DNA of 55,391 nt. Origin: a virus (lineage: Duplodnaviria > Heunggongvirae > Uroviricota > Caudoviricetes). Below, one piece after another: positions 1 to 55,391 of this stretch. The position numbers were made by a program, and so were the translations under genes. Numbering within the stretch: the stretch's first letter is position 1; the number at the start of each line of letters is the position of its first letter. The DNA lies in IMG/VR virus record IMGVR_UViG_3300036771_000024, positions 1 through 55,391 of that record. The stretch is one strand, 5' to 3'. The notes beneath the pieces were generated by a model. It saw nothing but the letters and a program-made list of their open reading frames with translations. It was not told where the DNA came from and searched no databases.

Positions 1-92
1 CGTCCTTTATTCCTTCCTTTCCTGGTGCTGGTGCGGGGGTGCGGCCCCGGGCTGGGACGGCCTGGTGGCACCCGGGGCCGCACGTCTTAGGG

Positions 93-332
93 TTACTCGG
101 TGAGGTTGGTTATCTTCTCTGCCATGATGACTGAGTACACCGCGTAGATGACCGCGACGACAGCAGCAATGATCCAGCTCTCGTCTATGCAGTAGCCGAG
201 GAACAAGCCGAAACCTGTCATCCCCGTACAGGCCGCGTGACCCCCCACCTGGAGGTGGCGCCACGTGCGGAGCGCACCTGTCGTGGTGTTCCTCGCACGG
301 ACCGGCCATGTGTGGTTCTCTGAGCTGGACAT
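93..332 (-). CDS. small membrane protein
   Basis: ATG overlaps upstream stop (TAACCATG); hydrophobic C-terminal half GFGLFLGY...WIIAAVVAVIYAVYSVIM. Confidence 0.6.
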   Translation of the reverse strand: MSSSENHTWPVRARNTTTGALRTWRHLQVGGHAACTGMTGFGLFLGYCIDESWIIAAVVAVIYAVYSVIMAEKITNLTE

Positions 333-334
333 GG

Positions 335-457
335 TTACCTCTTGTTCTTGTACCGCTTCCAGCATTTACCGCACAGGCCGCGGTGCAGGTCCAGCCACAG
401 CTGGCCACATTTCGCCTGGCAGTTGTGACATTTCCCGCGTAGCCCTAGCATGCCCAT
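335..457 (-). CDS. 40-aa Cys-rich (CxxC...CxxC) protein, not in ORF track
   Basis: Read manually: MGMLGLRGKCHNCQAKCGQLWLDLHRGLCGKCWKRYKNKR*, preceded by AGGAGG RBS. Confidence 0.55.
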   Translation of the reverse strand: MGMLGLRGKCHNCQAKCGQLWLDLHRGLCGKCWKRYKNKR

Positions 458-572
458 CGCTAACCTCCTATCCTCTGTTTAGGGTGCTCACACAGTGCCC
501 GGTGGGGGCGCATCAGGTTGCCGGTGCGGAACTGCACCCACGAATACCTGCACCGCCAGCACCACAGGATCG

Positions 573-911
573 TCATGACACGCCCATCCACGTGAGCATG
601 TCGAGCAGGCCCGTGAGCCTGTCTGATGCTTCGGACACCGAACCGGACGGGTGCGGGCTGAAATCACCCAGCAGGGCTGCTTCGGTGATGACGCGCAGGT
701 CCTCCCTGGCCTGGTGGATCATGACCGTCCACGCCACAGGTATCGTGCCCTCCGGTGGTCCACCCTCTTCGAGGGCGGTCAGGAGTTTCAGCTCGTTGCT
801 CGCAGCGTTCACCTCCTGGGCCCGTTGCAGGCGGCCCTCGCGGCGGGTGGAGTCCAGCAGGTGCTTGCGTATGCTGCGGACCCTCTCTTCACGTTCCTTC
901 GCGGATAGCAT
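573..911 (-). CDS. hypothetical phage protein
   Basis: 112-aa ORF, tightly packed in leftward gene run. Confidence 0.6.
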   Translation of the reverse strand: MLSAKEREERVRSIRKHLLDSTRREGRLQRAQEVNAASNELKLLTALEEGGPPEGTIPVAWTVMIHQAREDLRVITEAALLGDFSPHPSGSVSEASDRLTGLLDMLTWMGVS

Positions 912-914
912 CAG

Positions 915-1115
915 CTACGCTTTCCGTATCGCGATGGCTTCCGGCGTTTCCACCGGGATAACGATCCACCCGCGGCCCTGCATCGGACCGCTGCGGTAGC
1001 CCGCTTTCGCGAACGCACCAGCGGCTTCCTTTGACGCGAACCCGCCTTCCGGTGCGATAGCCTCCCAGCGTGGCGGCTGGGCCATCTTGTCAGGCTTGTA
1101 CACAATCACGTACAT
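915..1115 (-). CDS. hypothetical phage protein
   Basis: AAGGAGG RBS upstream of ATG. Confidence 0.65.
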   Translation of the reverse strand: MYVIVYKPDKMAQPPRWEAIAPEGGFASKEAAGAFAKAGYRSGPMQGRGWIVIPVETPEAIAIRKA

Positions 1116-1228
1116 GTCTGTACCTCCTTCCTGGTGTGGTGCAGGGCGATGCGCCTAGTTTGGCTCGATGTCGTTTACTGGCGTATGCACAAGATGCACA
1201 TTCTTGGTTATCCTGCCAGCGGACCCTG

Positions 1229-1325
1229 CGGTATGCGTGTGTTGCGGCATACCGGGAGCCGCCCATCCTCGTTTCACGTCACACCGGAGGTGGGACAGGA
1301 TGGGCGGCTCCCCGCTTGCCGCAGC
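1229..1325 (-). ncRNA. repeated structured intergenic element, copy 1 of 4
   Basis: GCTGCGGCA-A-GCGG-[15-bp perfect stem]-CGGT-A-TGCCGC-AACACAC-GCATACCG, 4 nt after TAA of 1330..1713. Confidence 0.7.
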
Positions 1326-1329
1326 GAAG

Positions 1330-1713
1330 TTACGGGAGTGGCAGCGCCATGCGCACCAGGAATACCAGCATGACCACCACGTAGGGTGCGACGAACATCA
1401 CCGTAGCGGCGACGACAATACGGGCGAGCACCGGCAGCACCCAGTCCCACGCGCTGACCTGGTACACCGGTTGCGGTTCAGGGATCCGGGCTACGCACTG
1501 CTCGATCAGGTCGAGCATCGCTGCCACAGTCGGCGTGACCAGATTCTCCATCGTGTCCAGGTCACCCGTCCCGGCCGCTACCGCGTCCCGGGCGGTCGTG
1601 TAGGCACGGAACTGCTCCGACAGGGCTGAGAGCGGCACACCGGTATCGGTGGAGATCTGCGTGATATGCAGGAACAATTCCTCGTCAGCCATGACATCTT
1701 CCAGTTCCATCAC
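1330..1713 (-). CDS. membrane protein (C-terminal TM segment)
   Basis: Acidic N-terminus, hydrophobic WVLPVLARIVVAATVMFVAPYVVVMLVFLV; GGAGG RBS. Confidence 0.65.
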   Translation of the reverse strand: MMELEDVMADEELFLHITQISTDTGVPLSALSEQFRAYTTARDAVAAGTGDLDTMENLVTPTVAAMLDLIEQCVARIPEPQPVYQVSAWDWVLPVLARIVVAATVMFVAPYVVVMLVFLVRMALPLP

Positions 1714-1964
1714 TTCACCTCCTGTCCTGTCACGCGGAATGCGACGTACCGGTCGTTGATCCTGACGGCGGTCGGGGTGAGCCCCTTGTTGTACGCGGCC
1801 TGCCGCAGGGAATTCGCCAGCTGCCGCGATGTGACTACGTTGTAGTCCAGGCGGTCCACCTTGTACGGCCTGCCGTCCAGCAGGTGATCATATTTCCCGG
1901 GGCCGCCCCGGGAGCCGCCACGCTTGGGCGTGAACACCGACATGTCAGTTATGACCTCATCCAT
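1710..1964 (-). CDS. hypothetical small basic protein
   Basis: 84-aa ORF, GGAGGC RBS, overlaps next start. Confidence 0.6.
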   Translation of the reverse strand: MDEVITDMSVFTPKRGGSRGGPGKYDHLLDGRPYKVDRLDYNVVTSRQLANSLRQAAYNKGLTPTAVRINDRYVAFRVTGQEVK

Positions 1965-1976
1965 TTCAGCCTCCTC

Positions 1977-2186
1977 TCATGGTCTGCTACTGAGATGCCA
2001 GTAGCCGCATTCAGCCGGGTACGCCCGGCGCGGGTGGTAGTCCTTGTCAGGCCCGGACACGTTCGTCGCGTACCCGGCCAGCGCGTTGATCGCTGCCTTA
2101 CGGGTGCGGAACATCTCCTTGCCATGCGGTTCGCAGCGTGGCCGCGCATGCCTGTTGCCACGCGGCCTCCTGTTACGGTGCGGCAT
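1977..2186 (-). CDS. small phage protein of RAYxCxxCGxWHLTS-like type
   Basis: C-terminal RRAYPAECGYWHLSS motif resembles a common actinophage family. Confidence 0.5.
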   Translation of the reverse strand: MPHRNRRPRGNRHARPRCEPHGKEMFRTRKAAINALAGYATNVSGPDKDYHPRRAYPAECGYWHLSSRP

Positions 2187-2395
2187 CTGGTACCGCCTCG
2201 CAGTCACGGTGTATGTTGGCCCACTCGACCAGTTCCGCCAGGTCGGCCACATGGTCAGCGACTCCGGCACCATACTCCGCGATGTGACCCACCGGGCAGG
2301 TGATACGCACCTGCTCGACGTATTCCAGCATCTCGTCATTCCATCCGGCGACGTGGAATTTGTCACGCTGGACCGGCTGGTACATGATCATCACC

Positions 2396-2686
2396 TCATT
2401 TCTTCCTGCGTGGGTCCTTCTTCTTCTCTGGACCCCAGTACCACTTCCTGCGTGGTTCCTTCGGGTACTCCTTGCCGTGCTTCGGGCTTGGCGTACCCTT
2501 CTTCACACCGCCCCTGCCTTTCAGGGGTCCGCGCTGTTTGGCTTCCAGCTTTTCCTTACGGTGCTTCCCGTCGTCAGGGCAGATGTACTTCCACCCGCGC
2601 CCGCGCTTGAACGCGGACATCTTCTTACCGCACCCCTTCTCGGGGCAGAACTTGACGGGTGCCTGCTCAGGAGGCTTTTTCGACAT
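2396..2686 (-). CDS. Lys-rich basic protein with putative Zn site
   Basis: CPEKGC...ICPDDGKH plus very Lys/Arg-rich tail. Confidence 0.55.
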   Translation of the reverse strand: MSKKPPEQAPVKFCPEKGCGKKMSAFKRGRGWKYICPDDGKHRKEKLEAKQRGPLKGRGGVKKGTPSPKHGKEYPKEPRRKWYWGPEKKKDPRRKK

Positions 2687-2874
2687 GATTCTTCTTCCGG
2701 ATCGTCATGTTGTTCCGTGCAAAATCATCCGACGCGGCCACATACATGATGCCCGTGTATGACGTGACGTTCGCGTGGACCAGATCCTCGCTGAACCAGC
2801 CACAACCATTAGATTCCGTGGTCCACACACACCCGTCGCGCCACTCGGTGACACGAAACTGCTCCATGTACACC

Positions 2875-3447
2875 TCATACACCGGAATGCTCCTTATCCC
2901 ACGTGATCAGCGCGCGGGGGTCACCGACAGGACCGCACCGCAGGCAGTACCACAACTGGCCGGGCTGACGCCTGCGCCTGCGGTGCGGGTGACCGCCCCG
3001 GCACGTGCCCACCAGGGGCTTCTTGATTTCCTTCTCGCCAGCTTCCCCCCACAACCGGGTGGGCCTGGCACCGAGGATGCGGCACCAGCCCCGCCAGGTC
3101 GTGTCGTGCCCGTGGTCGGGGCACATGATGTGGGCGATCTCATGCAGGATCGTGTCACGCGCCTGCCCCGGGGTCCACAGTGACATCAGCGGCCCGGACA
3201 GCGTGAGCGTACCAGGCTCACCGTCCCACACACCGTCGTCGTTCTTGGTGTACCTGACGGAAGCGGACAGGTCCCTGGCACCGCCGATGCGGAGTCTCCA
3301 GTCTGACACGCCATGCTCCGCCATAAGTTCCATGCACAGACGCCACGCGTACTCGATGTTGTACGCGTCACCTCCCGCCTCGGTGGCCCATTTCTGCCAC
3401 TGAGGTGAGATGTACACGTTGGGGTCCTGGCGGGGGTCAAGCATCAC
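2875..3447 (-). CDS. SprT-like zinc metalloprotease domain protein
   Basis: TILHEIAH (HExxH) followed by HGHDTTWRGWCRILGA and C-terminal C..H / CLRC Zn ligands, the SprT signature. Confidence 0.8.
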   Translation of the reverse strand: MMLDPRQDPNVYISPQWQKWATEAGGDAYNIEYAWRLCMELMAEHGVSDWRLRIGGARDLSASVRYTKNDDGVWDGEPGTLTLSGPLMSLWTPGQARDTILHEIAHIMCPDHGHDTTWRGWCRILGARPTRLWGEAGEKEIKKPLVGTCRGGHPHRRRRRQPGQLWYCLRCGPVGDPRALITWDKEHSGV

Positions 3448-3888
3448 GCACCACCTGGTCCAGCGCGGCGGCCAGGATCGGCTGCCGCTCTTTCAGCAGG
3501 TCACGCACGTACCGGCAGTTCTCATCCGAGTACCGCCGACGGATACCCTCCGAAACTTCGAGGAGTGTCCGCGCCTGCTCGCGGCGGTCCGGCATCTCAT
3601 GCCGGTACAGGATCCACCAGCCGAACGGGTTCCCGACCACGGTAATCATCGGGACTGCCTCTCCGCTGCCAGGTCCCGGAGCAGTTCCGCCTCGGTGACC
3701 AGCAGGCCGTGTGCGATGTAATGCTCGTCTTCCAGGTCACCGACCGTCTTGTCCTCCACCCACCGGGCGTACCGCTCGGGGTGCTTCTCGGCCACGTGCA
3801 CAGCCAGCGGTGCGTTCACCTCGGGACTGTGCGGCTTGTACGCGTACGACTCGACGTGTGCCAGCCTGGATTCCAGGTCCTCATTCAT
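3437..3888 (-). CDS. two small hypothetical proteins (3437..3649, 3646..3888)
   Basis: Overlapping start/stop codons; GAGGAGG RBS before 3888. Confidence 0.55.
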
Positions 3889-3916
3889 CGTTGCCTCCTC
3901 TCACGTGTTGCTCGGT

Positions 3917-3990
3917 GGTCTCGCACGATGCGGCAGACCGCAGGCCACCCCAGCCCCCGCAGGTTGGGGTGGCCCACCGCGTGCCGCAGC
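3917..3990 (-). ncRNA. repeated structured intergenic element, copy 2 of 4
   Basis: GCTGCGGCA-C-GCGG-[12-bp stem]-CGGT-C-TGCCGC-ATCGT-GCGAGACC, 4 nt after TAA of 3995..4492. Confidence 0.7.
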
Positions 3991-3994
3991 GGTA

Positions 3995-4492
3995 TTACCT
4001 GTCGCCGGCCGCCCAGGATTCCAGGGAGAACATCCACCCGCGCCTGTTGCGTGGCCTGCGGCTGATCCACGCTTTCATGCCGTCCAGCTCGGTGATGAAC
4101 TGCTCGTAGCTGATCACCGCGTCGGGACCGGGGAACACCTGTGGCTTCTCATGCGTGGTCGGGTGCGTGGTGCACATCCGGGAACCGTCGAACATCCCGG
4201 AACCACCACCATCGCAGCGTTCCACCATGTGCCACGCGACGATGCCCAGCGGGCCGTCCGGGGTCCCCTCGAACGAGTGGTCCACCTCGGTGACCACACC
4301 GGGACGCAGATCATAGTCCCACACCAGCAGGCCCACCGTGATCTCGACACCATCAGCGGTGTACCGCCCGTTGATCGGCGGCAGGCAATCCCCGTGACCG
4401 TTCAGGACCTGCTTCTCAGGGTTCGCCCTGCATTCCTCGCAGGACCTTCGCCATGGCTGCCGCTCCGGCAGCCACCGCTCTGTGGTGCTCAT
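3995..4492 (-). CDS. hypothetical phage protein
   Basis: 165-aa ORF with CxxC near N-terminus; AGGA RBS. Confidence 0.6.
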   Translation of the reverse strand: MSTTERWLPERQPWRRSCEECRANPEKQVLNGHGDCLPPINGRYTADGVEITVGLLVWDYDLRPGVVTEVDHSFEGTPDGPLGIVAWHMVERCDGGGSGMFDGSRMCTTHPTTHEKPQVFPGPDAVISYEQFITELDGMKAWISRRPRNRRGWMFSLESWAAGDR

Positions 4493-4743
4493 GGCCTGTC
4501 CTTCCTCATGATTCCGTCTGCGCAGTCACGGCAGACACGCACGTCGGTGGCCTGGTTCATGTCGGTCCGGACCTGATGCGTCACGGGTGAACCGCACCGG
4601 CACATCAGCTCCGCGTCGACCAGGACATTGGTGAACATGATGTTCTGCCTGAGTCGCTGGTCATGGGTCTGCCCGACCCGCTCCATCGGGGGTCCTATGT
4701 GCTGGCCGCCGTACCAGAGCCGGGATGTGGTCATGACGGCCAC
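4489..4743 (-). CDS. small Cys-containing protein
   Basis: CRCG...CRDC; overlaps neighbours by 4-13 nt. Confidence 0.55.
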   Translation of the reverse strand: MAVMTTSRLWYGGQHIGPPMERVGQTHDQRLRQNIMFTNVLVDAELMCRCGSPVTHQVRTDMNQATDVRVCRDCADGIMRKDRP

Positions 4744-4991
4744 CTGAACAGGCGGAACCTGGTGCTGTTAACAGCGCACACCCAGTCGCTCCCGTCGTTG
4801 CGGATGACATCACCGGGGACCACGATCTCCCCGGTGGCCGGGTCGGTGCATTCTGGCACCGGCCTGGTCACCGTGTAGTTGTACGATGCCTCATGCCCGG
4901 CCGGGTTACCGGCCAGGACTCCCGCACCGGGACCTGCCATGGTCCAGGCGGCAGCCGCTATCGCTGCGGCCGGGACTATTGCCAGCATCAT
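4731..4991 (-). CDS. putative secreted small protein
   Basis: Signal-peptide-like MMLAIVPAAAIAAAAWTMAG; GGAGGAG RBS. Confidence 0.6.
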   Translation of the reverse strand: MMLAIVPAAAIAAAAWTMAGPGAGVLAGNPAGHEASYNYTVTRPVPECTDPATGEIVVPGDVIRNDGSDWVCAVNSTRFRLFRWPS

Positions 4992-5269
4992 GTCTCCTCC
5001 TTCTTCTGTTGAACTGGTCCACCGCTATCTGCGGTGTGAGCCACGATGACAGCAGCCATATGAGCGTGAACGCCCACGTCACTGCTCGCGCCGGGTCATC
5101 AGCGTGCCACGCATAATGTGGTCACCCTGGACGTGCTCGGTCACTGCCATGGAGATCCACACGCGCACGTCATGCCAGATCACGCGGTGGAATTCCCTGC
5201 CGTTGAACCAGACCTTTATCACGGTCCTCTTGTCCTTCACCGTCTCCACCTCCTCTGTGTGTCGTCCGG

Positions 5270-5343
5270 GGTCTGCCGCCACGGCAGACCGCAGAACACC
5301 GGCACCACCTTGAGGTGGTGCCGGTGTCCCGCCGCGTGCCGGG
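5270..5343 (-). ncRNA. repeated structured intergenic element, copy 3 of 4
   Basis: CCCGGCA-C-GCGG-[18-bp stem, TCAA loop]-CGGT-C-TGCCG-TGG-CGGCAGACC. Confidence 0.7.
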
Positions 5344-5368
5344 TGACGCTAGTTTCAGGTGTTTCTGG

Positions 5369-5695
5369 TCACCTCACGTTGACGTAGTTGAGGTGGTTCC
5401 ACCGCTGGGCGAACTCGCCCTGCTCGGTGTCGGCGTTCCCTGGTGCCAGGGAGTCCACGCTGCCGAACGACCACTTGCCGTCAGCAGGGAACCGGATCGT
5501 CACGGTCCACTTGCCGTGGGGCGGCACGATCACGTTCCGGTCGCCCCACGCGTACAGGTGCCCGTGGTAGAGGTTGATGCCGGGGTCCCACTCGCCGTAG
5601 CTGGTCTCGTTGGTCACGGTGAACCTGTACGTGTCGTCTCGCACGTAGCTGACTGCCACCATGTCGACCGGGGGTGGCGGGCTGATGAACATCAT
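5369..5695 (-). CDS. hypothetical phage protein
   Basis: ATG at 5695 with AGGAAGG RBS preferred over GTG 5758, which lies inside the RNA element. Confidence 0.55.
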   Translation of the reverse strand: MMFISPPPPVDMVAVSYVRDDTYRFTVTNETSYGEWDPGINLYHGHLYAWGDRNVIVPPHGKWTVTIRFPADGKWSFGSVDSLAPGNADTEQGEFAQRWNHLNYVNVR

Positions 5696-5722
5696 GATCC
5701 GGGGTCCTTCCTGTGAGGGTAT

Positions 5723-5802
5723 GACCTGCCCATACGGCAGACCGCGGGACACCCGCACCGCTCAACGCGAGTAGTGCGTGCGGGTGCCCCGCCGCGTGCC
5801 GC
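5723..5802 (-). ncRNA. repeated structured intergenic element, copy 4 of 4
   Basis: GCGGCA-C-GCGG-[14-bp stem]-CGGT-C-TGCCGT-ATG-GGCAGGTC. Confidence 0.7.
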
Positions 5803-5854
5803 CCGGGGTGCTATGTGCTGACATCCGCACCGCGCGGTACGATCATCGCGGGGT

Positions 5855-7130
5855 CTATCGTGTGCTGTACATGTCCCACCGGTACCAGTCGCGGCAGATA
5901 CCGGTGATGTGACCGCGCACGGGCTGACCCTGGTATGTGTGCACCACGATCGTCGGGACGATCCTGGTGGACACGATGTGGAACGCGCCGTTGAACCACA
6001 CGTACCTGACTTGCGGCGCGACCGCCATGTGGACCACCAGCTCGGGGTCGCCCTGGACTACGCCATCGTCGCGCAGGTGAGTCACCGTCGGTGGCCCGTC
6101 ATATACCGGGTCGAACGGGTCCCACGCGGGGTCACTGAAACTCATGACTGTACCTCCTGTGTCTGGGTTCTGCGTGCCAGTTCGGTGGTGATCATGCCCA
6201 GCAGGATCTTCACGTCGGCCCGCTGCTCGGGGTCCGTGTACACGGCGTACTCGGGCTTCAGCATGTACGTGAGCTGCTGGTGCTCCCGGTGGAGCATGGC
6301 CACGTCCACGGTCCGCAGCCTGGCCCTGATGGCGCGGCGTCTCAGCGCCGCGTGACGCACCCGGTTGGCTACCACGATCCACCCTGCGTCCGCCCTGGCG
6401 TAGTCACGCTGGAGCTGCTCACGTGCCCTGCGGACCGTCGCACGGTACTTATCCCGTGCGTCCGCCCTGGCCACGCGGCGTTCCAGCGCGGCGTAATCTA
6501 GTGTCTTGTCCATGTCACACCAGCCATTCAACGAGCGAACGGACCGCTGCCCGCCTGGCTTCCGGTGTGGTGGCCGCGTCCAGCGCGGCCATGAGCTGGT
6601 CGGTGTACCCGTCCACCTCTTCTTCGTGGATCTGCTCCAGGCTTTTCACCTTGGCCGCCATCACGCACGCCCCCAGCCCAGGATGTGATACCGGAACCCG
6701 TGACCCTTGCACTTACAGATCGCCTGGTGCAGCCGGGGGTTCTTCCGGGAGCTGATGTAGTGACGCACCCGCATTTTCACAGGACTTCACCGGTGTCCTG
6801 CCACGCCCACACGCTGCCAGCGTAGGTGCGTGCGACGGGGGTTCCGTCAGCGAGCCTGCCGGTGAACGTGACGCCGCTGCCGTCAATCTCCCAGCCGTCA
6901 CCCCACCGGGACAGGTGCTCGGTCCACGTGGCCTGCCCCACAACCGGGACCCACGCGTACCTGTGTTTCACCGGGAAGCACCCGGCCCGCTCGGCCACTG
7001 TCGTGACGATGCGCAGCATCGCGCTGCGGATCTCACGTCGGCTGTCCAGCCTGGACTCCAGCACCAGCCAGCCGTGCAGCTCCTGGTACCGCGCCACCAG
7101 TTCCTCGGTGGTCATGCTCGGGAAATCCAT
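5855..7130 (-). CDS. run of small hypothetical proteins (5855..6145, 6142..6513, 6515..6661, 6777..7130)
   Basis: Abutting/overlapping ORFs with GGAGG-type RBSs. Confidence 0.55.
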
Positions 7131-7192
7131 GGGTAATCACTCCTTCCGTCCTGCTAATCGGGACTGTGCGCACCTACGTACACACACCAAAA

Positions 7193-7233
7193 CGGCCACG
7201 CCCGCACCCCCTCTCGGGGGTGCGGTGTGGCCG
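7193..7233 (-). terminator. intrinsic terminator
   Basis: Minus strand: CGGCCAC-A-CCGCACCCCC-GAGA-GGGGGTGCGG-GC-GTGGCCG followed by TTTT, downstream of 7269..7718. Confidence 0.7.
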
Positions 7234-7268
7234 CATGGTGGAGGAACGTCGGTGTTCCTGCCGGGGTG

Positions 7269-7718
7269 CTACTTGGAGGACTTGGCGGTCTCGGCCGGCT
7301 TGTTCTCCTGCGTGGCCGCGTGCGGCGCGTACCATGCGCCCATCTCGTGGCGCTTGCCGTCCTGCGCACCCGCCATGGAGATGCTCGGCGTGTTGGACAG
7401 GCCCACCAGCATGGGGACCAGCTGCGTCTCCATGCGCACCAGCGCCTGCGCGGGGTCCTCGCGGTAGGACTCCACCCAGTTCTGGACCACGGCACCAGCA
7501 GCCGCGTACAGCGCCTGCGTGGCGTTCCGCTCGGTGACGCCATCGGGCATCGTCCCACGCGCGTTGGTCCGCTTCCGGTCCTCCTTGGCCTTGTTCGCCT
7601 TGGCGACCCGCTCGTCGTCCTTGGCCTTGAGCGCCAGGAGCTGCTTGAGCAGCTCACCGTCCAGCGTGGCGGTGGTGCCGTCAGCGGTGGTGATGGTCTG
7701 CGCGGTGTTCTCGGACAT
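7269..7718 (-). CDS. hypothetical protein with coiled-coil segment
   Basis: 149-aa ORF, AGGAGG RBS. Confidence 0.65.
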   Translation of the reverse strand: MSENTAQTITTADGTTATLDGELLKQLLALKAKDDERVAKANKAKEDRKRTNARGTMPDGVTERNATQALYAAAGAVVQNWVESYREDPAQALVRMETQLVPMLVGLSNTPSISMAGAQDGKRHEMGAWYAPHAATQENKPAETAKSSK

Positions 7719-7815
7719 GATTCCTCCTGAGAGGCTTACTGCCGCACCTCGGTATCACTGTGGGATACCTAGCTAGGTGCGGCGCTGACAATCCTGATGA
7801 TTGGCCAGCATCCCC

Positions 7816-7841
7816 GCACCCATACCGGACGGTATGGGTGC
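7816..7841 (-). terminator. GC-rich hairpin, probable terminator
   Basis: Perfect 11-bp GCACCCATACC/GGTATGGGTGC with 4-nt loop just after stop at 7860. Confidence 0.55.
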
Positions 7842-7859
7842 CGGGAAACAGGTAGATCA

Positions 7860-9826
7860 TCACAGCTCAGCCACGGGCACGTCGGTGTTGCACTGGTCAC
7901 AGTGCATGTAGTCCACGTCGGGTTGCGCGAACACGCCCGGGTGCATGCACCCGTGATCCTGCGTGGCCCTGAGTAGCGCGTTGCGCCACTCCTGGACCTG
8001 AACCCACGCGCCCGCCAGGGAAACGCTGGTGCTGTACTGCTCCAGCCACGTGAGCATGTCCACGATCACGTCAGCGACTGTCGTGTCGTCCTCCACGTCA
8101 GCCACCGGGATACGCGGGTTGTTCTTGTTACGCTCCCAGTACGCCCGGGACTCCTCATGCTGGTGCGCGATCTCAGCGTTGAACAGGTCAATCGCGCGTG
8201 TTGCGTCGGTCATAACTCCTCCTTCCGTTCGGTGTTCCGTTGCCGTACCTCTTGTGATACGCCACCATGGCGAGCACCCCTGCCGGGGTGCCACCATGAC
8301 TGGAATGTCACTCACCTGCTGAACAGCCACCGTGCGAACAGGACTATCGCCAGGACAACCACGGCGTACCCTGCCACGATCAGCCACGCCACCTGGTCGG
8401 GAGTCACGTCACACGCACCACGATGCGTAGCGTCCCAGCGTGCCGTCACCCATGACGTACACCAGGTCGAACTCACGGAGCCGCTTGGGTGCCACCCGGT
8501 TAACCTCACGTAGCTCGGCCACGGCCTGCTCGTAATCCATGCGCATATCCGGTATCTCTTCCACGTCACACTCAGACGTGTAACGCACGATCGCTACTTG
8601 CATCGCTGGTCCTCTCACCACTCGATAATGTTGGCTGGCCGACCGTACCCGGCGGGTACAACCGTCAGCAACGTGTCACATGCTGCGTGGCGGGTACGCA
8701 GGGCGAACCTGCCCTTGACCGTGCCACGTAGCGGGTAGGGTGCGCGTGAGACCATATGCTCAATCTCCACGCGTCGCGCCCACCATTTATCCAGCTTGTC
8801 AGGCTTGTTATCCACGCTCCACGCAGCGGTGTCACGGGACACGCGGACCTGTGTTTCAAGCTGGTCGCTGATCTCGTCAGGCGTAGCCTTACGGTAGTCA
8901 CCGATGCTATGGTCCCAGACCACCCGGTACGGGAACACCCGAGTATCGTCATCAGCGGGCACCGTGTTGTCTGCCACGCTGTACCGTGGCACGGTGAACC
9001 CGCCAGACTCCACGCTGTACGCCACCACCGACTCACTCATGATCGGCGCACCTCCACACACAGGATCACCAGCGCGTCACCCGTGGAATCACGGCCGACC
9101 CACTGGCAGTCAGGGCACCCGTACGCATGATCGCGTTCGCTGCGTGCCAGATGACGCAGCGAACGCTTACGGGCAGGCATCACGGGAGTCACCGTGCCGG
9201 TATCCAGCACTGTGCACGCGCGTACCATTCCAGGTTCCGCGTGCCAAACAGACCGATAGCGCGTGTCCACGCTGCCGATATGTGGTGATGCTGGCAGCTA
9301 CCTAGCGTCGCGTTGCAACGCGGACACGTTGGGACGGCAGGCAATGACGCCACAAACGGGACGTATGCGTGAGGCTCAACAGCCATGGGTAACTCACCCC
9401 TTCCGTAAGATCGCTGGGACGATTGGCGAAACGTACCAATCTGGCAACTGCCACGGGATACCGTGGCAGTCACCACACTGGGACGTGTCACGCAGCGTTG
9501 GTCTTGCGCGTGCGCTTGACGCCGCGAACGCTGGGCGTGATCTTGCTGAATCGCCACGTAACCATGGCGTTGTTCGCGCCGCTGCGCTTCACGACGCAGC
9601 TACGGTTGTTCTCTTTGGCGTACTGGCGGATCTGCCGCTCGTAGAGATCAGCGGCGACCGTCGTGCCCATGTTCTGCGGCACGTACGTCGTGTTGGGAAC
9701 GCTGGCGAACGCGATCACGGCCTTTGCGAACGTGGCGCGCAGATCAGCAGGTATCTCTACCGTGCTGCTCTTGACGGTTGTGACGCCAAAGAGGGCGTCT
9801 AGGCTGATGGCTGGTGACTGAGACAT
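7860..9826 (-). CDS. run of hypothetical proteins (7860..8213, 8409..8603, 8615..9040, 9189..9389, 9488..9826)
   Basis: Each with a plausible RBS; leftward run ending at the non-coding block. Confidence 0.55.
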
Positions 9827-9971
9827 GGTGATCCTCCGTGCTGCTGAGCGGACGTGAAACTACCCTCAGTCTATACTATGCGTGTTTATGCAGGTCACAG
9901 CGTTGCGCCACCAGGTAGGCCGACTACTCTCCGTCACATCTGTCCGTTATGTCCGATTCCACTATCACGCA

Positions 9972-9989
9972 CAGTCATAATTATGACTG
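9972..9989. repeat. perfect 18-bp palindrome CAGTCATAATTATGACTG
   Basis: Self-reverse-complementary, read directly. Confidence 0.9.
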
Positions 9990-10176
9990 CCTGCCACTAC
10001 CTAGCCACCCTACGCACACTCTGAACAGTCATTTAAACGACAGTCAACCTATGATGCCAGTGTTAGCTATGTCCGTTTTATCGTTACCATCCTGTGACCT
10101 TGCGCATAGCGCACACACGTACGCATAGCGCACATGTAGTCCACCCCAGTCGACCCCAACCATCCATGCCCACCCA

Positions 10177-10497
10177 CGACCATGGTCGACTACCCTCCAC
10201 ACACACCCACCACCCCAGGTAGGCCAGCTACGCTCAGTTACCACCCTGCCCCACTCCCACCCACTCTGACCTGCGACGATCACGCTCAGTGACCATCCCC
10301 AGACTGTCTTGACGTCAAGACATTAGCCAGACTAGTTAGCCGCGCTAACGATTTCAGCCACGAACTAGACCATGGTCACAGGACCTACGACGATGGTCGA
10401 CCACACGACCACCCTCGACCACACGACCACCCACACCACCCCCCAACCATGGTCGACTACCCCCAACCACCCCCGACCATGGACGAGGGTGGTCGAC
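10177..10497 (+). repeat. about six imperfect copies of (C)GACCATGGTCGAC
   Basis: Copies at 10177, 10368, 10388, 10446, 10474, 10490. Confidence 0.85.
10305..10322. repeat. perfect 18-bp palindrome TGTCTTGACGTCAAGACA
   Basis: Self-reverse-complementary, read directly. Confidence 0.9.
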
Positions 10498-10795
10498 TGT
10501 TTTTTGAGTGAAATTTTCACCCGACGTCCCTCGCTTGCTTTTCTCTCCCCGCGTGAAAATCCGCGGCTCCCCCTGCACCGCACAACACCGCCCACCTGCG
10601 GTGATGCTGGTGGGCGGTGCGGCGGTGCGGCTCATTTTTTATGTCGTCTTAGATATTTGCGGATGCTGAGCTTTCGTGCTTGCGCGGTGTATCTGGGGTC
10701 TTGGTCGCATACCCAGCTTCCTTTGACGCGGCGGATTCCCTTGTGTCCGCGTGACCTGCCGCAGTATGGGCAGGATGTGGACTGGTCAGGCATCT

Positions 10796-11455
10796 TTATG
10801 ACTCCGGTGGGGTCCAGCCCTGTTCTATCAGGACTGAGGTTAGTTTGCGGCTTCCCCAGGTGCGCCGCCTTGATTCCGGTATCCGGTTGCTGCCACCTGC
10901 TAGGTTGCCGATTCGCGGTTCGGAGTAGGAGCTGCCTGGCGGGAGGTCTAGCTTAGGTATGGTGTGTGATGCAGAGATTGAGATGGGGCGCACACCCTGG
11001 TGGCGCACCTTCTTGTCGGGGTGAGCTTCCTGGTACGCACTGATGACCTGGGAACTGAGAGTGCCGGTGCGGTAGGTCGTGCCGGAGAATTCGTCCTGGG
11101 TTGCTGCCCAGTCCCGGACTTCCTTGATCGATGCTTCGGTCGCTGGCCTGCGGCTGCGCTTCTGGAATACGAGCCTGGCGCGGATGTGCAACGGCAGTCG
11201 CGGTTTGATGCCATTGTCGAAGCTGAGGAGTGCCGCGGCGGCGTCTGGTGGTGTCCTGTAGATCAGCCGTTCGCCTGTCGCGGGGTTTGTGAACCTTATG
11301 TAGTCGGAGTCCGCGATGGGGTTGGAGCGTGGCCCGTACTTGGCCTTTAGCGCTTGGGCGATCATGCAGCGTGCCGAGTGGTTCCGGCCTTCGATGGCGC
11401 GATCGAAGGCCGCTTCGTCTACTGTCAGGTTGAGATAGGTAGTGCCTTTTGACAT
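10796..11455 (-). CDS. hypothetical protein
   Basis: 219-aa ORF, AAGGA RBS. Confidence 0.65.
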   Translation of the reverse strand: MSKGTTYLNLTVDEAAFDRAIEGRNHSARCMIAQALKAKYGPRSNPIADSDYIRFTNPATGERLIYRTPPDAAAALLSFDNGIKPRLPLHIRARLVFQKRSRRPATEASIKEVRDWAATQDEFSGTTYRTGTLSSQVISAYQEAHPDKKVRHQGVRPISISASHTIPKLDLPPGSSYSEPRIGNLAGGSNRIPESRRRTWGSRKLTSVLIEQGWTPPES

Positions 11456-11479
11456 CCTTTTTCCTTAGAATGGCCTAAC

Positions 11480-11521
11480 GTTGTACCTCTAGTGTAGCAT
11501 ACTCTACGCTAGAGGTACAAC
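11480..11521. promoter_or_regulatory. inverted repeat, possible operator
   Basis: GTTGTACCTCTAG-TGTAG-CATACT-CTACG-CTAGAGGTACAAC; 13-bp perfect arms. Confidence 0.5.
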
Positions 11522-11927
11522 TTGGCTGGTCACAGGTCGCGTAGGCACCGGAATGTCTCGCATCGTTCGCAGGCGCAGACGGTGGCTGAGCGGCATGTGG
11601 TGCACCACCAGTATGGTTCTGCGTGTCCTTCTCGGCGTTTCAGCGGGTTTTGGCATTTCCAGCAGGTTTCTGGGGTGTGGTGGAGGTCCGGGCTAGTTCT
11701 GGCCAGGTCAGGGGGCTCTACTGGGGTTTCAGGCACTCCTGGGGCCTTTCACGGGGTGTACCCTCCGTTTAGGTGGTTGTTCGTGGAGGCGGTGCCGGGC
11801 GAGCATGAACCAGGGGTCATCGGATGCGGCGGCGAACCAGAACGCGGTGCGCGAGCCGAGTTCGAGGGCGTCGGTCTCGAACTGGACTGTCCTGATGTAT
11901 TCAGTCATGGTGGTGTATAACGGGGTT

Positions 11928-12473
11928 GTGAGGGTGCTGGTCGCGTGTGAGTTCAGCGGTCGTGTCCGTGATGCTTTCGCACGCCGTGGTCATGACGCGT
12001 GGTCGGTGGACCTGCTGCCGAGCGAGCGACCGGGGCAGCACCGGTGTGAGGATGTGCGTTCCGTGCTGGGTGACGGCTGGGATCTGATGGTGGCGTTCCC
12101 GCCGTGTACGTACCTGTGCCGGAGCGGGGCACGGTGGTATTCGGGTTCGCCGATGCAGGCGGAGGCGCTGGAGTTCGTCCGTGTGCTGCTGGGCGCACCG
12201 GTGCCGAGGATATGCTTGGAGAACCCTATCGGGGCGATCAGCAGCAAGATACGTAAGCCTGACCAGATCGTGGAGCCGTATTTTTTCGGTGAGGATTACC
12301 GGAAGGCGACGTGCCTGTGGCTGAAGGGCCTGCCTGAGCTGGAGGCGACGTGCCTGGTGCGTATCAGGCAGTGGAACAAGGTCAGGGATGCGGAGAACAC
12401 GCCGGACCGGTGGAAGGAGCGGTCCCGCACCGTGCAGGGCATGGCTGATGCCATGGCTGACCAGTGGGGTTAG
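11928..12473 (+). CDS. short C5-cytosine DNA methyltransferase-like protein
   Basis: VLVACEFSG (motif I variant), AFPPC (IV), ENP (VI), KATCLWLKGLP, RSRTVQGMADAMADQWG (X); GTG start chosen over 11805. Confidence 0.75.
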   Translation: MRVLVACEFSGRVRDAFARRGHDAWSVDLLPSERPGQHRCEDVRSVLGDGWDLMVAFPPCTYLCRSGARWYSGSPMQAEALEFVRVLLGAPVPRICLENPIGAISSKIRKPDQIVEPYFFGEDYRKATCLWLKGLPELEATCLVRIRQWNKVRDAENTPDRWKERSRTVQGMADAMADQWG

Positions 12474-12475
12474 GT

Positions 12476-13147
12476 TCATGGTGATCCGGTTTGCGTGGGC
12501 GTGGTGACGGTTGCCGTGGGGGCCGGGGTTGTGCTGGCGGGTGCCGGGGTGGTGGGGGACTGGTCCGGGCTGGCGTCGGGTGTCTGATCCGGGGTCGGGG
12601 TGGGTGTGCTGCTGTCTGGTGTTACGGTCGGGGTTTGCGCGGGGGACGGGGGTGTGGTGTGGTACCCGCCGAGGGTGGTGCCGTACTGGTTGTTCCCTGT
12701 CGTCACGGCGTGCAGCGTTTTCCCCGTGGCGACCTCTATGGTGAAACCGAGCAGGGCCAGGGCTGCGAGGGTGGCGAGGACGGAGATCCCGGCCCGGCGC
12801 AGCATCCGGCTGCGCGTGCCGCTGACCCGCATGTTGCGTTTCGTGCGCGCCCGGATCAGGGCTTCCTCACCGAGGGGCAGGGCGATCAGCCGCTGCTGGA
12901 GCGGGTGCTTCCCCGGTTCGGCCTTGTCCTGCTCCAGTTTCAGCCGGGCCCTGACCTTCGCGTGGGCTTTAGCCGCACCCTGCTCGGTAGTGAAGCTGAC
13001 GACCCCGTACAGGATGGAGCCGAGGGCCGCACCGGTGATGGTCCCCGCTGTGCCGAGGATGCTCCCGGCGAACAGCGACGCGACCGCTGCTACTGCCCCG
13101 CCCGCCAGGGCGAACGGGTTGATCTTCTTTTTCTCTTCGGCAGTCAG
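12476..13147 (-). CDS. actinobacterial-type membrane protein with Pro/Thr-rich tail; probable CTG start
   Basis: Frame of 12476..12832 stays open to TAA at 13160; GGAGG-N5-CTG; ALAGGAVAAVASLFAGSILGTAGTITGAALGSIL helix pair. Confidence 0.55.
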   Translation of the reverse strand: MTAEEKKKINPFALAGGAVAAVASLFAGSILGTAGTITGAALGSILYGVVSFTTEQGAAKAHAKVRARLKLEQDKAEPGKHPLQQRLIALPLGEEALIRARTKRNMRVSGTRSRMLRRAGISVLATLAALALLGFTIEVATGKTLHAVTTGNNQYGTTLGGYHTTPPSPAQTPTVTPDSSTPTPTPDQTPDASPDQSPTTPAPASTTPAPTATVTTPTQTGSP

Positions 13148-13341
13148 GTCTTCCTCCGTTTAGCAGTCGTCCTGGTTTGCCCACCGGTGCCAGGGTGAAT
13201 GCCAGCGCGACCCGTTACTGTAGCGTCCCCCGGTGGGGAGGCCAGCCCGGATCTGCCAGGGCCCCACGCGGATCAGGGCGGTGCGGTGGGTTGGCGGTAT
13301 GAGCATGATACGGACTGGCCCGCATGCCGGGATCATCCTGG

Positions 13342-15086
13342 TCATGACTGTGGGGTGCGGAGCCCGAGGTTTTTCGCGGCGAACTCGGCGTATTTCAGGG
13401 CGTGCTCGGCGCAGAGGCTGGTGCCGCTGAAAATGTAGGGGGCAGGCTGACCGCATAGCTGCTTCCCGTCGTAGGAGACGCAGCGGGCGGTAACCTGGAT
13501 TCCCGGCAGGGTGCTGATCATTTCGCTGAGGCTCCTCGGGTGATGGTGACCGGGTTGGGGTGGCCGCAAATGCAGTCGAGGATGGCCGAGGTGTAGGTGT
13601 CGGCGCATCGCTGGCTGCACAGCTCGGCGTAGGTGTGGTTGAGGCATTCGCATTCGTCGCGTTGCAGGATCCATGGGAGCCCGTCGATATGGGCCTGGTC
13701 GAGTCTGAGGGAGCACAGGTCGCAGCCGTAGTAGATGCACCGGTCTTTACCGCACATCAGTCTTGCCCGGCTTCCTGTACGGTCCCGTCAGCGAACGTGA
13801 CCCTGGCGGTGAGTGTTTTCCCGTCGTTGACTTCCGCGCGGGACGGGACGTGCAGGACGCCTGGTCCTTTGACGAGTGCCGTCCAGCGGACGAGGCGTGT
13901 TTCCGCGTCGAGCAGTTCGATGGTAAACGGGAACGAGTCCGCGGGGAGGTCCGTGTACTTGGCTTCGTAGCTCATTTTGTTCATCCGTGCCTGGGTGCGC
14001 ACCGCTGGCATGATGCGACTTCTTCGAGGTTGGCGTGGGTGTGCATGGGGTCGCTGTACCGTTCGGTGAGGTAGTGCAGCATGGAGGCGAGCTGTTCGAC
14101 TTGCCGTGTGCTGGTGCGTACGGTCGTGTCGAGTTCTCCTATCGCTTCGGTGCAGAACGACATGCTGCTCCAGCTGGTCCCGAAGTCGACGTGGCCTGTC
14201 GAGTACCGCCGTGGGGCCGAGTTGTTAGGCTGGGTTTCCCCACGGCAGGTGAGGTGCCCGAACACGAGGGGGTCGTGGCAGATGCAGTTCACCGGTACCC
14301 TCCTGTGCAGACGATGGTCCCGCAGGGTTTCATGCACGTGCAGGGCCCGTAGTCTTCGGTGCACGCCCGGCACAGCGGGTTGGGTGGCCCCGTGTGCACG
14401 GGGCAGCCCGGGTTGAGTTTGATGACCTGGACGGTGGTGCCGGGGCCGAATTCCCCGTCCAGCTCGGGTGCTTCTATGAGCGTGCAGGTGCAGGTGGTCA
14501 TGGTTCCTGCCTGTCTGGTCGGGTGAGGAAGATTTTCAGGGTGCGGCCTTCGTCTTGCAGGTCGATGTCCACGTGGACACCGTGGCCGATGACGAGACGC
14601 GGCGTGTTCGGGTAGACGGACACGCCACCGTGGGTGTGGTCGATGACCTCGACCCGGGTGACGGTGCTGTAGCTGATCATTTCAGTCCCGGGTCTGTGAT
14701 GACGGCCCATAGCCACCAGGCTTCCACGACGAACACGAGGTACCACCAGGGGGATGAGAGCGCGATGAGCGACGTGACGATGATGATCAGGCCGGACACA
14801 AGGTAACCCACCGCCCGGACGCGTTTCCTGTTTCGCTTCTTCTCGTGCCCTTCTGGCATCTGGATAGTGAGCATCAGGGTGCGATCCCTTCGTCCCAGCC
14901 GCCGACCGCATCCCTGAACTGGTGGTATTCGTCCGATTCGCCCAGTTCGTAATCGTTGAGGGACGGGCACCCGGTGAGCGCCCGGACCATCTGGTCGATG
15001 ACCCACATCTTGTGGTGACCCCCGTCGTACGAACCTGCCGGGGCGAACGACAGGGCCAGTTCGATGCGTTCTTCGGGTGTGGTCAT
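13342..15086 (-). CDS. dense run of small, often Cys-rich or membrane ORFs (incl. 13518..13757, 13757..14011, 14289..14501, 14498..14680, 14677..14874, 14874..15086)
   Basis: TGATG/ATGA start-stop couplings; LQDEGRTLKIF and YDGGHHKMWVIDQMVRALTG motifs typical of phage small proteins. Confidence 0.5.
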
Positions 15087-15474
15087 GGTTGTATGTCTTC
15101 CGGTTGATCCTCGGTGTCAGCGTCACGGGTGCTGGGTGCCCAGCGTCCGTCGTCCCAGAGCCAGTGACACCAGCAATACGATGGATGGTTAGGGTTAGGG
15201 CAGGCCATAATCCTGGTCCTCCGTGGGTGCTGTGTCCGTTACCGCGGGCCTCATTGCATTTGCGGTGCGCGGCGCGCAGGTTACTTGAGTTCCTGCGTCC
15301 CAGATACGACTTGGGGAGGATGTGGTCCAGCGACGGTGCCCACGGTGAACTGGTGCCGTACAGGCCCCTGTCCAGGTCCCGGCCGTCAGGGCACAGGCAG
15401 ACAGGCATGCGGCACTGCCAGGCGTCCCGCAGGTACACGGCCTGGTCGTGGCGGTGCGGACGTTTCCTCGGCAT
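14677..15474 (-). CDS. HNH endonuclease (domain about 15474..15230; frame runs on without a stop)
   Basis: WQCRMPVC...SLDHILPKS.LG..NSSNLRAAHRKCNEARGN. Confidence 0.7.
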   Translation of the reverse strand: MPRKRPHRHDQAVYLRDAWQCRMPVCLCPDGRDLDRGLYGTSSPWAPSLDHILPKSYLGRRNSSNLRAAHRKCNEARGNGHSTHGGPGLWPALTLTIHRIAGVTGSGTTDAGHPAPVTLTPRINRKTYNHDHTRRTHRTGPVVRPGRFVRRGSPQDVGHRPDGPGAHRVPVPQRLRTGRIGRIPPVQGCGRRLGRRDRTLMLTIQMPEGHEKKRNRKRVRAVGYLVSGLIIIVTSLIALSSPWWYLVFVVEAWWLWAVITDPGLK

Positions 15475-15490
15475 CGTCGTCTCTTGGGTT

Positions 15491-15547
15491 TGGTGGAGGG
15501 CCCGGGGTTCAACCCCAGCCGGAAGCACGGCGTCGGCCGGGCCCCCC
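15491..15547 (-). ncRNA. 57-nt tRNA-Ala-like mini-RNA (acceptor stem + one short arm + T-arm + ACCA)
   Basis: GGGGGGC/GCCCTCC 7-bp acceptor with G3:U70, discriminator A, encoded CCA; CTGGG-GTTGAAC-CCCGG T-like arm; only 22 nt in place of D and anticodon arms. Confidence 0.6.
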
Positions 15548-15594
15548 GGGACCGCCCGCTGATCATGGCAGACGGTGCTTCATCGTCTTACATG

Positions 15595-16399
15595 TTAGAT
15601 GAGCCTGGCGAAGAACGCCCTGATCCGGCTGTTCTGCACGCGGCGTTTGCTGGTCGCCCCGTCGAACGGCTCGTTCAGCTTCGCGATCAGCCGCAGCTCG
15701 GCAGGGTTATCCCAGATCATGTCGGCGTCCAGCATGGATTCGACGTTGTTCTTTATCAGCATCCAGTTGATGTCATCGATCTCCGGTGCCATCGTGGCGA
15801 TCCGGTCAGCGATAGCCCGGGGGTCCTGCTGCACGACGAACGGGATCTCAGGGCTTACTTCTATGAACTGCTCAGGGATCCGGTCGGTTTCGCCGTTGCG
15901 GAACTTAACGCTGAGCCGTTCCAGGTACAGCTTGTGGATGTCATCGCGGACCTTGTTACCCCGTTCCCTCGGGGTCAGGTCGGGATACACCAGGTCGATA
16001 AGATCCTGGATCTGCTGTGTAACAGTGATGCTGCTCACGGTTCTCACTCTCACGCTCGCGGTATTACTCGTTGACTAGGCTTTCCATCCGCATAGGTAGT
16101 TCGATGGTCACGCAGTCTTCGGGCACCTCCTTCATCCCGGGTATGTCGCAGGGCCACGCCTGCGCGAAACCCTTGCCGTCTTCACCGAACACTGTAGCCG
16201 GGGACTGGACGGCTGGTTCGGGGGGGAGGGGCCCGTGCGCGGTGATGATCAGCATGCTATCCCGCAGGGTCAGCTTCACGATCGAGTAGGTGCTGCCGTT
16301 GACGACCACCGTCCCGATCACGGCTGCCCCGTGTTCCACGCCAGGGACAGCAGCGCTACCGCGAGCCCGAGCAGCCCGAGCGCACCGACGAGACACCAC
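15595..16399 (-). CDS. two hypothetical proteins (15595..16053, 16064..16399)
   Basis: Long ORFs in leftward run. Confidence 0.55.
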
Positions 16400-16435
16400 A
16401 TGTAGAATACCCAGGGGTCCCGTGGTTTCCTCATG

Positions 16436-16948
16436 TCACAACCCCGATTTCAGGCCGCGCAGCTCACGGCCAGCTTCCAGGTCGGCTATGTCTTCCGGGT
16501 AGAACGGGTTGATCCCCAGGACCGGCACGTGAGCGTGTTCCGCGATGTACGCGGCGGCCTCACCCCAGTCTTCGTAAAACAGGGCGACCGGGATGCCGCG
16601 CCTGGACAGCTCGCGGATGTAATGCACCTTGAACCGCCCGTTCGGGGTGTGATCCCGGTCGGGCCGCATGTGCAGGTAGTCGTACGCGCACGCGTACTTG
16701 TCCAGCCATGCCACCGTCAGGTCCCGGGCGGCCTCGGACCGTCCCGTGCAGATGTGCACCTGAAAATCCTGGTAGTCCAGCCCCATCCGCATGATCGTCC
16801 CGGCGATGGGAAGGTCACCGGGGCAGGCCAGGGAGTATTTCTCCCAGTCCGACGACGGGTCCGCGCGGGGGTTGAGATGCCACCGGTGGCGCGTGTCGGC
16901 CAGGGTGGAGTCCAGGTCGTACACGACCGCTACCTTCGCTTCTTTCAT
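16436..16948 (-). CDS. HAD-family phosphatase, polynucleotide kinase 3'-phosphatase type
   Basis: VVYDLDSTL (DxD motif I), ICTGR (II), LHMRPDRDHTPNGRFK, FYED (IV). Confidence 0.8.
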   Translation of the reverse strand: MKEAKVAVVYDLDSTLADTRHRWHLNPRADPSSDWEKYSLACPGDLPIAGTIMRMGLDYQDFQVHICTGRSEAARDLTVAWLDKYACAYDYLHMRPDRDHTPNGRFKVHYIRELSRRGIPVALFYEDWGEAAAYIAEHAHVPVLGINPFYPEDIADLEAGRELRGLKSGL

Positions 16949-16952
16949 TCTC

Positions 16953-17072
16953 TTATCCTGTCTGCCAGGTCGCACCGCACGACTTGCAACGCCAGTAGGT
17001 TGCCACGCCACCTTTGTGTGCCCGGGTGCCGGTGACTTTAGTTTTCCTGCTTCCGCACTCGGGACAGTTCAC
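16953..17072 (-). CDS. 39-aa zinc-ribbon protein
   Basis: CPECGSRKTKV...WRCKSCGATW. Confidence 0.55.
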   Translation of the reverse strand: MNCPECGSRKTKVTGTRAHKGGVATYWRCKSCGATWQTG

Positions 17073-20000
17073 GGCGACCTCCTTCGGGCGGCTGGTCGGG
17101 GGTCCATTCCAGGCCAGGCCAGTTGTGGTTGTGCAGGTTCCAGATACGCGCCGGGTTGCTCCACGTAGCGTCGCTGAACGTGTCGGATTCCTCGGTGACT
17201 TCGATGAGGTCGTGGCATTCGGTGGCGTCATCGAACCTGTTATACGCCCACGAGTACCCTTCGGGCGAGTTGAGCCACTCGATCACTTCCCTCGGCGGCG
17301 GTTCCACGGGGTGTCTGGCCTGTCCTCTATCTGCTCTAGCGTGCGGTGGGGCGGGGTGCGGTCCTTCCGGGGCCGCCGCGGATCGTACCGGGTGACTCTC
17401 ATGGCTTCCTGGCACCCGGTGTAGTCCTTGTGCCGGTACCGCACCGGGCTGGTGAACCCCTCGACTAGCTCCTCGTCGCCGGGATCTGAGATTCTGTATC
17501 CACATGACAGGCATTTATGCTGGTACATCCCGTGGTTCCTCCAGCGGCTTGTGAGACCGGACCGGATAGTCGGACGTGGGCTGGCATTTCCACACCCGCT
17601 GCGCCAGCCGGGTGACGTTCACGTACTTGTAGTGCAGCCCGAACGGCACCAGCGCGATGAACTGCCCGCAGCGCGTGCAGGTCGTGATGCTGCCAGGGAC
17701 AACAGGGTTAACGATCATGGTGATCCATTATGGCGATGACGATGAAGATGACGATGAGCAGCGTGAAAGCGGCCAGCATGACCGCCAGGGGGATCCCCAG
17801 GTACAGGGGGATCTGGTCACTGCTCACGCTGGCGGCCTCCTACGACGAGCCCTTCCTTGTAGTTTTCAGCGGCGTAGCTGATCATTTCCGTGATCTGCCC
17901 CCTGGTGGGGTGGGTAATGTCCGGTTCGGTCTGGACGGCGATGGATGCGAGCAGCCAGATCATGCCGTACATTTCCTCGGCCATCTCGTAGGCGTCACCC
18001 AGGTTCTCGATCATCCCGCAGAAATTCTCGTTGTTCAGCAGCTTCCCGCCCTTGGTGGTGGCGTGCTGCCAGGATCCGGCCATCAGAGTGCTTTCCTGAT
18101 CCAGTAGCGGTGCCCGTCGAGGTTGAGCGGCATGTCCTCGTCGCCGACCTTCTCGATGATCGCCTGGGCGAGCGGGTTCGGGTCACCGGGACGCCAGTTG
18201 ATTTCCAGCACCCGGTGACGCTCACCCTCTTTGATGGGTGTCAGCTTGTAGAAGATCCCGTCCCGGATACCCTCCTCGATGGCCTGCTGTATCTCCGGTG
18301 GCAGCTGCCGTGGTTCTGGTGTCATGTCATCAGCCTGTCGTTGAGACGGTCGGTGTTGTGCGAGCGGACCTGGTTGACGGGGTAGTTGGGGAAGTCAGCG
18401 GAGGTGAGCCTGCGGCCCAGGCGCTGTTCCAGGCAGGCGATGCACAGGTAGTACCCGGTGGTGTTCTCGGTCATCACTTCCCTGGTGGGTGCCCCGGCCT
18501 GGTCCCAGATGTCGTCGTAGACCATGTACCACTCGGACGGGTGCCTGTCACGGTAGGTGGGTTCCCCGCAGTCCATGCACGGGTTCCGCCACACCGTTTT
18601 ACGGCGGTTACTCATCGAGGTAGCCTCGGCGTTCGTTTTCGAGTTCGGTGCGCAGCTGCTCGACGTGACGCAGGATCAGGTCGCGTTCCTCGGGCCTGCC
18701 AGCACGCATCGGATGGTTGGCCTGGCTGATCCACTTGCGCATGAGGTCACGCAGGCGGGTTTCGAGAGAATCCATCATTCCCCCAGCAGGTAGGTACGGG
18801 TAAACCAGTTCATGTACTCTTCGGTATCTTCGCCGTACGCGCTGCGCATGAGCTGCGCCGTGAGCAGAGCCATGCTATTCAGCCGCTGGCATGCTTCTTC
18901 CCTGTTCAGTGACAGGACGAGTGCTACGGTAGCGTCGGTGTCGTTGCGCAGTGCTGCCCGGACTAGAGCGAGAACGTCACGGGCAGCGTCTGCGATTTCC
19001 GGGGTCATCCCAGGCACTTTCGTCATACCCCTATTGTACCACTAACGTCTACGGATTTCCGCAGGTCTAAGGCTCACGTGCCAGTTCTTCCAGGTAGCTT
19101 TTCAGCGCAGCCTGGACAGAGAGCTGCACAGGCCCGGTCACAGGGGGGCGGGCGTCGAAGCACCTGACCTGGAATCCTTCCTCCACGGCGAACACGCCAA
19201 CGTATAGCACGCCTTTGGCCAGCCTGCCAGGAGAAGCAGGCGGGGACATCCGCTTGCGGTATCCTGGCAGGTGACCCACGTGGTAATGCTTCCGCCCGAA
19301 CGTGTTGACATCAGTGAACCAGCACGGATACACCTGAATGTAATCAGCGTCGATCTTCAACCGCCGCTGGTGACGGCGCATGTGACGCCACGCGCCCAGC
19401 CACGTCCGGTACACCCGTTTCGGGCGGATACCCCGCCCCTGGTGCATCCGGTACCAGTTAGCGGCCGGCTTGCTCATACCTCCTGCTGAGCCAGGTACAT
19501 AGCGCGCTGCTCCGAGTACACCTTGAGGACCCGGTCCAGCTCCCACCCCTCCACGTACAGGGCCAGCTCATTCGTGCGGCTCGCCCAGTAGTGCGTCACA
19601 TACCCGAACTGGCCGGTGTAGTCCTTATCCACAGTCCACTGGTGCGGGTTGGACAGGCGCAGGCTGTCACCATCACGGTCGGGCAGGTGGGGGCTCCAGA
19701 TCAGCGTGTGCCAGGGACGCTGCTCGATGGGATGTTCCATCACATCCCACTCGGTCACCTCATCCGCACCGGCGTAATCCTCGGCGTCCTCGCGGTTCGC
19801 GAAGATGTGGTGGATACGGAAATCGCTGTACTCCCCGCTGGTCGCCACGTACACCTTCATTTCTTCTTTCCCTGCTTCCTTGCTATCTCAATGAGATTCT
19901 CGCGGAGGCACTTGTTGCACAGGCCGCCGTTCAGCTTCGCCGTGCGCCGGTTGATCTTCTTCCCGCACGACTGACACAGGACATGCGGCATGGTTACCCC

Positions 20001-20479
20001 GCTTTCCTGCACTTGCGGCAGACGAGAATTTCCAGCCACTTCAGCTTCGCACCGCACTTATAGCAGCGGTAAGTTTTCTTGGGCATGACTCACTCCTGGT
20101 CGAGGTCGACGTTCCCCAGTATCCGGTCTACCCTGCCCAGCGCCGCCTCATCACCGGCGAACTCCTCGGTCAGCTTGTCCTTGATGTTCCGCCAGAACGC
20201 GGTCCGCTCGATCGACGGGGCCAGCTCGATGCCCGCGTGGACCGCGAACTCCTCCAGCGTCATCGAACCGTCCAGCGGGTGCCCGTACTCGAACACCGCG
20301 ACTTCCTCGATGAACTGGTCGTGCTCGATGTCTTCGCACCAGTTCTCGGTCTCGTACCGGGCAACACTGCCGTAGCCGCCCCGGTACCGCAGGTAGTAGT
20401 AGTTCCCCTCGGCGTCCCACGCGTCCCACTGCGACGGGCATGCCATGGCGGTCTGTACTGCTTTCACGAGAGTGACCAC
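17038..20479 (-). CDS. run of small hypothetical proteins (incl. 17515..17718, 17817..18083, 18083..18325, 18322..18615, 18775..19026, 19067..19477, 19474..19860, 20090..20479)
   Basis: Overlapping start/stop junctions, RBSs or leaderless promoters. Confidence 0.55.
19027..19041 (-). promoter_or_regulatory. extended -10 promoter, leaderless start
   Basis: TGG-TACAAT-AGGGGT-ATG(19026). Confidence 0.65.
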
Positions 20480-20483
20480 GTTG

Positions 20484-20831
20484 TCATCCTTCGTTCGGTA
20501 TCTGGCTGATCGTCCCGGCGATCCGGCACGCGTCATACCCGCGTCCGGCCAGGACGAGCTGGGTCCTGCGCGGCGGCCTGGTGATCAGCGCACGCTGTGC
20601 ATCGGTGGTGGGCTGGGCCAGCGCGATCAGGGCGTAGATCCACATCATCCGGTGGATCGTGTAATGGCACGAGTCGCACACCTGGACCAGGTTCGCGGCG
20701 ACCGTCTGGCCACCGGCCTCTTTCGGCTGGACGTGATGCCACACGAACCGCACCGGGACCGGGCTGTGGGTCAGGCTGGCCTCGCAGTGGTTCGCTACTG
20801 AACCGGCGAACTCAAGCAGTGGTTCTATCAT
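20484..20831 (-). CDS. HNH endonuclease-like protein
   Basis: WHHVQPKEAGGQTVAANLVQVCDSCHYTIH. Confidence 0.75.
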   Translation of the reverse strand: MIEPLLEFAGSVANHCEASLTHSPVPVRFVWHHVQPKEAGGQTVAANLVQVCDSCHYTIHRMMWIYALIALAQPTTDAQRALITRPPRRTQLVLAGRGYDACRIAGTISQIPNEG

Positions 20832-21341
20832 CCCTTGCCTCCACGGCAGTTACGGCAGAACCTGTGCAGCCCGGCCGCGCATTTCTTACATAGGCAGTAG
20901 CATCTGATCTTCGCCATGTCCTGGTCCTCTCACGCATTCCGGGCAGAGCCGGTCCTCCTGACGGCAGTCGATGGTCCGCCACAGCTCGTAAACCCTGAGC
21001 GGCCTGCCGCACCTGGTGAAACCGGGCTGCTGGTCCTCGTCGTGAATATGCAGGACCGTGAGCGGCTCCAGGGCCGGGACGATGTACCTCATGGTTCACT
21101 CCGGTGGTTGGCACGCTTATGGCGGGCCACGTCGAGGGTGGGGTGCCCGCAGAACGGGCAGCGTTCACGCCGGTCACCGCGCACCCTCTTCTCGGCGCGC
21201 AGCTTCTTGTCATGCCCCGCACCCCGCGCGCCGGAGTGCATGCGGGCGTGGCGGGGCTTCTGGGTGTGGGCCTTCGGCGTGTTCCAGTCGTGTCGTGGCA
21301 TATGAACCGTTTTACACCCGGCGTGGTGGTGAAAGGTGGGT

Positions 21342-21369
21342 GGGGGAGCAGCCCTGGGGCTGCTCCCCC
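21342..21369 (+). terminator. intrinsic terminator facing + strand
   Basis: GGGGGAGCAGCC-CTG-GGGCTGCTCCCCC then GTTGTGTTTTTGTGTTTT. Confidence 0.6.
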
Positions 21370-21853
21370 GTTGTGTTTTTGTGTTTTAGCCGTGACCGGG
21401 GGCGCGTTCCTTGGCTCGCTGTGTGCGTGCCGGGTTGTTCTTGACCCTGCGGTGCTCGGCTGCGTACCGGGCGCACTTGACCCGGTTGCGGTTGAACTTG
21501 CGGTTCTTCTTTCCGCCCTTGTGCGGAGGCATGGGGAGGCTTCACCTCCCTTCCCTGTCGGAGTTACCTTTCCGGCAGGGAATGCGTGCTGCGCACAGTG
21601 GCCTCCTTCCGTTGCTTAATCGTCTTCGTACATACCCTCGATCAGCTCAGCGAACGGGTCCAGGGTATCCAGGTAGTCCTGACCACCAGGCTTGGTAGCC
21701 AGAACCTCGTCTGCCTGCGTCTTGGTCAGCGCCTCAGCGTCGGACCAGGTGCAGTAATCGCTGTCGTGCAGGCCCTCATGACGGGGGTCCTTCGTGCACC
21801 GCCCGCCATGCGAGCAGTAGCTGTCGCACATCAGCACGGTCGTGTCCTTTCTA

Positions 21854-22282
21854 TCAGATCTGGCGCATGACCTCAGCGTCGAACGCCTGCCTGGCGAGGC
21901 TGCGGCATTCCGCCTCGACGTACGAGGTGGTCTTGATCGTCCCGTACGTCGGGATGCCGTACCGCAGCATCTGCTCAGAACCCGGCAGCTCCGGGTCGGG
22001 TGCGTCCATGTGGTGGGCACAGTCGAAACCGAGCCACCACGCATTGTCGTCGCCGCCCTTACCGCAGTCGGTGTCCGCCTCGGAGAAGGTCAGGCCACCG
22101 TGGACCTCCGGGTACGGCTCGATGGAGCTGTAGTCCTTCCCGTGCCACGGATGCCCCGGGGGGACCCGGACGTAACCGCAGCGGTAGCCGAGACGGTTGC
22201 TCGTCACCTCCCATTCGTAACCGGCCTCCATGCCCTTCGAGATCAGGCAATCCGGGTTCGCGGTGGTGATCGGGTTACACAT
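21854..22282 (-). CDS. conserved phage hypothetical protein
   Basis: CGYVRVPPGHPW...VHGGLTFS...WWLGFDCAH signature. Confidence 0.7.
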   Translation of the reverse strand: MCNPITTANPDCLISKGMEAGYEWEVTSNRLGYRCGYVRVPPGHPWHGKDYSSIEPYPEVHGGLTFSEADTDCGKGGDDNAWWLGFDCAHHMDAPDPELPGSEQMLRYGIPTYGTIKTTSYVEAECRSLARQAFDAEVMRQI

Positions 22283-22761
22283 AACTACTCCTCGATCCTT
22301 GCTGGCTGGTTCAGCGGCGGAAGTTCGCGTCCGGTACCCCACTGGTACATGGCTTCGTCCGTACCGCACTGGCTACAGATGTAGGTCTCGTTGTCGACCC
22401 GTGAGAGCGCACCGGGGTACTGGCCGAGTTTCTCACTGGACGGCACCCCGCCTCCGCAACGCGGGCACGGGCCTGCGAAGTCGGAACGCCTGGGGTCGGT
22501 CCTGTTGAGCAGCATAGTGCTTCCTCCTACTCGTCCTGGGGCTGGTCCCCGTCAGCGCCGAGCGAGATATGGCCGGCCCAGTACAGGGGACTCAGCTTGC
22601 CGCCCACCAGGTCGATGGCTTCATCTACGGTGCTGGCCTTTTCACGTGGTACGAGGATGGTCACCTTGACCACCCACTCCTTGTCCTTCACGGTGCCCTT
22701 CCTAGACGAACGGGTAGGCGTCGCGGATGGCGGTACGGAACTCCATCATCCGCTCACCCCC

Positions 22762-23490
22762 TCAAATGTGGCAGTCCACGCAGATCAGGAACGTGGTCTC
22801 CGGCAGTTCATCGATGTACGCGTTGGCGACTTCGAGGTAACCGATCTTGGATCCCTCGCTGGCGTCGTTCATCGCCCACCAGCCCATCTGTCCCTGCTCC
22901 ATCCATCGCCCGTCGCGGGTGAGTATCGCCCAGCCAGGGATCGCGTGCGCCCGGCCCCGCTCGACGTACAGTTCCTCGGGGACCTGCAACGAGCTGATCG
23001 GGTCATCCTGCCACTGGAAGTCGGTTCCTTTCAGCGCCCTGACCCGCGGCTGGGAGTGGTACTCTTCGCGGGCCTGCGCGATGGTGTACCCGTTTTCCTC
23101 GCTGATGTTCTGGGTGAACACCGTCCAGGGCAGCGCTTCCGGGGTTCCGGCTGTTACCTTGAGCCACTCGGCGTACATTTCCCGGGCGGTAGCGGCTCCC
23201 TCGGCGCGCATCCGGTCCAGGTCGAGGGCCATCTTGGGGCCGCCGTCGCAGTACCCCGGCTTGAGTTCGGGGGAACTCCACTGCTTTTCCGGCGTGATGA
23301 CCAGGCTTTCGTGCTCGGGCTTGAACGGGAAGTACCCGCCCCAGCGCCCGCCGGTTACCCACCAGTCCCACTTGGCCTGGGCGTCACCGCCTGGGTGCCA
23401 TTCCTCGGTGAGGTTCTCATCGAACGGGGCGAGTGCCTCTTCTAGCTTGGTCGGGTCGTCAAGGCAGACGACCACAGGAAAGTGTGTCAT
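22762..23490 (-). CDS. conserved phage hypothetical protein
   Basis: AKWDWWVTGGRWGG motif; leaderless promoter TGG-TACAAT-ATAGGT-ATG. Confidence 0.7.
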   Translation of the reverse strand: MTHFPVVVCLDDPTKLEEALAPFDENLTEEWHPGGDAQAKWDWWVTGGRWGGYFPFKPEHESLVITPEKQWSSPELKPGYCDGGPKMALDLDRMRAEGAATAREMYAEWLKVTAGTPEALPWTVFTQNISEENGYTIAQAREEYHSQPRVRALKGTDFQWQDDPISSLQVPEELYVERGRAHAIPGWAILTRDGRWMEQGQMGWWAMNDASEGSKIGYLEVANAYIDELPETTFLICVDCHI

Positions 23491-23836
23491 ACCTATATTG
23501 TACCACTCATGTCCTAGCTATGTACACTTGGGACAGCGTACAAGTTTCTTCCTGTTCCAGATGATCTTGCTGTCCTTGCACCTGTCACACTTCCAGCATC
23601 GTACGTCACGCTCACACCCGTCTTCGCAGGCAGGATGATCCGTGATACGCGCCGAGACAGACTGCAAGCACTCACCGCTGATACTGACCGGACAGCGGAT
23701 CACCCGGGGACCTGCCGCGTGGTGCGAGGACAGCCATGCGCGAACACGACGGCCTACCGGGCCTCTGTCTACCCGGTTCCTGCACGGTGGTATCCCCGGG
23801 GTTCCGCCCCGGGCGGAAAGGAGGAACACCCGGGCT

Positions 23837-24106
23837 TCAGATAGCTGATGGCATCCCGCAGGCATAACAGAACCCCTTGATCACACGCGCCCGCGGGTGG
23901 GGACAACGCCCCGTCTCCTGTACACGTTTCTTCCCTGGCTGCGGCTCCGCGGGCACATTACCCAGGGCCATCTCGACACCCAGGGCCATCTCGATAGCAC
24001 CCGCCACCCACGAAGCCCTGGACTGCCCGGCACGGGCCGAATCAATGGCCTGCGCTACCTCGTCGGACACGCGGACGTTGATGATGACACGCTTCGCCGC
24101 AGCCAT
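23837..24106 (-). CDS. ribbon-helix-helix DNA-binding protein
   Basis: KRVIINVRVSDEVAQAIDSARAGQSRASWVAGAIEMAL; C-terminal CPH...CYAC. Confidence 0.65.
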   Translation of the reverse strand: MAAAKRVIINVRVSDEVAQAIDSARAGQSRASWVAGAIEMALGVEMALGNVPAEPQPGKKRVQETGRCPHPRARVIKGFCYACGMPSAI

Positions 24107-24126
24107 AATCCCAGCATACGCCCCTG

Positions 24127-24402
24127 TCAGTCGCCTAGCTGCTCGCTGATACGGTCGATCTGGTCCACCAGCCACGACTTGCTCATGCCGTCTTCACCGA
24201 TACCCTCGATCACGTTGAGCACATGCTCAGTGATCTCGGATACATCCAGGGCGACGGAATGGTGATGGGTCAGCGCGTTGACCAGCGTCCCGGCCAGCTC
24301 GTACTTCTCGGTGCGCTGACGCAGCAGCGCCATGTACAGCAGGCGGCGGGTCTCATCGAAGTCCGTAGCGTCACTGTCGCTGAATCTAGTCATCTTCGTC
24401 AT
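24127..24402 (-). CDS. hypothetical protein
   Basis: 91-aa ORF divergent from the tRNA promoter. Confidence 0.55.
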   Translation of the reverse strand: MTKMTRFSDSDATDFDETRRLLYMALLRQRTEKYELAGTLVNALTHHHSVALDVSEITEHVLNVIEGIGEDGMSKSWLVDQIDRISEQLGD

Positions 24403-24414
24403 GTCGTCTCTTTC

Positions 24415-24423
24415 TGTTATGAT
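24415..24423 (+). promoter_or_regulatory. extended -10 promoter for tRNA
   Basis: TG-T-TATGAT about 50 nt upstream of tRNA. Confidence 0.55.
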
Positions 24424-24473
24424 GGTTCCTGCCCGGGTCAAAGCCGTGCGGGCCCAGGCCCGGGCACACCCGA

Positions 24474-24547
24474 CGCGGGGTGGAACAGTTCGGTAGTTCG
24501 CTGGGCTCATAACCCAGAGGTCGCGGGTTCAAGTCCCGCCCCCGCTA
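24474..24547 (+). tRNA. tRNA-Met(CAT), initiator type; CCA not encoded
   Basis: CGCGGGG/CCCCGCT acceptor with C1:U72 mismatch, CTGGG-CTCATAA-CCCAG arm with three G-C pairs, GCGGG-TTCAAGT-CCCGC T-arm. Confidence 0.93.
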
Positions 24548-24748
24548 CTAACCGCCGCCGTACACGTACCAGCCCTGCGGCTTCGTCTTCCGGTTGATCT
24601 CGATCACCTCGGGTTCGGCCTTGGCCAGGTCTTCCCGTACGTAGCTTTCACCGAAGGATGCCAGCGCGGATTCCAGGTCGGGTGCTATCGCGGCGGCCAT
24701 CCCGGCTGTGTAGTCGTGGAGCACGTTGGTCCACACGTACAGCTTCAT
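24548..24748 (-). CDS. hypothetical protein
   Basis: Stop codon abuts the tRNA 3' end. Confidence 0.6.
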   Translation of the reverse strand: MKLYVWTNVLHDYTAGMAAAIAPDLESALASFGESYVREDLAKAEPEVIEINRKTKPQGWYVYGGG

Positions 24749-24898
24749 GTGCTTTATCCTGTCACGGTTGCGCCGGTGAACAGGCTGACGAAGAATTTCG
24801 CGACGGCGACCTCACCGCCGTGCCACTGGCCGTGTCCCAGCACGGCGAGCATGATGAAAAACGCGACCAGTATGACCGCTGTGATACTGATAGTCATC

Positions 24899-26293
24899 CT
24901 AAAAATCCTCCATGTCGAACAGGGCCCCCTGGCGGGGGTCCGGTGGCGGCGGTGGCTTCTTCACTTGCATAGCCTTGGCGCGCTCGTTCGTGTCGGTGGT
25001 CCGCCAGCGGGCGAACCGTGAGTAGGAGTGGGAGTAGTCCACGGTCAGGCCGATCCGCCCCAGTGACGCAGCTACCATAGCAGCGCAGCCGGTCCCCCCG
25101 AACGGGTCGAGGATGACCGCAGGCCGGGTGGGTGCCTCGGGCGTGTCGCAGTCACACTCGTACCCGATGACAGTCACGTCGCTGTTGGCGTGGTGGAACG
25201 AACCGGGCTTCTCGTTGCCGTGACCCTCGGTCCCGGCAGCACGGTGCCGGGAGTGGGGTGTGTGGGTGAACCACCCGCCTCGTCTTTCCCGCTCCACGAC
25301 GGGCCGCCTCCCGGTGTTGCACTTGGTGCAGATACCGGTGGGGGACCACCCGGTGATGATCTTCCGGGGCAGCTCCATGGGGAACGCGGCGTAATGCTCA
25401 GCTTCGGGACGCAGGCTGGGACGGTCATCTTTACCGGACCACGACCACGGCTCGCGTGCGAGCATGCGCATGTAATCCTCACCCTCCTTCCACGTGCCGA
25501 ACCAGCAGACGGTACGGCCAGCCTGCACCAGCCTGCACTGCGGGCCGATCAGCGGCTGCACCGGCATCGTCCACACTGACCCGGGCAGGCGGCCAGCGGG
25601 GTGCAGACCTTTTTCCAGGCTTAGCGTCTGCCCCGGTTTCCCGTTGTAGATTTCCGCTGGCCTCCTGCCAGGCTGAGCCCGGCCCGGCTGGAACCGGGTG
25701 AACGACGAGTCGCTGTGTGGTTCACGGATCTCATCGATGCCCGTGAAATACCGGCGTTCCTTCACGATGTGGAAGACGTACTCGTGGCTGGTGCGGGCCC
25801 GGTCATCGACCGATTCGGGGATACCGTTCGTCTTGGACCAGATGATGTCCCGGCGTACGGTCAGGCCCTCGTCTATCACCGCGAGCATGTACCGCTGCGG
25901 GATCCCGATCAGCGACTTGAACGGGACACCCCACGCCTTCTCACCGCCACGCTGGCCCAGTGCCTCACCCCGGGACTTGCGCCGGCCGGACAGGTTCTGG
26001 TCGTGATCGGTGCGGTGACCCTGTGACGAGCAGTACGTGTCACCCAGGTTCACGAACATCGAACCGGACGGCTTGAGGACACGCGCCCATTCACGGGTAC
26101 ATTCCATCAGCGACTCGATGTACTGCCCGGGCGTGGGCTCGGCCCCGATCTGCCCGTCGTAATGCTGCCCCTGGTCGGTGTAGGAGCGGAGAGAGTAGTA
26201 CGGGGGGCTGGTCACGATCAAGTCGACCGAGTTGTCAGGCAGGGGCAAGTGCCGTGCCTCCCCGCGTATCACGACACTGCGCCCGCCTGGCAT
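24899..26293 (-). CDS. DNA amino-methyltransferase (N4-C/N6-A, beta class)
   Basis: VDLIVTSPPYY (motif IV) N-terminal, HYAAFPMELP, ILDPFGGTG (motif I) C-terminal. Confidence 0.88.
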   Translation of the reverse strand: MPGGRSVVIRGEARHLPLPDNSVDLIVTSPPYYSLRSYTDQGQHYDGQIGAEPTPGQYIESLMECTREWARVLKPSGSMFVNLGDTYCSSQGHRTDHDQNLSGRRKSRGEALGQRGGEKAWGVPFKSLIGIPQRYMLAVIDEGLTVRRDIIWSKTNGIPESVDDRARTSHEYVFHIVKERRYFTGIDEIREPHSDSSFTRFQPGRAQPGRRPAEIYNGKPGQTLSLEKGLHPAGRLPGSVWTMPVQPLIGPQCRLVQAGRTVCWFGTWKEGEDYMRMLAREPWSWSGKDDRPSLRPEAEHYAAFPMELPRKIITGWSPTGICTKCNTGRRPVVERERRGGWFTHTPHSRHRAAGTEGHGNEKPGSFHHANSDVTVIGYECDCDTPEAPTRPAVILDPFGGTGCAAMVAASLGRIGLTVDYSHSYSRFARWRTTDTNERAKAMQVKKPPPPPDPRQGALFDMEDF

Positions 26294-26653
26294 CTAGATC
26301 TCCTCGCCTGGGATGTACCCCATGTTCGCCCTGATCGCGACGAACGAATGGCCCGTCTCCGTCATGTGTTCCTTGTGTTTTTCCATGTGGTTGTGGTGCC
26401 CGGATGCGGGCAGGATCAGGGTGCGGTCGCCGTTCAGCTCGCAGTCGATGCACCACGCCTCACCCTTGTCCGGGTAGGGGTCCAGCCACTTCACCAGGCG
26501 GAAACGCACCAGGGTGAGAAGGGAATGCGGGTTAGCCACTGATTCTCCTTGACACAAGGACTATGCGCAGCCTGCCGGCCGCTATGAACAGGCCGGTACG
26601 CCGGAGCACGAACTGCCAGCGTCGCGTACCGGCTATCCAGATCCGCTTACCTC

Positions 26654-27007
26654 TCATTCGACGGCGTAGACGGCGTTGGTCGCGGCGAATCCGGCGCTCC
26701 ACGACCAGTTATCCATGACGAGCTGGTCGAACAGGCGGGAATCCAGGGTGACCTGGTTGGAGACTTCCATTTCGAGCATCCGCAGCTCACGGTTGTAATC
26801 GGCGGTGTGATCCTCGGGGACGGGCAGGCGGAACGCGAGGTCGATGTGCCGTCCTTCACGGGCGTCAGCGAGCCTGGCGTCCAGGATCTCGATAATCCTG
26901 GCCCGGTACGCCTTCTGCGCGGCGAGGAACTTCTCCCGGTGCGAGTCCCGGTTTTCCTCCAGGACGGTGATCAGTTCCGTCTTGTTGACGGTGGTCTCAG
27001 CGGGCAT
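26654..27007 (-). CDS. conserved phage hypothetical protein
   Basis: LPVPEDHTADYNRELRMLEM...FDQLVMDNWSW. Confidence 0.65.
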   Translation of the reverse strand: MPAETTVNKTELITVLEENRDSHREKFLAAQKAYRARIIEILDARLADAREGRHIDLAFRLPVPEDHTADYNRELRMLEMEVSNQVTLDSRLFDQLVMDNWSWSAGFAATNAVYAVE

Positions 27008-27275
27008 CGTTGCCTCCGGTGGGGGTGCGGGGTACGTACATGGGGGATCGTGAGTTGTAGTGAGCCTGGCACGGGCATTCACGGCAGATGCAGATACCGC
27101 CAGTGTCACCGGCGTAGCGCATGAAGCAGCGCTGGCACATGCACCAGCAGTTCCTGAGTCCTTCTGCCATGTGCAGCCGGTCGTGCTTGGGGCCTGCATT
27201 CCGGGGTGGTGTCCCGGGCTGGTTCAACTGTAGAACCGATGCTGTCATACCCTTATCGTACCACTAGTGTAGCAA

Positions 27276-27893
27276 TTAATAGCTACTGTCATCCCAGTTA
27301 AGAGCCCAAGCCTCTAGTGACCGTCCAGTCACGGGTAGTAGCATCCCCCATGAGAGCATCCCGCCGGGGAGCATCAGCACCGCGTGATAACCGGTGCGGA
27401 ACTGCACCTCGTACACCAGGCCGGGGACGGCCAGCTCGCAGTCGCATCGGCAGAAACGAGCCAGCCGAACCCCGGCCAGGCCACCAGTGGCCGCCTGCTC
27501 CAGGTAATCGGCCAGGCAGCCTCCGGGGGTCCGGTTAGCCAGATCAATGATCTGGTCATCGGTCGCGTACACGCCAGTCGCCGCCAGCAGGTGCTCAGCT
27601 ATGGCGACCGGCCCGCACACCGGCAGGTCATGCAGCCCGGACCCGGGCAGCGCCAGGGCTGGTTTCGTCTTCGCCAGCGGTTTCAGGTGATTCCGCTTCC
27701 TTGCCTGAGCAGCGCGGCCGGCAGCAGCAAATCGCAGCGTAGCCTGACGCTGCGCTTTGGAACGCGCGGGCGGTTTACCTGTCTTCGCGATAGCGGCAGC
27801 CCGCGTCCTGGCCTGTGCAGCCCGGCCACCGGCAGCGAACTTGAGAGCTGCGACGTGCTGCGCCTTGGTCTGTACATGCTTCGGATGTTTCAC
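27276..27893 (-). CDS. putative C39/papain-like cysteine peptidase with basic repeated N-terminus
   Basis: VCGPVAIA and YHAVL as candidate Cys/His dyad; FAAGGRAAQAR / FAAAGRAAQAR repeat. Confidence 0.45.
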   Translation of the reverse strand: MKHPKHVQTKAQHVAALKFAAGGRAAQARTRAAAIAKTGKPPARSKAQRQATLRFAAAGRAAQARKRNHLKPLAKTKPALALPGSGLHDLPVCGPVAIAEHLLAATGVYATDDQIIDLANRTPGGCLADYLEQAATGGLAGVRLARFCRCDCELAVPGLVYEVQFRTGYHAVLMLPGGMLSWGMLLPVTGRSLEAWALNWDDSSY

Positions 27894-28195
27894 GGCACCT
27901 CCCCGCTGCCGCTTATCCTACTCCCGCTGAGTGCAGCGCGCCAGGTAATCGGAATACTGGGCGACCCAGTTCAGCGCCGCCATGTATGCCTGCGATGGGG
28001 TCATGGACGGGCGTGCACCGAGGTACGCGGCGAGCAGGAGGCTGGCGGTGCGCATCCTCGCGGCACGCTGTTCAGCAGGTGACATTTTCGTATCTCCGTG
28101 GTTTCTTGACCTCAAGACTCTTGTGTTTTGTTTTTCCGTGGGTTATTCTGGCGTTGGACCAGTCTGCCCGACCATCGTCGGGCACCATCGAGTGG

Positions 28196-28549
28196 TCACT
28201 CCTGGCCGGGTGTCTCGTCTTCCAGATCATCGGCACTGGCCGGGAAAGCACCGCGGATTTCCTGCTCCAGATCGTACGGAAGTGCCTCACGGCCGGTACG
28301 CCGGTCGAGTGAGCGGCGCATCAGGTTCTCCGCGAGCTGCATGTCTTCCTCATCGAGGATGACTTCGATCCTGCGGATACGAGCGGTCGGTACTGTCTCC
28401 CCGCTGTCTGCGTCGGTGGTGACTTTCTTGCCATCCAGGATGCAGATACAGACGTGGAGTTTCTTCGGTTCGCGGATCAGGTCGGACATGATGGCCGACA
28501 AGCCGTTGCCGTCACCGTCAGGCAGGCGGCCAGAAACGCTAACTCCCAT
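28196..28549 (-). CDS. hypothetical protein
   Basis: 117-aa ORF with AGGA RBS. Confidence 0.6.
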   Translation of the reverse strand: MGVSVSGRLPDGDGNGLSAIMSDLIREPKKLHVCICILDGKKVTTDADSGETVPTARIRRIEVILDEEDMQLAENLMRRSLDRRTGREALPYDLEQEIRGAFPASADDLEDETPGQE

Positions 28550-28578
28550 GATGTGTCCTTCTAGTAAGGGGTGCTGTT

Positions 28579-28740
28579 GTGGCGTTCGATCGCAATCTGC
28601 TGCGCTGGGTCCTGATCATCGCGGCGCTAGTGTTCGGTGCGCTGTGGTTCCTGGCGACGGTCGCTTCCGGGTTCTCTATCCCCGACTGGGTTCCCCCGAC
28701 CGGTTTCCTGTGCCTGGTCGTCGCTGTCGCCATGCCGTAG
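28579..28740 (+). CDS. 53-aa two-TM membrane protein (holin-like size), not in ORF track
   Basis: MAFDRNLLRWVLIIAALVFGALWFLATVASGFSIPDWVPPTGFLCLVVAVAMP*; TAAGGGG RBS. Confidence 0.55.
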   Translation: MAFDRNLLRWVLIIAALVFGALWFLATVASGFSIPDWVPPTGFLCLVVAVAMP

Positions 28741-28935
28741 GGCGCGACAGGCGTGACGGCGGATATCCGCCTTGAGGTTGTCCAGCGACCTTCTGTCGCT
28801 ACCGCCGTTCCCGGAGTGGACTGCTACCAGGCAGCCATGCCGGTCGTAGATTTTCAGGTGGCTCGTACGCAGGCTACGCGTGATGATATAGCCTTGTCGT
28901 CGCAGTTCACGCAGGTACTGATCCTGATGCTGCAT
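28627..28935 (-). CDS. HicA-like mRNA interferase
   Basis: LRRQGYIITRSLRTSHLKIY...SDRRSLDNLKADIRR; GGAGG RBS and TGC-TACAAT -10 at 28963-28971. Confidence 0.55.
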   Translation of the reverse strand: MQHQDQYLRELRRQGYIITRSLRTSHLKIYDRHGCLVAVHSGNGGSDRRSLDNLKADIRRHACRALRHGDSDDQAQETGRGNPVGDREPGSDRRQEPQRTEH

Positions 28936-28999
28936 CCCATCCCTCCGGTCTGTTGTACTGGCATTGTAGCAGGTGGTCGTGCCGTAAGGGAGGGGTGTC

Positions 29000-29284
29000 A
29001 TGCCAGCTCGGCGTAAGATCGGGGCCCTGGAACGAGCCGTCCGGCGTGACCTCAGGACCTTCCCCGAATCGGTGTCGTCCGGGACCGTTGCCCAGGCGAT
29101 GCTAACCTTGGCGGCGGAGGCCGACGGGCGCTCACTGGAACCCCGCGACCTGTCCCAGGTCCTCCGCGAGCTGCGCCTGTGCACGGTGCAGCTCCGCGAG
29201 ATGGCCCCGCCCGGAGCTGAGGGAGATAAGATCGATGAACTTCGCAAGCGCCGTGAGGAACGGCTGATGCGGGAACACGGCTGA
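29000..29284 (+). CDS. terminase small subunit (probable)
   Basis: First gene of the rightward operon; C-terminal DKIDELRKRREER typical of actinophage TerS. Confidence 0.65.
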   Translation: MPARRKIGALERAVRRDLRTFPESVSSGTVAQAMLTLAAEADGRSLEPRDLSQVLRELRLCTVQLREMAPPGAEGDKIDELRKRREERLMREHG

Positions 29285-29448
29285 TGGACGACAGCATTCC
29301 CCAGGACCCAATGACGCAACTCGCTGCTGGTGTCGCGCAGCAGCATGAGATGTTCATGGCCTACGTCGAGGCCGGGTTCACCCGCCCCGAGGCGCTGAAG
29401 ATCATGATCGCGGTCATCGTCGCGCACATAACCGAAGACGAAGACTAG
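29284..29448 (+). CDS. small conserved actinophage protein
   Basis: HEMFMAYVEAGFTRPEAL; TGATG coupling. Confidence 0.6.
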   Translation: MDDSIPQDPMTQLAAGVAQQHEMFMAYVEAGFTRPEALKIMIAVIVAHITEDED

Positions 29449-29452
29449 CATC

Positions 29453-31027
29453 ATGGCCATGCCCGCGTACGCCAGCGAACCCGTCTACGGTGATCAGCGC
29501 CCGCGGATCTGCTCGGTACCCCGGTACCACTCGGACGCGACCGGGCTGGAATGCATCGAGTTCTGCAAGTCGGTAGGGTTCGAGTACGACCCGTGGCAGT
29601 CGTGGTCGCTGAAAGAATCCCTCGGCACCCGGGAGAACGGCACGTGGGCGGCTAAGGAAGTAGCGGACGTGCTGTCCCGGCAGAACGGGAAGAACGCCAT
29701 CGTGGAGGGCCGGGAGCTGTTCGGCCTGTTCGAGCTGTCAGAGCCGCTGATCATCCACACCGCGCACGAGTTCAAGGCGTCGAACGAGCATTTCCTCCGG
29801 CTCCGCGACAGGATCAAGGGCTGCGAGGAACTGGACCGCCGGGTCAAGTCGATCATCACGTCGCACGGCGAGGAAGCTGTGTCGCTGCGCCCGGCGTCGG
29901 CGCTGATCTTCGGTTCGCACGCCAGGCTGGTCCGCAAGTCGGTGGCACCCCGGCTCAGGTTCCTCGCCCGGTCCCGTGGTTCAGGCCGGTCGTTCACGTG
30001 TAACTGCCTGGTGTGGGACGAGGCGATGATCCTGACCACCGACCAGGTGGGCGCTTCGATGCCTACAATGAGTGCTGTACCGAACCCTCAGCTCTGGTAC
30101 CTCGCGTCAGCCGGGTACCCCGACAGCACGCAGCTAGCTTCGGTGCGACGTCGGGGTATCCGCGGGGACGATGACCGGCTCGCGTACTTCGAGTGGTCGA
30201 TCCGCCCGCACAACGAGATGTGCCCGCGGGATGAGCGTAAGGGCCGCAGGTCGAACCAGTTCATCATCTGCGACCAGCATGACGACCGGGATGACATCGC
30301 GTCGTGGGCGAAGGCGAACCCCGCGCTGGGTTACCGGATCGCCGCTGAGCATGTCGCGTGGGAACTTGACAGCATGCCCGACGACGCGTTCAACGTGGAA
30401 CGTCTGGGTGCCGGTCACTGGCCCACCGACGAAGAGGGCTGGCTGGTCGTCTCCGAGGAACAGTGGAACGCGTGCGAGACCACCGTCATGGGCGGCGCTG
30501 TCACCCCGGTGTGCTTCGCCGTGGACGTGACGCCCGACCTGACCGCTGCGTGCATCTCCGTGGCATGGCAGCGTCCCAGCGACGGGCTGATCATCGTGGA
30601 GATCCCGAAGGACTGCTTCCGCCCGGGCACCGGGTGGGTGGTCCCGAGGCTGCTGGAGCTGCGGCGCAAGTGGAAGCCGCTGGGTATCGCCGTGCCGAAG
30701 ACAGCACCCGCGTCGGCGCTGATAGACGACGGCGAGAACAAGGGCCTGGACTTCCTGAAAGCCGGTGCGTCCGAAGAGGCGCAGGCGTTCACCCTGATGG
30801 TCACCGCGATCCGCGACAAGCAGATCGGGCAGCTCGGCCCCGACGAGGCCCCCTACCTGCGGTCCGCGGTCGCACGGGCTGAGACCAGGGACGTGGGAGA
30901 CGGGATGCGCGGCTGGTCGAGGAAGAACACCGCCAGTGACATCACCCCGCTGACATCGGCGACGCTAGCGCACTGGGCGTTCAACCGGCTGCGCCGCAGC
31001 TATAATCCCATACGCAGCATCGGGTGA
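29453..31027 (+). CDS. terminase large subunit
   Basis: SRQNGKN (Walker A), LVWDEAM (Walker B), ANPALG, FAVDVTPD nuclease Asp, DITPLTSATLA. Confidence 0.93.
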   Translation: MAMPAYASEPVYGDQRPRICSVPRYHSDATGLECIEFCKSVGFEYDPWQSWSLKESLGTRENGTWAAKEVADVLSRQNGKNAIVEGRELFGLFELSEPLIIHTAHEFKASNEHFLRLRDRIKGCEELDRRVKSIITSHGEEAVSLRPASALIFGSHARLVRKSVAPRLRFLARSRGSGRSFTCNCLVWDEAMILTTDQVGASMPTMSAVPNPQLWYLASAGYPDSTQLASVRRRGIRGDDDRLAYFEWSIRPHNEMCPRDERKGRRSNQFIICDQHDDRDDIASWAKANPALGYRIAAEHVAWELDSMPDDAFNVERLGAGHWPTDEEGWLVVSEEQWNACETTVMGGAVTPVCFAVDVTPDLTAACISVAWQRPSDGLIIVEIPKDCFRPGTGWVVPRLLELRRKWKPLGIAVPKTAPASALIDDGENKGLDFLKAGASEEAQAFTLMVTAIRDKQIGQLGPDEAPYLRSAVARAETRDVGDGMRGWSRKNTASDITPLTSATLAHWAFNRLRRSYNPIRSIG

Positions 31028-31037
31028 GAGAAGCGAA

Positions 31038-31307
31038 ATGGCGGCGCTGAGCCCGGACGACGTGTTCAGGCTCAAGCATTCCCTGGCAGAAGCTGACGGG
31101 AATCACTACTACGGTGACGGCGGCACGATACATGGCACCGGATACCTGGACATAGAGATCGACCCGGCGACAGGCGAGGTGACCGCTGTGTGGTTCCGCT
31201 GCCTGAACCTTCCGTTCAGGACGTTCAGCCGGGACGAGCCCGCGGTAGTCAATCCTGATATCGGGATACGCGGGGTTGAGTACCGCGAAAGAGGCGAAGG
31301 TAAATGA
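31038..31307 (+). CDS. hypothetical protein
   Basis: 89-aa ORF coupled to the next gene. Confidence 0.55.
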   Translation: MAALSPDDVFRLKHSLAEADGNHYYGDGGTIHGTGYLDIEIDPATGEVTAVWFRCLNLPFRTFSRDEPAVVNPDIGIRGVEYRERGEGK

Positions 31308-32188
31308 TCAGCACCTGGACGACTACCCGCGGGATCATCCCGTGGAATCCTGTATCGAAGGAGAACCCGTATCCGCTCGGCCGTAACCTGTACCACGACT
31401 CACGGAACCGGGCGTACCCGTGGAAGCGGCAGCTCCCCGTGGAGATGATGACCTCGCAGGACTGGCCCCGTCACATCCCTATCCTGGATCAGGGTCAGGT
31501 CGGTTCGTGTACCGGCAACGAGCAGGTCGGCGCGCTGGGTACAGGTCCCCTGTTCGACGCCCTCTCTGCCGGTCATCCCTCGCTGGATGAGGCACTGGCG
31601 CTGAAGATCTACTCGGGTGCCGAGACGATCGACGGTGACGGGCCCTACCCGCCGAACGACAACGGTTCGAGCGGTCCGTCAGCAGCGCAGGTCGCGAAGA
31701 ACCTGGGGCTCATCTCCGGGTACCTGCACTGCTTCTCCCTCACCGACGTGCTGGACGCGCTGGAAACCGGGCCGGTGGGCATCGGGTCGAACTGGTATGA
31801 CTCGATGGACCGCCCGGACAGCTCGGGCCTGGTCTCCATATCAGCTAACGCGAGCGTCCGCGGGGGCCACGAGTACCTGTGCAGGGGTAAGGACATGGAC
31901 CGGAAGATGGTCCACCTGGACAACTCGTGGGGGACCTCGTTCGGTCTCAGCGGTTCGTTCATGTACTCCTTCGACACGCTGGAAAGGCTGCTCGCAGAGC
32001 AAGGTGACGGGACCGTGTCACTTCCCTTGTCAGTACCGGCACCCGTCCCGGTGCCTGTTCCCGTACCGGTCGACCCGGACCACGTGTTCGCGCAGGTGCT
32101 GCACCCCTGGGTCCTGCTGCATCACGTCGGGGGGAACAAGGTCGTATCGCGTGAGGCGCAGGTCTGGATGAAGGCTAAGGGGCTGTGA
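31304..32188 (+). CDS. papain-family (C1A-like) cysteine peptidase
   Basis: LDQGQVGSCTGN (Gln/Cys), GGHEY (His), LDNSWGTSFG (Asn). Confidence 0.85.
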   Translation: MISTWTTTRGIIPWNPVSKENPYPLGRNLYHDSRNRAYPWKRQLPVEMMTSQDWPRHIPILDQGQVGSCTGNEQVGALGTGPLFDALSAGHPSLDEALALKIYSGAETIDGDGPYPPNDNGSSGPSAAQVAKNLGLISGYLHCFSLTDVLDALETGPVGIGSNWYDSMDRPDSSGLVSISANASVRGGHEYLCRGKDMDRKMVHLDNSWGTSFGLSGSFMYSFDTLERLLAEQGDGTVSLPLSVPAPVPVPVPVPVDPDHVFAQVLHPWVLLHHVGGNKVVSREAQVWMKAKGL

Positions 32189-32511
32189 TGGCAGCGGAAA
32201 CCCAGCAGTTCCCCATCCCCGACCAGGGATACAGGAGCAAGGCGAAGTCACGGCTGGAGTCAGTCCCACGGGGCCAGATCAGCGAGCACGCTGACAAGGT
32301 CCGCGCTGGCGAGACGTTCGCTATGGTCATCACCGCGTTCTTCTTCGCGATCGGCTGGACGTTCGGTGCTTCGTGGCGGGCCGTGGTGTTCTGCTGCCTC
32401 GCCATCCGGTACGGATACCGGGCTGGTGCGCACGTCACAGTGGAAGCTCAGCAGCCTGAACCGGCGCGCAGGACACGCCCGGGGCCGGGTGGCACCTTCA
32501 TAGAAGAGTAA
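32185..32511 (+). CDS. membrane protein
   Basis: FAMVITAFFFAIGWTFGASWRAVVFCCLAI segment. Confidence 0.65.
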   Translation: MMAAETQQFPIPDQGYRSKAKSRLESVPRGQISEHADKVRAGETFAMVITAFFFAIGWTFGASWRAVVFCCLAIRYGYRAGAHVTVEAQQPEPARRTRPGPGGTFIEE

Positions 32512-32825
32512 GCGCCTGGGGTGGGAGAGCGCGCCGAGCCCTACTCGCGCTCCTGCCCGGGGTACCTGAGGGTCAGTGCGGACTGGTATTGCCCAGTCCC
32601 AATCCGGGCGGCGGGGACTAGTACGTCCCACCCGCAGGTTAGCTCCCCCTCCACCGGTGAGGGTGGACTGGGCCCGTTCCAGACCAGGATTTGCATCCTG
32701 CGGATACGCCCAGGGCCTGCGGCCGGGGGACCGGGCTGGACCACCGGTTGAAGGGGGCCCAGCCGCGTGCTCCGTTCACGTGAGCACTGAGAGCATACCA
32801 AACCACAACACGGGAGGGAAGACCT

Positions 32826-34472
32826 GTGGGCCTTGTCGACCGTGTGCGTGAAAGCAGGACAGAACAGCGCGTCATCGGGGGAGTGCCCTGGAGGCCGTGG
32901 GACTCGCCTTATTTCCCGTTCAACACGGGCGGGCCGGTCCACCCGACCCGCTCGTTCTACGGTGCTGACGAGGCATTGCGCCTGGTCCCCGTGTATGCAG
33001 CGGTGAGGATGATCGCCGAATACATCGCCAGTTTGCCGTTGAAAATGTACATCAAGACGGACACGGGGCAGAAGCGGTGGGATGGCCCGTCGATCTTCGA
33101 TGACCCGTCCCCGTCCACGAACATCATGGACTGGCTGTACGAGTGCCTGGTGTCACTGCTGCTGCACGGCAACGCGTGGGGTTTCATCCTGTCACGTGAC
33201 GGCTACGGATATCCGCAGCAGATCCAGTGGATGCCCCCGGAAATGGTGCAGGTCATAGACGACGAGTCGCAGCCGTTTAACCCGCTGCGGTCCCGGGTGT
33301 ACTTCTACGGCCGGCTGATGCGCCGGGAAGACTACTTTCACATCAAGGCGTTCTCGCTCCCGGGCCGCACCGAGGGGATCAGCCCGCTGCGTGCGTTCGC
33401 GCTGACGATCCTGAACGGCCTCGAAGCGACCCGGTACGGCACTGACTGGTTCAAGGCCGGGGGTTTCCCGCCCGGTACGTTCAAGAACAACGAGATCGAG
33501 GTCAACCCCGAGGACGCAGCTGAGATCCGGTCGATGCTGAACACGTCGATCCGCAGGCGCGAACCCCTGGTGTACGGCAGGGACTGGGATTACCACCCGG
33601 TAACTGTGCCGCCGAGTGAAGCGCAGTTCATTGAGGCAATGCAAATGAACGCGACGCAGATCGCCGCGGTGTACGGGCTGCCCCCCGACCGTGTTGGCGG
33701 CAAGCGGGGTGACTCTCTCACCTACTCAACGACGCAGCAGGCCGCGATCCAGATCATCGAGGCGCTCCGCCCGTGGCTGGTCCGGCTGGAGACAGCGTTC
33801 TTCAACATCCTGCCGCAGCGCCGGATTGTCCGGTTCAACTCTGATGCGCTGCTGAAAACCGACCTGTCTGAACGCGCCGCGATCTACCAGACGTGGCGGC
33901 AGATCGGTTTCAAGTCGATCGATGAGATGCGGGAAACGGAAGACCTGGAGCCGCTGCCCAATAAGACGGGTACGGATAACATCCCGCTCGAAGCGATCGT
34001 CGCGATGGCACGGTCGGTCCGGGCGATCCCGAATGAGCTGCTCCCGCAGGTCACACTGGAACAGCGGCTGCTGTACGAATACTTGCAGTCGCTCGCAGCA
34101 GGTGCCGAACCTCCAGGGTTGCCGCCGGGTGGCACACCGGCCGCGGCAGGCCCGGGTGCTTCTGACGCCCCGCCAGCGGTCAACGCGCCGGGTGCTGCCG
34201 GGGCTAATGTGTCAGGCCCTGGTGGTGCAGGGGGTTTCCAGCCGCCGAACGTGCTCCAGCAGATCGTCAAGGACATGCTGTCCGTACGCAAAAACGAGGA
34301 GATGCCGGCCGGTCAGTATGGTCTGCCACCGGAGGTCCTCGCACAGATCGTCGCCGCGGTCCGCCAGGCGGAACGCGACGAGGCACTGGGCCCAGAGTAT
34401 GTGGGGCCGTGGATTCCGCCCGGTAAAACAGCCCATAATGGCCGTCATGGCAGCAACGGGCGTGATCATTAG
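32826..34472 (+). CDS. HK97-family portal protein with Pro/Gly/Ala-rich C-terminal extension
   Basis: ALRLVPVYAAVRMIAEYIASLPL, LLLHGNAW, HIKAFSLPG..GISPL, IAAVYGLPP..VG. Confidence 0.92.
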   Translation: MGLVDRVRESRTEQRVIGGVPWRPWDSPYFPFNTGGPVHPTRSFYGADEALRLVPVYAAVRMIAEYIASLPLKMYIKTDTGQKRWDGPSIFDDPSPSTNIMDWLYECLVSLLLHGNAWGFILSRDGYGYPQQIQWMPPEMVQVIDDESQPFNPLRSRVYFYGRLMRREDYFHIKAFSLPGRTEGISPLRAFALTILNGLEATRYGTDWFKAGGFPPGTFKNNEIEVNPEDAAEIRSMLNTSIRRREPLVYGRDWDYHPVTVPPSEAQFIEAMQMNATQIAAVYGLPPDRVGGKRGDSLTYSTTQQAAIQIIEALRPWLVRLETAFFNILPQRRIVRFNSDALLKTDLSERAAIYQTWRQIGFKSIDEMRETEDLEPLPNKTGTDNIPLEAIVAMARSVRAIPNELLPQVTLEQRLLYEYLQSLAAGAEPPGLPPGGTPAAAGPGASDAPPAVNAPGAAGANVSGPGGAGGFQPPNVLQQIVKDMLSVRKNEEMPAGQYGLPPEVLAQIVAAVRQAERDEALGPEYVGPWIPPGKTAHNGRHGSNGRDH

Positions 34473-34486
34473 AAAGGGTCAGGTAA

Positions 34487-35500
34487 ATGGCCGAAATTAG
34501 CTCAGCCGCCCAGAACGACCTTCCCGACTCCAGTTTCGCCTACGTGGAGCCGGGCGGCATGAAGGACGCCCAGGGCAAGACAACGCCCCGGAGCAAGCGG
34601 CACTTCCCGATTCACGACGCCGCACATGTGCGGAACGCCCTGGCGCGGGCTTCGCAGTCCCCGTTCGGGAAGATGGCCATGCCCAAGATCGTCTCAGCCG
34701 CGAGGCGGTTCGGCGTTACGGTCACTGCCGGGCAGCGGGCGTTCGGCGGCCTGGACCCCGACAGTGCATCGTTCCCCGAGCGGCGGTTCACCCGGTTCCC
34801 GCTGGAACTGCGTGCTGACCCCGCGGGTAAGCAGGGTGCCCAGCACATCTGGGGATACGCTGCGTGCTTCGGTAAGCTGTCCCGCAGGCTGGGCGGTTTC
34901 GTTGAGCAGGTGGGCACGAACGCGTTCGATGAGTCGAAGACCGAAGGCTGGCCGGATGTGGTATGCCGGTACAACCACAAGGACGACGCGCTCCTGGGCA
35001 CCACATACGCGCGGACGCTGACTCTGGGGATCGATGAGACGGGCCTCGCGTACGACGTGGAACCACCGCAAGCCCGCGCCGACGTGCTGGAATATGTGCA
35101 GCGCGGTGACATCAGGCACTCCTCATTCGCGTTCAGGGTCTTCCCCGGTGGTGACGAGTGGGGCGTGTCGGAGTTCGACTACCCGATGCGGACGCTCCAC
35201 GCGGTGCAGCTGATCGATGTCGCACCGGTACTCGACCCGGCTTACCCGGATGCCACGGCTGCTGCACGGGCGATGGACGGCGCGGTCCGGTCCCTGGCTG
35301 AATGGGTTCAGGCCGAACCAGACGAAGTACGGGAGCGCCTGGTGGAGAACAGGGCGATGGAGTTCTTCAAGCGGACCGACAACATCAGCCCCGCACGTCA
35401 GGCATCCAAGCAGCAGGAGCGCAAGAAGACCCTCACGGGTGCGCTGGCGATGCTGGACCTGCTGGACAACGCGCAGGACCCGTACGCAGAAACCGAGTAA
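34487..35500 (+). CDS. HK97-type prohead protease with extra N-terminal domain
   Basis: GYAACFGKLS..LGGFVEQV, YNHKDD.LLG, SSFAFRV, DVAPVLDPAYPD. Confidence 0.9.
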   Translation: MAEISSAAQNDLPDSSFAYVEPGGMKDAQGKTTPRSKRHFPIHDAAHVRNALARASQSPFGKMAMPKIVSAARRFGVTVTAGQRAFGGLDPDSASFPERRFTRFPLELRADPAGKQGAQHIWGYAACFGKLSRRLGGFVEQVGTNAFDESKTEGWPDVVCRYNHKDDALLGTTYARTLTLGIDETGLAYDVEPPQARADVLEYVQRGDIRHSSFAFRVFPGGDEWGVSEFDYPMRTLHAVQLIDVAPVLDPAYPDATAAARAMDGAVRSLAEWVQAEPDEVRERLVENRAMEFFKRTDNISPARQASKQQERKKTLTGALAMLDLLDNAQDPYAETE

Positions 35501-35701
35501 GAAAATCATCAGGCACCGACTCCAGACCCCGGCCCCTGCCTGCTTCAGTGCATGGAGGGCGTCGTGGAGAAACTCGTCAACGGGCTGCCTGGCCCGCACG
35601 AGTCGTGGCAGGAACTAGCTGACCACAGCATCGAACATGACCAGCTGCCGGAACCCGTGGTCCCGGTAGCAGGGTGATTTACAACTTAATAGCGCCACCG
35701 A

Positions 35702-35756
35702 GGCCGTAGCCACCCTTCGGGTGCGGACGGAGCCGGTTCTTAACAGATCCGTCCGT
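35702..35756 (+). promoter_or_regulatory. structured leader of major capsid gene
   Basis: CACC-CTTCG-GGTG hairpin; CGGACGGA can pair with TCCGTCCG just upstream of AAGGAGG RBS. Confidence 0.4.
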
Positions 35757-35776
35757 AGCAGTAAGGAGGGCCAGTC

Positions 35777-37015
35777 ATGGCCAGTGAAGTTGCTAAGCGG
35801 CTTCGCGACAGGCGGCTCAACGTGTGGAGCGAGGCGAAGAAGATCGCCGAAGATGCCGCCGCTGAGAACCGCGCGTTCACCCCTGAGGAGCAGGGTAAGT
35901 GGGACGCGATGCAGGAAGAGATGCGGACCCTCGACACGCGGATCGGTGCCGTTCTCGACACCGAGAAGCGCGCCAAGGCCGCAGACGACGCGTTCAACGA
36001 CCTTGAGGGTCGCCCGCGTGAGGGTGCACAGGAGCAGCGGCAGAGTGACATGGCCGCTGAGGTCCGCAAGTGGGCACGCGGCGAAGAGGGTGCCGGTCGC
36101 GCCCTTGAGATCCGCCGTCAGGCATCAGGCCCGGTTAACTACCGGACCCTGCTGACCACGGGCACCGCATCCTCGGTTATCCCGACCGACTTCTACGACC
36201 AGCTCATCGCCCACCTCATCGAGGTTTCGGGTGTCATGCAGTGCGGTCCCACGGTCCTGAACACCGGGGGCGGCGAAACGCTCCAGGTGCCGAAGACCAC
36301 CGCTCACTCCACCGCCGCCTCGGCAGCACAGGCCGGACTGATCCCCAGCTCCGACCCCACGTTCTCGATGCAGCCTCTGTCCGCTTACAAGTACGGCATC
36401 CTCTTGCAGGTCGCCCGTGAGCTGATCGATGACACCGCGGTGGACCTGCTCGGATACCTCGCGATGCAGGCAGGCCGTGCGCTTGGTAACGCATTCGGCA
36501 CCGACCTCGTTAACGGCACCGGTACCAGCCAGCCAGCTGGTATCGTTACCACCGCTACGACTGGCGTCACCGGCGCTACTACCGGTGTTTCCGGCGCACC
36601 GTCGTATGCGAACCTGGTCGACCTCGAATACTCGGTTATCGCGCCGTACCGTCAGTCCCGGAGCTGCTACTGGCTGGCGGCTGACAAGACCATCGGCGGT
36701 TTCCGGAAGATCACCGACACGACCGGCCGTCCGATCTGGGAGCCCTCCGCGGTTCTCGGCTCTCCGGACCTGCTGCTGGGTAAGCCCCTGGTGGCTGACC
36801 CGTTCATGCCCGCCCAGGCGCTGTCCGCGAAGTGCATCGCTTTCGGTGACTTTTCGCAGTACTTCGTCAGGCTGGTCGGCGGGGTCCGTTTCGAGCGTTC
36901 GGACGACTTCGCCTTCGGCACCGACCTGGTGACGTTCCGCGCGATCCTGCGTGGTGACGGAACCCTGGTCGACCGCACCGGGGCGATCAAGCTGTACGTC
37001 GGCGCTGCGACCTGA
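35777..37015 (+). CDS. HK97-fold major capsid protein with N-terminal delta (scaffold) domain
   Basis: Coiled-coil N-terminus, VIPTDF, VARELIDD, NGTGTSQPAGI, LLGKPLV, FGDFSQYFV, DLVTFRAILRGDG. Confidence 0.95.
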   Translation: MASEVAKRLRDRRLNVWSEAKKIAEDAAAENRAFTPEEQGKWDAMQEEMRTLDTRIGAVLDTEKRAKAADDAFNDLEGRPREGAQEQRQSDMAAEVRKWARGEEGAGRALEIRRQASGPVNYRTLLTTGTASSVIPTDFYDQLIAHLIEVSGVMQCGPTVLNTGGGETLQVPKTTAHSTAASAAQAGLIPSSDPTFSMQPLSAYKYGILLQVARELIDDTAVDLLGYLAMQAGRALGNAFGTDLVNGTGTSQPAGIVTTATTGVTGATTGVSGAPSYANLVDLEYSVIAPYRQSRSCYWLAADKTIGGFRKITDTTGRPIWEPSAVLGSPDLLLGKPLVADPFMPAQALSAKCIAFGDFSQYFVRLVGGVRFERSDDFAFGTDLVTFRAILRGDGTLVDRTGAIKLYVGAAT

Positions 37016-37019
37016 TCTG

Positions 37020-37319
37020 ATGTCCAACAAGCGGAAGCTGAAGGTTTCCGGTGCGGAACCCGCGGAACGCTGCTCGTCCTGCGGGCGGCGTATCGGGGCT
37101 AACGCTGACGCCTTGCGGTTGCGGACCGGCCAGGTTATCTGCCCGCGTTGCCGCCAGTCGGGGGACCTCCCCCGGCTGGCGTGCGGGCATTACGCTCTGC
37201 CCGGGACGCTGATCAGCTCAGACAGCGAAGATCACAGCACGATGCAGTGCCCGCGCTGCTCACCGGTAGCGGGTAAGTTCGGCATGGCAAGGCTTGGCCT
37301 GCCCCAGCAGGGGCAGTAG
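37020..37319 (+). CDS. zinc-finger protein
   Basis: CSSC, CPRC, CGH, CPRC. Confidence 0.6.
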   Translation: MSNKRKLKVSGAEPAERCSSCGRRIGANADALRLRTGQVICPRCRQSGDLPRLACGHYALPGTLISSDSEDHSTMQCPRCSPVAGKFGMARLGLPQQGQ

Positions 37320-37322
37320 TAT

Positions 37323-37365
37323 CTGACCGCACCGGCGGAGACACGGGCTCCGCTGGTGCGGCCAG
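37323..37365 (+). terminator. long hairpin after capsid/ZnF genes
   Basis: CTG-A-CCGCACC-GGCGGAG / CTCCGCT-GGTGCGG-C-CAG. Confidence 0.55.
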
Positions 37366-37399
37366 TCATAAGATGCATGAAGAAGATAGGAGAGGTGCC

Positions 37400-38640
37400 A
37401 TGGCGGGTACTAACCAGCCGAGTCAGAAGCCGGACGGCGGCGGCCAGCGTGCTGGTGGCGGTCGTGGCTACTCTGGCGTTTCCGGGGGTAATGACCCCAC
37501 GACCGAACCGGGTCAGTACCCACCGGCCAGCGACGGTGGTATTTTCGGTGGCCCCCTCCCCACGGGGACGGGCGCACCGGGCACGACCGGCGGACGTGGC
37601 GGTGGCGATGACACGACTGAGCCGGGTCAGCTGACTGACGGCCTGACTGGTGTCGATGACTCGGATATCACCAGCACGGGTGCCCCGGGTACGTCCACTT
37701 CCCCGGGTAGCGGTGGTGGCGGCACGTCGGTCACCTACACGAAGATGGGGTCGCACCTGACGGGTACGTACCAGTCGGAGACTTCCAGCGAGACCCTCAC
37801 CGGTCCTGGTGAGTCGACCGAGGCGAACAGTGAGGGTTACGCGACGGGCGGCCCGCAGCTCCCCGGTATCAAGGGGAACGAGCCGGTACCTGGCGGGAAA
37901 TACCAGCCTGGCAGTGGCCGGGTCCTGCGTGGCGGAAGGGCGGTGCGGGGATGAGTGACGTAGCACGTCAGTACCCGCCTGGTTCGGAACCATCGAAGGG
38001 TGGCGGCCTGCTGGCGGTGCAGTACCCGCCCGGCCTGGAGAAGGCCAGTCACCAGAACAAGGACCTGGCGCACGACTACAAGGATGACCGGACCAAGTAG
38101 GAGGCCGCTATGCAGGATCTTTCTAACCTGCTGAAGCCCGACCCGGTGACCGCCCTGGCTCCCACGTCGCAGGCTGGCGGGAACCAGATCGTCAGTAACG
38201 CGAACGCGCAGACCGCGCCGGGCAGCCAGCCTGCGCAGCCAGCGACGAGTATCACCGGTGAGGTCATCGATCACAACGAGCCGGTCATCCCGGCTTCCGG
38301 GCCGAAGATCCCGCCTGGCACGGATGGTAAGCCGCAGCCTGGTAAAACGTGGTCGCCGGGTGCACCGGCGTGGAAGAAGTAGGAGGAAATCATGCCTCAA
38401 GTTCCTGCCCCGGTCGAGGGCACCCCGAATCTGCCGTACCAGCCGTATGACGCGTCCGCCGAGGGCACGTCGGACACCGCACCAGGCCCCGGCCAGGTGT
38501 ATGACGGCAACAGCGGTGCAGACCCGACCGGCTGGGAGAAGCTGCGTGACGGCGGTGCTGCTGACATGAGCAGCGGCCGGGTCACCGGTGGCTGGCCTGA
38601 TAACGGCACGTCTGACGGTTCTGCCTGGAAGCAGACCTGA
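37400..38640 (+). CDS. four low-complexity Gly/Pro/Thr/Ser-rich proteins (37400..37954, 37951..38100, 38110..38382, 38392..38640)
   Basis: Strong RBSs (GGAG/AGGAGG); composition seen directly; TTEPGQ...TGAPGT duplicated in the first. Confidence 0.7.
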
Positions 38641-38780
38641 TCCTGCGCCGGTTAGCGGCTGGCACCTGGAGGGCCCATGTGGTGGGTTACTGTCACTGGT
38701 GCGGCGGTTGGTCGCTGGAACCTCTCGATTCCTCATACATGTGCGGGCGGTGCCGGGATGGGTGGAGAGAAGCACACACC

Positions 38781-39455
38781 ATGCGTGACCTGCTGATCAT
38801 CACCCCGACCCGGGGCCGCCCTCACGGGGCCCAGCGCCTGATCGACGCGGTAGAGAAAACCTCCACAGCCGTGACTGACCTGGTGTTCGCGATGGACGAC
38901 GACGACCCGTCTTACCCTGGCCTGACCGGGCGGTTCGAGTCAACTAGCGGCCCGAGAGACACGTGCGGCGGGTGGACGAACAAGATCGCCGCTGAACGCC
39001 TGGGCAGGTACCACGCGATCGCGTCGATCGGTGACGACCATGAGCCTCTCACCCGCGGGTGGGACACCATACTGCTGAACGCCATCGTGGACATGGGCGG
39101 TACGGGTATCGCCTACGGGAACGACACTGAGCACGGTGAAGACGTTCCTACCGCAGCGGTGATCAGCTCTGACATCGTGGCGGCACTGGGCTGGGTGTTC
39201 GAGCCGACCATGAATCACTTCTACGCCGACCTGGTGTGGAAAGAGATAGCGTGGGCGTCGTGCCTGGCGTACCTGCCTGGCGTGATCATCAAGCATTACA
39301 ACCCGAACTACGGCACCGCCCCCATGGATGACACGTACACGGAGGCCCGTGACCGTTACGGTGAAGACGGCGACGCGTACAAGGTGTGGGGTGAGCACCG
39401 CCGCGCTGCTGACACTGCCACGGTCAGGGCACTGGCACAGGCCAGGCGGTCGTGA
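38781..39455 (+). CDS. GT-A (GT2-like) glycosyltransferase
   Basis: LLIITPTRGRP, FAMDDDD, IGDDH, YGND, HFYADLVW. Confidence 0.75.
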   Translation: MRDLLIITPTRGRPHGAQRLIDAVEKTSTAVTDLVFAMDDDDPSYPGLTGRFESTSGPRDTCGGWTNKIAAERLGRYHAIASIGDDHEPLTRGWDTILLNAIVDMGGTGIAYGNDTEHGEDVPTAAVISSDIVAALGWVFEPTMNHFYADLVWKEIAWASCLAYLPGVIIKHYNPNYGTAPMDDTYTEARDRYGEDGDAYKVWGEHRRAADTATVRALAQARRS

Positions 39456-40225
39456 AGATTTACGACTCGTTCCTGTTCCGTGACGAGCTGGACCTGCTGG
39501 AATGCCGCATGGTCCAGATGGACACCTGGCCGGTGTGGCAGCACATTCTCGTAGAGGCGAAGGTGGATCACCAGGGGCACCAGAAGCCGCTGGTGTACGC
39601 GGAGAACCGGGAGCGGTTCGCACCGTGGGCTGACCGGATCAGGCACGTCGTCGTGGATTCCCTGCCTGACGCCGAGCCGATGATACGGGAAGCAGCACAA
39701 CGGGACGCGGTATCCCGGGGCCTGACTGACGTTGAGGCGGGTGACTGGCTGATCCTCGCTGACGTGGACGAGATCCCGAACGATGTCGCGCTGGCAGCGG
39801 TGAAGAACCGCGAGGTGGGCGTGTTCGAGATGGTCTGCTGCATGTTCGCGGTCGACTGGCTGTGGGGGCCGCCGCTGAAAACCTCCGTGATCCTGCCGGC
39901 TGGTAACGGCGGGCAGATGTCCGTAGCACGCAGGGACGGGTGGTCCGCCGGGCCGGAGATACCGGGTGCGGGTCACCACCTGACGTGGCTAGGCGGGCAG
40001 GACGGGATCGCCGCGAAGATAAACTCGCACTGCCACACCGAATGTAACGCGGGCCTGGCCACGGGGAACGCCGCGGATGTTCTCTACCAGCATGGCCATA
40101 ACCCGTTCGGGACACGCTTCGGGTACTCGGACCAGATGATCCCGGTAGACGTGGACGAGTCGTGGCCACGCTGGGTGTATGAGAAACGCTGCCCCGGGAA
40201 CTGGTTCCGTCCCAGGGCAGGCTAG
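39452..40225 (+). CDS. GT17-like (beta-1,4-GlcNAc transferase family) glycosyltransferase
   Basis: IYDSFLFRDELDLLECR, REAAQRD, ILADVDEIP, GHHLTWLGG. Confidence 0.8.
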   Translation: MKIYDSFLFRDELDLLECRMVQMDTWPVWQHILVEAKVDHQGHQKPLVYAENRERFAPWADRIRHVVVDSLPDAEPMIREAAQRDAVSRGLTDVEAGDWLILADVDEIPNDVALAAVKNREVGVFEMVCCMFAVDWLWGPPLKTSVILPAGNGGQMSVARRDGWSAGPEIPGAGHHLTWLGGQDGIAAKINSHCHTECNAGLATGNAADVLYQHGHNPFGTRFGYSDQMIPVDVDESWPRWVYEKRCPGNWFRPRAG

Positions 40226-40234
40226 GATGACCGC

Positions 40235-41200
40235 GTGAGATACCTGATAACTGGCGGGGCCGGTTTCATCGGTTCCGCGCTGACACGCCGCCTGTCCCTA
40301 GAAGGCCACGAGACAGTCGTCCTGGATGACATGAGCCGCGGCCGGGATGACCGGCTCAGCGGACTGGAACGCTGCCACATCATCCACGGTGACGTACGCG
40401 AACCCGACATCGTGAACTACGCATCGCTGGGCTGCGAGACCATCCTGCATTTGGCTTACATGCAGGGAACCCAGACTTTCTACTCCGAACCCCGCCAGGT
40501 CCTCGACGTGGCCCTGCGGGGGATCGTGAACGTCCTCGAAGCGTGCCGGGTGAACGCCTGCCGGGAACTGCTCCTGGTGTCCTCATCGGAGGCGTACGAG
40601 ACACCCCCGGTGTGGCCCACCCCCGAGGAAGTGCCGCTGGTCGTGCCTGACCCGCTGAACCCGCGCTACTCCTACGGGGGCGGGAAGATCGCATCGGAGC
40701 TGGCCGCGCTGGCGTGGCAGCGGACCGGGATCCTGGACCGGCTGGTCATCGTCAGGCCCCATAACATTTACGGGCCGGACATGGGCACCCACCATGTGAT
40801 CCCCGAGTTCTGCCAGCGGATGAACGAGCTGACCAGCACCCACCCTGACGGGCCTATCGCGTTTCCCATCCAGGGAAGCGGTCAGGAAACACGGTCGTTC
40901 TGCTGGATCGATGACTGCGTGGACCAGTTCATGCTTCTGCTGGCGAACTCACCGGCCGGTTCTGAGATTTACCACATGGGCACGATGGAGGAGAAAACAG
41001 TCGCTGACGTGGCGTACCGTATCGCTGAGTGTTACGGGCGGAACATTAAACTGGAACCGGGGATCCTCCCGAAGGGTTCCCCGTCGCGCCGCCTCCCTGA
41101 CATCGCGAAGATCACCCGTCTCGGGTACACCGGGCCCCGGGTCGGTTTCGATGAGGGTGTCGCCCGCGCCGCAGCCTGGTACCGTGAGCATCATGGCTGA
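40235..41200 (+). CDS. NAD-dependent NDP-sugar epimerase/dehydratase (extended SDR; UDP-glucuronate decarboxylase-like)
   Basis: ITGGAGFIGS, SSSEAY, RYSYGGGK (YxxxK), RPHNIYGP, TRSFCWIDD. Confidence 0.9.
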   Translation: MRYLITGGAGFIGSALTRRLSLEGHETVVLDDMSRGRDDRLSGLERCHIIHGDVREPDIVNYASLGCETILHLAYMQGTQTFYSEPRQVLDVALRGIVNVLEACRVNACRELLLVSSSEAYETPPVWPTPEEVPLVVPDPLNPRYSYGGGKIASELAALAWQRTGILDRLVIVRPHNIYGPDMGTHHVIPEFCQRMNELTSTHPDGPIAFPIQGSGQETRSFCWIDDCVDQFMLLLANSPAGSEIYHMGTMEEKTVADVAYRIAECYGRNIKLEPGILPKGSPSRRLPDIAKITRLGYTGPRVGFDEGVARAAAWYREHHG

Positions 41201-41438
41201 GACGACGCAGGAACGGCCCCGGCGGATGCACTGGCGCAACCAGGATCTGCTCGACGCGCTGAAAGAAGCAGGAATCATCCGTGATGGTGATTACGTCCGC
41301 AGGGTCGTGATCGACGTGTGCGTGGGCAGCGCAGTCGTGGTCCACGTTGAACGGTACGGGGATGACCGGCTGCTGCGGGTGATCCGCGGGATGACCGGGG
41401 TGGATGTTCACTGTGACACGAGGGCCGAGAATGAGTAG
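41193..41438 (+). CDS. hypothetical protein
   Basis: 81-aa ORF overlapping both neighbours. Confidence 0.55.
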   Translation: MAETTQERPRRMHWRNQDLLDALKEAGIIRDGDYVRRVVIDVCVGSAVVVHVERYGDDRLLRVIRGMTGVDVHCDTRAENE

Positions 41439-42639
41439 GCACCTCGGCACCTATTACCGCCCCGAGGGACCGGTGCTTTCCTGCGGTTCGTGCGGCTCCG
41501 GCGGCCTGGAACATGTCCTCGACCTGGGGATGCAGCCGACCCCCCAGGCTACCGTAGGCAAGAAGAACAGCACGTACCCGCTGAGGCTGGTTAAATGCCC
41601 CAGATGCACCCTCGTCCAGCTCGATTACATCGCACCGCAGGACGAAGTGTTCGGAGTAGACTATCCGTACACCACCGGGAACACCAAAGCTCTCCGTGAC
41701 CATTTCGAGCAGCAGGCCAAAGACGTGGACACCCTGCTGTGGAACGAGGGCTTCACCCTGCGCGGTGCTGTCCCCGGGCCGCTGGTCATCGACATCGGCG
41801 GCAACGACGGGACGATGCTGAAAGCGCTCCGCAACGAGGCCCCCGATGCGCGGCTGATGCTGATCGAGCCGACTGACCAGGCGAAACGCTGCACCGACCA
41901 TTTCATCGAAGTGGTGCAGGAGTATTTCACCGCTGACCTGGCCGAGGACATCCGGGCGCAGCGTGGTGCCGCGCAGGTCATCACCGTGTCGAACGTGTTC
42001 GGGCATATCCCCGACCCGCATGACTTCCTCGACGGCATCCAGATCCTGCTGGCCGAGGATGGCACGTTCCTGATCGATAACCAGGACTGGTACAACGTAT
42101 CCCAGGACCTCCAGATCGACACGATCTATCACGAGCACCTGCGGTTCTACACCCCGGCGTCGCTGGGGCTGCTGCTCGCCCAGCACGGCCTGATGATCAC
42201 GAGCTGGAACCGGATAGGGATGCACGGCGGCTCGTTCCGCGCCCTGGTGGTCAGGGAGAAGCCCGACCTGGAAGTCCGGTCGATGGCGGTGGTCAACAAG
42301 CTGATCGGCCTGCTGTATGAGGCTGAGCGGGCCGGGCCTATCTACGCGGTGACAGCACCCACCCGGGCGACACCGCTGGTGAACTACGCGGGCCTGGGGA
42401 AGTTCCTGACGTGCGCGTGTGAGGTTGCCGGGTCGGAGAAGATCGGCGCGACCATACCGGGCACGGAAGTGCCGATCGTGGACGAGAAGGTGCTGTTCGA
42501 GGAGCAGCCGCCCACCGCCCTGCTCCTGGCGTGGGACCTCGCCAGGGGACTCATCCCCGCTTTGCAGCGCAAAGGGTACAGGGGTGACTTCATCGTCCCC
42601 CTGCCCGAGCCGAGGATCGTCAAAGGGGTGACGGACTGA
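41431..42639 (+). CDS. NDP-hexose C-methyltransferase (TcaB9/EryBIII-like architecture)
   Basis: Zn site CGSC...CPRC, LDLGMQP, YPYTTG, DIGGNDG, NVFGHIPD, DTIYHEHLRFY, HGGSFR. Confidence 0.88.
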   Translation: MSRHLGTYYRPEGPVLSCGSCGSGGLEHVLDLGMQPTPQATVGKKNSTYPLRLVKCPRCTLVQLDYIAPQDEVFGVDYPYTTGNTKALRDHFEQQAKDVDTLLWNEGFTLRGAVPGPLVIDIGGNDGTMLKALRNEAPDARLMLIEPTDQAKRCTDHFIEVVQEYFTADLAEDIRAQRGAAQVITVSNVFGHIPDPHDFLDGIQILLAEDGTFLIDNQDWYNVSQDLQIDTIYHEHLRFYTPASLGLLLAQHGLMITSWNRIGMHGGSFRALVVREKPDLEVRSMAVVNKLIGLLYEAERAGPIYAVTAPTRATPLVNYAGLGKFLTCACEVAGSEKIGATIPGTEVPIVDEKVLFEEQPPTALLLAWDLARGLIPALQRKGYRGDFIVPLPEPRIVKGVTD

Positions 42640-44012
42640 TGCCTGAGCCGATGATCCCGCTGCGGCTGATACCCCCAGCCCACCGACGCAGCGGGGTCAT
42701 CTCGGTGACTGTCCCGTCGCGGGGACGTGAGGCGAAGCTGGCTGACTCCCTGCGGTCGCTGCTTCAGACAGCGCACCGCCCGGATCTCATCGAGATCCTC
42801 GTCGCGTACGACCCGGATGACCCGGACACGAAAAAGGTCGCGGTCCTGATGAACGCCGACGTGATCTGGGAGGCACCCGAACGGTACGGGTACGCCCGGT
42901 CAGGTCACTACTGGGCTGAGCTGCTGAACCGCTCGACCGGCGAGTGGGTGCTGCCCACCTGGTCCGATGATGCGATCATGAAATCCCCGAACTGGGACGA
43001 CATGCTCCGCGCGCAGCCCCCGGGTTCCATCGCCTACCTCGACGGCAACTACCCGGGGCTGACATGTTTCCCGGCGGTCCACGCTGACGCGCTCGGCGCT
43101 ATCGGCAGGCTCGCACCGCTGCCCGCACTGGACACGTGGTTCGAGTATGCGGGACGTGACAGCGGCAACCTCGTGCACCCTGGTATCTACGTCCACCAGG
43201 ACCGCCCCGACCTGACCGGCTGCGAAGCAGACCAGACCCACGCTGAGGGCGGGGGTGCGTGGCGCAGCGGTGCGGGCGGCACGGTCCAGCAGGCGTTCTA
43301 CCAGATGCCGTACGTCGAATGGCGGGCGGAAGACACCATGGCCCTGCGTCATCACCGCCAGATCGAAGAAGAGTACCAGGCCCGGATGGGTGCCTGGTCG
43401 GACATCATAGAGCAGATGCCGCTGATCAGGCAGGCTGCCCGGTCCTACTGGAAACCTGTCATCGGCGAGCTGGGAACCCGCACCGGTGAGTCAACATCGG
43501 CGCTGATCGCCGGGGCTTCCGCTTCTGGCGGCCACGTGTACAGCGTGGACCTGGACATGGGTGACCGGACTGGTGCCCCTAACGGTTTCAATGCCCCGCC
43601 GTGGTGGTGCGAGCAGGCAGGACTGTGGTCCGCGCTGTCCGGTAACGACCTGGGTGACGAGGCGGCAGCGTTCATCCCGGCCGAGCTGGACATCCTGTTC
43701 ATCGACACGTCGCACCTGTACCAGCACACCCTGGATGAGCTGGCCATGTACGTCCCCCGGGTGAAGCCGGGCGGCACGGTCCTGATGCACGACGTGGAGC
43801 TGACCATCGGGGAGATGGTCGCCTACGGTGAACCGGGCGCTAGGGAAGATACCTACAGCCCCGAGTACCCGGTCGCAGCGGCGCTGGACTTCTACTGCTC
43901 CCAGCACGGGCTGACATGGACCCGCCAGACTGAAAGGCCCAGCCCGGTGCCGGGACGCCCGTTCTTCGGGCTCGGCACCATCGTGATCCCCGGGGGAGGT
44001 GATGCCCTGTGA
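42639..44012 (+). CDS. GT-A glycosyltransferase fused to class I SAM methyltransferase (Methyltransf_24-like)
   Basis: N-term SVTVPSRGR...YDPDD...WSDD (paralogous to 38781); C-term ELGTRTGEST, LFIDTSHLY, VKPGGTVLMHD. Confidence 0.8.
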   Translation: MPEPMIPLRLIPPAHRRSGVISVTVPSRGREAKLADSLRSLLQTAHRPDLIEILVAYDPDDPDTKKVAVLMNADVIWEAPERYGYARSGHYWAELLNRSTGEWVLPTWSDDAIMKSPNWDDMLRAQPPGSIAYLDGNYPGLTCFPAVHADALGAIGRLAPLPALDTWFEYAGRDSGNLVHPGIYVHQDRPDLTGCEADQTHAEGGGAWRSGAGGTVQQAFYQMPYVEWRAEDTMALRHHRQIEEEYQARMGAWSDIIEQMPLIRQAARSYWKPVIGELGTRTGESTSALIAGASASGGHVYSVDLDMGDRTGAPNGFNAPPWWCEQAGLWSALSGNDLGDEAAAFIPAELDILFIDTSHLYQHTLDELAMYVPRVKPGGTVLMHDVELTIGEMVAYGEPGAREDTYSPEYPVAAALDFYCSQHGLTWTRQTERPSPVPGRPFFGLGTIVIPGGGDAL

Positions 44013-44078
44013 CGACTGTCGCGCCGTATCCTTCGCCTTATCCAGGGTCTTGTGGCAGGGTGGGTGGGTGAGCAAGAC

Positions 44079-45341
44079 ATGAAACTGAGCCTGGTGAGCT
44101 GCCGGTCCCCGTTTCTCGATGACGACCGGATCTACCCGCCGCTGGGGCTGCTGTACCTGAAAGCCGCGGTGATGGCGCAGGTCCCCGAAGCCAAGGTCGA
44201 CGTGATCGATGACTACGGTGACCCGGGTGAGTTCGCGGACGCTGACGTGATAGGCGTCTCGGTGATGACACCGCAGCGTAAAGAAGCCGACCAGCTGGCC
44301 CGCATGATCAAGGACGCGTGGCCGGACAAGACGCTGATCGCCGGTGGCCCGCACGTTCGGCATTACGGCCGGGACATGTCGGACCGGTGGGATTACCTGG
44401 TCGGCGGGGACGGTGAACGTGTCCTGCCGCAGATCCTGCGGGGCGAACGTGTCCCCCGCACCACGTACGACCAGATCCCACGCGCCGAGCTGGCGGCTAT
44501 GCCGCCACCGGACCGGCTGGGTGAAGCGTCGTTCCTGCGGGGTTACACGTACAAGCTCGCGGGCCTGCCGTCCACGACGATGCTGCTGGGGCGCGGATGC
44601 CCGATGGCATGCAAGTTCTGCGAGGACGCCCGGACGCTGACCCGGTGGACGTCGCTGGAAAACGCCGAGGCGGAACTAGCCGACATCGTTCTGCTGGGCT
44701 ACCGCGGCGTGTACTTGTTCGATGACCTGTTTGCGATTAACCTGGGAAAATGCCAGCCATACCTGAACCTGCTGAAGAAGTCGGGCCTGAAATTCCGGTG
44801 CAACGTCCACGCGAAGTTCATGACGGACGAGTTCGCCGCGGCCCTCTCCTCCGCTGGATGCGTCGAAGTAGCGTTCGGGGCAGAGAGTGGTTCCCAGCAG
44901 ATCCTGGACCGGATCGACAAGAAGACGACTGTGCAGCAGAATTACGACTGCGTGCGGCACTGCAAGAACCACGGGATCACCGTGAAGGCGTTCCTGATGA
45001 TCGGCCTGCCCGGTGAGAACATGGAGACAATCGCCGAGACGGAGCGGTTCATCTGCACGTCCGGTATCGATGACGCGCAGATCGCGATCTACTACCCGTA
45101 CCGGGGTACTGAGCTGCGCCGCGAAATGGACGAGGGCCTCACCACGGACCTGGCGTTCGAGGGTGAGGGGCTAGGTGCGTACGGGCAGAAGAACCTGGGG
45201 ACCGACTCGGTGGTCCGCACCGAGGAACTCACCGCGCATGACCTGGTGCGGATCCGGTCGGACCTGATCGAGACGTACAAGTTCCACTCCCACGTGGGAC
45301 CCCGGGATCATTTCTTCGACACGCACATGGCGGTGTCGTGA
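44079..45341 (+). CDS. cobalamin-binding radical SAM enzyme (class B methyltransferase-like)
   Basis: YPPLGLLYL, IGVSVMT, IAGGPHV, GDGE, RGCPMACKFC (CxxxCxxC), FDDLF, GAESGSQQIL, FLMIGLPGE. Confidence 0.9.
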   Translation: MKLSLVSCRSPFLDDDRIYPPLGLLYLKAAVMAQVPEAKVDVIDDYGDPGEFADADVIGVSVMTPQRKEADQLARMIKDAWPDKTLIAGGPHVRHYGRDMSDRWDYLVGGDGERVLPQILRGERVPRTTYDQIPRAELAAMPPPDRLGEASFLRGYTYKLAGLPSTTMLLGRGCPMACKFCEDARTLTRWTSLENAEAELADIVLLGYRGVYLFDDLFAINLGKCQPYLNLLKKSGLKFRCNVHAKFMTDEFAAALSSAGCVEVAFGAESGSQQILDRIDKKTTVQQNYDCVRHCKNHGITVKAFLMIGLPGENMETIAETERFICTSGIDDAQIAIYYPYRGTELRREMDEGLTTDLAFEGEGLGAYGQKNLGTDSVVRTEELTAHDLVRIRSDLIETYKFHSHVGPRDHFFDTHMAVS

Positions 45342-45958
45342 GCCTCCCCCTGGTCTCGGTGATAACCGCTACGTGGAAGCGGAATGACCTGCTGCTGAGC
45401 CGGTGCATCCCGTCGGTGCAGGCGCAGGGATACCCCGCGGTGGAACACATCGTCATCTCCGACGGGCCGGACAACAGGCTGGCCAGGCGGCTGGCTGAAC
45501 CGCGGCTGGACGGGTGGAAGAACCTGCTGTACAAGGAGGTGGACTGCCACGTCAGCGACGACCATTACGGTCATTACGCGCGGCTACTCGGCCTGGAATA
45601 CGCGTCAGGCGAGTACGTCACCTACTGCGACGACGACGACTCGCTGCGGCCGGACCACTGTTACCGCCTCGCCACGGCACTGGATGAGGATCCTGACGCA
45701 GGGTTCGCCGTGTCGCGTATGGTCGCGCACCACGCCCACCCGGTGACGGTCGGGTGGGGGCCGCTCGCACCCGGCAACGTGGGCTCCCCGATGATCATGC
45801 ACCGCAAGTGGGTGCTGGACCACGGCACGTGGGGACCGGCTTCGTGGAAGGAAGACTGGGAGCTGGTCGAACGGTGGCTGGACGCGGGCGTCAAGTACGT
45901 GAACGTGGACGCTGAGACTTCCGACGTGTGGCCGTCACGGTTCCGGGTTGAGGCGTGA
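45338..45958 (+). CDS. GT2 glycosyltransferase
   Basis: LVSVITATWKR, EHIVISDG, GEYVTYCDDDD, EDWELV. Confidence 0.88.
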   Translation: MSLPLVSVITATWKRNDLLLSRCIPSVQAQGYPAVEHIVISDGPDNRLARRLAEPRLDGWKNLLYKEVDCHVSDDHYGHYARLLGLEYASGEYVTYCDDDDSLRPDHCYRLATALDEDPDAGFAVSRMVAHHAHPVTVGWGPLAPGNVGSPMIMHRKWVLDHGTWGPASWKEDWELVERWLDAGVKYVNVDAETSDVWPSRFRVEA

Positions 45959-46629
45959 AAGCCTTCATCATCTTCCGGGATCGTGTGACATACGCGGCCC
46001 GGTGTGCTGCCGCACTGGCCCGTGCTGGCCTGGAAGTGGTCATCGTGGACCAGGGATCCACGTATCCTCCTGCGCTGGCCTGGCTGGACGTGCTGGAGAT
46101 CCGCGCAGGCACGCAGGTGCTCCGAAAGGGCGGCGGGCACCCGCAGGAACTATGGGGCTGGGACCCCTTCCGGCAGGCATGCGGGACTGAACGGTACGTC
46201 GTGACCGACCCGGACGTGGTACCGGATGACCTGTGCCCGCTGGACTGGCCGGAACGGCTGGAGAAAATCCTGGACGACTCGGACTACTCCAAGATCGGGA
46301 TGGGCCTGCGGATCGATAACATCCCCGAGACGTACCAGCATCACGACCACGTGGTCGAGTGGGAACGGCAGTTCTGGACGCACCCCGTGGGTGACGGCAG
46401 CGTGTTCTCCGCGCAGGTCGACACGACCCTGGCGATGTACAACCCGCTGCCCGACTTCCCCCACTTCACCATCGACGGGCTCCGCACCGGCCCCCCGTAC
46501 GTAGCGGAGCACCTGGCGTGGTATGAGGACCTTGAAAATCTTTCACCGGAGTTGCAGTATTACCATGAGCACGCCGAAGCTGGCATCTCATTCTGGACTC
46601 TGGAGGACCGCAGTGCCTGGAACCAGTGA
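45955..46629 (+). CDS. GT2-like glycosyltransferase
   Basis: VVIVDQGSTYPP, YVVTDPDVVP (DxD), VDTTLAMY. Confidence 0.75.
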   Translation: MKAFIIFRDRVTYAARCAAALARAGLEVVIVDQGSTYPPALAWLDVLEIRAGTQVLRKGGGHPQELWGWDPFRQACGTERYVVTDPDVVPDDLCPLDWPERLEKILDDSDYSKIGMGLRIDNIPETYQHHDHVVEWERQFWTHPVGDGSVFSAQVDTTLAMYNPLPDFPHFTIDGLRTGPPYVAEHLAWYEDLENLSPELQYYHEHAEAGISFWTLEDRSAWNQ

Positions 46630-47173
46630 CCGGACGATCATCTTCCCGTCTATCACCACGGCGGTCACCCCCGCTGAGTCAGCGGAGCTGGCCCGGCTCG
46701 CAACCGGGTGCACAGTCCTGGAACTGGGGTCGTTCTACGGGTACTCCACGATCGTGATGGCGTCGGTCGCTGACATGGTGTACTCAGTCGACTGGCATCA
46801 GGGCGACGACCACGCGGGCCAGTACGACACGTGGGAAGACTTCAACGCGAACCTGCTCGGGTATGGTGTCAAACCGCACGTGCAGGCGGTGAAGGGCCGG
46901 TTCGAGGAGGAAGTGCCCCGGCTGTGGCGTGCGGGTGTCCGCACTGACGGCGCGTTCCTCGACGGCCAGCACGACGAAGCCTCTGTCCGCAGGGACCTGG
47001 AACTGGCACTCATGCTGGTTAAGCCGGGCGGGTGGGTCGCGTTCCACGACTACGGGCGTGGTGAGGAAACAGGACACCACGGGTTCGAGGTCACGAAGGT
47101 AGCGGACGACTTCGGTGTGACCGACGTGGTGGGCTGCCTGGCGTGGGGAACCTACGAGCCGCCCGAAGACTGA
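46613..47173 (+). CDS. class I SAM methyltransferase (Methyltransf_24-like, probable O-MTase)
   Basis: VLELGSFYGYST, AFLDGQHD, VKPGGWVAFHDY; GGAGG-N6-GTG start. Confidence 0.85.
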   Translation: MPGTSDRTIIFPSITTAVTPAESAELARLATGCTVLELGSFYGYSTIVMASVADMVYSVDWHQGDDHAGQYDTWEDFNANLLGYGVKPHVQAVKGRFEEEVPRLWRAGVRTDGAFLDGQHDEASVRRDLELALMLVKPGGWVAFHDYGRGEETGHHGFEVTKVADDFGVTDVVGCLAWGTYEPPED

Positions 47174-47174
47174 C

Positions 47175-47658
47175 ATGCGTCACTGGCTGGGTGTCGACTC
47201 GGGTGAAGGCGTGCCGTACCTGTTCTACTCGGGGCTGTTCGGCGTGATCGTGTTCACGCTCGGTCAGGTCGCGAACGTGTACGCCACGCTGCGGCGGAAC
47301 AACTGCCACCAGCCGAACTGCTGGCGTCTCGGCCGGTTCCCCGTGGAGGGCACCGCGTGGAACTGCTGCCACCGGCACCACCCGGAACCCCCGGTGAAAG
47401 AAACGATCCGCGAGCGGTACCACCTGTATGCGGGAGACAAGATCGGTGATGGCTGATAACGCAGACGGCCTGGCGGATTTCATCATGGGCCTGCCCGAGG
47501 GTGAACGCCACAAAGGGTTTTTCTGGGCGGCGAAGACCGCGGCCGGGAATGACCTGCCGCCAGTCGAGGTGACGAAGATCATCAACGCGGGTATCCGCGC
47601 CGGGCTGGAAGAAGCGTACGTCCACCGGACCGTCACCGAAGCGCAGGAGGAAAAGTGA
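47175..47658 (+). CDS. membrane protein (47175..47456) and small hypothetical protein (47449..47658)
   Basis: YLFYSGLFGVIVFTLG TM segment, CHQPNCW...CCHRHHP; coupled ORFs. Confidence 0.55.
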
Positions 47659-47715
47659 GCCGTTTCATGATCCCGCGGGTAGCTCACTGTTCCACCGGCG
47701 GTTTACAATCTTGAC

Positions 47716-48726
47716 GTGAAGATTTTCGCTGGTCATGATGGCGGGTCCGGGTGCGGCTGGTACCGCATGGAACTCCCCATGGCACAGCTCGCCGCCCACG
47801 GCTACGAGGTGACGCTGGCATCGGCGGATGCGGATAAGACACCGGGTATCACCGCCCGCTCTATGGAGGGTCACGACGTGATCGTGGCGCAGCGGTTCAA
47901 CAAGCCCGGTGGCGTCCACATTTACCGTGAAGCCCGCACCCCGCGGAACCGGCTGGTGTACGAGCTGGACGACGACGTGTTCGCGATCTCACCGGAGAAC
48001 TTCAACGCGTACCACATGTGGCAGCGGCCCGACATCCTGGATGCGGCGACGCACGCGATGGAAGTGTCAGACCTGATAACGTGCAGCACGGAGCCGCTGG
48101 CGGAGGTGCTCCGCGAGTACAACCCCAACGTGGCCGTGCTGCCTAACCACATCCCCGGGTGGGTATGTGACGTGGAACGGAACCGGCGGGTGCGCCCAGC
48201 AGTGGGCTGGGCCGGGGGCGCTTCGCATGGCGCGGACGTTGGCCTGATCTCTGGTCCGGTCCGCCGGTTCCTCAAACGTTTCCCCGGGTGGGACCTGCGC
48301 CTGACCGGGACGGATTACCGTCCCACGTTCAAGGCGGGTGACCGTGCGGTCTTCACCAAGTGGGTGCAGGTCAACGACCACCCGGAGAAGTTCTACAAGT
48401 CTCCCGACTGGGACATCGGGCTGGCCCCCGTGGTGCCGAACCGGTTCAACGCAGCCAAGTCGTGCCTGAAAGCGATGGAGTACGGGGCTCTGGGCATACC
48501 CACGATCGCGTCGGACTACTACCCGTACACCGGTTACATCCGGCACGGCGAGACCGGGTTCCTGGTCAGGCGGGATCACGAGTGGCTCAGCTACATGTCG
48601 GAGCTGGCCTCCGACGACAGCCTGCGGGAGAAAATGGGTGCCGCTGCCCGTGAGCAGGCCCGCCAGTGGACCATCGAGAACGGGTGGGCGAAATGGGCGG
48701 AGACTTACGAGGGGCTGTTCCGGTGA
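47716..48726 (+). CDS. GT-B (GT4-like) glycosyltransferase
   Basis: GCGWYRMELP, VYELDDD, VGWAGGASH, DIGLAP...KSCLKAMEYGALGIPTIASD; TACAAT-N6-GTG leaderless start. Confidence 0.88.
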   Translation: MKIFAGHDGGSGCGWYRMELPMAQLAAHGYEVTLASADADKTPGITARSMEGHDVIVAQRFNKPGGVHIYREARTPRNRLVYELDDDVFAISPENFNAYHMWQRPDILDAATHAMEVSDLITCSTEPLAEVLREYNPNVAVLPNHIPGWVCDVERNRRVRPAVGWAGGASHGADVGLISGPVRRFLKRFPGWDLRLTGTDYRPTFKAGDRAVFTKWVQVNDHPEKFYKSPDWDIGLAPVVPNRFNAAKSCLKAMEYGALGIPTIASDYYPYTGYIRHGETGFLVRRDHEWLSYMSELASDDSLREKMGAAAREQARQWTIENGWAKWAETYEGLFR

Positions 48727-48850
48727 TCTGCCACCCGTGCAAAATGGATTTCCACGATTCCTGTGATAACACGCAGCCGTCCCACGGTGGCGGCAACTGG
48801 TGCGACTGTCAGCATGAGGACCGGGTCTGGCCGGAGGAAGAGGAACACTG

Positions 48851-49294
48851 ATGACAAACGTTCAGATGCTGGTGCACATCACCGGCGGGCGCGCTGACGG
48901 CAGCGTGTGGCCAGCGGTGGGTCACGAGAAGCCGCTGAAGGTCAGCAAGGCTGAGGCGCAGGACCTGTACACCGCGCAGCTCGCCCGCCCCTGGCCGGGT
49001 GGTGACGAAGAGGAGCAGACCGCTGAGGCCGCTGCGACCGCGCAGACCGAGGCGCTCGTAGAGGCAGCAGTACCACCGGTGCAGTGGCCCCCCGATGAGC
49101 CGACCAGGATGGGTGCGCAGGCTGAGCCGGTAGCGGAGGCTGACGAGCCCGAGGCGCAGGATGCTGACGCACCCAAGCCGGCCGCACCCAAGGCTGACTG
49201 GGTGGAATGGGCGGTGTCGCAGGGTGCTGACGAGGAAGAGGCTAACGCTTCCACGAAACAGCAGCTGATGGAACAGTACGGGGCGCGCCCGTGA
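48851..49294 (+). CDS. Ala/Glu/Pro-rich protein with small C-terminal helical domain
   Basis: KADWVEWAVSQGADEEEANASTKQQLMEQYG. Confidence 0.6.
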   Translation: MTNVQMLVHITGGRADGSVWPAVGHEKPLKVSKAEAQDLYTAQLARPWPGGDEEEQTAEAAATAQTEALVEAAVPPVQWPPDEPTRMGAQAEPVAEADEPEAQDADAPKPAAPKADWVEWAVSQGADEEEANASTKQQLMEQYGARP

Positions 49295-49472
49295 CGACGC
49301 GCGTAACCAAATCGAACGGCAAGGTCTCGTTCGATAACGGTGAAACCTGGCATACGGTCACTGACATGGAAATGTCGTGGAGCACCATCGAGGAAACCCG
49401 TGGCGGGGAAGAACCGGGTGACTGGAAGGTCGCCTGCGAGGTCATCCCGGTGGTCAAGGAGAAGGACAGCGA

Positions 49473-50009
49473 ATGACCACGAAGCTCCGTGAGCTTCTCG
49501 ACACGGTCCGGCAGGTTGACCGGAAGTGGCAGAAGCAAGTTGAGGTCCCGGAAAAATTCACCCCGTGGATGCCCGCTGACGTGGCCCAGTACCTGGTGCT
49601 GCTGATCGAGGCGATGCATGAGGCACCGGGGGAGAAGTTCCTTGAGATCGGCTGCGGCCCGGGCACGAAGATGCTCCTGGCGCGGGACGCCCTGTGTGAC
49701 ATGCTGGACGTATCCGGGTTCGACCGGGTCCCCGAATACGTGCAGGCCGCACGTGAACTTGGCCTGAACGCCGTGGTGTGCGACGCGTTTGACTACCCGG
49801 CGTACAACAAGCATGACATCGTGTTTTTCAACCGGCCGTTCCGTGACCGGCAGATGCAACGTGACCTGGAACGCCTCGTCTACACGAGGATGCGCCGAGG
49901 TGCCGTGGTGATCTGCATGAACCTGGAGAACAAGCCGCCATCTGACAAGTTCCTCGTCATCACCGACGACTGGGAAGAGGGGCGGCGCGGGGTATGGCTG
50001 AAGTTGTAA
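49473..50009 (+). CDS. class I SAM-dependent methyltransferase
   Basis: FLEIGCGPG, GFD, CDAFDY, DIVFFNRPF. Confidence 0.82.
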   Translation: MTTKLRELLDTVRQVDRKWQKQVEVPEKFTPWMPADVAQYLVLLIEAMHEAPGEKFLEIGCGPGTKMLLARDALCDMLDVSGFDRVPEYVQAARELGLNAVVCDAFDYPAYNKHDIVFFNRPFRDRQMQRDLERLVYTRMRRGAVVICMNLENKPPSDKFLVITDDWEEGRRGVWLKL

Positions 50010-50138
50010 TCTCCCACGACTACGGCGGGGACGTAGGCGAGAACCCCGTGACCGCGCCGGTGGAGAACAAGGTCGTGGTGGCTGGCCTGGCATCGGCTTC
50101 CGCGGCACCGGGTCCAGCGGAAGTCGAGGAACCTGACA

Positions 50139-50657
50139 GTGGCGTGGACTGACAGCCGCATTTTCCAGCAGGCTATGCTCAACCCGATCGCAGGGCGTTC
50201 CTGGACGACAGCGGCACCCACCACATATTCTTCGCTTTCCGCCGATACGATCGACGTGTCACTTTTCAATAACACGACCACCCCTGACCGCACCGCAGCG
50301 GTCGCTAACACCGGATATAACACGGGGGTATGGGTCACCGGTAATGAGGTTGTGGACGTGACGAACTGGGTGGCTGGCGGCCGGGCGCTAGCATCGAAGA
50401 CGTTCACCATCGACACCGGTTCATCCAGTATCTGTTTCGGTGCGGCGAACCTGTCCGGTGGCGGCAACGTCACCCTGGCGAACGTGTTCGGGTGCTTCGT
50501 CTACGACGCCACGATCACAGGCGGAACAGTCTTGAAGCAGGGGCTCTGCTATAACTACTTCGGCGGGGCCCAGGGTGTCACCGCCGGGGCTTTCACGATC
50601 GTCTGGGCGACACCCGGTGGTGGCGCTATCAGCGCGGTCTTCAACATTACCGTGTGA
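50139..50657 (+). CDS. putative virion structural protein, paralog A
   Basis: Thr/Gly/Ala-rich beta protein, TNWVAGGRAL, GVTAGAFTIVW. Confidence 0.7.
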   Translation: MAWTDSRIFQQAMLNPIAGRSWTTAAPTTYSSLSADTIDVSLFNNTTTPDRTAAVANTGYNTGVWVTGNEVVDVTNWVAGGRALASKTFTIDTGSSSICFGAANLSGGGNVTLANVFGCFVYDATITGGTVLKQGLCYNYFGGAQGVTAGAFTIVWATPGGGAISAVFNITV

Positions 50658-50977
50658 GGCTGGATATGAACGTTCCCCTGCTCGTCGCCTACCAGGACTG
50701 GTACTGCCCGGAGTGCGGGGCTGAGGAGCGTACCCCGCCGCTCCCTCCGAACTCGTCACGCATGCACACCTGCCCTCGACTCCACATGCTCACCGCGCCC
50801 CTGGTGCGGGCCGGAGCGGACTGCAAGCTCGTCGCCAGTGAACGCGAGGACTACCTGGGTGACGAAGTGCAACGCACCGGGGACGACGGAAAGCCATACA
50901 TGAACGTGGAAACACAGCACGCCGATGGGCACAACGACATCGCCGTTTTCGCGCCAGTAGCGAGAGGTTACCTGTGA
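50654..50977 (+). CDS. hypothetical protein
   Basis: WYCPEC...MHTCP; coupled to upstream stop. Confidence 0.6.
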   Translation: MRLDMNVPLLVAYQDWYCPECGAEERTPPLPPNSSRMHTCPRLHMLTAPLVRAGADCKLVASEREDYLGDEVQRTGDDGKPYMNVETQHADGHNDIAVFAPVARGYL

Positions 50978-51118
50978 GTAAGTACGACGAGGGTGGCATA
51001 CTCCCACCCGGCTGGGCGACGGTAGAAAACGACACAGGTCAGGATCTTGTTATCCACGCACCCTGCGCAGCGGCGCAGGGTTCAGCGTCCATGAACAGCG
51101 AATCTGAGGAGGCGGGCG

Positions 51119-51622
51119 ATGGCCTGGACTGACAGCCGGATCTTCACCCAGGCGGTACTGAACCCGCTCACCGCGTCCGCGTGGTCTACGGTCGAGCCCA
51201 CCTCGTATGGTGCGACCGGGTTGTCCACGGACACGATTAACGTCGCTACGTACAACAACTCGGTGACACCCGACCGTGACGCTGCTGTCGCATCCACCGG
51301 ATACGCGACGGGCACATGGTCCGGTAACGAGATCACCGGGACGAACTGGGCGGCTGGCGGGCAGGCTCTCGGATCCAAGACTTACACCGCCAACCTGGGC
51401 GCTGTGCCGTTCATCGTTTCGTTCGACGCGGCTGACGTATCCGTGGCTGCTGTCACCTTGCTGGCGTTCTTCGGGGACCTGACGTACGACAACACGATCT
51501 CAGGCGGGACCGTCGCGAAGCAGGGATACTGTTTCCACTACTACGGCGGGACGCAGAGCGTCACGGCGGGCAACCTCACGATCATCTGGGACACGACCGG
51601 GGTCTTCCGGTTCAGCGTTTAA
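51119..51622 (+). CDS. putative virion structural protein, paralog B
   Basis: MAWTDSRIF start identical to 50139; alignable end to end. Confidence 0.75.
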   Translation: MAWTDSRIFTQAVLNPLTASAWSTVEPTSYGATGLSTDTINVATYNNSVTPDRDAAVASTGYATGTWSGNEITGTNWAAGGQALGSKTYTANLGAVPFIVSFDAADVSVAAVTLLAFFGDLTYDNTISGGTVAKQGYCFHYYGGTQSVTAGNLTIIWDTTGVFRFSV

Positions 51623-51633
51623 GGAGAAGCAGC

Positions 51634-51933
51634 ATGATCTTGACGGGCACGTTCAATCTCGCTGGCGATCCGACTATCTCCGTGGATATCGTCGCCGCCG
51701 CCTACGAAAACGCCGGGCTCAGCGTCCCTCCCGAATACCCTGACCAGCACTGGTATCTTCAGCGGGCTGACACCGCTTCTGTCTCGCTGGAAGGTTTCGC
51801 GGCCACCGGCTACCCGCTGCCAGGCAATGCAGGATCTGTTACTCAGTACAATTTCCCACTGGGCAACACTCCACACCTGCGGAATCACTCCACTAGCACA
51901 GCCACGCTCTACTACATACTAGTAGCTAGCTGA
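51634..51933 (+). CDS. hypothetical protein
   Basis: AAGGAG RBS, 99 aa. Confidence 0.6.
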   Translation: MILTGTFNLAGDPTISVDIVAAAYENAGLSVPPEYPDQHWYLQRADTASVSLEGFAATGYPLPGNAGSVTQYNFPLGNTPHLRNHSTSTATLYYILVAS

Positions 51934-51942
51934 CAAAGCAAC

Positions 51943-52515
51943 GTGAGAATCTGCTACTTCTGGACGAAGCTCTGGGACGAGGCCGTCGAGGCGCTCCCAC
52001 CCGACGCCGAGCAAGTGTACGTCGGTGAGTCGCTTACCTCCTACTGGGACGCTCTGAGCGCACGGTGGGGCACTGATGACCTGATGATCGTGGAGCACGA
52101 CATCGTTCTGCACGACCAGGTGGTGGAGCAGTTCGAGGCGTGCCCGAACGTTTGGTGCACGTTCCCGTACTGGCATGACGAGTGGCTGGACGAGGCCCTC
52201 GGGTGCACCCGGCTCCGCCTGTCGATCCAGCAGCAGATCACCCCGGCGGAGATCCAGGAGGAATCCTGGGGGTCGTGCTGGGAGTGCAACCCGACCGCGA
52301 CGATGCCGACCGTGGATGAGCTACGAGACCTGCCGAAGTGGCGGCAGCGGATCAAGGACGGCGAGATCCTGGGATGCTGGCGTCACATCGACGGAAAGCT
52401 CATCTGGTCGATGCGCAGGCATAAGCAGAAGGTGTGCGTACACCTGCCCACGGTGGAACACCTGAGTCACCGTGTCATCCCCGATGGTAATTTTTACGTG
52501 AGGAGCTGGGAATGA
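51943..52515 (+). CDS. putative GT-A glycosyltransferase-like protein
   Basis: DLMIVEHDIV (DxD variant), ALGCTRL, WRHID...HLPTVEH. Confidence 0.5.
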   Translation: MRICYFWTKLWDEAVEALPPDAEQVYVGESLTSYWDALSARWGTDDLMIVEHDIVLHDQVVEQFEACPNVWCTFPYWHDEWLDEALGCTRLRLSIQQQITPAEIQEESWGSCWECNPTATMPTVDELRDLPKWRQRIKDGEILGCWRHIDGKLIWSMRRHKQKVCVHLPTVEHLSHRVIPDGNFYVRSWE

Positions 52516-53132
52516 CATTCCAGACCGGGACGAACACCGAGGTCCTGTACTGCATGCCCGCCGCTGGCGCAGCCCTGGCGAACAGCACCGCAGCGGCGAT
52601 CATTTCCGCGAACACGTCCACCAACCCGCCGTACCAGCTTCCCCCGATACAGAACCTGTTCGGCGGTCCTTCCTATGCACCAGGACGGGCCATGCGCGTC
52701 GTGGCCCGGGGTACGTTTGGCACCACGGGCAGCCCGACGTTTACACTCACCTGCGGTTTGAACGTTTCCGGGTCCCAGGGCAATACGGGTTTCGCGACTG
52801 GGGTCATCCTCGCTGCGACGGGGGCATTTACGGCACCTACCACGATCACGAACGGGATCTGGGAGCTGGAATTCGGGATCGACATCAACTCGATCGGTGA
52901 CACGAACGCCACCGCTGCGCTGAGCCTGGATGCGCTCGGCCGATTCATCCTCGGTTCGGGTAACAACGCTGCCACCGCAGCGGCGACCGCATACATGGTG
53001 GGCTCCGCCACGGCGATCACTACGGTGGTCCCGCAGAACGCGTACTGGGTTGAGCTGGTCGGCAAGTGGGGTACGGCCAGCGCGTCGAACACGATCACCT
53101 GTCTCCAGTTTGAGGTGCTCGGCCTGAACTAA
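52512..53132 (+). CDS. putative virion structural protein
   Basis: Thr/Ala/Gly-rich beta-type sequence, 206 aa. Confidence 0.65.
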   Translation: MTFQTGTNTEVLYCMPAAGAALANSTAAAIISANTSTNPPYQLPPIQNLFGGPSYAPGRAMRVVARGTFGTTGSPTFTLTCGLNVSGSQGNTGFATGVILAATGAFTAPTTITNGIWELEFGIDINSIGDTNATAALSLDALGRFILGSGNNAATAAATAYMVGSATAITTVVPQNAYWVELVGKWGTASASNTITCLQFEVLGLN

Positions 53133-53175
53133 ACATAGGTCCCGGACACCTGCCGGCCGGAAAGGGTAGCCCGCC

Positions 53176-55391
53176 ATGGCTTTCACGGTTAAGGCTACTC
53201 AGTCGGGTGGCGCGGGTATCTTCCTGGCCGTCAAGGTTCTCTCTGGTGCCAGGGTCGCGTCTTCACCCGCCACTGCTACAGAGAACAGCCTGACTCTCGC
53301 GCCTACCGCGAGCATCACCACCACCACGGTAGGCGCTCAGGTCTACGGCTCGATCATCTACACGGTCAACAACAGCTCGACGTTCACCGCAGCAGCCGGC
53401 AATACGATCGCTGACTCGATCGCGGGTGTTGGCGACACGTTCGGCTCCACCCGCCTGACTGCCGCTGTCGTCACGCCCGGAGCGACCGCTGTCGGTGCCA
53501 CCGCCCCAGCCGGTAACGGGACGTTCGGCACGTCGGCCGCGTTCCTGGAGATCCTCCCGGCCGGGACTATTGCCCAGGACGGTTCTACCCCGGCTGCTGT
53601 CGCCAGCGGTGCGCTGTCTTCAATTACGACAGCGGCGTTCACCCCGCCGCCTGGCACGCTCCTGGTAGCGCTGGTCAACACCGACGCGGCGCAGACCATC
53701 CCGGTGATCACGGATACGTCGGGCCTGGGCCTGGTCTGGACACGGCAGGTCTCATCGACCAGCGCTAGCCAGTCCGGTGGTGCCTGGATCTACACCGCTG
53801 TGATGCCAGGTGTCGCTTTCGACAATGCTGTGGGCGCGAGCACGGCTGGTACCGCTTTCACGGTCAGCCCGCACACCTGGACGCACGTCAACAACGGCAA
53901 CTGCATCATCGTCGCGTTCGACGCTTCTGCGGCCAGCACCAACCTCGTCTCGGCGGTCACCTACGGCGGCGTGAACATCCCGCTGCTGACATCCCAGAAC
54001 GGCGCTGGTGCCACCCCGAACCTCACGGTCTACGGGCTGGCAGGCCCCACCGTCCCGACCGGCAGCAACACCGTATCGGTCACGTTCACCACCGGTTCCG
54101 GGGATTTCATCGCCGGGTCCGTCTCCCTATCAGGGGCGGCCTCGCTGGGTACCCCAGTGAGCAATTCCATCGCCGGTGCAGGGGCGGGCACGCTCACGGT
54201 CTCTGTGCCCGGTACCACGGCCGGTGGCGTGATCGTCGCTTCTGCGACTTTCGGTGGTGGCGGCGGTGGCACGTTCTCCGGTACGAACGGTGTCACCATC
54301 GGGTGGCAGAACAACGTCGGCACCGGCAACGCGGGCGATAACGCGACGATGGGCACTGTGTCCTCCGCTGGCGGTGCCCAGACGGTCGGCTTCAGTGACA
54401 GCGGTGGCAGCGACACCTGGACGCTCATCGCGGTCGAGGTGCTGCCCCCTTCACCTCCTTCTTCTCCTCCGCCGCCTCGTGCCCAGCCAGGTAGTGCGTG
54501 GCGGGTGCAGCGCAAGTTCAGTCACACGCGCCGCCCGAAGCCTTCGGTCGTCAAGATCCCGCCCCCGTTCGTCACGAATGTCACCGGGGCGCTGACCTCG
54601 AACGTCGGACCAGGCGGTGTGCTGCTGCGGGTCTACGCGCTGACCGGTCAGGCTGCCAGCCCGATCGGGAACACGGGCTCGGCTGCTTTCCATGCCGCCT
54701 CGACGGTGCTGGCCGCGTCGATCACGACCACGCAGACGGGCAGCCGTGTCTACGGGGCGCTGGAAAACAACAACACGTCCGGGGCTAGCTCCGCTCAGGC
54801 TGGCACGACGCTGGTCGATGATGTCCCTGACGGGCTCAACAGCGCCCAGTACCTGTCGTGCAAGACCACCAGCCTGACGGGCACGCCGGGTGCTGCCACA
54901 GTGGGTGCTACTAACGCGTTCACTTCTGGTTCTGTGGCGCTGGTGGAGATCCTGCCAGGGACCGGGCTGACCGAGGATTTGTCGTCGCCGCCCCCGGTGT
55001 CCTCGACTTCGCTTACCTCGGTCACGTCGGCCTGGTTTGCGCCGCCACCCGGGTCTCTGCTGGTCGCACTGTTCACCGCTGAGGGTGACGGGGTTAACAC
55101 ACAAACCGCCAGTATCACGGACGCCGCGGGCCTGGTGTGGACGCAGCAGAAGCTGGCCTGCATCACAGCTTCGGGTCTTTCCGGTGTGTGGACCGCGCAG
55201 GTGCCGCCCGCACCGGTAGCCCCGACCAATGTCAATGTCAACGCGCCAGGTGTCGCGGCGACGGGCGTATCACCGCAGCCTGTCGTCAAGATAGACCTGC
55301 CGCAGACCGGTGTCGCAGCTACCGGTTCAGCCCCGCAGGCGACGGTCAGCCTGACCGTTTTCGCGGGCATCCCGACTGCTACGGGCACAGC
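53176..55391 (+). CDS. long Ser/Thr/Ala/Gly-rich modular virion protein, open at window edge (>738 codons), absent from ORF track
   Basis: ATG 53176, no in-frame stop in the segments translated; duplicated module ASITTT...VGAT...EILP...PPPGxLLVAL...GLVWTxQ. Confidence 0.8.
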   Translation, partial: MAFTVKATQSGGAGIFLAVKVLSGARVASSPATATENSLTLAPTASITTTTVGAQVYGSIIYTVNNSSTFTAAAGNTIADSIAGVGDTFGSTRLTAAVVTPGATAVGATAPAGNGTFGTSAAFLEILPAGTIAQDGSTPAAVASGALSSITTAAFTPPPGTLLVALVNTDAAQTIPVITDTSGLGLVWTRQVSSTSASQSGGAWIYTAVMPGVAFDNAVGASTAGTAFTVSPHTWTHVNNGNCIIVAFDASAASTNLVSAVTYGGVNIPLLTSQNGAGATPNLTVYGLAGPTVPTGSNTVSVTFTTGSGDFIAGSVSLSGAASLGTPVSNSIAGAGAGTLTVSVPGTTAGGVIVASATFGGGGGGTFSGTNGVTIGWQNNVGTGNAGDNATMGTVSSAGGAQTVGFSDSGGSDTWTLIAVEVLPPSPPSSPPPPRAQPGSAWRVQRKFSHTRRPKPSVVKIPPPFVTNVTGALTSNVGPGGVLLRVYALTGQAASPIGNTGSAAFHAASTVLAASITTTQTGSRVYGALENNNTSGASSAQAGTTLVDDVPDGLNSAQYLSCKTTSLTGTPGAATVGATNAFTSGSVALVEILPGTGLTEDLSSPPPVSSTSLTSVTSAWFAPPPGSLLVALFTAEGDGVNTQTASITDAAGLVWTQQKLACITASGLSGVWTAQVPPAPVAPTNVNVNAPGVAATGVSPQPVVKIDLPQTGVAATGSAPQATVSLTVFAGIPTATGT

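Follow-up and report, generated by a model that had tools for sequence, protein, structure and literature searches.

A repeated intercistronic RNA element with two mutually exclusive helices in four lineages of uncultured phages

Among the closest described systems to the element examined here are the RNase III signals of T7 early mRNA, R0.3, R0.5 and R1.1 among them (Dunn & Studier 1983, cited by PMC3867540). A helix of two turns (about 22 bp) is the substrate size of RNase III, and mismatches at the target site can yield single-strand cuts that leave stabilising 3' hairpins (PMC3867540). Repeated intergenic hairpins are also found in the PeSL cassettes of T4-type phages, which contain an early promoter of the host type (PMC2839356, PMC4122927).

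In the present study we analysed a stretch of DNA of 55,391 nucleotides (the window, numbered from its first letter) from the caudovirus record IMGVR_UViG_3300036771_000024, which belongs to an uncultured phage, presumably of actinobacteria, and in which an element with paired arms recurs between clusters of small early genes. A preliminary description of this DNA had offered four options, namely an RNase III-type processing site, an antitermination signal, a site for a phage RNA-binding regulator or a new small ribozyme. We find that the element is a real structured cis-acting RNA with two mutually exclusive helices, and among these options its anatomy favours RNase III-type processing and stability.

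Copies of the element in four phages

A pattern search of the whole 119,391-bp genome found the arm pairs CGGCAMGCGG ... CGGTMTGCCG four times, all on the minus strand (Table 1), and the exact paired arrangement nowhere else, in agreement with the preliminary description. Single exact arms, with one mismatch allowed, are not above chance (23 versus 16 expected, and 32 versus 24 expected). Each copy folds as one long hairpin of -52 to -62 kcal/mol, with z scores of -3.3 to -6.8 against dinucleotide shuffles; for copy 4 the core alone reaches -48.5 kcal/mol and the flanked sequence -57.5 kcal/mol (z = -4.2).

Table 1 Coordinates of the four copies and adjoining features in the window (SD, Shine-Dalgarno sequence)
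Feature	Position	Strand	Details
Copy 4 long hairpin	5735..5801	-	5' arm 5801-5792; variable stem and loop 5791-5745; 3' arm 5744-5735
Copy 4 box C	5723..5730	-	GGCAGGTC; pairs with 3' arm bases 5743-5736; 5-nt loop
Start after copy 4	5695	-	SD GGAAGG after box C, then ATG
Copy 3 long hairpin	5282..5341	-	5' arm 5341-5332; 19-bp stem, 4-nt loop; 3' arm 5291-5282
Copy 3 box C	5270..5278	-	CGGCAGACC; 9-bp perfect alternative hairpin with 3' arm
Start after copy 3	5240	-	SD AGGAGG after box C, then GTG
Gene upstream of copy 2	3995..4492		TAA stop 8 nt ahead of 5' arm
Copy 2 long hairpin	3931..3986	-	5' arm 3986-3977; 3' arm 3940-3931
Copy 2 box C	3917..3924	-	GCGAGACC; 7 bp and one bulge with 3' arm
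Start after copy 2	3888	-	SD AGGAGG after box C, then ATG
Gene upstream of copy 1	1330..1713		TAA stop 8 nt ahead of 5' arm
Copy 1 long hairpin	1245..1321	-	5' arm 1321-1312 (M = A); 3' arm 1254-1245 (M = A)
Copy 1 box C	1230..1236	-	GCATACC; 7 bp with 3' arm; M position A-U

A covariance model of the kind suggested in the preliminary description retrieved ten further copies in three related uncultured phages, with compensatory changes in both helices, bringing the family to 14 copies in four phage lineages; the same type of search returned no copies from about 4 Mb of more distant relatives. The copies in the window score 84.9 (copy 4, model R1), 76.2 (copy 3), 79.6 (copy 2) and 74.6 bits (copy 1). 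Copy 4 has an orthologue in phage P4 (L341:3388), copy 2 has orthologues in phages G002 (2790) and P4 (L341:5285) whose stems differ by compensatory changes, and the basal stem of copy 1 is common to G002:5842 and P4 L341:6490. The relatives were located through the terminase, a SprT alignment and an alignment of gene g5, whereas single flanking orphan proteins used as queries in IMG/VR gave no matches, nor did a megablast of the region against GenBank phages. Strain contigs of P4 (L342-L350) are >99.9% identical and collinear, and yield no cassette variants. The exact arm pattern has 19 further matches in IMG/VR and at least 119 in JGI metagenomes, all stemless and apparently due to chance; the P4 contigs are not among the metagenome matches listed.

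No known RNA family was recognised when the element was initially described, and Rfam bears this out. The sole match at the gathering threshold is a tRNA at 24474, E-value mode over positions 1100-6000 gave two sub-threshold matches on the plus strand, away from the elements, and nothing else was returned from the remaining genome or from G002:1-20000.

Two competing helices

Covariation was measured by pair-change counts over structure columns and by comparison with shuffles. Over the 14 copies of the long hairpin 97.5% of cells are paired, as expected from the earlier claim that the inner stems differ yet stay paired, and 12 of the 20 pairs have changed on both sides. None of 500 shuffles matches this pairing, partners slid out of place pair at only 35-54%, and the stems of orthologous copies differ by compensatory changes. 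The variable stem comprises 12-19 bp over all copies and 13-19 bp in the four in the window, for which 12-18 bp had been given; the first inner-stem pair, reported as G-C, U-G, C-G and C-G, is in fact G-C in all four. Including the base, the coaxial helix amounts to 21-28 bp-equivalents in every one of the 14 copies.

Beneath the stem lies a base of invariant order, consisting of CGGCA/UGCCG (5 bp), a 1x1 mismatch, a G.U and a C-G pair, a G.G mismatch and then the variable stem. The preliminary description had correctly placed a symmetric mismatch here (C/C in three copies, A/A in one), but had overlooked the conserved G.G mismatch and the G.U pair. The outer helix does not vary among the 14 copies and is thus supported by complementarity and conservation, not by covariation. 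The identity of the M/M mismatch does vary (C.C, A.A, A.G, C.A and G.A); that this position is always mismatched is uninformative, since U occurs on neither side and only about 1.6 pairs in 14 would be expected by chance. All 14 copies are co-oriented with the genes, the sense strand has 18 G.U pairs where only four A/C mismatches are seen, and in seven of ten copies it also gives the more stable fold.

The 3' arm has another partner, box C, with which it pairs within the next 20 nt in all 14 copies. The proposal of a downstream hairpin in which M covaries, made from four copies, extends to the whole family, with M forming C-G in seven copies, A-U in six and G.U in one, followed by U-A, U.G or C-G. 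Box C of copy 4 forms 8 bp, two of them G.U, and in copy 3 the alternative hairpin is used in the minimum-energy fold of the flanked sequence. Complementarity between 3' arm and box C exceeds a genomic null over all copies (Fisher p = 5e-8) and when only the worst member from each of eight orthologous groups is counted (p = 4e-4), with individual values of p = 0.002 for copy 3 and p = 0.003 for copy 1. This duplex test replaced one based on the minimum free energy of the whole segment, which was not significant against real genomic windows (Fisher p = 0.29), because GC-rich coding windows fold by themselves. G.U pairs in the second helix exist on the sense strand only and would be A/C mismatches in the other DNA strand, and in G002 it is the sense strand alone that folds into the alternative hairpins (-9 to -16 versus -3 to -9 kcal/mol). 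A DNA operator is unlikely given that the second helix forms no DNA palindrome in G002.

The long-hairpin conformer is more stable by 2-8 kcal/mol in 13 of the 14 copies. The original notion of a switchable RNA, sound as regards two exclusive helices, must be qualified accordingly, and the small hairpin should form only after the 5' arm has been cut away or occupied. In the conformer that has the small hairpin, the two hairpins abut.

Genomic setting and candidate functions

A nearby stop codon and ribosome-binding site had been described, and both recur across the family: a stop codon lies 6-11 nt upstream of the 5' arm in at least nine of 14 copies, a start codon 21-46 nt downstream of the 3' arm in 13 of 14, and box C 1-18 nt ahead of the SD, which in one P4 copy is inside the loop of the alternative hairpin. 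The distance to the next start codon leaves no space for a promoter; by direct reading there is no TANNNT-like box between 3' arm and SD, and a promoter scan of positions 1-12000 gave two sites, a number below that in shuffles, and neither is on the minus strand. Pfam and PHROGs recognise only a SprT-like metalloprotease among ten flanking proteins. Neither a phage-encoded RNase III nor a sigma-70 region 2 was found, and the search for a T7-type RNA polymerase also returned nothing, a weak negative in that the control was likewise without any match.

Based on this anatomy, we tentatively favour, as a possible though not yet probable reading, a T7-like intercistronic processing and stability module of a polycistronic early mRNA read from the minus strand; host RNase III would cut it, and the small hairpin would cap the message downstream. 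Before any cut, the 5' and 3' arms would close a coaxial helix of 22-28 bp, with a sequence-free stem on top and the fixed motif at its base. A double-strand-specific endonuclease would read this helix, most likely the RNase III of the host, which is proposed because no RNase III gene was found in the phage; the base mismatches may restrict or position the cut, like internal loops in T7 early mRNA. The long hairpin would stay on the upstream message and shield its 3' end. Released from the 5' arm, the 3' arm would switch to box C, and the downstream message would now begin with a flush hairpin, closely followed by a spacer rich in A and C, a strong SD and then the start codon. We infer the cleavage, the enzyme and the protective roles alike. 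The hairpin is intercistronic and has the T7-type size of at least about 22 bp (two A-helical turns), and between its lower and upper stem lie two conserved 1x1 mismatches flanking G.U and C-G, smaller than the T7 bubble. An enzyme that reads structure alone would not require the 5' arm to be so strictly conserved, which may indicate that the reader is specific for sequence. To our knowledge, the targets of actinobacterial RNase III are poorly defined, with no sequence rules described, and hardly any work has addressed how actinobacterial phages derive individually tuned messages from long early transcripts.

Several other readings were weighed against processing. An uncut stabiliser or insulator could act as a translation-coupled switch, in which the terminating ribosome would open the weak outer helix and the 3' arm would flip to box C; the altered leader structure would change translation or decay of the next gene, depending on whether the upstream gene is translated. 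The regular spacing between stop codon and arm, an outer helix of just 5 bp beside a conserved mismatch, the closeness of box C to the SD and an energy difference of 2-8 kcal/mol between the two states all suit such a switch. We consider it rather unlikely, as 3' arm and box C are not complementary to the SD or start codon and so have no evident on/off effect on initiation, a helix spaced 6-8 nt from the stop codon would sit at the ribosome entrance and may stay closed, judging from the known footprint, and copy 1 stands 129 nt from the next start codon (ATG at 1115). A signal at the level of transcription, either a U-less factor-dependent terminator or attenuator that would grade expression along the operon, or a site of RNA polymerase modification by a phage RNA-binding protein or by the RNA itself (of the lambda nut or HK022 put type), is unlikely. 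It would accord with very stable, GC-rich, intergenic hairpins that recur along a single co-directional operon, and a strictly conserved base sequence fits a specific binding partner. However, a put or nut site is found a single time in an operon, close to the promoter, whereas the present copies repeat at gene junctions, and the three or four unrelated base sequences in one phage would require equally many specific factors. The alternative hairpin leaves the inner stem of 13-19 bp intact and hence cannot serve as an anti-terminator. A T-run (at least three T within 12 nt after the 3' arm) is present in none of the 14 copies and a terminator scan finds none here, yet a canonical hairpin with T-run lies at 7240-7180 in the same genome; the lack of a U-tract makes an ordinary terminator unlikely. 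Mycobacterial RNA polymerase requires a U-tract (PMC3993855), which also speaks against a transcription signal.

The four phages do not carry the same genes between orthologous elements, and several insertions or deletions abut an element exactly, namely g7-g8 after copy 2, g14-g15 before copy 1 and, between copies 4 and 3, g2 as against the g5 homologue; the SprT and g5 cassettes are in reversed order in G002 and P4. A hand count from the BLAST tables, which is no statistical test, places an element at about five of the seven differences that separate G000 from P4 in this region. Such a pattern would be expected of a DNA-level recombination site, with the arms as homology patches or as a folded single-strand site for cassette swaps, along the lines proposed for the PeSLs of T4-like phages or integron attC sites, and the RNA structure secondary. 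We regard this as very unlikely, given that the stems diverge by compensatory changes, which requires selection on pairing, and that the second helix is maintained through G.U pairs, for which the other DNA strand has A/C mismatches. As a side effect, cassette exchange at the arms would be compatible with the processing reading. Arms of 10 nt are moreover very short for homologous recombination, the indels g10 and g12 are not adjacent to an element, and no tyrosine recombinase (PF00589) was found in G000, G002 or G047, although all 14 control genomes have one. Were the element a new small ribozyme that cleaves itself, or the target of one acting in trans, the conserved non-Watson-Crick features of the base (G.U, G.G and the 1x1 mismatch) could be accounted for; this is extremely improbable, for the conserved core is a nearly regular helix of about 20 nt without junction or pseudoknot, the mismatch is free to change identity, and the Rfam searches of the element, the remaining genome and the first 20 kb of G002 matched no ribozyme.

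These phages hold other hairpin families of similar build. One, on the same strand in a neighbouring region at about 111-117.5 kb of the record and also in G002 and G047, is laid out as 5 bp, a 1x1 mismatch, 4 bp, a 1x1 mismatch, a long stem and a small hairpin. It shares with the present family the outer helix with two 1x1 mismatches, the long variable stem and the reuse of the 3' strand by the small hairpin, but has unrelated arms (CCTGCCAGG.../...CTTGCCAGG) and an AGGAG-like small-hairpin loop, and the covariance model of the present family does not pick it up. Another has a 4x4 internal loop between its lower and upper stems, and two or three of its four copies also possess a small hairpin. 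Several unrelated sequence families in one phage thus converge on one architecture, alongside which gene cassettes are exchanged. It is conceivable, if quite unlikely, that they form a general, undescribed punctuation grammar of at least three unrelated families, in each of which the mismatched base strand of a long hairpin finds another partner downstream, read not by housekeeping RNase III but by a dedicated factor (an orphan-gene phage nuclease or RNA-binding protein, or the RNA itself), each family being an independently addressable processing or regulatory channel.

Comparison with known systems

The motif, a fixed 20-nt base with a free stem and a second helix for its 3' strand, has strong comparative support and, if functional, would serve as a portable part for insulating and stabilising messages between cistrons in high-GC hosts. 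Like integron attC sites, the copies follow cassette ORFs and have conserved ends, a variable centre and unpaired positions when folded; unlike them they come with no integrase, pair in RNA fashion (G.U) on the sense strand and, by direct reading, have arms that do not fit the attC core RYYYAAC/GTTRRRY. With intrinsic terminators, including the proposed U-less actinobacterial type, they share a GC-rich hairpin soon after a stop codon, but no copy has a U-tract, the downstream genes are without promoters of their own, and terminators are not characterised by conserved mismatches or by a second helix. Closer parallels exist with PeSL, namely repeated short composite stem-loop motifs between small accessory genes in a plastic region and gene gain, loss and replacement beside the motif between related phages; here, however, there is no promoter-like site, the next start codon is only 21-46 nt away, and conservation falls on the hairpin base itself.

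The RNase III sites of T7 are likewise hairpins of about two helical turns between the cistrons of a long early transcript, with the lower part similar among sites and the top variable. An irregularity separates their lower from their upper helix, to which the mismatches of the present base may correspond. They differ in sequence and host phylum, which are unrelated, and in having an asymmetric bubble where the present base has two 1x1 mismatches. The conserved second downstream partner of the 3' strand also sets the present element apart, and we know of no such partner described for T7. Single-strand cutting at the T7 sites leaves a stabilising 3' hairpin (PMC3867540), an outcome that for the present element is a proposal only.

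Architecture and conservation of the family-1 hairpin

The family-1 arm pair occurs four times in the whole G000 genome (the full IMG/VR record), with no further occurrence beyond the minus-strand copies listed in the table. Every copy forms one long hairpin (fold -52 to -62 kcal/mol; z -3.3 to -6.8), and the preliminary description of a four-copy element was correct in all essentials, its coordinates and folds being confirmed. Read from 5' to 3', the outer helix comprises 5 bp (CGGCA/UGCCG). Inward of it the variable base M sits in a 1x1 mismatch, which one G.U and one C-G pair separate from a G.G mismatch; above this comes a GC-rich upper stem of 12-19 bp that is unlike in sequence from copy to copy. 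Directly 3' of the 3' arm, across a loop of 3-10 nt, lies box C, a GGCAGACC-like segment complementary to that arm, and beyond it an A/C-rich spacer, a strong SD and a start codon.

A structural alignment of 14 copies from G000 and its relatives has 97.5% of cells paired, with changes on both sides in 12 of 20 pairs (46 cells). None of 500 shuffles attained any of the pairing measures and sliding the partners lowered pairing to 35-54%, upholding the earlier claim that the inner stem covaries. Seven base pairs at the base are invariant apart from four mispaired cells, so the base is backed by conservation and complementarity, not covariation. Orthologous copies across phages agree in the base and over some of the stem, and differ by compensatory substitutions.

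The 3' arm can also pair with box C, and does so in all 14 copies when the 5' arm is kept single-stranded. Base M had been claimed to covary in this downstream hairpin, as is borne out across the copies (C-G in seven, A-U in six, G.U in one); the neighbouring base forms U-A, U.G or C-G. Complementarity, measured as the energy of the duplex that the 8-nt arm forms with the following 20 nt, was significant for all copies (Fisher p = 5e-8) and for the worst member from each of eight orthologous groups (p = 4e-4), while a whole-segment folding-energy test of the second hairpin against real genomic windows was non-significant (p = 0.29). In 13/14 copies the long hairpin is favoured over the alternative by 2-8 kcal/mol, so the small one should not form until the 5' arm has been cut away or is otherwise occupied. 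With the small hairpin formed, the two hairpins abut with zero gap.

Coordinates of features in the window, the full record (G000) and related phages (L225, L226 and L237, sequences among the relatives; L341, the contig of phage P4)
Feature	Location	Strand	Remarks
Family 1, CGGCAMGCGG ... CGGTMTGCCG	window 5801-5735, 5341-5282, 3986-3931, 1321-1245	minus	among co-directional small genes
Family 2, CCTGCCAGG-stem-CTTGCCAGG	G000 about 111,100-117,500 (outside window); L225:9766-15100; L237:8735-10560		plus small hairpin CTTGCC/GGCAAG
Family 3, GCCGCUGG-stem-GGAACGGC	L225:17645-17735; L226:2540-2640, 3962-4055; L237:16398-16480
Fourth recurring hairpin type	window 10551-10630; L225:8704, 18108; L237:5442	minus (window)	by eye; ends ...GGTGTTG(Y)GTGCCAGC before SD
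Protein with CRCG...C..C motif	window 4489-4743; L225:4846-5022; L237:4730-4930; L341:3475-3672	minus (window)	65-84 aa, conserved
Intrinsic terminator	window 7161-7240	minus	~20-bp hairpin with small bulge, then GTTTTGGTGTG
Inverted repeat	window 11480-11521		42 bp, near-perfect; arms 17-18 bp, short centre
Sub-threshold Rfam matches	window 4748-4955	plus	non-coding strand
Terminal genes of G000	window 93-911; G000 118,475-118,900	minus (window 93-911)	adjacent and collinear in P4 (L341:7102-8345)

Distribution and genomic setting

The G000 record comprises 119,391 bp with an estimated completeness of 97%, the window being its first 55,391 bp, and belongs to an uncultured phage whose terminase shares no more than about 36% identity with the terminases of Arthrobacter, Rhodococcus, Mycobacterium and Gordonia phages. 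In P4 the genes from the two ends of the record are neighbours and collinear; G000 is therefore circularly permuted, or else an almost closed genome, and is not truncated at this place. Exact-pattern scans of IMG/VR and metagenome contigs gave, among the matches listed, stem-less chance matches only, and relatives were reached via proteins. A terminase search led to related records including G002 (104 kb, terminase 83% identical), in which inspection of the whole record located five copies. Nine copies were used to build a covariance model, which on 49 related records matched only G000, G002 and, at a single site, G047 (99 kb), and had no match in 1.27 Mb of more distant phage loci carrying an SprT-like metalloprotease (SprT). 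The fourth lineage, P4 (45.9 kb, four copies), was reached by querying with the small protein adjoining the elements, which is probably a zinc finger. This protein was found in this phage clade only, in a search of 5.8 billion proteins, and in G002 and P4 forms a single-gene cassette with a family-1 element on either side. Family 1 is thus known from 14 copies, which are spread over four lineages within a single narrow clade. The contigs come from soils, JGI samples 3300024232, 3300047089 and 3300025929.

All 14 copies are co-directional with the genes; an upstream stop codon lies 6-11 nt 5' of the 5' arm in at least nine, and the next start codon 21-46 nt 3' of the 3' arm in 13. The preliminary description recognised no known family, and an Rfam search of the elements, the remaining genome and G002 likewise returned none matching the elements. 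Matches to ar35 (27.9 bits) and Scr2736 (26.5 bits) elsewhere in the window, both well under their gathering scores, are most likely due to chance. The inverted repeat at 11480-11521, AT-richer than its surroundings, could be an operator or origin-type site.

Other hairpin families of the same design

Family 2, present in G000, G002 and G047, is built on an outer helix interrupted by two 1x1 mismatches and topped by a long variable stem, and its 3' strand is used again in a small hairpin. It shares the two-mismatch base design of family 1 and lies directly downstream on the same strand; since P4 synteny spans both ends of the G000 record, the two families share one continuous early region. In family 3 a symmetric 4x4 internal loop separates a lower stem of 5-6 bp from a long upper stem, as is classical for T7 RNase III sites. 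Of the four copies, two or three carry a downstream small hairpin (GGAACG/CGUUCC) in which the 3' strand is used again.

Candidate functions

The reading we tentatively favour, at somewhat less than even probability, is that family 1 marks sites of mRNA processing and stabilisation like those of T7. Single-strand cuts by RNase III at mismatched target sites leave stabilising 3' hairpins (PMC3867540), and the family-1 helix, at least 22 bp long with target-site mismatches, fits known substrates of the enzyme (PMC3867540). Once freed, the 3' arm would pair with box C, giving the downstream message a hairpin at its 5' end. Under this processing model each helix would be used in turn, accounting for the conservation of both despite their mutual exclusion, and the model would also explain the slow evolution of the shared 3' strand. 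Neither RNase III nor a tyrosine recombinase or sigma-70 domain is encoded in the three large records (G000, G002, G047); searches found no T7-type polymerase, the control for that search being uninformative.

An uncleaved, translation-coupled switch is unlikely though not negligible. A transcription-level or protein-binding signal seems rather improbable. In our scan no promoter-like or terminator-like site coincides with an element. An ordinary terminator is unlikely, as a T-run is absent after all 14 copies and mycobacterial RNA polymerase requires a U-tract (PMC3993855); G000 does employ U-tract terminators elsewhere, as the canonical one at window 7240-7180 (minus strand) indicates. A DNA recombination site is doubtful. 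Gene content between orthologous elements varies among phages: between copies 4 and 3 there is one gene in G000 and a different one, a g5 homologue, in P4; insertions directly after copy 2 (g7-g8) and directly before copy 1 (g14-g15) are confined to G000; and the order of the SprT and g5 cassettes is reversed between G002 and P4. Part of the indels do not adjoin any element, and we regard exchange at the elements as a by-product rather than their main role. Family 1 contains 18 G.U pairs versus 4 A/C mismatches, and for seven of ten copies the better fold is that of the sense strand. The second helix of G002, with up to three G.U pairs (e.g. GGUAUGCC with GGUGUAUC), folds on the sense strand only and is thus not a DNA palindrome. 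A ribozyme we regard as very improbable.

The RNase III sites of T7 and the PeSLs of T4 are already familiar examples of hairpin punctuation between cistrons. New here are the family-1 sequence family itself, absent from Rfam, its fixed and doubly mismatched base, the covarying second partner of its 3' strand, and the recurrence of the same design in unrelated sequence families inside one phage.

Follow-up and report, generated by a model that had tools for sequence, protein, structure and literature searches.

A putative tRNA-like small RNA gene with a loop-pairing 5′ leader in uncultured soil phages

Results

A candidate tRNA-like RNA gene in a phage genome

Comparative sequence analysis indicates that a real, small and previously undescribed RNA family is represented on the minus strand of the DNA analysed here (the window, 55,391 nt), which is the first 55 kb of a virus record of 119,391 bases that is 97% complete and has a G+C content of ∼63%, and whose gene content suggests a soil phage of actinobacterial type. 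The RNA is encoded among small genes, with an orphan gene for a 152-amino-acid (aa) protein on one side and an HNH gene on the other. The initial annotation had described a 57 nt alanine-identity mini-tRNA at this position, and its sequence, strand and coordinates (15547 to 15491, minus) proved exact, as did the 7 bp acceptor stem, the G3:U70 pair, A73 and the encoded CCA; absent from it were a 5′ leader, consisting of a hairpin and a loop-pairing strand, and a probable promoter. The full gene measures ∼95 nt and extends ∼37 nt further 5′ than 15491–15547, and we are highly confident of its predicted anatomy, a leader followed by the top half of a tRNA. The features, in the order in which they would be transcribed, are as follows.

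15595–16053, minus strand: gene for a 152-aa all-helical protein of unassigned family, a frequent, non-obligate upstream neighbour
15592–15597, minus strand: TAACAT, a −10-like hexamer that overlaps the upstream gene's stop codon; transcription start predicted near 15585
15577–15581, minus strand: leader strand GAAGC, able to pair with GCUUC of the arm loop; pairing extendable to 7 bp
15551–15576, minus strand: leader hairpin of 9 bp with an 8-nt loop, directly 3′ of the pairing strand
15548–15550, minus strand: linker of 3 nt, its length fixed in all members
15540–15547, minus strand: 5′ strand of the acceptor stem, 7 bp with an eighth pair, C-G, in five of six members; G3 at 15545
15532–15539, minus strand: unpaired connector replacing the D and anticodon arms, ending in an invariant R-A-C
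15518–15531, minus strand: 4-bp arm with the 6-nt loop UGCUUC, in the position of a variable arm or of tmRNA helix 2
15503–15517, minus strand: T-like arm of one U:G and four G-C pairs with the 5-nt loop UUGAA; C56 absent
15491–15502, minus strand: 3′ strand of the acceptor stem, with U70 at 15497, A73 at 15494 and the encoded CCA
14677–15474, minus strand: HNH endonuclease gene (PF01844, E = 5.9e-5), with its ATG at 15474 after a 16-nt spacer

A cloverleaf with D and anticodon arms is absent, ARAGORN and RF00005 both missing the mini-tRNA and detecting the neighbouring tRNA-Met. As had been expected, ARAGORN called only a tRNA-Met at 24474 in the window, and when run at low threshold it returned only noise in the search for the mini-tRNA. 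Rfam 15, searched with E-values up to 10, gave zero matches over any member of the family, YrlA, mascRNA, ribozymes and riboswitches included, and no description of such an RNA was found in the part of the literature that was covered. A pattern of acceptor stem, T-arm and NCCA within 40–100 nt occurs by chance ∼1.8 times per shuffled window, and ∼0.2 times when G3:U70 and A73 are demanded in addition; the mini-tRNA alone is thus near chance level, and homologues were needed to judge its reality.

Homologues in other phage contigs

Five homologues were found in other phage contigs, giving with the window copy six members, all related, with four distinct cores. L006, a Logan contig, was reached through a 54%-identical homologue of the 152-aa upstream protein; its 57 nt are unchanged and are followed by a gene different from that in the window. 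L015, L022 and the divergent L014/L020 were obtained by a pattern scan of JGI metagenomes which demanded U70, A73 and the T loop, so that L015, L022 and L014 cannot test the conservation of these features. The covariance search suggested in the initial annotation was carried out and led to the sixth member, in the IMG/VR record G002; the capsid proteins of this phage and of the window phage are 95% identical. The core is 100% identical among the window, L006 and L015, the 170 nt upstream of it being only 51–59% identical, and core identity of the remaining members is 72–93%, these three showing 79–93% to the window core. Conservation of the core is thus nearly perfect, which would suit an invariable host partner no less than an arms race.

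That the locus might be a decayed tRNA, an att remnant or a chance GC-rich hairpin would agree with the near-chance level of the single sequence and with the likeness of its T stem to that of tRNA-Ala(CGC), yet this is extremely improbable in view of an identity above that of the flanks, the many compensatory changes described below, a T loop unlike that of any Streptomyces tRNA compared and the lack of a match in GTDB genomes. Stem pairing is conserved in the relatives, and the claim that the element is not such a remnant thereby stood. A direct comparison revealed no identity to Streptomyces tRNA ends and none in the GTDB pattern scans, the true host being possibly a different one.

The mini-tRNA is present in one of 37 capsid-related records (0/3 of the near-complete ones) and absent from a further 40, mostly short, records, a patchy spread that may be likened to that of accessory host-conflict genes. 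BLAST against cultured phages and plasmids gave no match, pattern scans of GTDB genomes gave chance matches only, and a model search of 151 actinomycete genomes, a weak search in which 28 candidates were scored per genome, gave no match.

Conserved fold of the RNA

The fold that was scored contains 29 pairs (leader–loop pairing 5 bp, leader hairpin 9, acceptor stem 7, arm 4 and T stem 4). In the six-member alignment 99.4% of the cells are paired and 11 of the 29 pairs change on both sides, as compared with 3.6 two-sided changes in shuffled controls, none of 500 of which reached the observed number, although this test overstates the significance since the sequences are few and related. RNAalifold returned the same nested helices unprompted. 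Furthermore, G002 was found after the fold had been proposed, by a model without the leader–loop pairing, and it contributes one further compensatory pair, in the arm, and retains the leader–loop pairing as G-C. As judged from the alignment, we regard the gene as that of a real, conserved structured RNA.

Within the tRNA-like body, acceptor pair 6:67 changes from G-C to A-U in two members, and three of the four pairs of the arm (GCCG-UGCUUC-CGGC) show compensatory changes across the six sequences. The connector is variable in sequence and has no conserved pairing. The core of the T-like arm is invariant in all six members and, as the T stem never varies, it is supported by conservation without covariation. 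The CCA is encoded in every member (6/6), and the eighth acceptor pair and the U:G at the base of the T stem are each found in five of six, giving an 8 + 5 stack closed by a 5-nt loop.

The T-like arm with a non-canonical loop that had been reported is better drawn with the pairs and loop given above. The single arm originally drawn, CCGG/CCGG with a 14-nt loop, was abandoned, as it is broken in three homologues and has 70.8% of the cells paired and zero compensatory changes across the six sequences. The fold drawn at that time has an energy of −23.3 kcal/mol, as against −36.8 kcal/mol for the long hairpin of minimum energy; the latter was itself rejected, its pairs 8–11 and inner helix being broken in the homologues.

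The 5′ leader and a putative promoter

All five leader–loop pairs are intact in all six members, with A-U replaced by G-C in two (GAAGC/GCUUC becoming GGAGC/GCUCC in L014 and G002), a covariation of one pair and perhaps of one event. The chance of a 5-mer complement in a given 9-nt stretch is 0.5%. In the adjacent leader hairpin six of the nine pairs are changed on both sides and 98% of the cells are paired, and RNAalifold agrees with it. When single sequences were folded, each core preferred other, non-conserved structures by 4–11 kcal/mol; as the leader–loop duplex is worth about −10 kcal/mol, close to this deficit of the conserved fold, the native fold would be helped by the leader. With only 3 nt between the hairpin and G1, the pairing is geometrically tight within one molecule; two molecules may pair in this way, or the pairing may outlast cleavage.

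Cleavage by RNase P is predicted between 15548 and 15547, where the stable hairpin, only 3 nt away from G1, might impede it. If the uncut ∼95 nt RNA were the functional form, the leader would stay on the loop, within or between molecules, and block RNase P, leaving a compact CCA-ended RNA that has its own role, possibly as a two-state switch; such an arrangement would suit a leader covariation as strong as that of the body, the fixed spacing, and the near equality between the energy needed by the supported fold and that supplied by the leader duplex. We nevertheless consider it distinctly unlikely, since the mini-tRNA carries G1, a 12–13-bp acceptor/T stack and NCCA, the usual RNase P signals, and since the leader drifts much faster than the core (46–86% versus 72–100% identity across the members).

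In each of the six members, and in three unrelated settings, a TANNNT-like hexamer (CAGGAT in one member) precedes the pairing strand by 10–13 nt, the background for TANNNT being 1.3% per site in a 4-position window. In G002 it forms part of an extended −10 element, TGnTAGGAT, which faces away from a divergent gene in an unrelated context. A sigma-70 scan found no promoter; we take the hexamer as the putative promoter of the mini-tRNA gene. L015 retains only a 3′ stub of the upstream gene, which is consistent with promoter elements lying in the tail of that gene. A 6-codon leader ORF (15583–15563) was also considered and discarded, as it is lost in L015, L014 and G002. In L014 (1044–1066, plus strand), a possible regulator site is formed by two direct repeats of TGTGCAAG, spaced 12 nt apart, which overlap the RNA promoter predicted there.

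Genomic settings of the RNA gene

The 152-aa gene is found upstream of the RNA in the window, L006 and L022 and, as the stub mentioned, in L015. Its homologues occur without the RNA at five loci (L106, L108, L111, L152 and G002), by which an obligate link between the RNA and this protein is ruled out. Metagenomes yielded at least 30 members of the family, in which the C-terminal motif Q-x-x-R-I-x-x-F-F is invariant; the protein had no Pfam, PHROG or fold match, and its AlphaFold model (pLDDT 83) had no match in the PDB.

The HNH gene does begin just downstream of the RNA, as first noted, but a functional link between the two did not hold: six HNH-homologue loci with DNA lack the RNA, and four different downstream neighbours were observed, so that the HNH adjacency is incidental. 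The HNH frame itself (14677–15474, minus strand) is open for 265 codons, as against 92–166 aa in the homologues; it overruns two small ORFs (15208–15083 and 15086–14874) and continues in frame into a membrane-protein gene, owing to either a lost stop or a chance fusion.

In G002 the RNA precedes a tRNA-Met, and the 152-aa homologue is followed directly by the membrane-protein gene, that is, by an empty site; in L014 the RNA ends at a terminator, a long inverted repeat flanked by runs of A and T, beyond which lie convergent genes. Found in three different genomic settings, the RNA thus acts as its own gene and not as a fixed part of an mRNA; in this group of uncultured soil phages of actinobacterial type, the small-RNA gene stands alone and is movable.

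It had also been suggested that the RNA serves as a punctuation mark, at which cleavage by RNase P and 3′ processing would split a polycistronic message and free the downstream mRNA, here that of HNH. A start codon does follow the CCA within 13–21 nt in four members, and the cut would provide the upstream mRNA with a protective 3′ hairpin. However, L014 has nothing downstream to release, the downstream genes differ, a −10 hexamer stands just before the leader and the conservation goes far beyond what RNase P needs; as the sole function we regard punctuation as quite improbable, and the proposed release of the HNH mRNA was dropped on account of the varied neighbours and the HNH homologues lacking the RNA. 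Masking of a downstream Shine–Dalgarno sequence by the acceptor CCUCC was rejected as well, since it fails in G002 and L014.

Amino-acid identity

The window copy has G1-C72, G2-C71, G3:U70, G4-C69 and A73, and in G3:U70, A73 and CCA it carries the complete identity set for AlaRS. The key recognized by this enzyme is G3:U70 together with A73 (PMC3968760), and given its presence charging with alanine is predicted to be likely. U70 and A73 are found in five of the six members, G002 having C70 (G3-C70) and G73. Of the two finds made without the filter, L006 thus keeps the alanine set and G002 does not. The G002 acceptor is nearest to that of Streptomyces tRNA-Ser. Serine identity depends mainly on a long variable arm, the anticodon being ignored (PMC9976931), and the 4-bp arm is probably too short for it unless extended by the leader. 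As L022 and L014, which flank G002 in sequence, keep the alanine set, the G002 state looks derived. That U70 and A73 changed together suggests a switch of identity sooner than decay, and either such a switch or relaxed selection may underlie the G002 state. Alanine identity therefore reads, in the present alignment, as common and not fixed. Of the alanylatable, non-decoding mimic proposed at the outset, the conserved, non-decoding mimic and the full alanine set of the window copy were supported, and the alanine identity was weakened by G3-C70/G73 in G002.

The alanine identity and the non-canonical T loop resemble tRNAs excluded from translation, a class exemplified by the staphylococcal non-proteinogenic tRNA-Gly, and the RNA could accordingly be imagined to serve, outside the ribosome, as a dedicated source of an amino acid for a tRNA-dependent transferase, for instance a host enzyme that aminoacylates cell wall or lipid. 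The chances of this seem small: no FemAB, Acetyltransf_6, LPG synthase or CDPS gene was found in the 97%-complete genome or in G002, which leaves the alanine donor of the initial annotation without a phage-encoded transferase, and the amino-acid identity is not fixed. Searches of the phage genome for SmpB, RVT_1 and RtcB genes were likewise negative, and the phage encodes no partner enzyme.

Likeness to known tRNA mimics

The mascRNA/menRNA of vertebrates are tRNA-like RNAs of ∼58 nt whose arms are shrunken and which RNase P separates from a structured element upstream; they differ from the mini-tRNA in being eukaryotic, in having CCA added post-transcriptionally and in carrying upstream a triple helix and not a loop-pairing strand. 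YrlA and bacterial Y RNAs, with Ro60 as partner, are bacterial and phage tRNA mimics without an anticodon; the mini-tRNA likewise has none, but its topology is different. With bacterial tRNA-Ala and synthetic Ala minihelices the mini-tRNA shares the first four acceptor pairs, G3:U70, A73 and CCA. It departs from tRNA-Ala in lacking the D stem and anticodon arm, in its 5-nt T loop and in an often present eighth acceptor pair, and the family includes one member without the alanine set. Its T stem is closer to that of tRNA-Ala(CGC), the 5′ strand UGGGG being that of the Streptomyces tRNA, and its connector is faintly closer to tmRNA. Among tRNA mimics, the built-in leader pairing appears to be its distinctive feature.

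The closest precedent is the TLD-only tmRNA of the mycobacteriophage DS6A, likewise of actinophage-type host range, which has no anticodon, one helix, a T arm, G3:U70 and A73, and which was reported to inhibit tmRNA whether chargeable or not (PMC4131195). The mini-tRNA has the topology of a tmRNA TLD (acceptor, stemless D region, helix, T arm), and its connector ends in R-A-C before the helix as do DS6A and Streptomyces tmRNA, which have CGAC there. Moreover, CDS-less tmRNAs of ∼65 bp are known in a 'Standard, no CDS' form (PMC11915505). These points would suit a shrunken tmRNA TLD that titrates SmpB and blocks trans-translation in the manner of DS6A, as the initial annotation had considered, and of that proposal the TLD topology stands. 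The remaining comparisons speak against it. The DS6A RNA measures 83 nt; its T loop is the canonical UUCGAUU, its D loop has 14 nt and its linker 3 nt, and CCA is not encoded. The mini-tRNA measures 57 nt and has an encoded CCA and a loop-pairing leader. RF00023 recognized the DS6A control (43.2 bits) and gave no match at the mini-tRNA locus in G000 or G002; the T loop has 5 nt and no C56, as against the canonical 7-nt UUCRANY loop of tmRNA; the D region is too short, at 8–9 nt versus 12–14 nt, as is the linker, at ≤1 nt versus 3–4 nt; and G3:U70 with A73, expected in all members of a tmRNA family, is lost in G002. Binding of SmpB depends on contacts between D loop and T loop, and every ssrA retains G3:U70. 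We therefore think SmpB titration unlikely and would class the mini-tRNA as a tRNA top-half mimic like the DS6A TLD, outside the tmRNA family.

Discussion

The comparisons suggest the following course of events. Transcription would start from the gene's own −10 promoter, and the leader would keep the arm natively folded, although a misfold is the more stable state. Cleavage at G1 by host RNase P would follow, with exonucleases trimming the 3′ end to the encoded CCA, a processing that we consider fairly likely. Host AlaRS would be able to charge the RNA in most lineages, that of the window copy included. No decoding is expected, and the odd top half, with its 8 + 5 bp and 5-nt loop, would probably be a poor substrate for the ribosome. 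Acting in trans, the RNA could sequester a host protein that binds the acceptor ends of tRNAs, with its acceptor identity tuned to that target; toxins or defence effectors that attack tRNA ends would be the most plausible candidate class. An RNase P-matured tRNA top-half decoy acting in trans is thus what we tentatively favour ahead of SmpB titration, its main rival.

A more elaborate proposal, to which we would give only a modest chance, is that of a phage tRNA mimic of a new class with its own lock. The leader, by pairing with the arm loop, would fold the RNA and, once RNase P has cut, remain bound as a separate strand with which the 4-bp arm becomes a long helix; the identity of the acceptor could be switched (from Ala to a Ser-like G73) to match the host target.

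The mini-tRNA is among the smallest natural tRNA mimics of the bacterial domain with covariation support, and it is invisible to ARAGORN and Rfam. At 95 nt it is an easily made test case for whether tRNA-shaped phage decoys act against tRNA-targeting defences or trans-translation, and it bears both on the minimal tRNA needed by RNase P and AlaRS in vivo and on a possible role of 5′ leaders in chaperoning or gating the fold of a tRNA. The G3-C70/G73 variant of G002 offers a natural control for the role of charging.

Other features of the phage loci

Some 900 nt upstream of the RNA, the window encodes (16436–17011, minus strand) a stand-alone HAD domain of the polynucleotide kinase/phosphatase type (phrog_415, E = 5.6e-29), for which a role in RNA end healing is possible, with no RtcB in the genome. 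In L014 (2307–2387, minus strand) a hammerhead type II match scored 38.4 bits at a cut-off of 37. Outside the window, ARAGORN called an odd tRNA-Pro(TGG) in G000 (83392–83463, plus strand); the surrounding 190 nt hold widely spaced tRNA-like 5′ and T-arm pieces, and it is perhaps an interrupted or atypical tRNA. The tRNA-Met(CAT) genes of the window (24410–24548, plus strand) and of L114 (1369–1500, minus strand) each have a −10-like hexamer followed by a leader hairpin of ∼10 bp, the same promoter–hairpin–tRNA layout as in the mini-tRNA gene, and both hairpins hold a common CCGTGCGGG motif.

Follow-up and report, generated by a model that had tools for sequence, protein, structure and literature searches.

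A sugar-tailoring, methyltransferase and glycosyltransferase gene block in the virion operon of an uncultured soil actinophage: a candidate system for glycosylation of the phage particle

We analysed a stretch of 55,391 nucleotides (the window) from the 119 kb genome of an uncultured soil phage whose host group is the Actinobacteria. Positions 38679-48726 hold a densely packed plus-strand block of about 10 kb with genes for building, methylating and transferring sugars (Table 1). Searches with Pfam and PHROG profiles and language-model features revealed four HMM-supported glycosyltransferases (GTs) and two weaker GT-A-like domains in this block. It also encodes an SDR of the extended type, an NDP-sugar 3-C-methyltransferase of the TcaB9/TylC3 type and a B12-binding radical SAM enzyme, and Methyltransf_24 occurs in it twice. 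Past the block, one more methyltransferase (49473) and a protein with a GT-A fold (51943) are encoded among connector genes. The block has the capsid gene on its upstream side and a head-tail adaptor gene on its downstream side. An earlier reading of the DNA (the sequence-only reading) had noted tight coupling of these genes, and most junctions indeed overlap by 1-4 bases or leave gaps of 1-11 bases; promoter- or terminator-like sites do not exceed the frequency seen in shuffled sequence. That reading had also placed the enzymes directly after the capsid gene, where in fact five small genes (37020-38640) intervene, and its range of 38781-52515 stops short, since the tail region beyond the window contains more glycan genes: a pair made up of a dehydrogenase (short UDP-sugar type) and a GT-B, flanked by the genes for tail terminator and tail tube, and an additional GT 3' of a minor tail gene. 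A small protein with a possible membrane span is encoded at 47175-47456 within the block, and in the lysis region a paralogue of the island GT2 adjoins the GH25 lysin gene.

Table 1. Features of the capsid-to-fibre region, with window coordinates and the basis of each assignment.
Feature	Coordinates	Strand	Basis
Major capsid protein, HK97-type; upstream border of island	35777..37015	+	Pfam Phage_capsid E 1e-56; 384 IMG/VR relatives
Small protein, 99 aa, three CxxC pairs	37020..37319	+	ORF and sequence
Low-complexity protein, 184 aa, Gly/Thr/Ser/Pro-rich, basic C-terminal tail	37400..37954	+	S+T 0.23, G 0.27
Three small genes in one frame	37951-38100, 38110-38382, 38392-38640	+	GC3 frame signal
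GT with N-terminal CxxC...CxxC	38679..39455	+	phrog_14945 E 1.7e-34
GT17-like glycosyltransferase	39452..40225	+	Pfam Glyco_transf_17 E 7.9e-18, partial profile
Extended SDR, Epimerase family	40235..41200	+	Pfam Epimerase E 1e-36
NDP-4-keto-sugar 3-C-methyltransferase, TcaB9/TylC3 type	41404..42639	+	Methyltransf_13, 23, 14 domains
Fusion of GT-A-like N-terminal half and Methyltransf_24 C-terminal half	42639..44012	+	
B12-binding radical SAM enzyme	44052..45341	+	Radical_SAM E 1e-19, B12-binding E 1e-9
GT2 glycosyltransferase	45338..45958	+	Glycos_transf_2 E 2.7e-14
Probable GT-A-like protein (lead only)	45955..46629	+	Language-model features 0.99
Class I SAM methyltransferase (Methyltransf_24)	46523..47173	+	Pfam E 7.5e-17
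GT-B (GT4/GT1-type) glycosyltransferase	47716..48726	+	Glycos_transf_1 E 1e-8; phrog_7162 E 1e-54
Head-tail connector-type protein	48851..49294	+	phrog_2322 E 4e-10
Class I SAM methyltransferase among connector genes	49473..50009	+	Methyltransf_31 E 3.8e-7
Thr/Ser-rich paralogue pair	50139-50657, 51119-51622	+	Paralogy by tblastn
Zinc-ribbon gene between the Thr/Ser-rich paralogues	50654-50977	+	
Minimal GT-A-fold glycosyltransferase	51943..52515	+	AlphaFold2 model, fold matches
Thr/Ser/Ala-rich protein, 206 aa	52512..53132	+	S+T 0.21
Fibre-type protein, 1152 aa, Ala/Thr/Gly/Ser/Pro-rich; start in window	53176..55391	+	Translation, composition

Seven GT domains had been called from the sequence, of which five are solid (38679, 39452, 45338 and 47716 by HMM, 51943 by fold) and two, 42639 and 45955, are leads from language-model features. 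The first GT gave no match in the Pfam profile search; it probably starts at 38679 and not, as read earlier, at 38781, which adds the CxxC...CxxC N-terminus. The Glyco_transf_17 match of the 39452 protein scores 65 bits, where the cut-off is 26, and covers only positions 74-193 of the 348 in the profile. The 45338 GT2 is the island's most widely shared GT and is found in most relatives. Two relatives (G003 and G004) carry an intein inside their counterpart of the 47716 GT4 gene; inteins are mostly found in indispensable, conserved genes. HMM searches with the 51943 protein gave no match, but its AlphaFold2 model (pLDDT 92.5) confirmed a GT-A fold at the level of predicted structure: all 50 of the 50 best structure matches are GT-A enzymes, with STIV A197 at the top (Z 12.2, rmsd 2.6 A over 138 residues) and domain 1 of PBCV-1 A064R also among them, and the protein carries the invariant motif DL.VE(H/Q)D. 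The 45955 protein scored 0.99 to a viral 'GTA_type' cluster of the atlas, 13% of whose members carry PF00535, and had no match in Pfam, profile-profile or profile-PDB tests. The N-terminal half of the 42639 fusion scored 0.94 to viral GT2 clusters of the same atlas, and the Pfam GT2 match was sub-threshold (E ~0.1); its language-model features suggest a GT-A-like domain.

Homologues of the 38679 GT, annotated as glycosyltransferase, are held by 63 Streptomyces phage records, and in cultured Streptomyces phages they lie close to ThyX and ribonucleotide reductase genes, not to structural genes. This location would suit a role in which the glycan hypermodifies bases of the phage DNA and so protects it from restriction, and there are reports of virus GTs that put multi-sugar glycans on DNA (Pyle et al. 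2024, as cited in PMC12619734). We consider such a role very unlikely here. A search of the genome (estimated 97% complete), whose control worked, revealed no thymidylate-synthase-family hydroxymethylase, which argues against glycosylated hydroxymethylated bases, and a Pfam tally of 91 proteins contained no other base-modification family; moreover, the block lies between capsid and tail genes, and C-methyl branched sugars with about nine transferases on DNA would be without precedent.

Pfam and PDB profile matches bore out the SDR, the NDP-sugar C-methyltransferase and the B12 radical SAM enzyme of the sequence-only reading. The best PDB match of the SDR is the human UDP-glucuronate decarboxylase (E 1.4e-30), against whose TSE motif an SSE motif is aligned, and a YxxxK motif is seen; the enzyme is of the dehydratase/decarboxylase type, acts on an NDP-sugar and probably gives a 4-keto sugar. 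The 41404 enzyme matches TcaB9 (3ndi, E 7e-38) and 4rv9 (E 1.6e-37) and has the N-terminus CGSC...CPRC. A tblastn search of 50,697 phage records detected only six with relatives of this enzyme (four huge metagenomic phages, one cyanophage and a fragment of human faecal origin), and no actinophage among them. The radical SAM enzyme shows CPMACKFC (CxxxCxxC) at residue 183 and has AprD4 as its best PDB match (E 2.7e-13). The three further class I methyltransferase domains were likewise recovered: Methyltransf_24 in the C-terminal half of 42639 (E 6e-14, residues 277-386) and in 46523, which is kept in the minimal islands of relatives L094 and L096, and Methyltransf_31 in 49473, which is 88% identical to its counterpart in relative G001. 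The claim that the phage makes its own modified nucleotide sugars was half right. The tailoring enzymes are there, but the 119 kb genome revealed no sugar-1-phosphate nucleotidyltransferase, and the phage therefore probably tailors NDP-sugars of the host without sugar activation of its own. Nor is a 4-ketoreductase evident in this phage, although relatives G001 and G005 have a second SDR; the proposed sugar pathway thus has a gap.

Among solved structures, the C-methyltransferase is closest to TcaB9, MycC3-type and KijD1-type enzymes and the radical SAM enzyme to AprD4, all from actinomycete antibiotic sugar pathways. This would be expected if the block, much like a secondary-metabolite sugar pathway, made a small glycosylated metabolite or lipid that acts on host or competitors. 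We regard this, too, as very unlikely. The Pfam tally contained no aglycone-forming genes (PKS, NRPS or terpene synthases), six or more transferases would exceed what is typical of a deoxysugar antibiotic pathway, and the position of the block in the virion module is strictly conserved in hundreds of relatives.

Comparison with other phages provides the strongest evidence and strengthens the link of the block to the virion. In 48 of 48 informative IMG/VR relatives (capsid 77-95% identical), enzyme genes of varying content lie within 9 kb 3' of the capsid gene; the earlier placement inside the virion operon holds. In contrast, 31 actinomycete prophages have a related capsid (49-59% identical), but none of these enzyme genes was found in the ~10 kb 3' of its gene; in those checked, the capsid gene is directly followed by connector and adaptor genes, the counterpart of the 48851 connector-type protein coming first. 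Judged from this distribution, the sugar-enzyme block is an insertion into a virion module. Alignment with island-less relatives gives no sign of an insertion or C-terminal extension specific to the capsids of phages with the island, and a C-terminal Ser/Thr, found in 40/48 island-bearing and 20/31 island-less capsids (p = 0.065, samples not independent), does not discriminate.

Several proteins encoded around the enzymes are rich in Thr and Ser. A Gly/Thr/Ser/Pro-rich protein of the 37400 type lies 3' of the capsid gene in 47/47 informative IMG/VR relatives but at 0/34 genomic loci, a co-occurrence with the island that is confounded by common ancestry; it is a candidate glycan acceptor or decoration protein. 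The 37020 protein, which has a similar gene in relative L009, is probably a zinc ribbon by its cysteine pattern. The genes at 38110 and 38392 encode Pro/Thr/Gly-rich products and have AGGAGG ahead of ATG; a clear Shine-Dalgarno sequence precedes three of the five small genes. The Thr/Ser-rich paralogues 50139 and 51119 have at least 1019 homologues, 0 with a Pfam family, and are candidate surface or acceptor proteins. Pfam and PHROG searches with the 52512 protein revealed no known family. The fibre, which ends at genome position 56634, contains AGIPTATG repeats and a 183-bp tandem repeat, matches the minor tail protein phrog_553 (E 1e-15) and is a candidate for a heavily glycosylated acceptor.

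None of the enzymes has a convincing membrane span, and neither a membrane-embedded GT nor flippase, polymerase or polyprenyl-phosphate transferase families, i.e. lipid-linked export machinery, were seen, which fits assembly in the cytoplasm on a soluble acceptor. The same result speaks against enzymes that alter the envelope or a secreted glycoconjugate of the infected host and leave the virion unmodified, with receptor masking, phage exclusion or aided release as the benefit. Phage GTs acting on host surface glycans are described as well known in review text, and both the GT2 paralogue beside the lysin gene and the small protein with the possible membrane span would be in keeping with such a role. 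We nevertheless regard it as unlikely, as the genes alternate with structural genes inside the late virion operon, and the island co-occurs with virion-type Thr-rich proteins. Host-surface conversion genes, on the other hand, are known to sit near lysogeny genes.

We therefore favour, with some reserve, a phage-encoded system that glycosylates its own particle, best read as O-glycosylation of virion proteins in the cytoplasm, with tailored NDP-sugars of the host as the source. This reading builds on the enzyme families, their solubility, their operon position and their conservation among relatives; from these we infer the acceptor, the reaction order and the glycan. Late in infection, enzymes and structural proteins would be made together from apparently one long plus-strand transcription unit. 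The extended SDR would convert a host NDP-sugar to an NDP-4-keto sugar, either through 4,6-dehydration or by decarboxylating a uronic acid that the phage's short UDP-sugar dehydrogenase could supply. The TcaB9-type enzyme would then add a methyl branch at C-3, and the B12-type radical SAM enzyme would methylate or deoxygenate an unactivated sugar carbon. Soluble GT-A and GT-B transferases may assemble the oligosaccharide in the cytoplasm, directly on Ser/Thr residues of virion proteins, and three class I methyltransferases, one of them fused to a transferase, may O-methylate it. Likely acceptors would be the small Gly/Thr/Ser/Pro-rich protein inherited with the island, the two Thr-rich paralogues and the repeat fibre of 1152 residues, with capsid and tail-tube subunits as further possibilities; the outcome would be a 'virion coat' of unusual methylated glycan.

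The analogy drawn earlier to Che8, Corndog and giant-virus glycans holds. The 41404 enzyme shares its three domains (zinc, SAM, C-terminal) with TcaB9/TylC3/MycC3/KijD1 (PDB 3ndi, 4rv9, 5t6b), but unlike these enzymes of actinomycete antibiotic pathways it is phage-encoded and lies beside GTs and virion genes. The chlorovirus PBCV-1 glycosylates its capsid with A064R (GT, GT and O-methyltransferase), A061L and A111/114R (PMC9614988), a pathway that the virus itself encodes and that, in the cytoplasm and without recourse to host glycosylation, yields a methylated glycan on a virion protein, as proposed here. The fusion of GT and class I methyltransferase in A064R resembles 42639-44012; beyond the shared fold there is no further sequence relationship to the island. 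PBCV-1 differs in being a eukaryotic giant virus with N-linked glycans and scattered genes, without a C-methyltransferase or radical SAM enzyme. The fibril glycosylation clusters of Mimivirus/Megavirinae (PMC10117803, PMC9614988) likewise combine sugar-nucleotide tailoring enzymes, GTs and predicted methyltransferases, with content that differs between clades, and decorate dedicated surface fibrils; the variable island and the repeat fibre resemble this arrangement, if the fibre indeed bears the glycan. These amoebal giant viruses, however, have complete NDP-sugar pathways, whereas no nucleotidyltransferase was found in this phage.

In mycobacteriophages, the C-termini of capsid and tail-tube proteins are reported to be glycosylated (Freeman et al. 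2023, Cell Host Microbe 31:1216, as cited in PMC12619734 and PMC12363180); the systems are those of Che8 (gp108-110), Corndog (gp35-38) and Myrna. Like this phage, they are actinobacterial phages with phage-encoded soluble GTs, and a virion protein O-glycan is the proposed product. The contrast with GT-only phage systems in the sequence-only reading was overstated, as Corndog already has a methyltransferase and three GTs inside its virion operon, between the portal and capsid genes. The difference is one of extent: unlike the three GTs of Che8 or Corndog, there are six GT-like domains in ~10 kb here and three GTs elsewhere in the virion operon, to which NDP-sugar tailoring by an SDR and a 3-C-methyltransferase, a radical SAM enzyme of the B12 type, a sugar dehydrogenase and four methyltransferase domains are added. 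The island enzymes have no detectable sequence similarity to those of Che8 or Corndog. Another difference is that the enzymes here share their location with Thr-rich accessory proteins and a repeat fibre, which are candidate acceptors. If the proposed role is true, the island would represent a larger version of the virion glycosylation shown so far in only a few mycobacteriophages.

Searches of Pfam, PHROG and PDB sequences recovered nearly all of the genes on which the sequence-only reading had based a phage-made, multi-sugar, methylated virion coat (38781-52515). In addition, sugar genes were found to extend past that range, and partly past the window, along the virion operon. The window comprises the first 55.4 kb of the 119,391-base IMG/VR record, which has a CheckV completeness of 97%; its G+C content is 64%. 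A stretch of about 60 bases is near-identical (one mismatch seen) between positions 1-100 of the window and 119290-119391 of the genome, which suggests either terminal repetition or circular permutation of an essentially complete genome. Lsr2, Rv2632c-like and DUF1707 domains (Pfam) are encoded in the genome outside the window, and relatives of the capsid protein are present in prophages of Streptomyces, Amycolatopsis, Actinomadura and Pseudonocardia. Together, these domains and prophage relatives point to a probable actinobacterial host.

Features of the virion operon and associated sugar genes; proteins are named by start coordinate, and "genome" marks positions in the whole record
Feature	Position	Strand	Evidence or context
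Head module: terminase, portal, S78 prohead protease, capsid	from 29.4 kb	+	phrog_9 (terminase); Phage_portal, E 2e-53 (portal)
HK97-type capsid protein	35777-37015	+	family searches
Glycosyltransferase (GT)	38679-39455	+	phrog_14945, E 1.7e-34
GT17-like protein	39452	+	Pfam/PHROG/PDB sequence searches
Extended SDR	40235	+	family searches
Predicted NDP-sugar 3-C-methyltransferase, three-domain	41404	+	TcaB9 E 7e-38
Methyltransf_24 domain	C-terminal half of 42639	+	family searches
B12-binding radical SAM enzyme	44052	+	CPMACKFC motif
GT2	45338	+	sequence-family searches
Separate Methyltransf_24 protein	46523	+	family searches
GT-B (GT4)	47716	+	sequence-family searches
Class I methyltransferase	49473	+	family searches
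Thr/Ser-rich paralogues	50139-50657, 51119-51622		between connector genes and adaptor
GT-A-fold protein	51943	+	predicted structure
Thr/Ser/Ala-rich protein	52512		between connector genes and adaptor
1152-residue Ala/Thr/Gly/Val/Ser/Pro repeat protein	53176-56634 (genome; window to 55391)		many AGIPTATG-type repeats
Head-tail adaptor gene	56650 (genome)		downstream border of insertion
Short UDP-glucose/GDP-mannose dehydrogenase-family protein	58208-58990 (genome)		between tail terminator and tail-tube gene
GT-B	58987-60048 (genome)		between tail terminator and tail-tube gene
GT	70602-71240 (genome)		phrog_34859; after 1080-residue minor tail protein gene
Island-GT2 paralogue	92037-92831 (genome; L090:19037-19831)		family profile E 2e-58; Pfam GT2 E 7e-14

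The block of sugar genes is placed between the capsid and head-tail adaptor genes. It does not lie directly after the capsid gene, as had been read, since five small genes encoding one zinc-ribbon protein and four low-complexity proteins separate the capsid gene from the first GT. Neighbouring genes mostly overlap by 1-4 bases or are spaced by 1-11 bases; promoter- and terminator-like sites were not more frequent than in shuffled sequence. The three in-frame ORFs at 37951-38640 were rejected as one read-through gene, because the second and third each have an AGGAGG before their ATG; the four-base overlap of the first ORF with the upstream gene also disfavours read-through. Zinc-ribbon-like Cys pairs recur in several small proteins or domains scattered over the island (at 37020-37319, at 50654-50977 and in the N-terminal part of 38679).

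HMM or structural evidence backs five GT domains in the window and two more outside it. For 51943, Pfam, PHROG and phmmer searches against the PDB gave no sequence-level GT support. A model predicted from 16 homologues (pLDDT 92.5) had GT-A proteins as all of its best 50 structural matches, with STIV A197 as the top match (Z 12.2, rmsd 2.6 Å over 138 residues) and domain 1 of the PBCV-1 capsid glycosyltransferase A064R among the matches. D46, E51 and D53 are invariant in the 16 homologues, and an acidic DxD-type motif follows strand 4. The modelled structure thus confirms the 'GT-A-like' call for 51943, as a predicted glycosyltransferase of Rossmann-like GT-A fold. No homologue of it was found in five related genomes, including the closest relative. 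An assignment of 51943 and 52512 as tail assembly chaperones was rejected, since the tape measure gene lies at 61856 and the chaperone position is taken by genes at 60677-61838.

Two further GT calls of the sequence-only reading concern 45955 and the N-terminal half of 42639. Their atlas language-model features adjoin viral GT2/GT-A clusters (0.99 and 0.94, respectively), but comparisons with GT-A families gave E values of about 0.1 or nothing in Pfam and of 0.09-0.2 with hhalign, and the PDB profile search was empty; we therefore treat both as leads only. Apparent in-frame stops in the GT2 homologues of three relatives proved to be merely natural stop codons included in the alignments. Homologues of 38679 in cultured 133 kb Streptomyces phages are placed among nucleotide-metabolism genes, so this GT family is not generally tied to virion genes. 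The first 240 positions of PHROG phrog_2675, labelled 'DNA methyltransferase', match the 38679 GT and positions 318-444 match the Methyltransf_24 half of 42639. Because its separate parts match in this way, phrog_2675 seems to be a fusion of a GT and a sugar methyltransferase, and its label may be wrong.

The GT4 homologues in the related metagenomic phage genomes G003 (L086:3470-4616) and G004 (L087) have 735 and 720 aa, compared with 336 in this phage. Their insert of about 380 residues occupies the same site in both, begins with Cys, ends with His-Asn followed by Ser and contains two LAGLIDADG-like motifs, which identifies it as an intein with a homing endonuclease. The portal matches in G003 and G004 are interrupted by about 1 kb of extra sequence (L047:5142-7472 and L024:5793-8357), and the terminase match in G004 is similarly interrupted (L024:242-2911); these stretches may be further inteins or homing elements.

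Alignment of the SDR with human UXS1 showed GGAGFIGS, SSE opposite TSE and YGGGK opposite YDEGK. The enzyme thus has the GxxGxxG nucleotide motif, the catalytic Ser/Thr-x-Glu and the YxxxK of dehydratases/decarboxylases. Its best alignment was with UDP-glucuronate decarboxylase, and no equivalog cut-off was reached in NCBIfam. Given the UXS1-like alignment, the SSE opposite TSE and the intact YxxxK, an SDR of this type is expected to pass via a 4-keto sugar. A 4-keto sugar is what a TcaB9-type C-3 methyltransferase requires. Protein 41404 contains an N-terminal four-Cys zinc domain (CGSC...CPRC), a class I SAM domain and a C-terminal Methyltransf_14 domain, and exceeded the Pfam cut-offs for Methyltransf_13 (47 bits), Methyltransf_23 (58.6 bits) and Methyltransf_14 (63 bits). 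In the PDB, D-mycarose 3-C-methyltransferase scored nearly equal to TcaB9. By type, 41404 is predicted to methylate C-3 of an NDP-4-keto sugar.

The radical SAM enzyme has the class B cluster motif (CxxxCxxC, at residue 183) and an N-terminal B12-binding domain (Pfam: B12-binding 38.7 bits, cut-off 32.1; Radical_SAM 71.5 bits). Its NCBIfam scores were far under the cut-offs (PhpK 88/600, HpnJ 86/578, AprD4 63/500), and its best PDB match was AprD4 (E 2.7e-13). A possible role of the enzyme is methylation or deoxygenation of a sugar carbon.

The claim that the phage makes its own modified nucleotide sugars is half borne out: the SDR and the C-methyltransferase would carry out modifying steps, but no sugar-1-phosphate nucleotidyltransferase was found in the 119 kb genome, and host NDP-sugars would therefore have to be the starting material. 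It is conceivable that the phage dehydrogenase and the SDR would convert UDP-glucose via UDP-glucuronate to a 4-keto-pentose, which would then yield a 3-C-methyl sugar; a dTDP- or GDP-hexose 4,6-dehydratase route would be equally possible. A 4-ketoreductase step is missing from the pathway of this phage.

The neighbouring Thr-rich proteins include the 50139/51119 family, which has at least 1019 metagenomic members (the best 120 at least 67% identical) and is without a Pfam domain. AlphaFold2 prediction of 50139 with 20 homologues gave no usable fold (pLDDT 32.7). In the 53176 protein (18% Ala, 13% Thr), a domain of about 200 residues occurs twice, and a stretch of about 400 residues after the second copy consists of its repeats. 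The tail-tube end VGIPGT resembles these repeats. Three small genes separate the distant GT2 paralogue from the GH25 lysin gene (90306-91199) just upstream of it.

At least 384 relatives of the capsid protein were found in IMG/VR. The synteny search suggested by the sequence-only reading revealed island-type enzyme genes downstream of the capsid gene in all 48 IMG/VR loci with enough sequence, with varying content. The SDR and C-methyltransferase pair, GT2 and GT4 are common, and the radical SAM enzyme occurs in few loci only. The closest relative, with a 95% identical capsid, carries the whole block in the same order at 62-84% identity, plus a second SDR. Contigs binned with Micromonosporaceae and Kutzneria have a minimal island of Methyltransf_24, GT2 and GT4, to which the Micromonosporaceae contig adds an oxidoreductase. 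A 27 kb island in the related genomes G003-G005 was rejected; the enzyme parts span about 8-12 kb and the remainder are other genes.

Within about 10 kb after the capsid gene, none of the island enzyme genes was found in 31 loci of actinomycete genomes whose capsids are 49-59% identical. The capsid gene of each prophage checked is followed directly by a connector gene resembling 48851 and by the adaptor gene; wherever a minor tail match was seen, its distance downstream of the capsid gene is about 6-9 kb. Compared with these prophages, the block and about 8 kb of Thr-rich protein genes represent an insertion of about 19.6 kb into a compact head-to-tail module. All 47 informative IMG/VR loci encode, along with the island, a small Gly/Thr/Ser/Pro-rich protein (37400-37954 in this phage) that is found in 0 of 34 genomic loci, a count confounded by shared ancestry. 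Among 50,697 phage records, megablast of the block found no match. With tblastn, relatives of the C-methyltransferase were detected in only six of these records, none from an actinophage (four huge metagenomic phages, a human faecal sample fragment and a cyanophage), and relatives of the radical SAM enzyme in only three. Full-text literature searches turned up no account of this locus or of its lineage.

Since structural genes adjoin the block, Corndog offers a precedent and Thr-rich proteins are co-inherited, we regard virion proteins as the most likely acceptors, and as probable ones. Pfam scans revealed no flippase, polymerase or polyprenyl-phosphate/membrane-embedded initiating transferase, and the island enzymes have no convincing hydrophobic membrane span. 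The simplest reading is therefore that the glycan is assembled in the cytoplasm on a soluble acceptor. The rival reading of a glycan on hydroxymethyl-type bases of the phage DNA is weakened, because a search of the 119 kb genome for a thymidylate-synthase-type hydroxymethylase (PF00303) found none; as a control, this search recovered 10 of 14 known genomes. The locus supplies concrete candidate acceptors. Island-bearing capsids have no specific insertion or C-terminal extension compared with island-less ones.

The variable island content between very similar capsid modules looks like serotype-type diversification. In that case the particle surface would be under selection, with host decoy receptors, proteases, predators or attachment to the soil matrix as possible agents. 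Hundreds of related metagenomic phages have an island of this type. Provided that its function is the one suggested by its position, virion glycosylation would be widespread among soil actinophages and could be much more complex, extending to sugar-nucleotide tailoring, branched C-methyl sugars and radical SAM chemistry. All parts taken jointly, we put forward only tentatively a glycocalyx in which widespread soil actinophages (genomes of about 100-210 kb) would coat their particles through mucin-like decoration and fibre proteins. These would bear hetero-oligosaccharides with branched C-methyl and O-methyl sugars, built by a fast-diversifying, serotype-like island in the virion operon, as a tailed-phage counterpart of mimivirus fibrils that includes radical SAM chemistry on a virion glycan. 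For glyco-engineering, the island enzymes offer soluble GTs and sugar methyltransferases in a compact set.

To our knowledge, glycosylation of phage particles has been demonstrated only in a few mycobacteriophages, with two to four transferases. As in Corndog, the GT and methyltransferase genes of this phage lie inside the virion structural operon. BLASTP and phmmer searches for homology to Che8 gp108-110 and Corndog gp35-38 gave no match better than E 0.013; the system would therefore work like theirs but is not a member by descent, and the island would be an independent assembly of this kind of system. O-linked glycans at the C-termini of capsid and tail-tube subunits of mycobacteriophages have been reported (Freeman et al. 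2023, as cited in PMC12363180 and PMC12619734). In Che8 and Corndog, these proteins all end with Gly-Ser or Asp-Ser (..KTGS, ..SDGS, ..LVGS, ..KGDS), possibly the acceptor end so reported. The capsid (...GAAT) and tail-tube (...GIPGT) ends of this phage recall them, but a C-terminal Ser/Thr also occurs in phages that lack the island and is not significantly enriched on island-bearing capsids (p = 0.065). The fusion 42639, whose GT half is a lead only, parallels PBCV-1 A064R, which combines two rhamnosyltransferase domains with an O-2 methyltransferase (PMC9614988). Decoration of phage or giant-virus particles by virus-encoded enzymes is an already known kind of system. What is new is the size of the system, its sugar-nucleotide tailoring and radical SAM chemistry, the spread of transferases over the entire virion operon, the link to mucin-like proteins, and a content that varies inside a single widespread lineage from soil.
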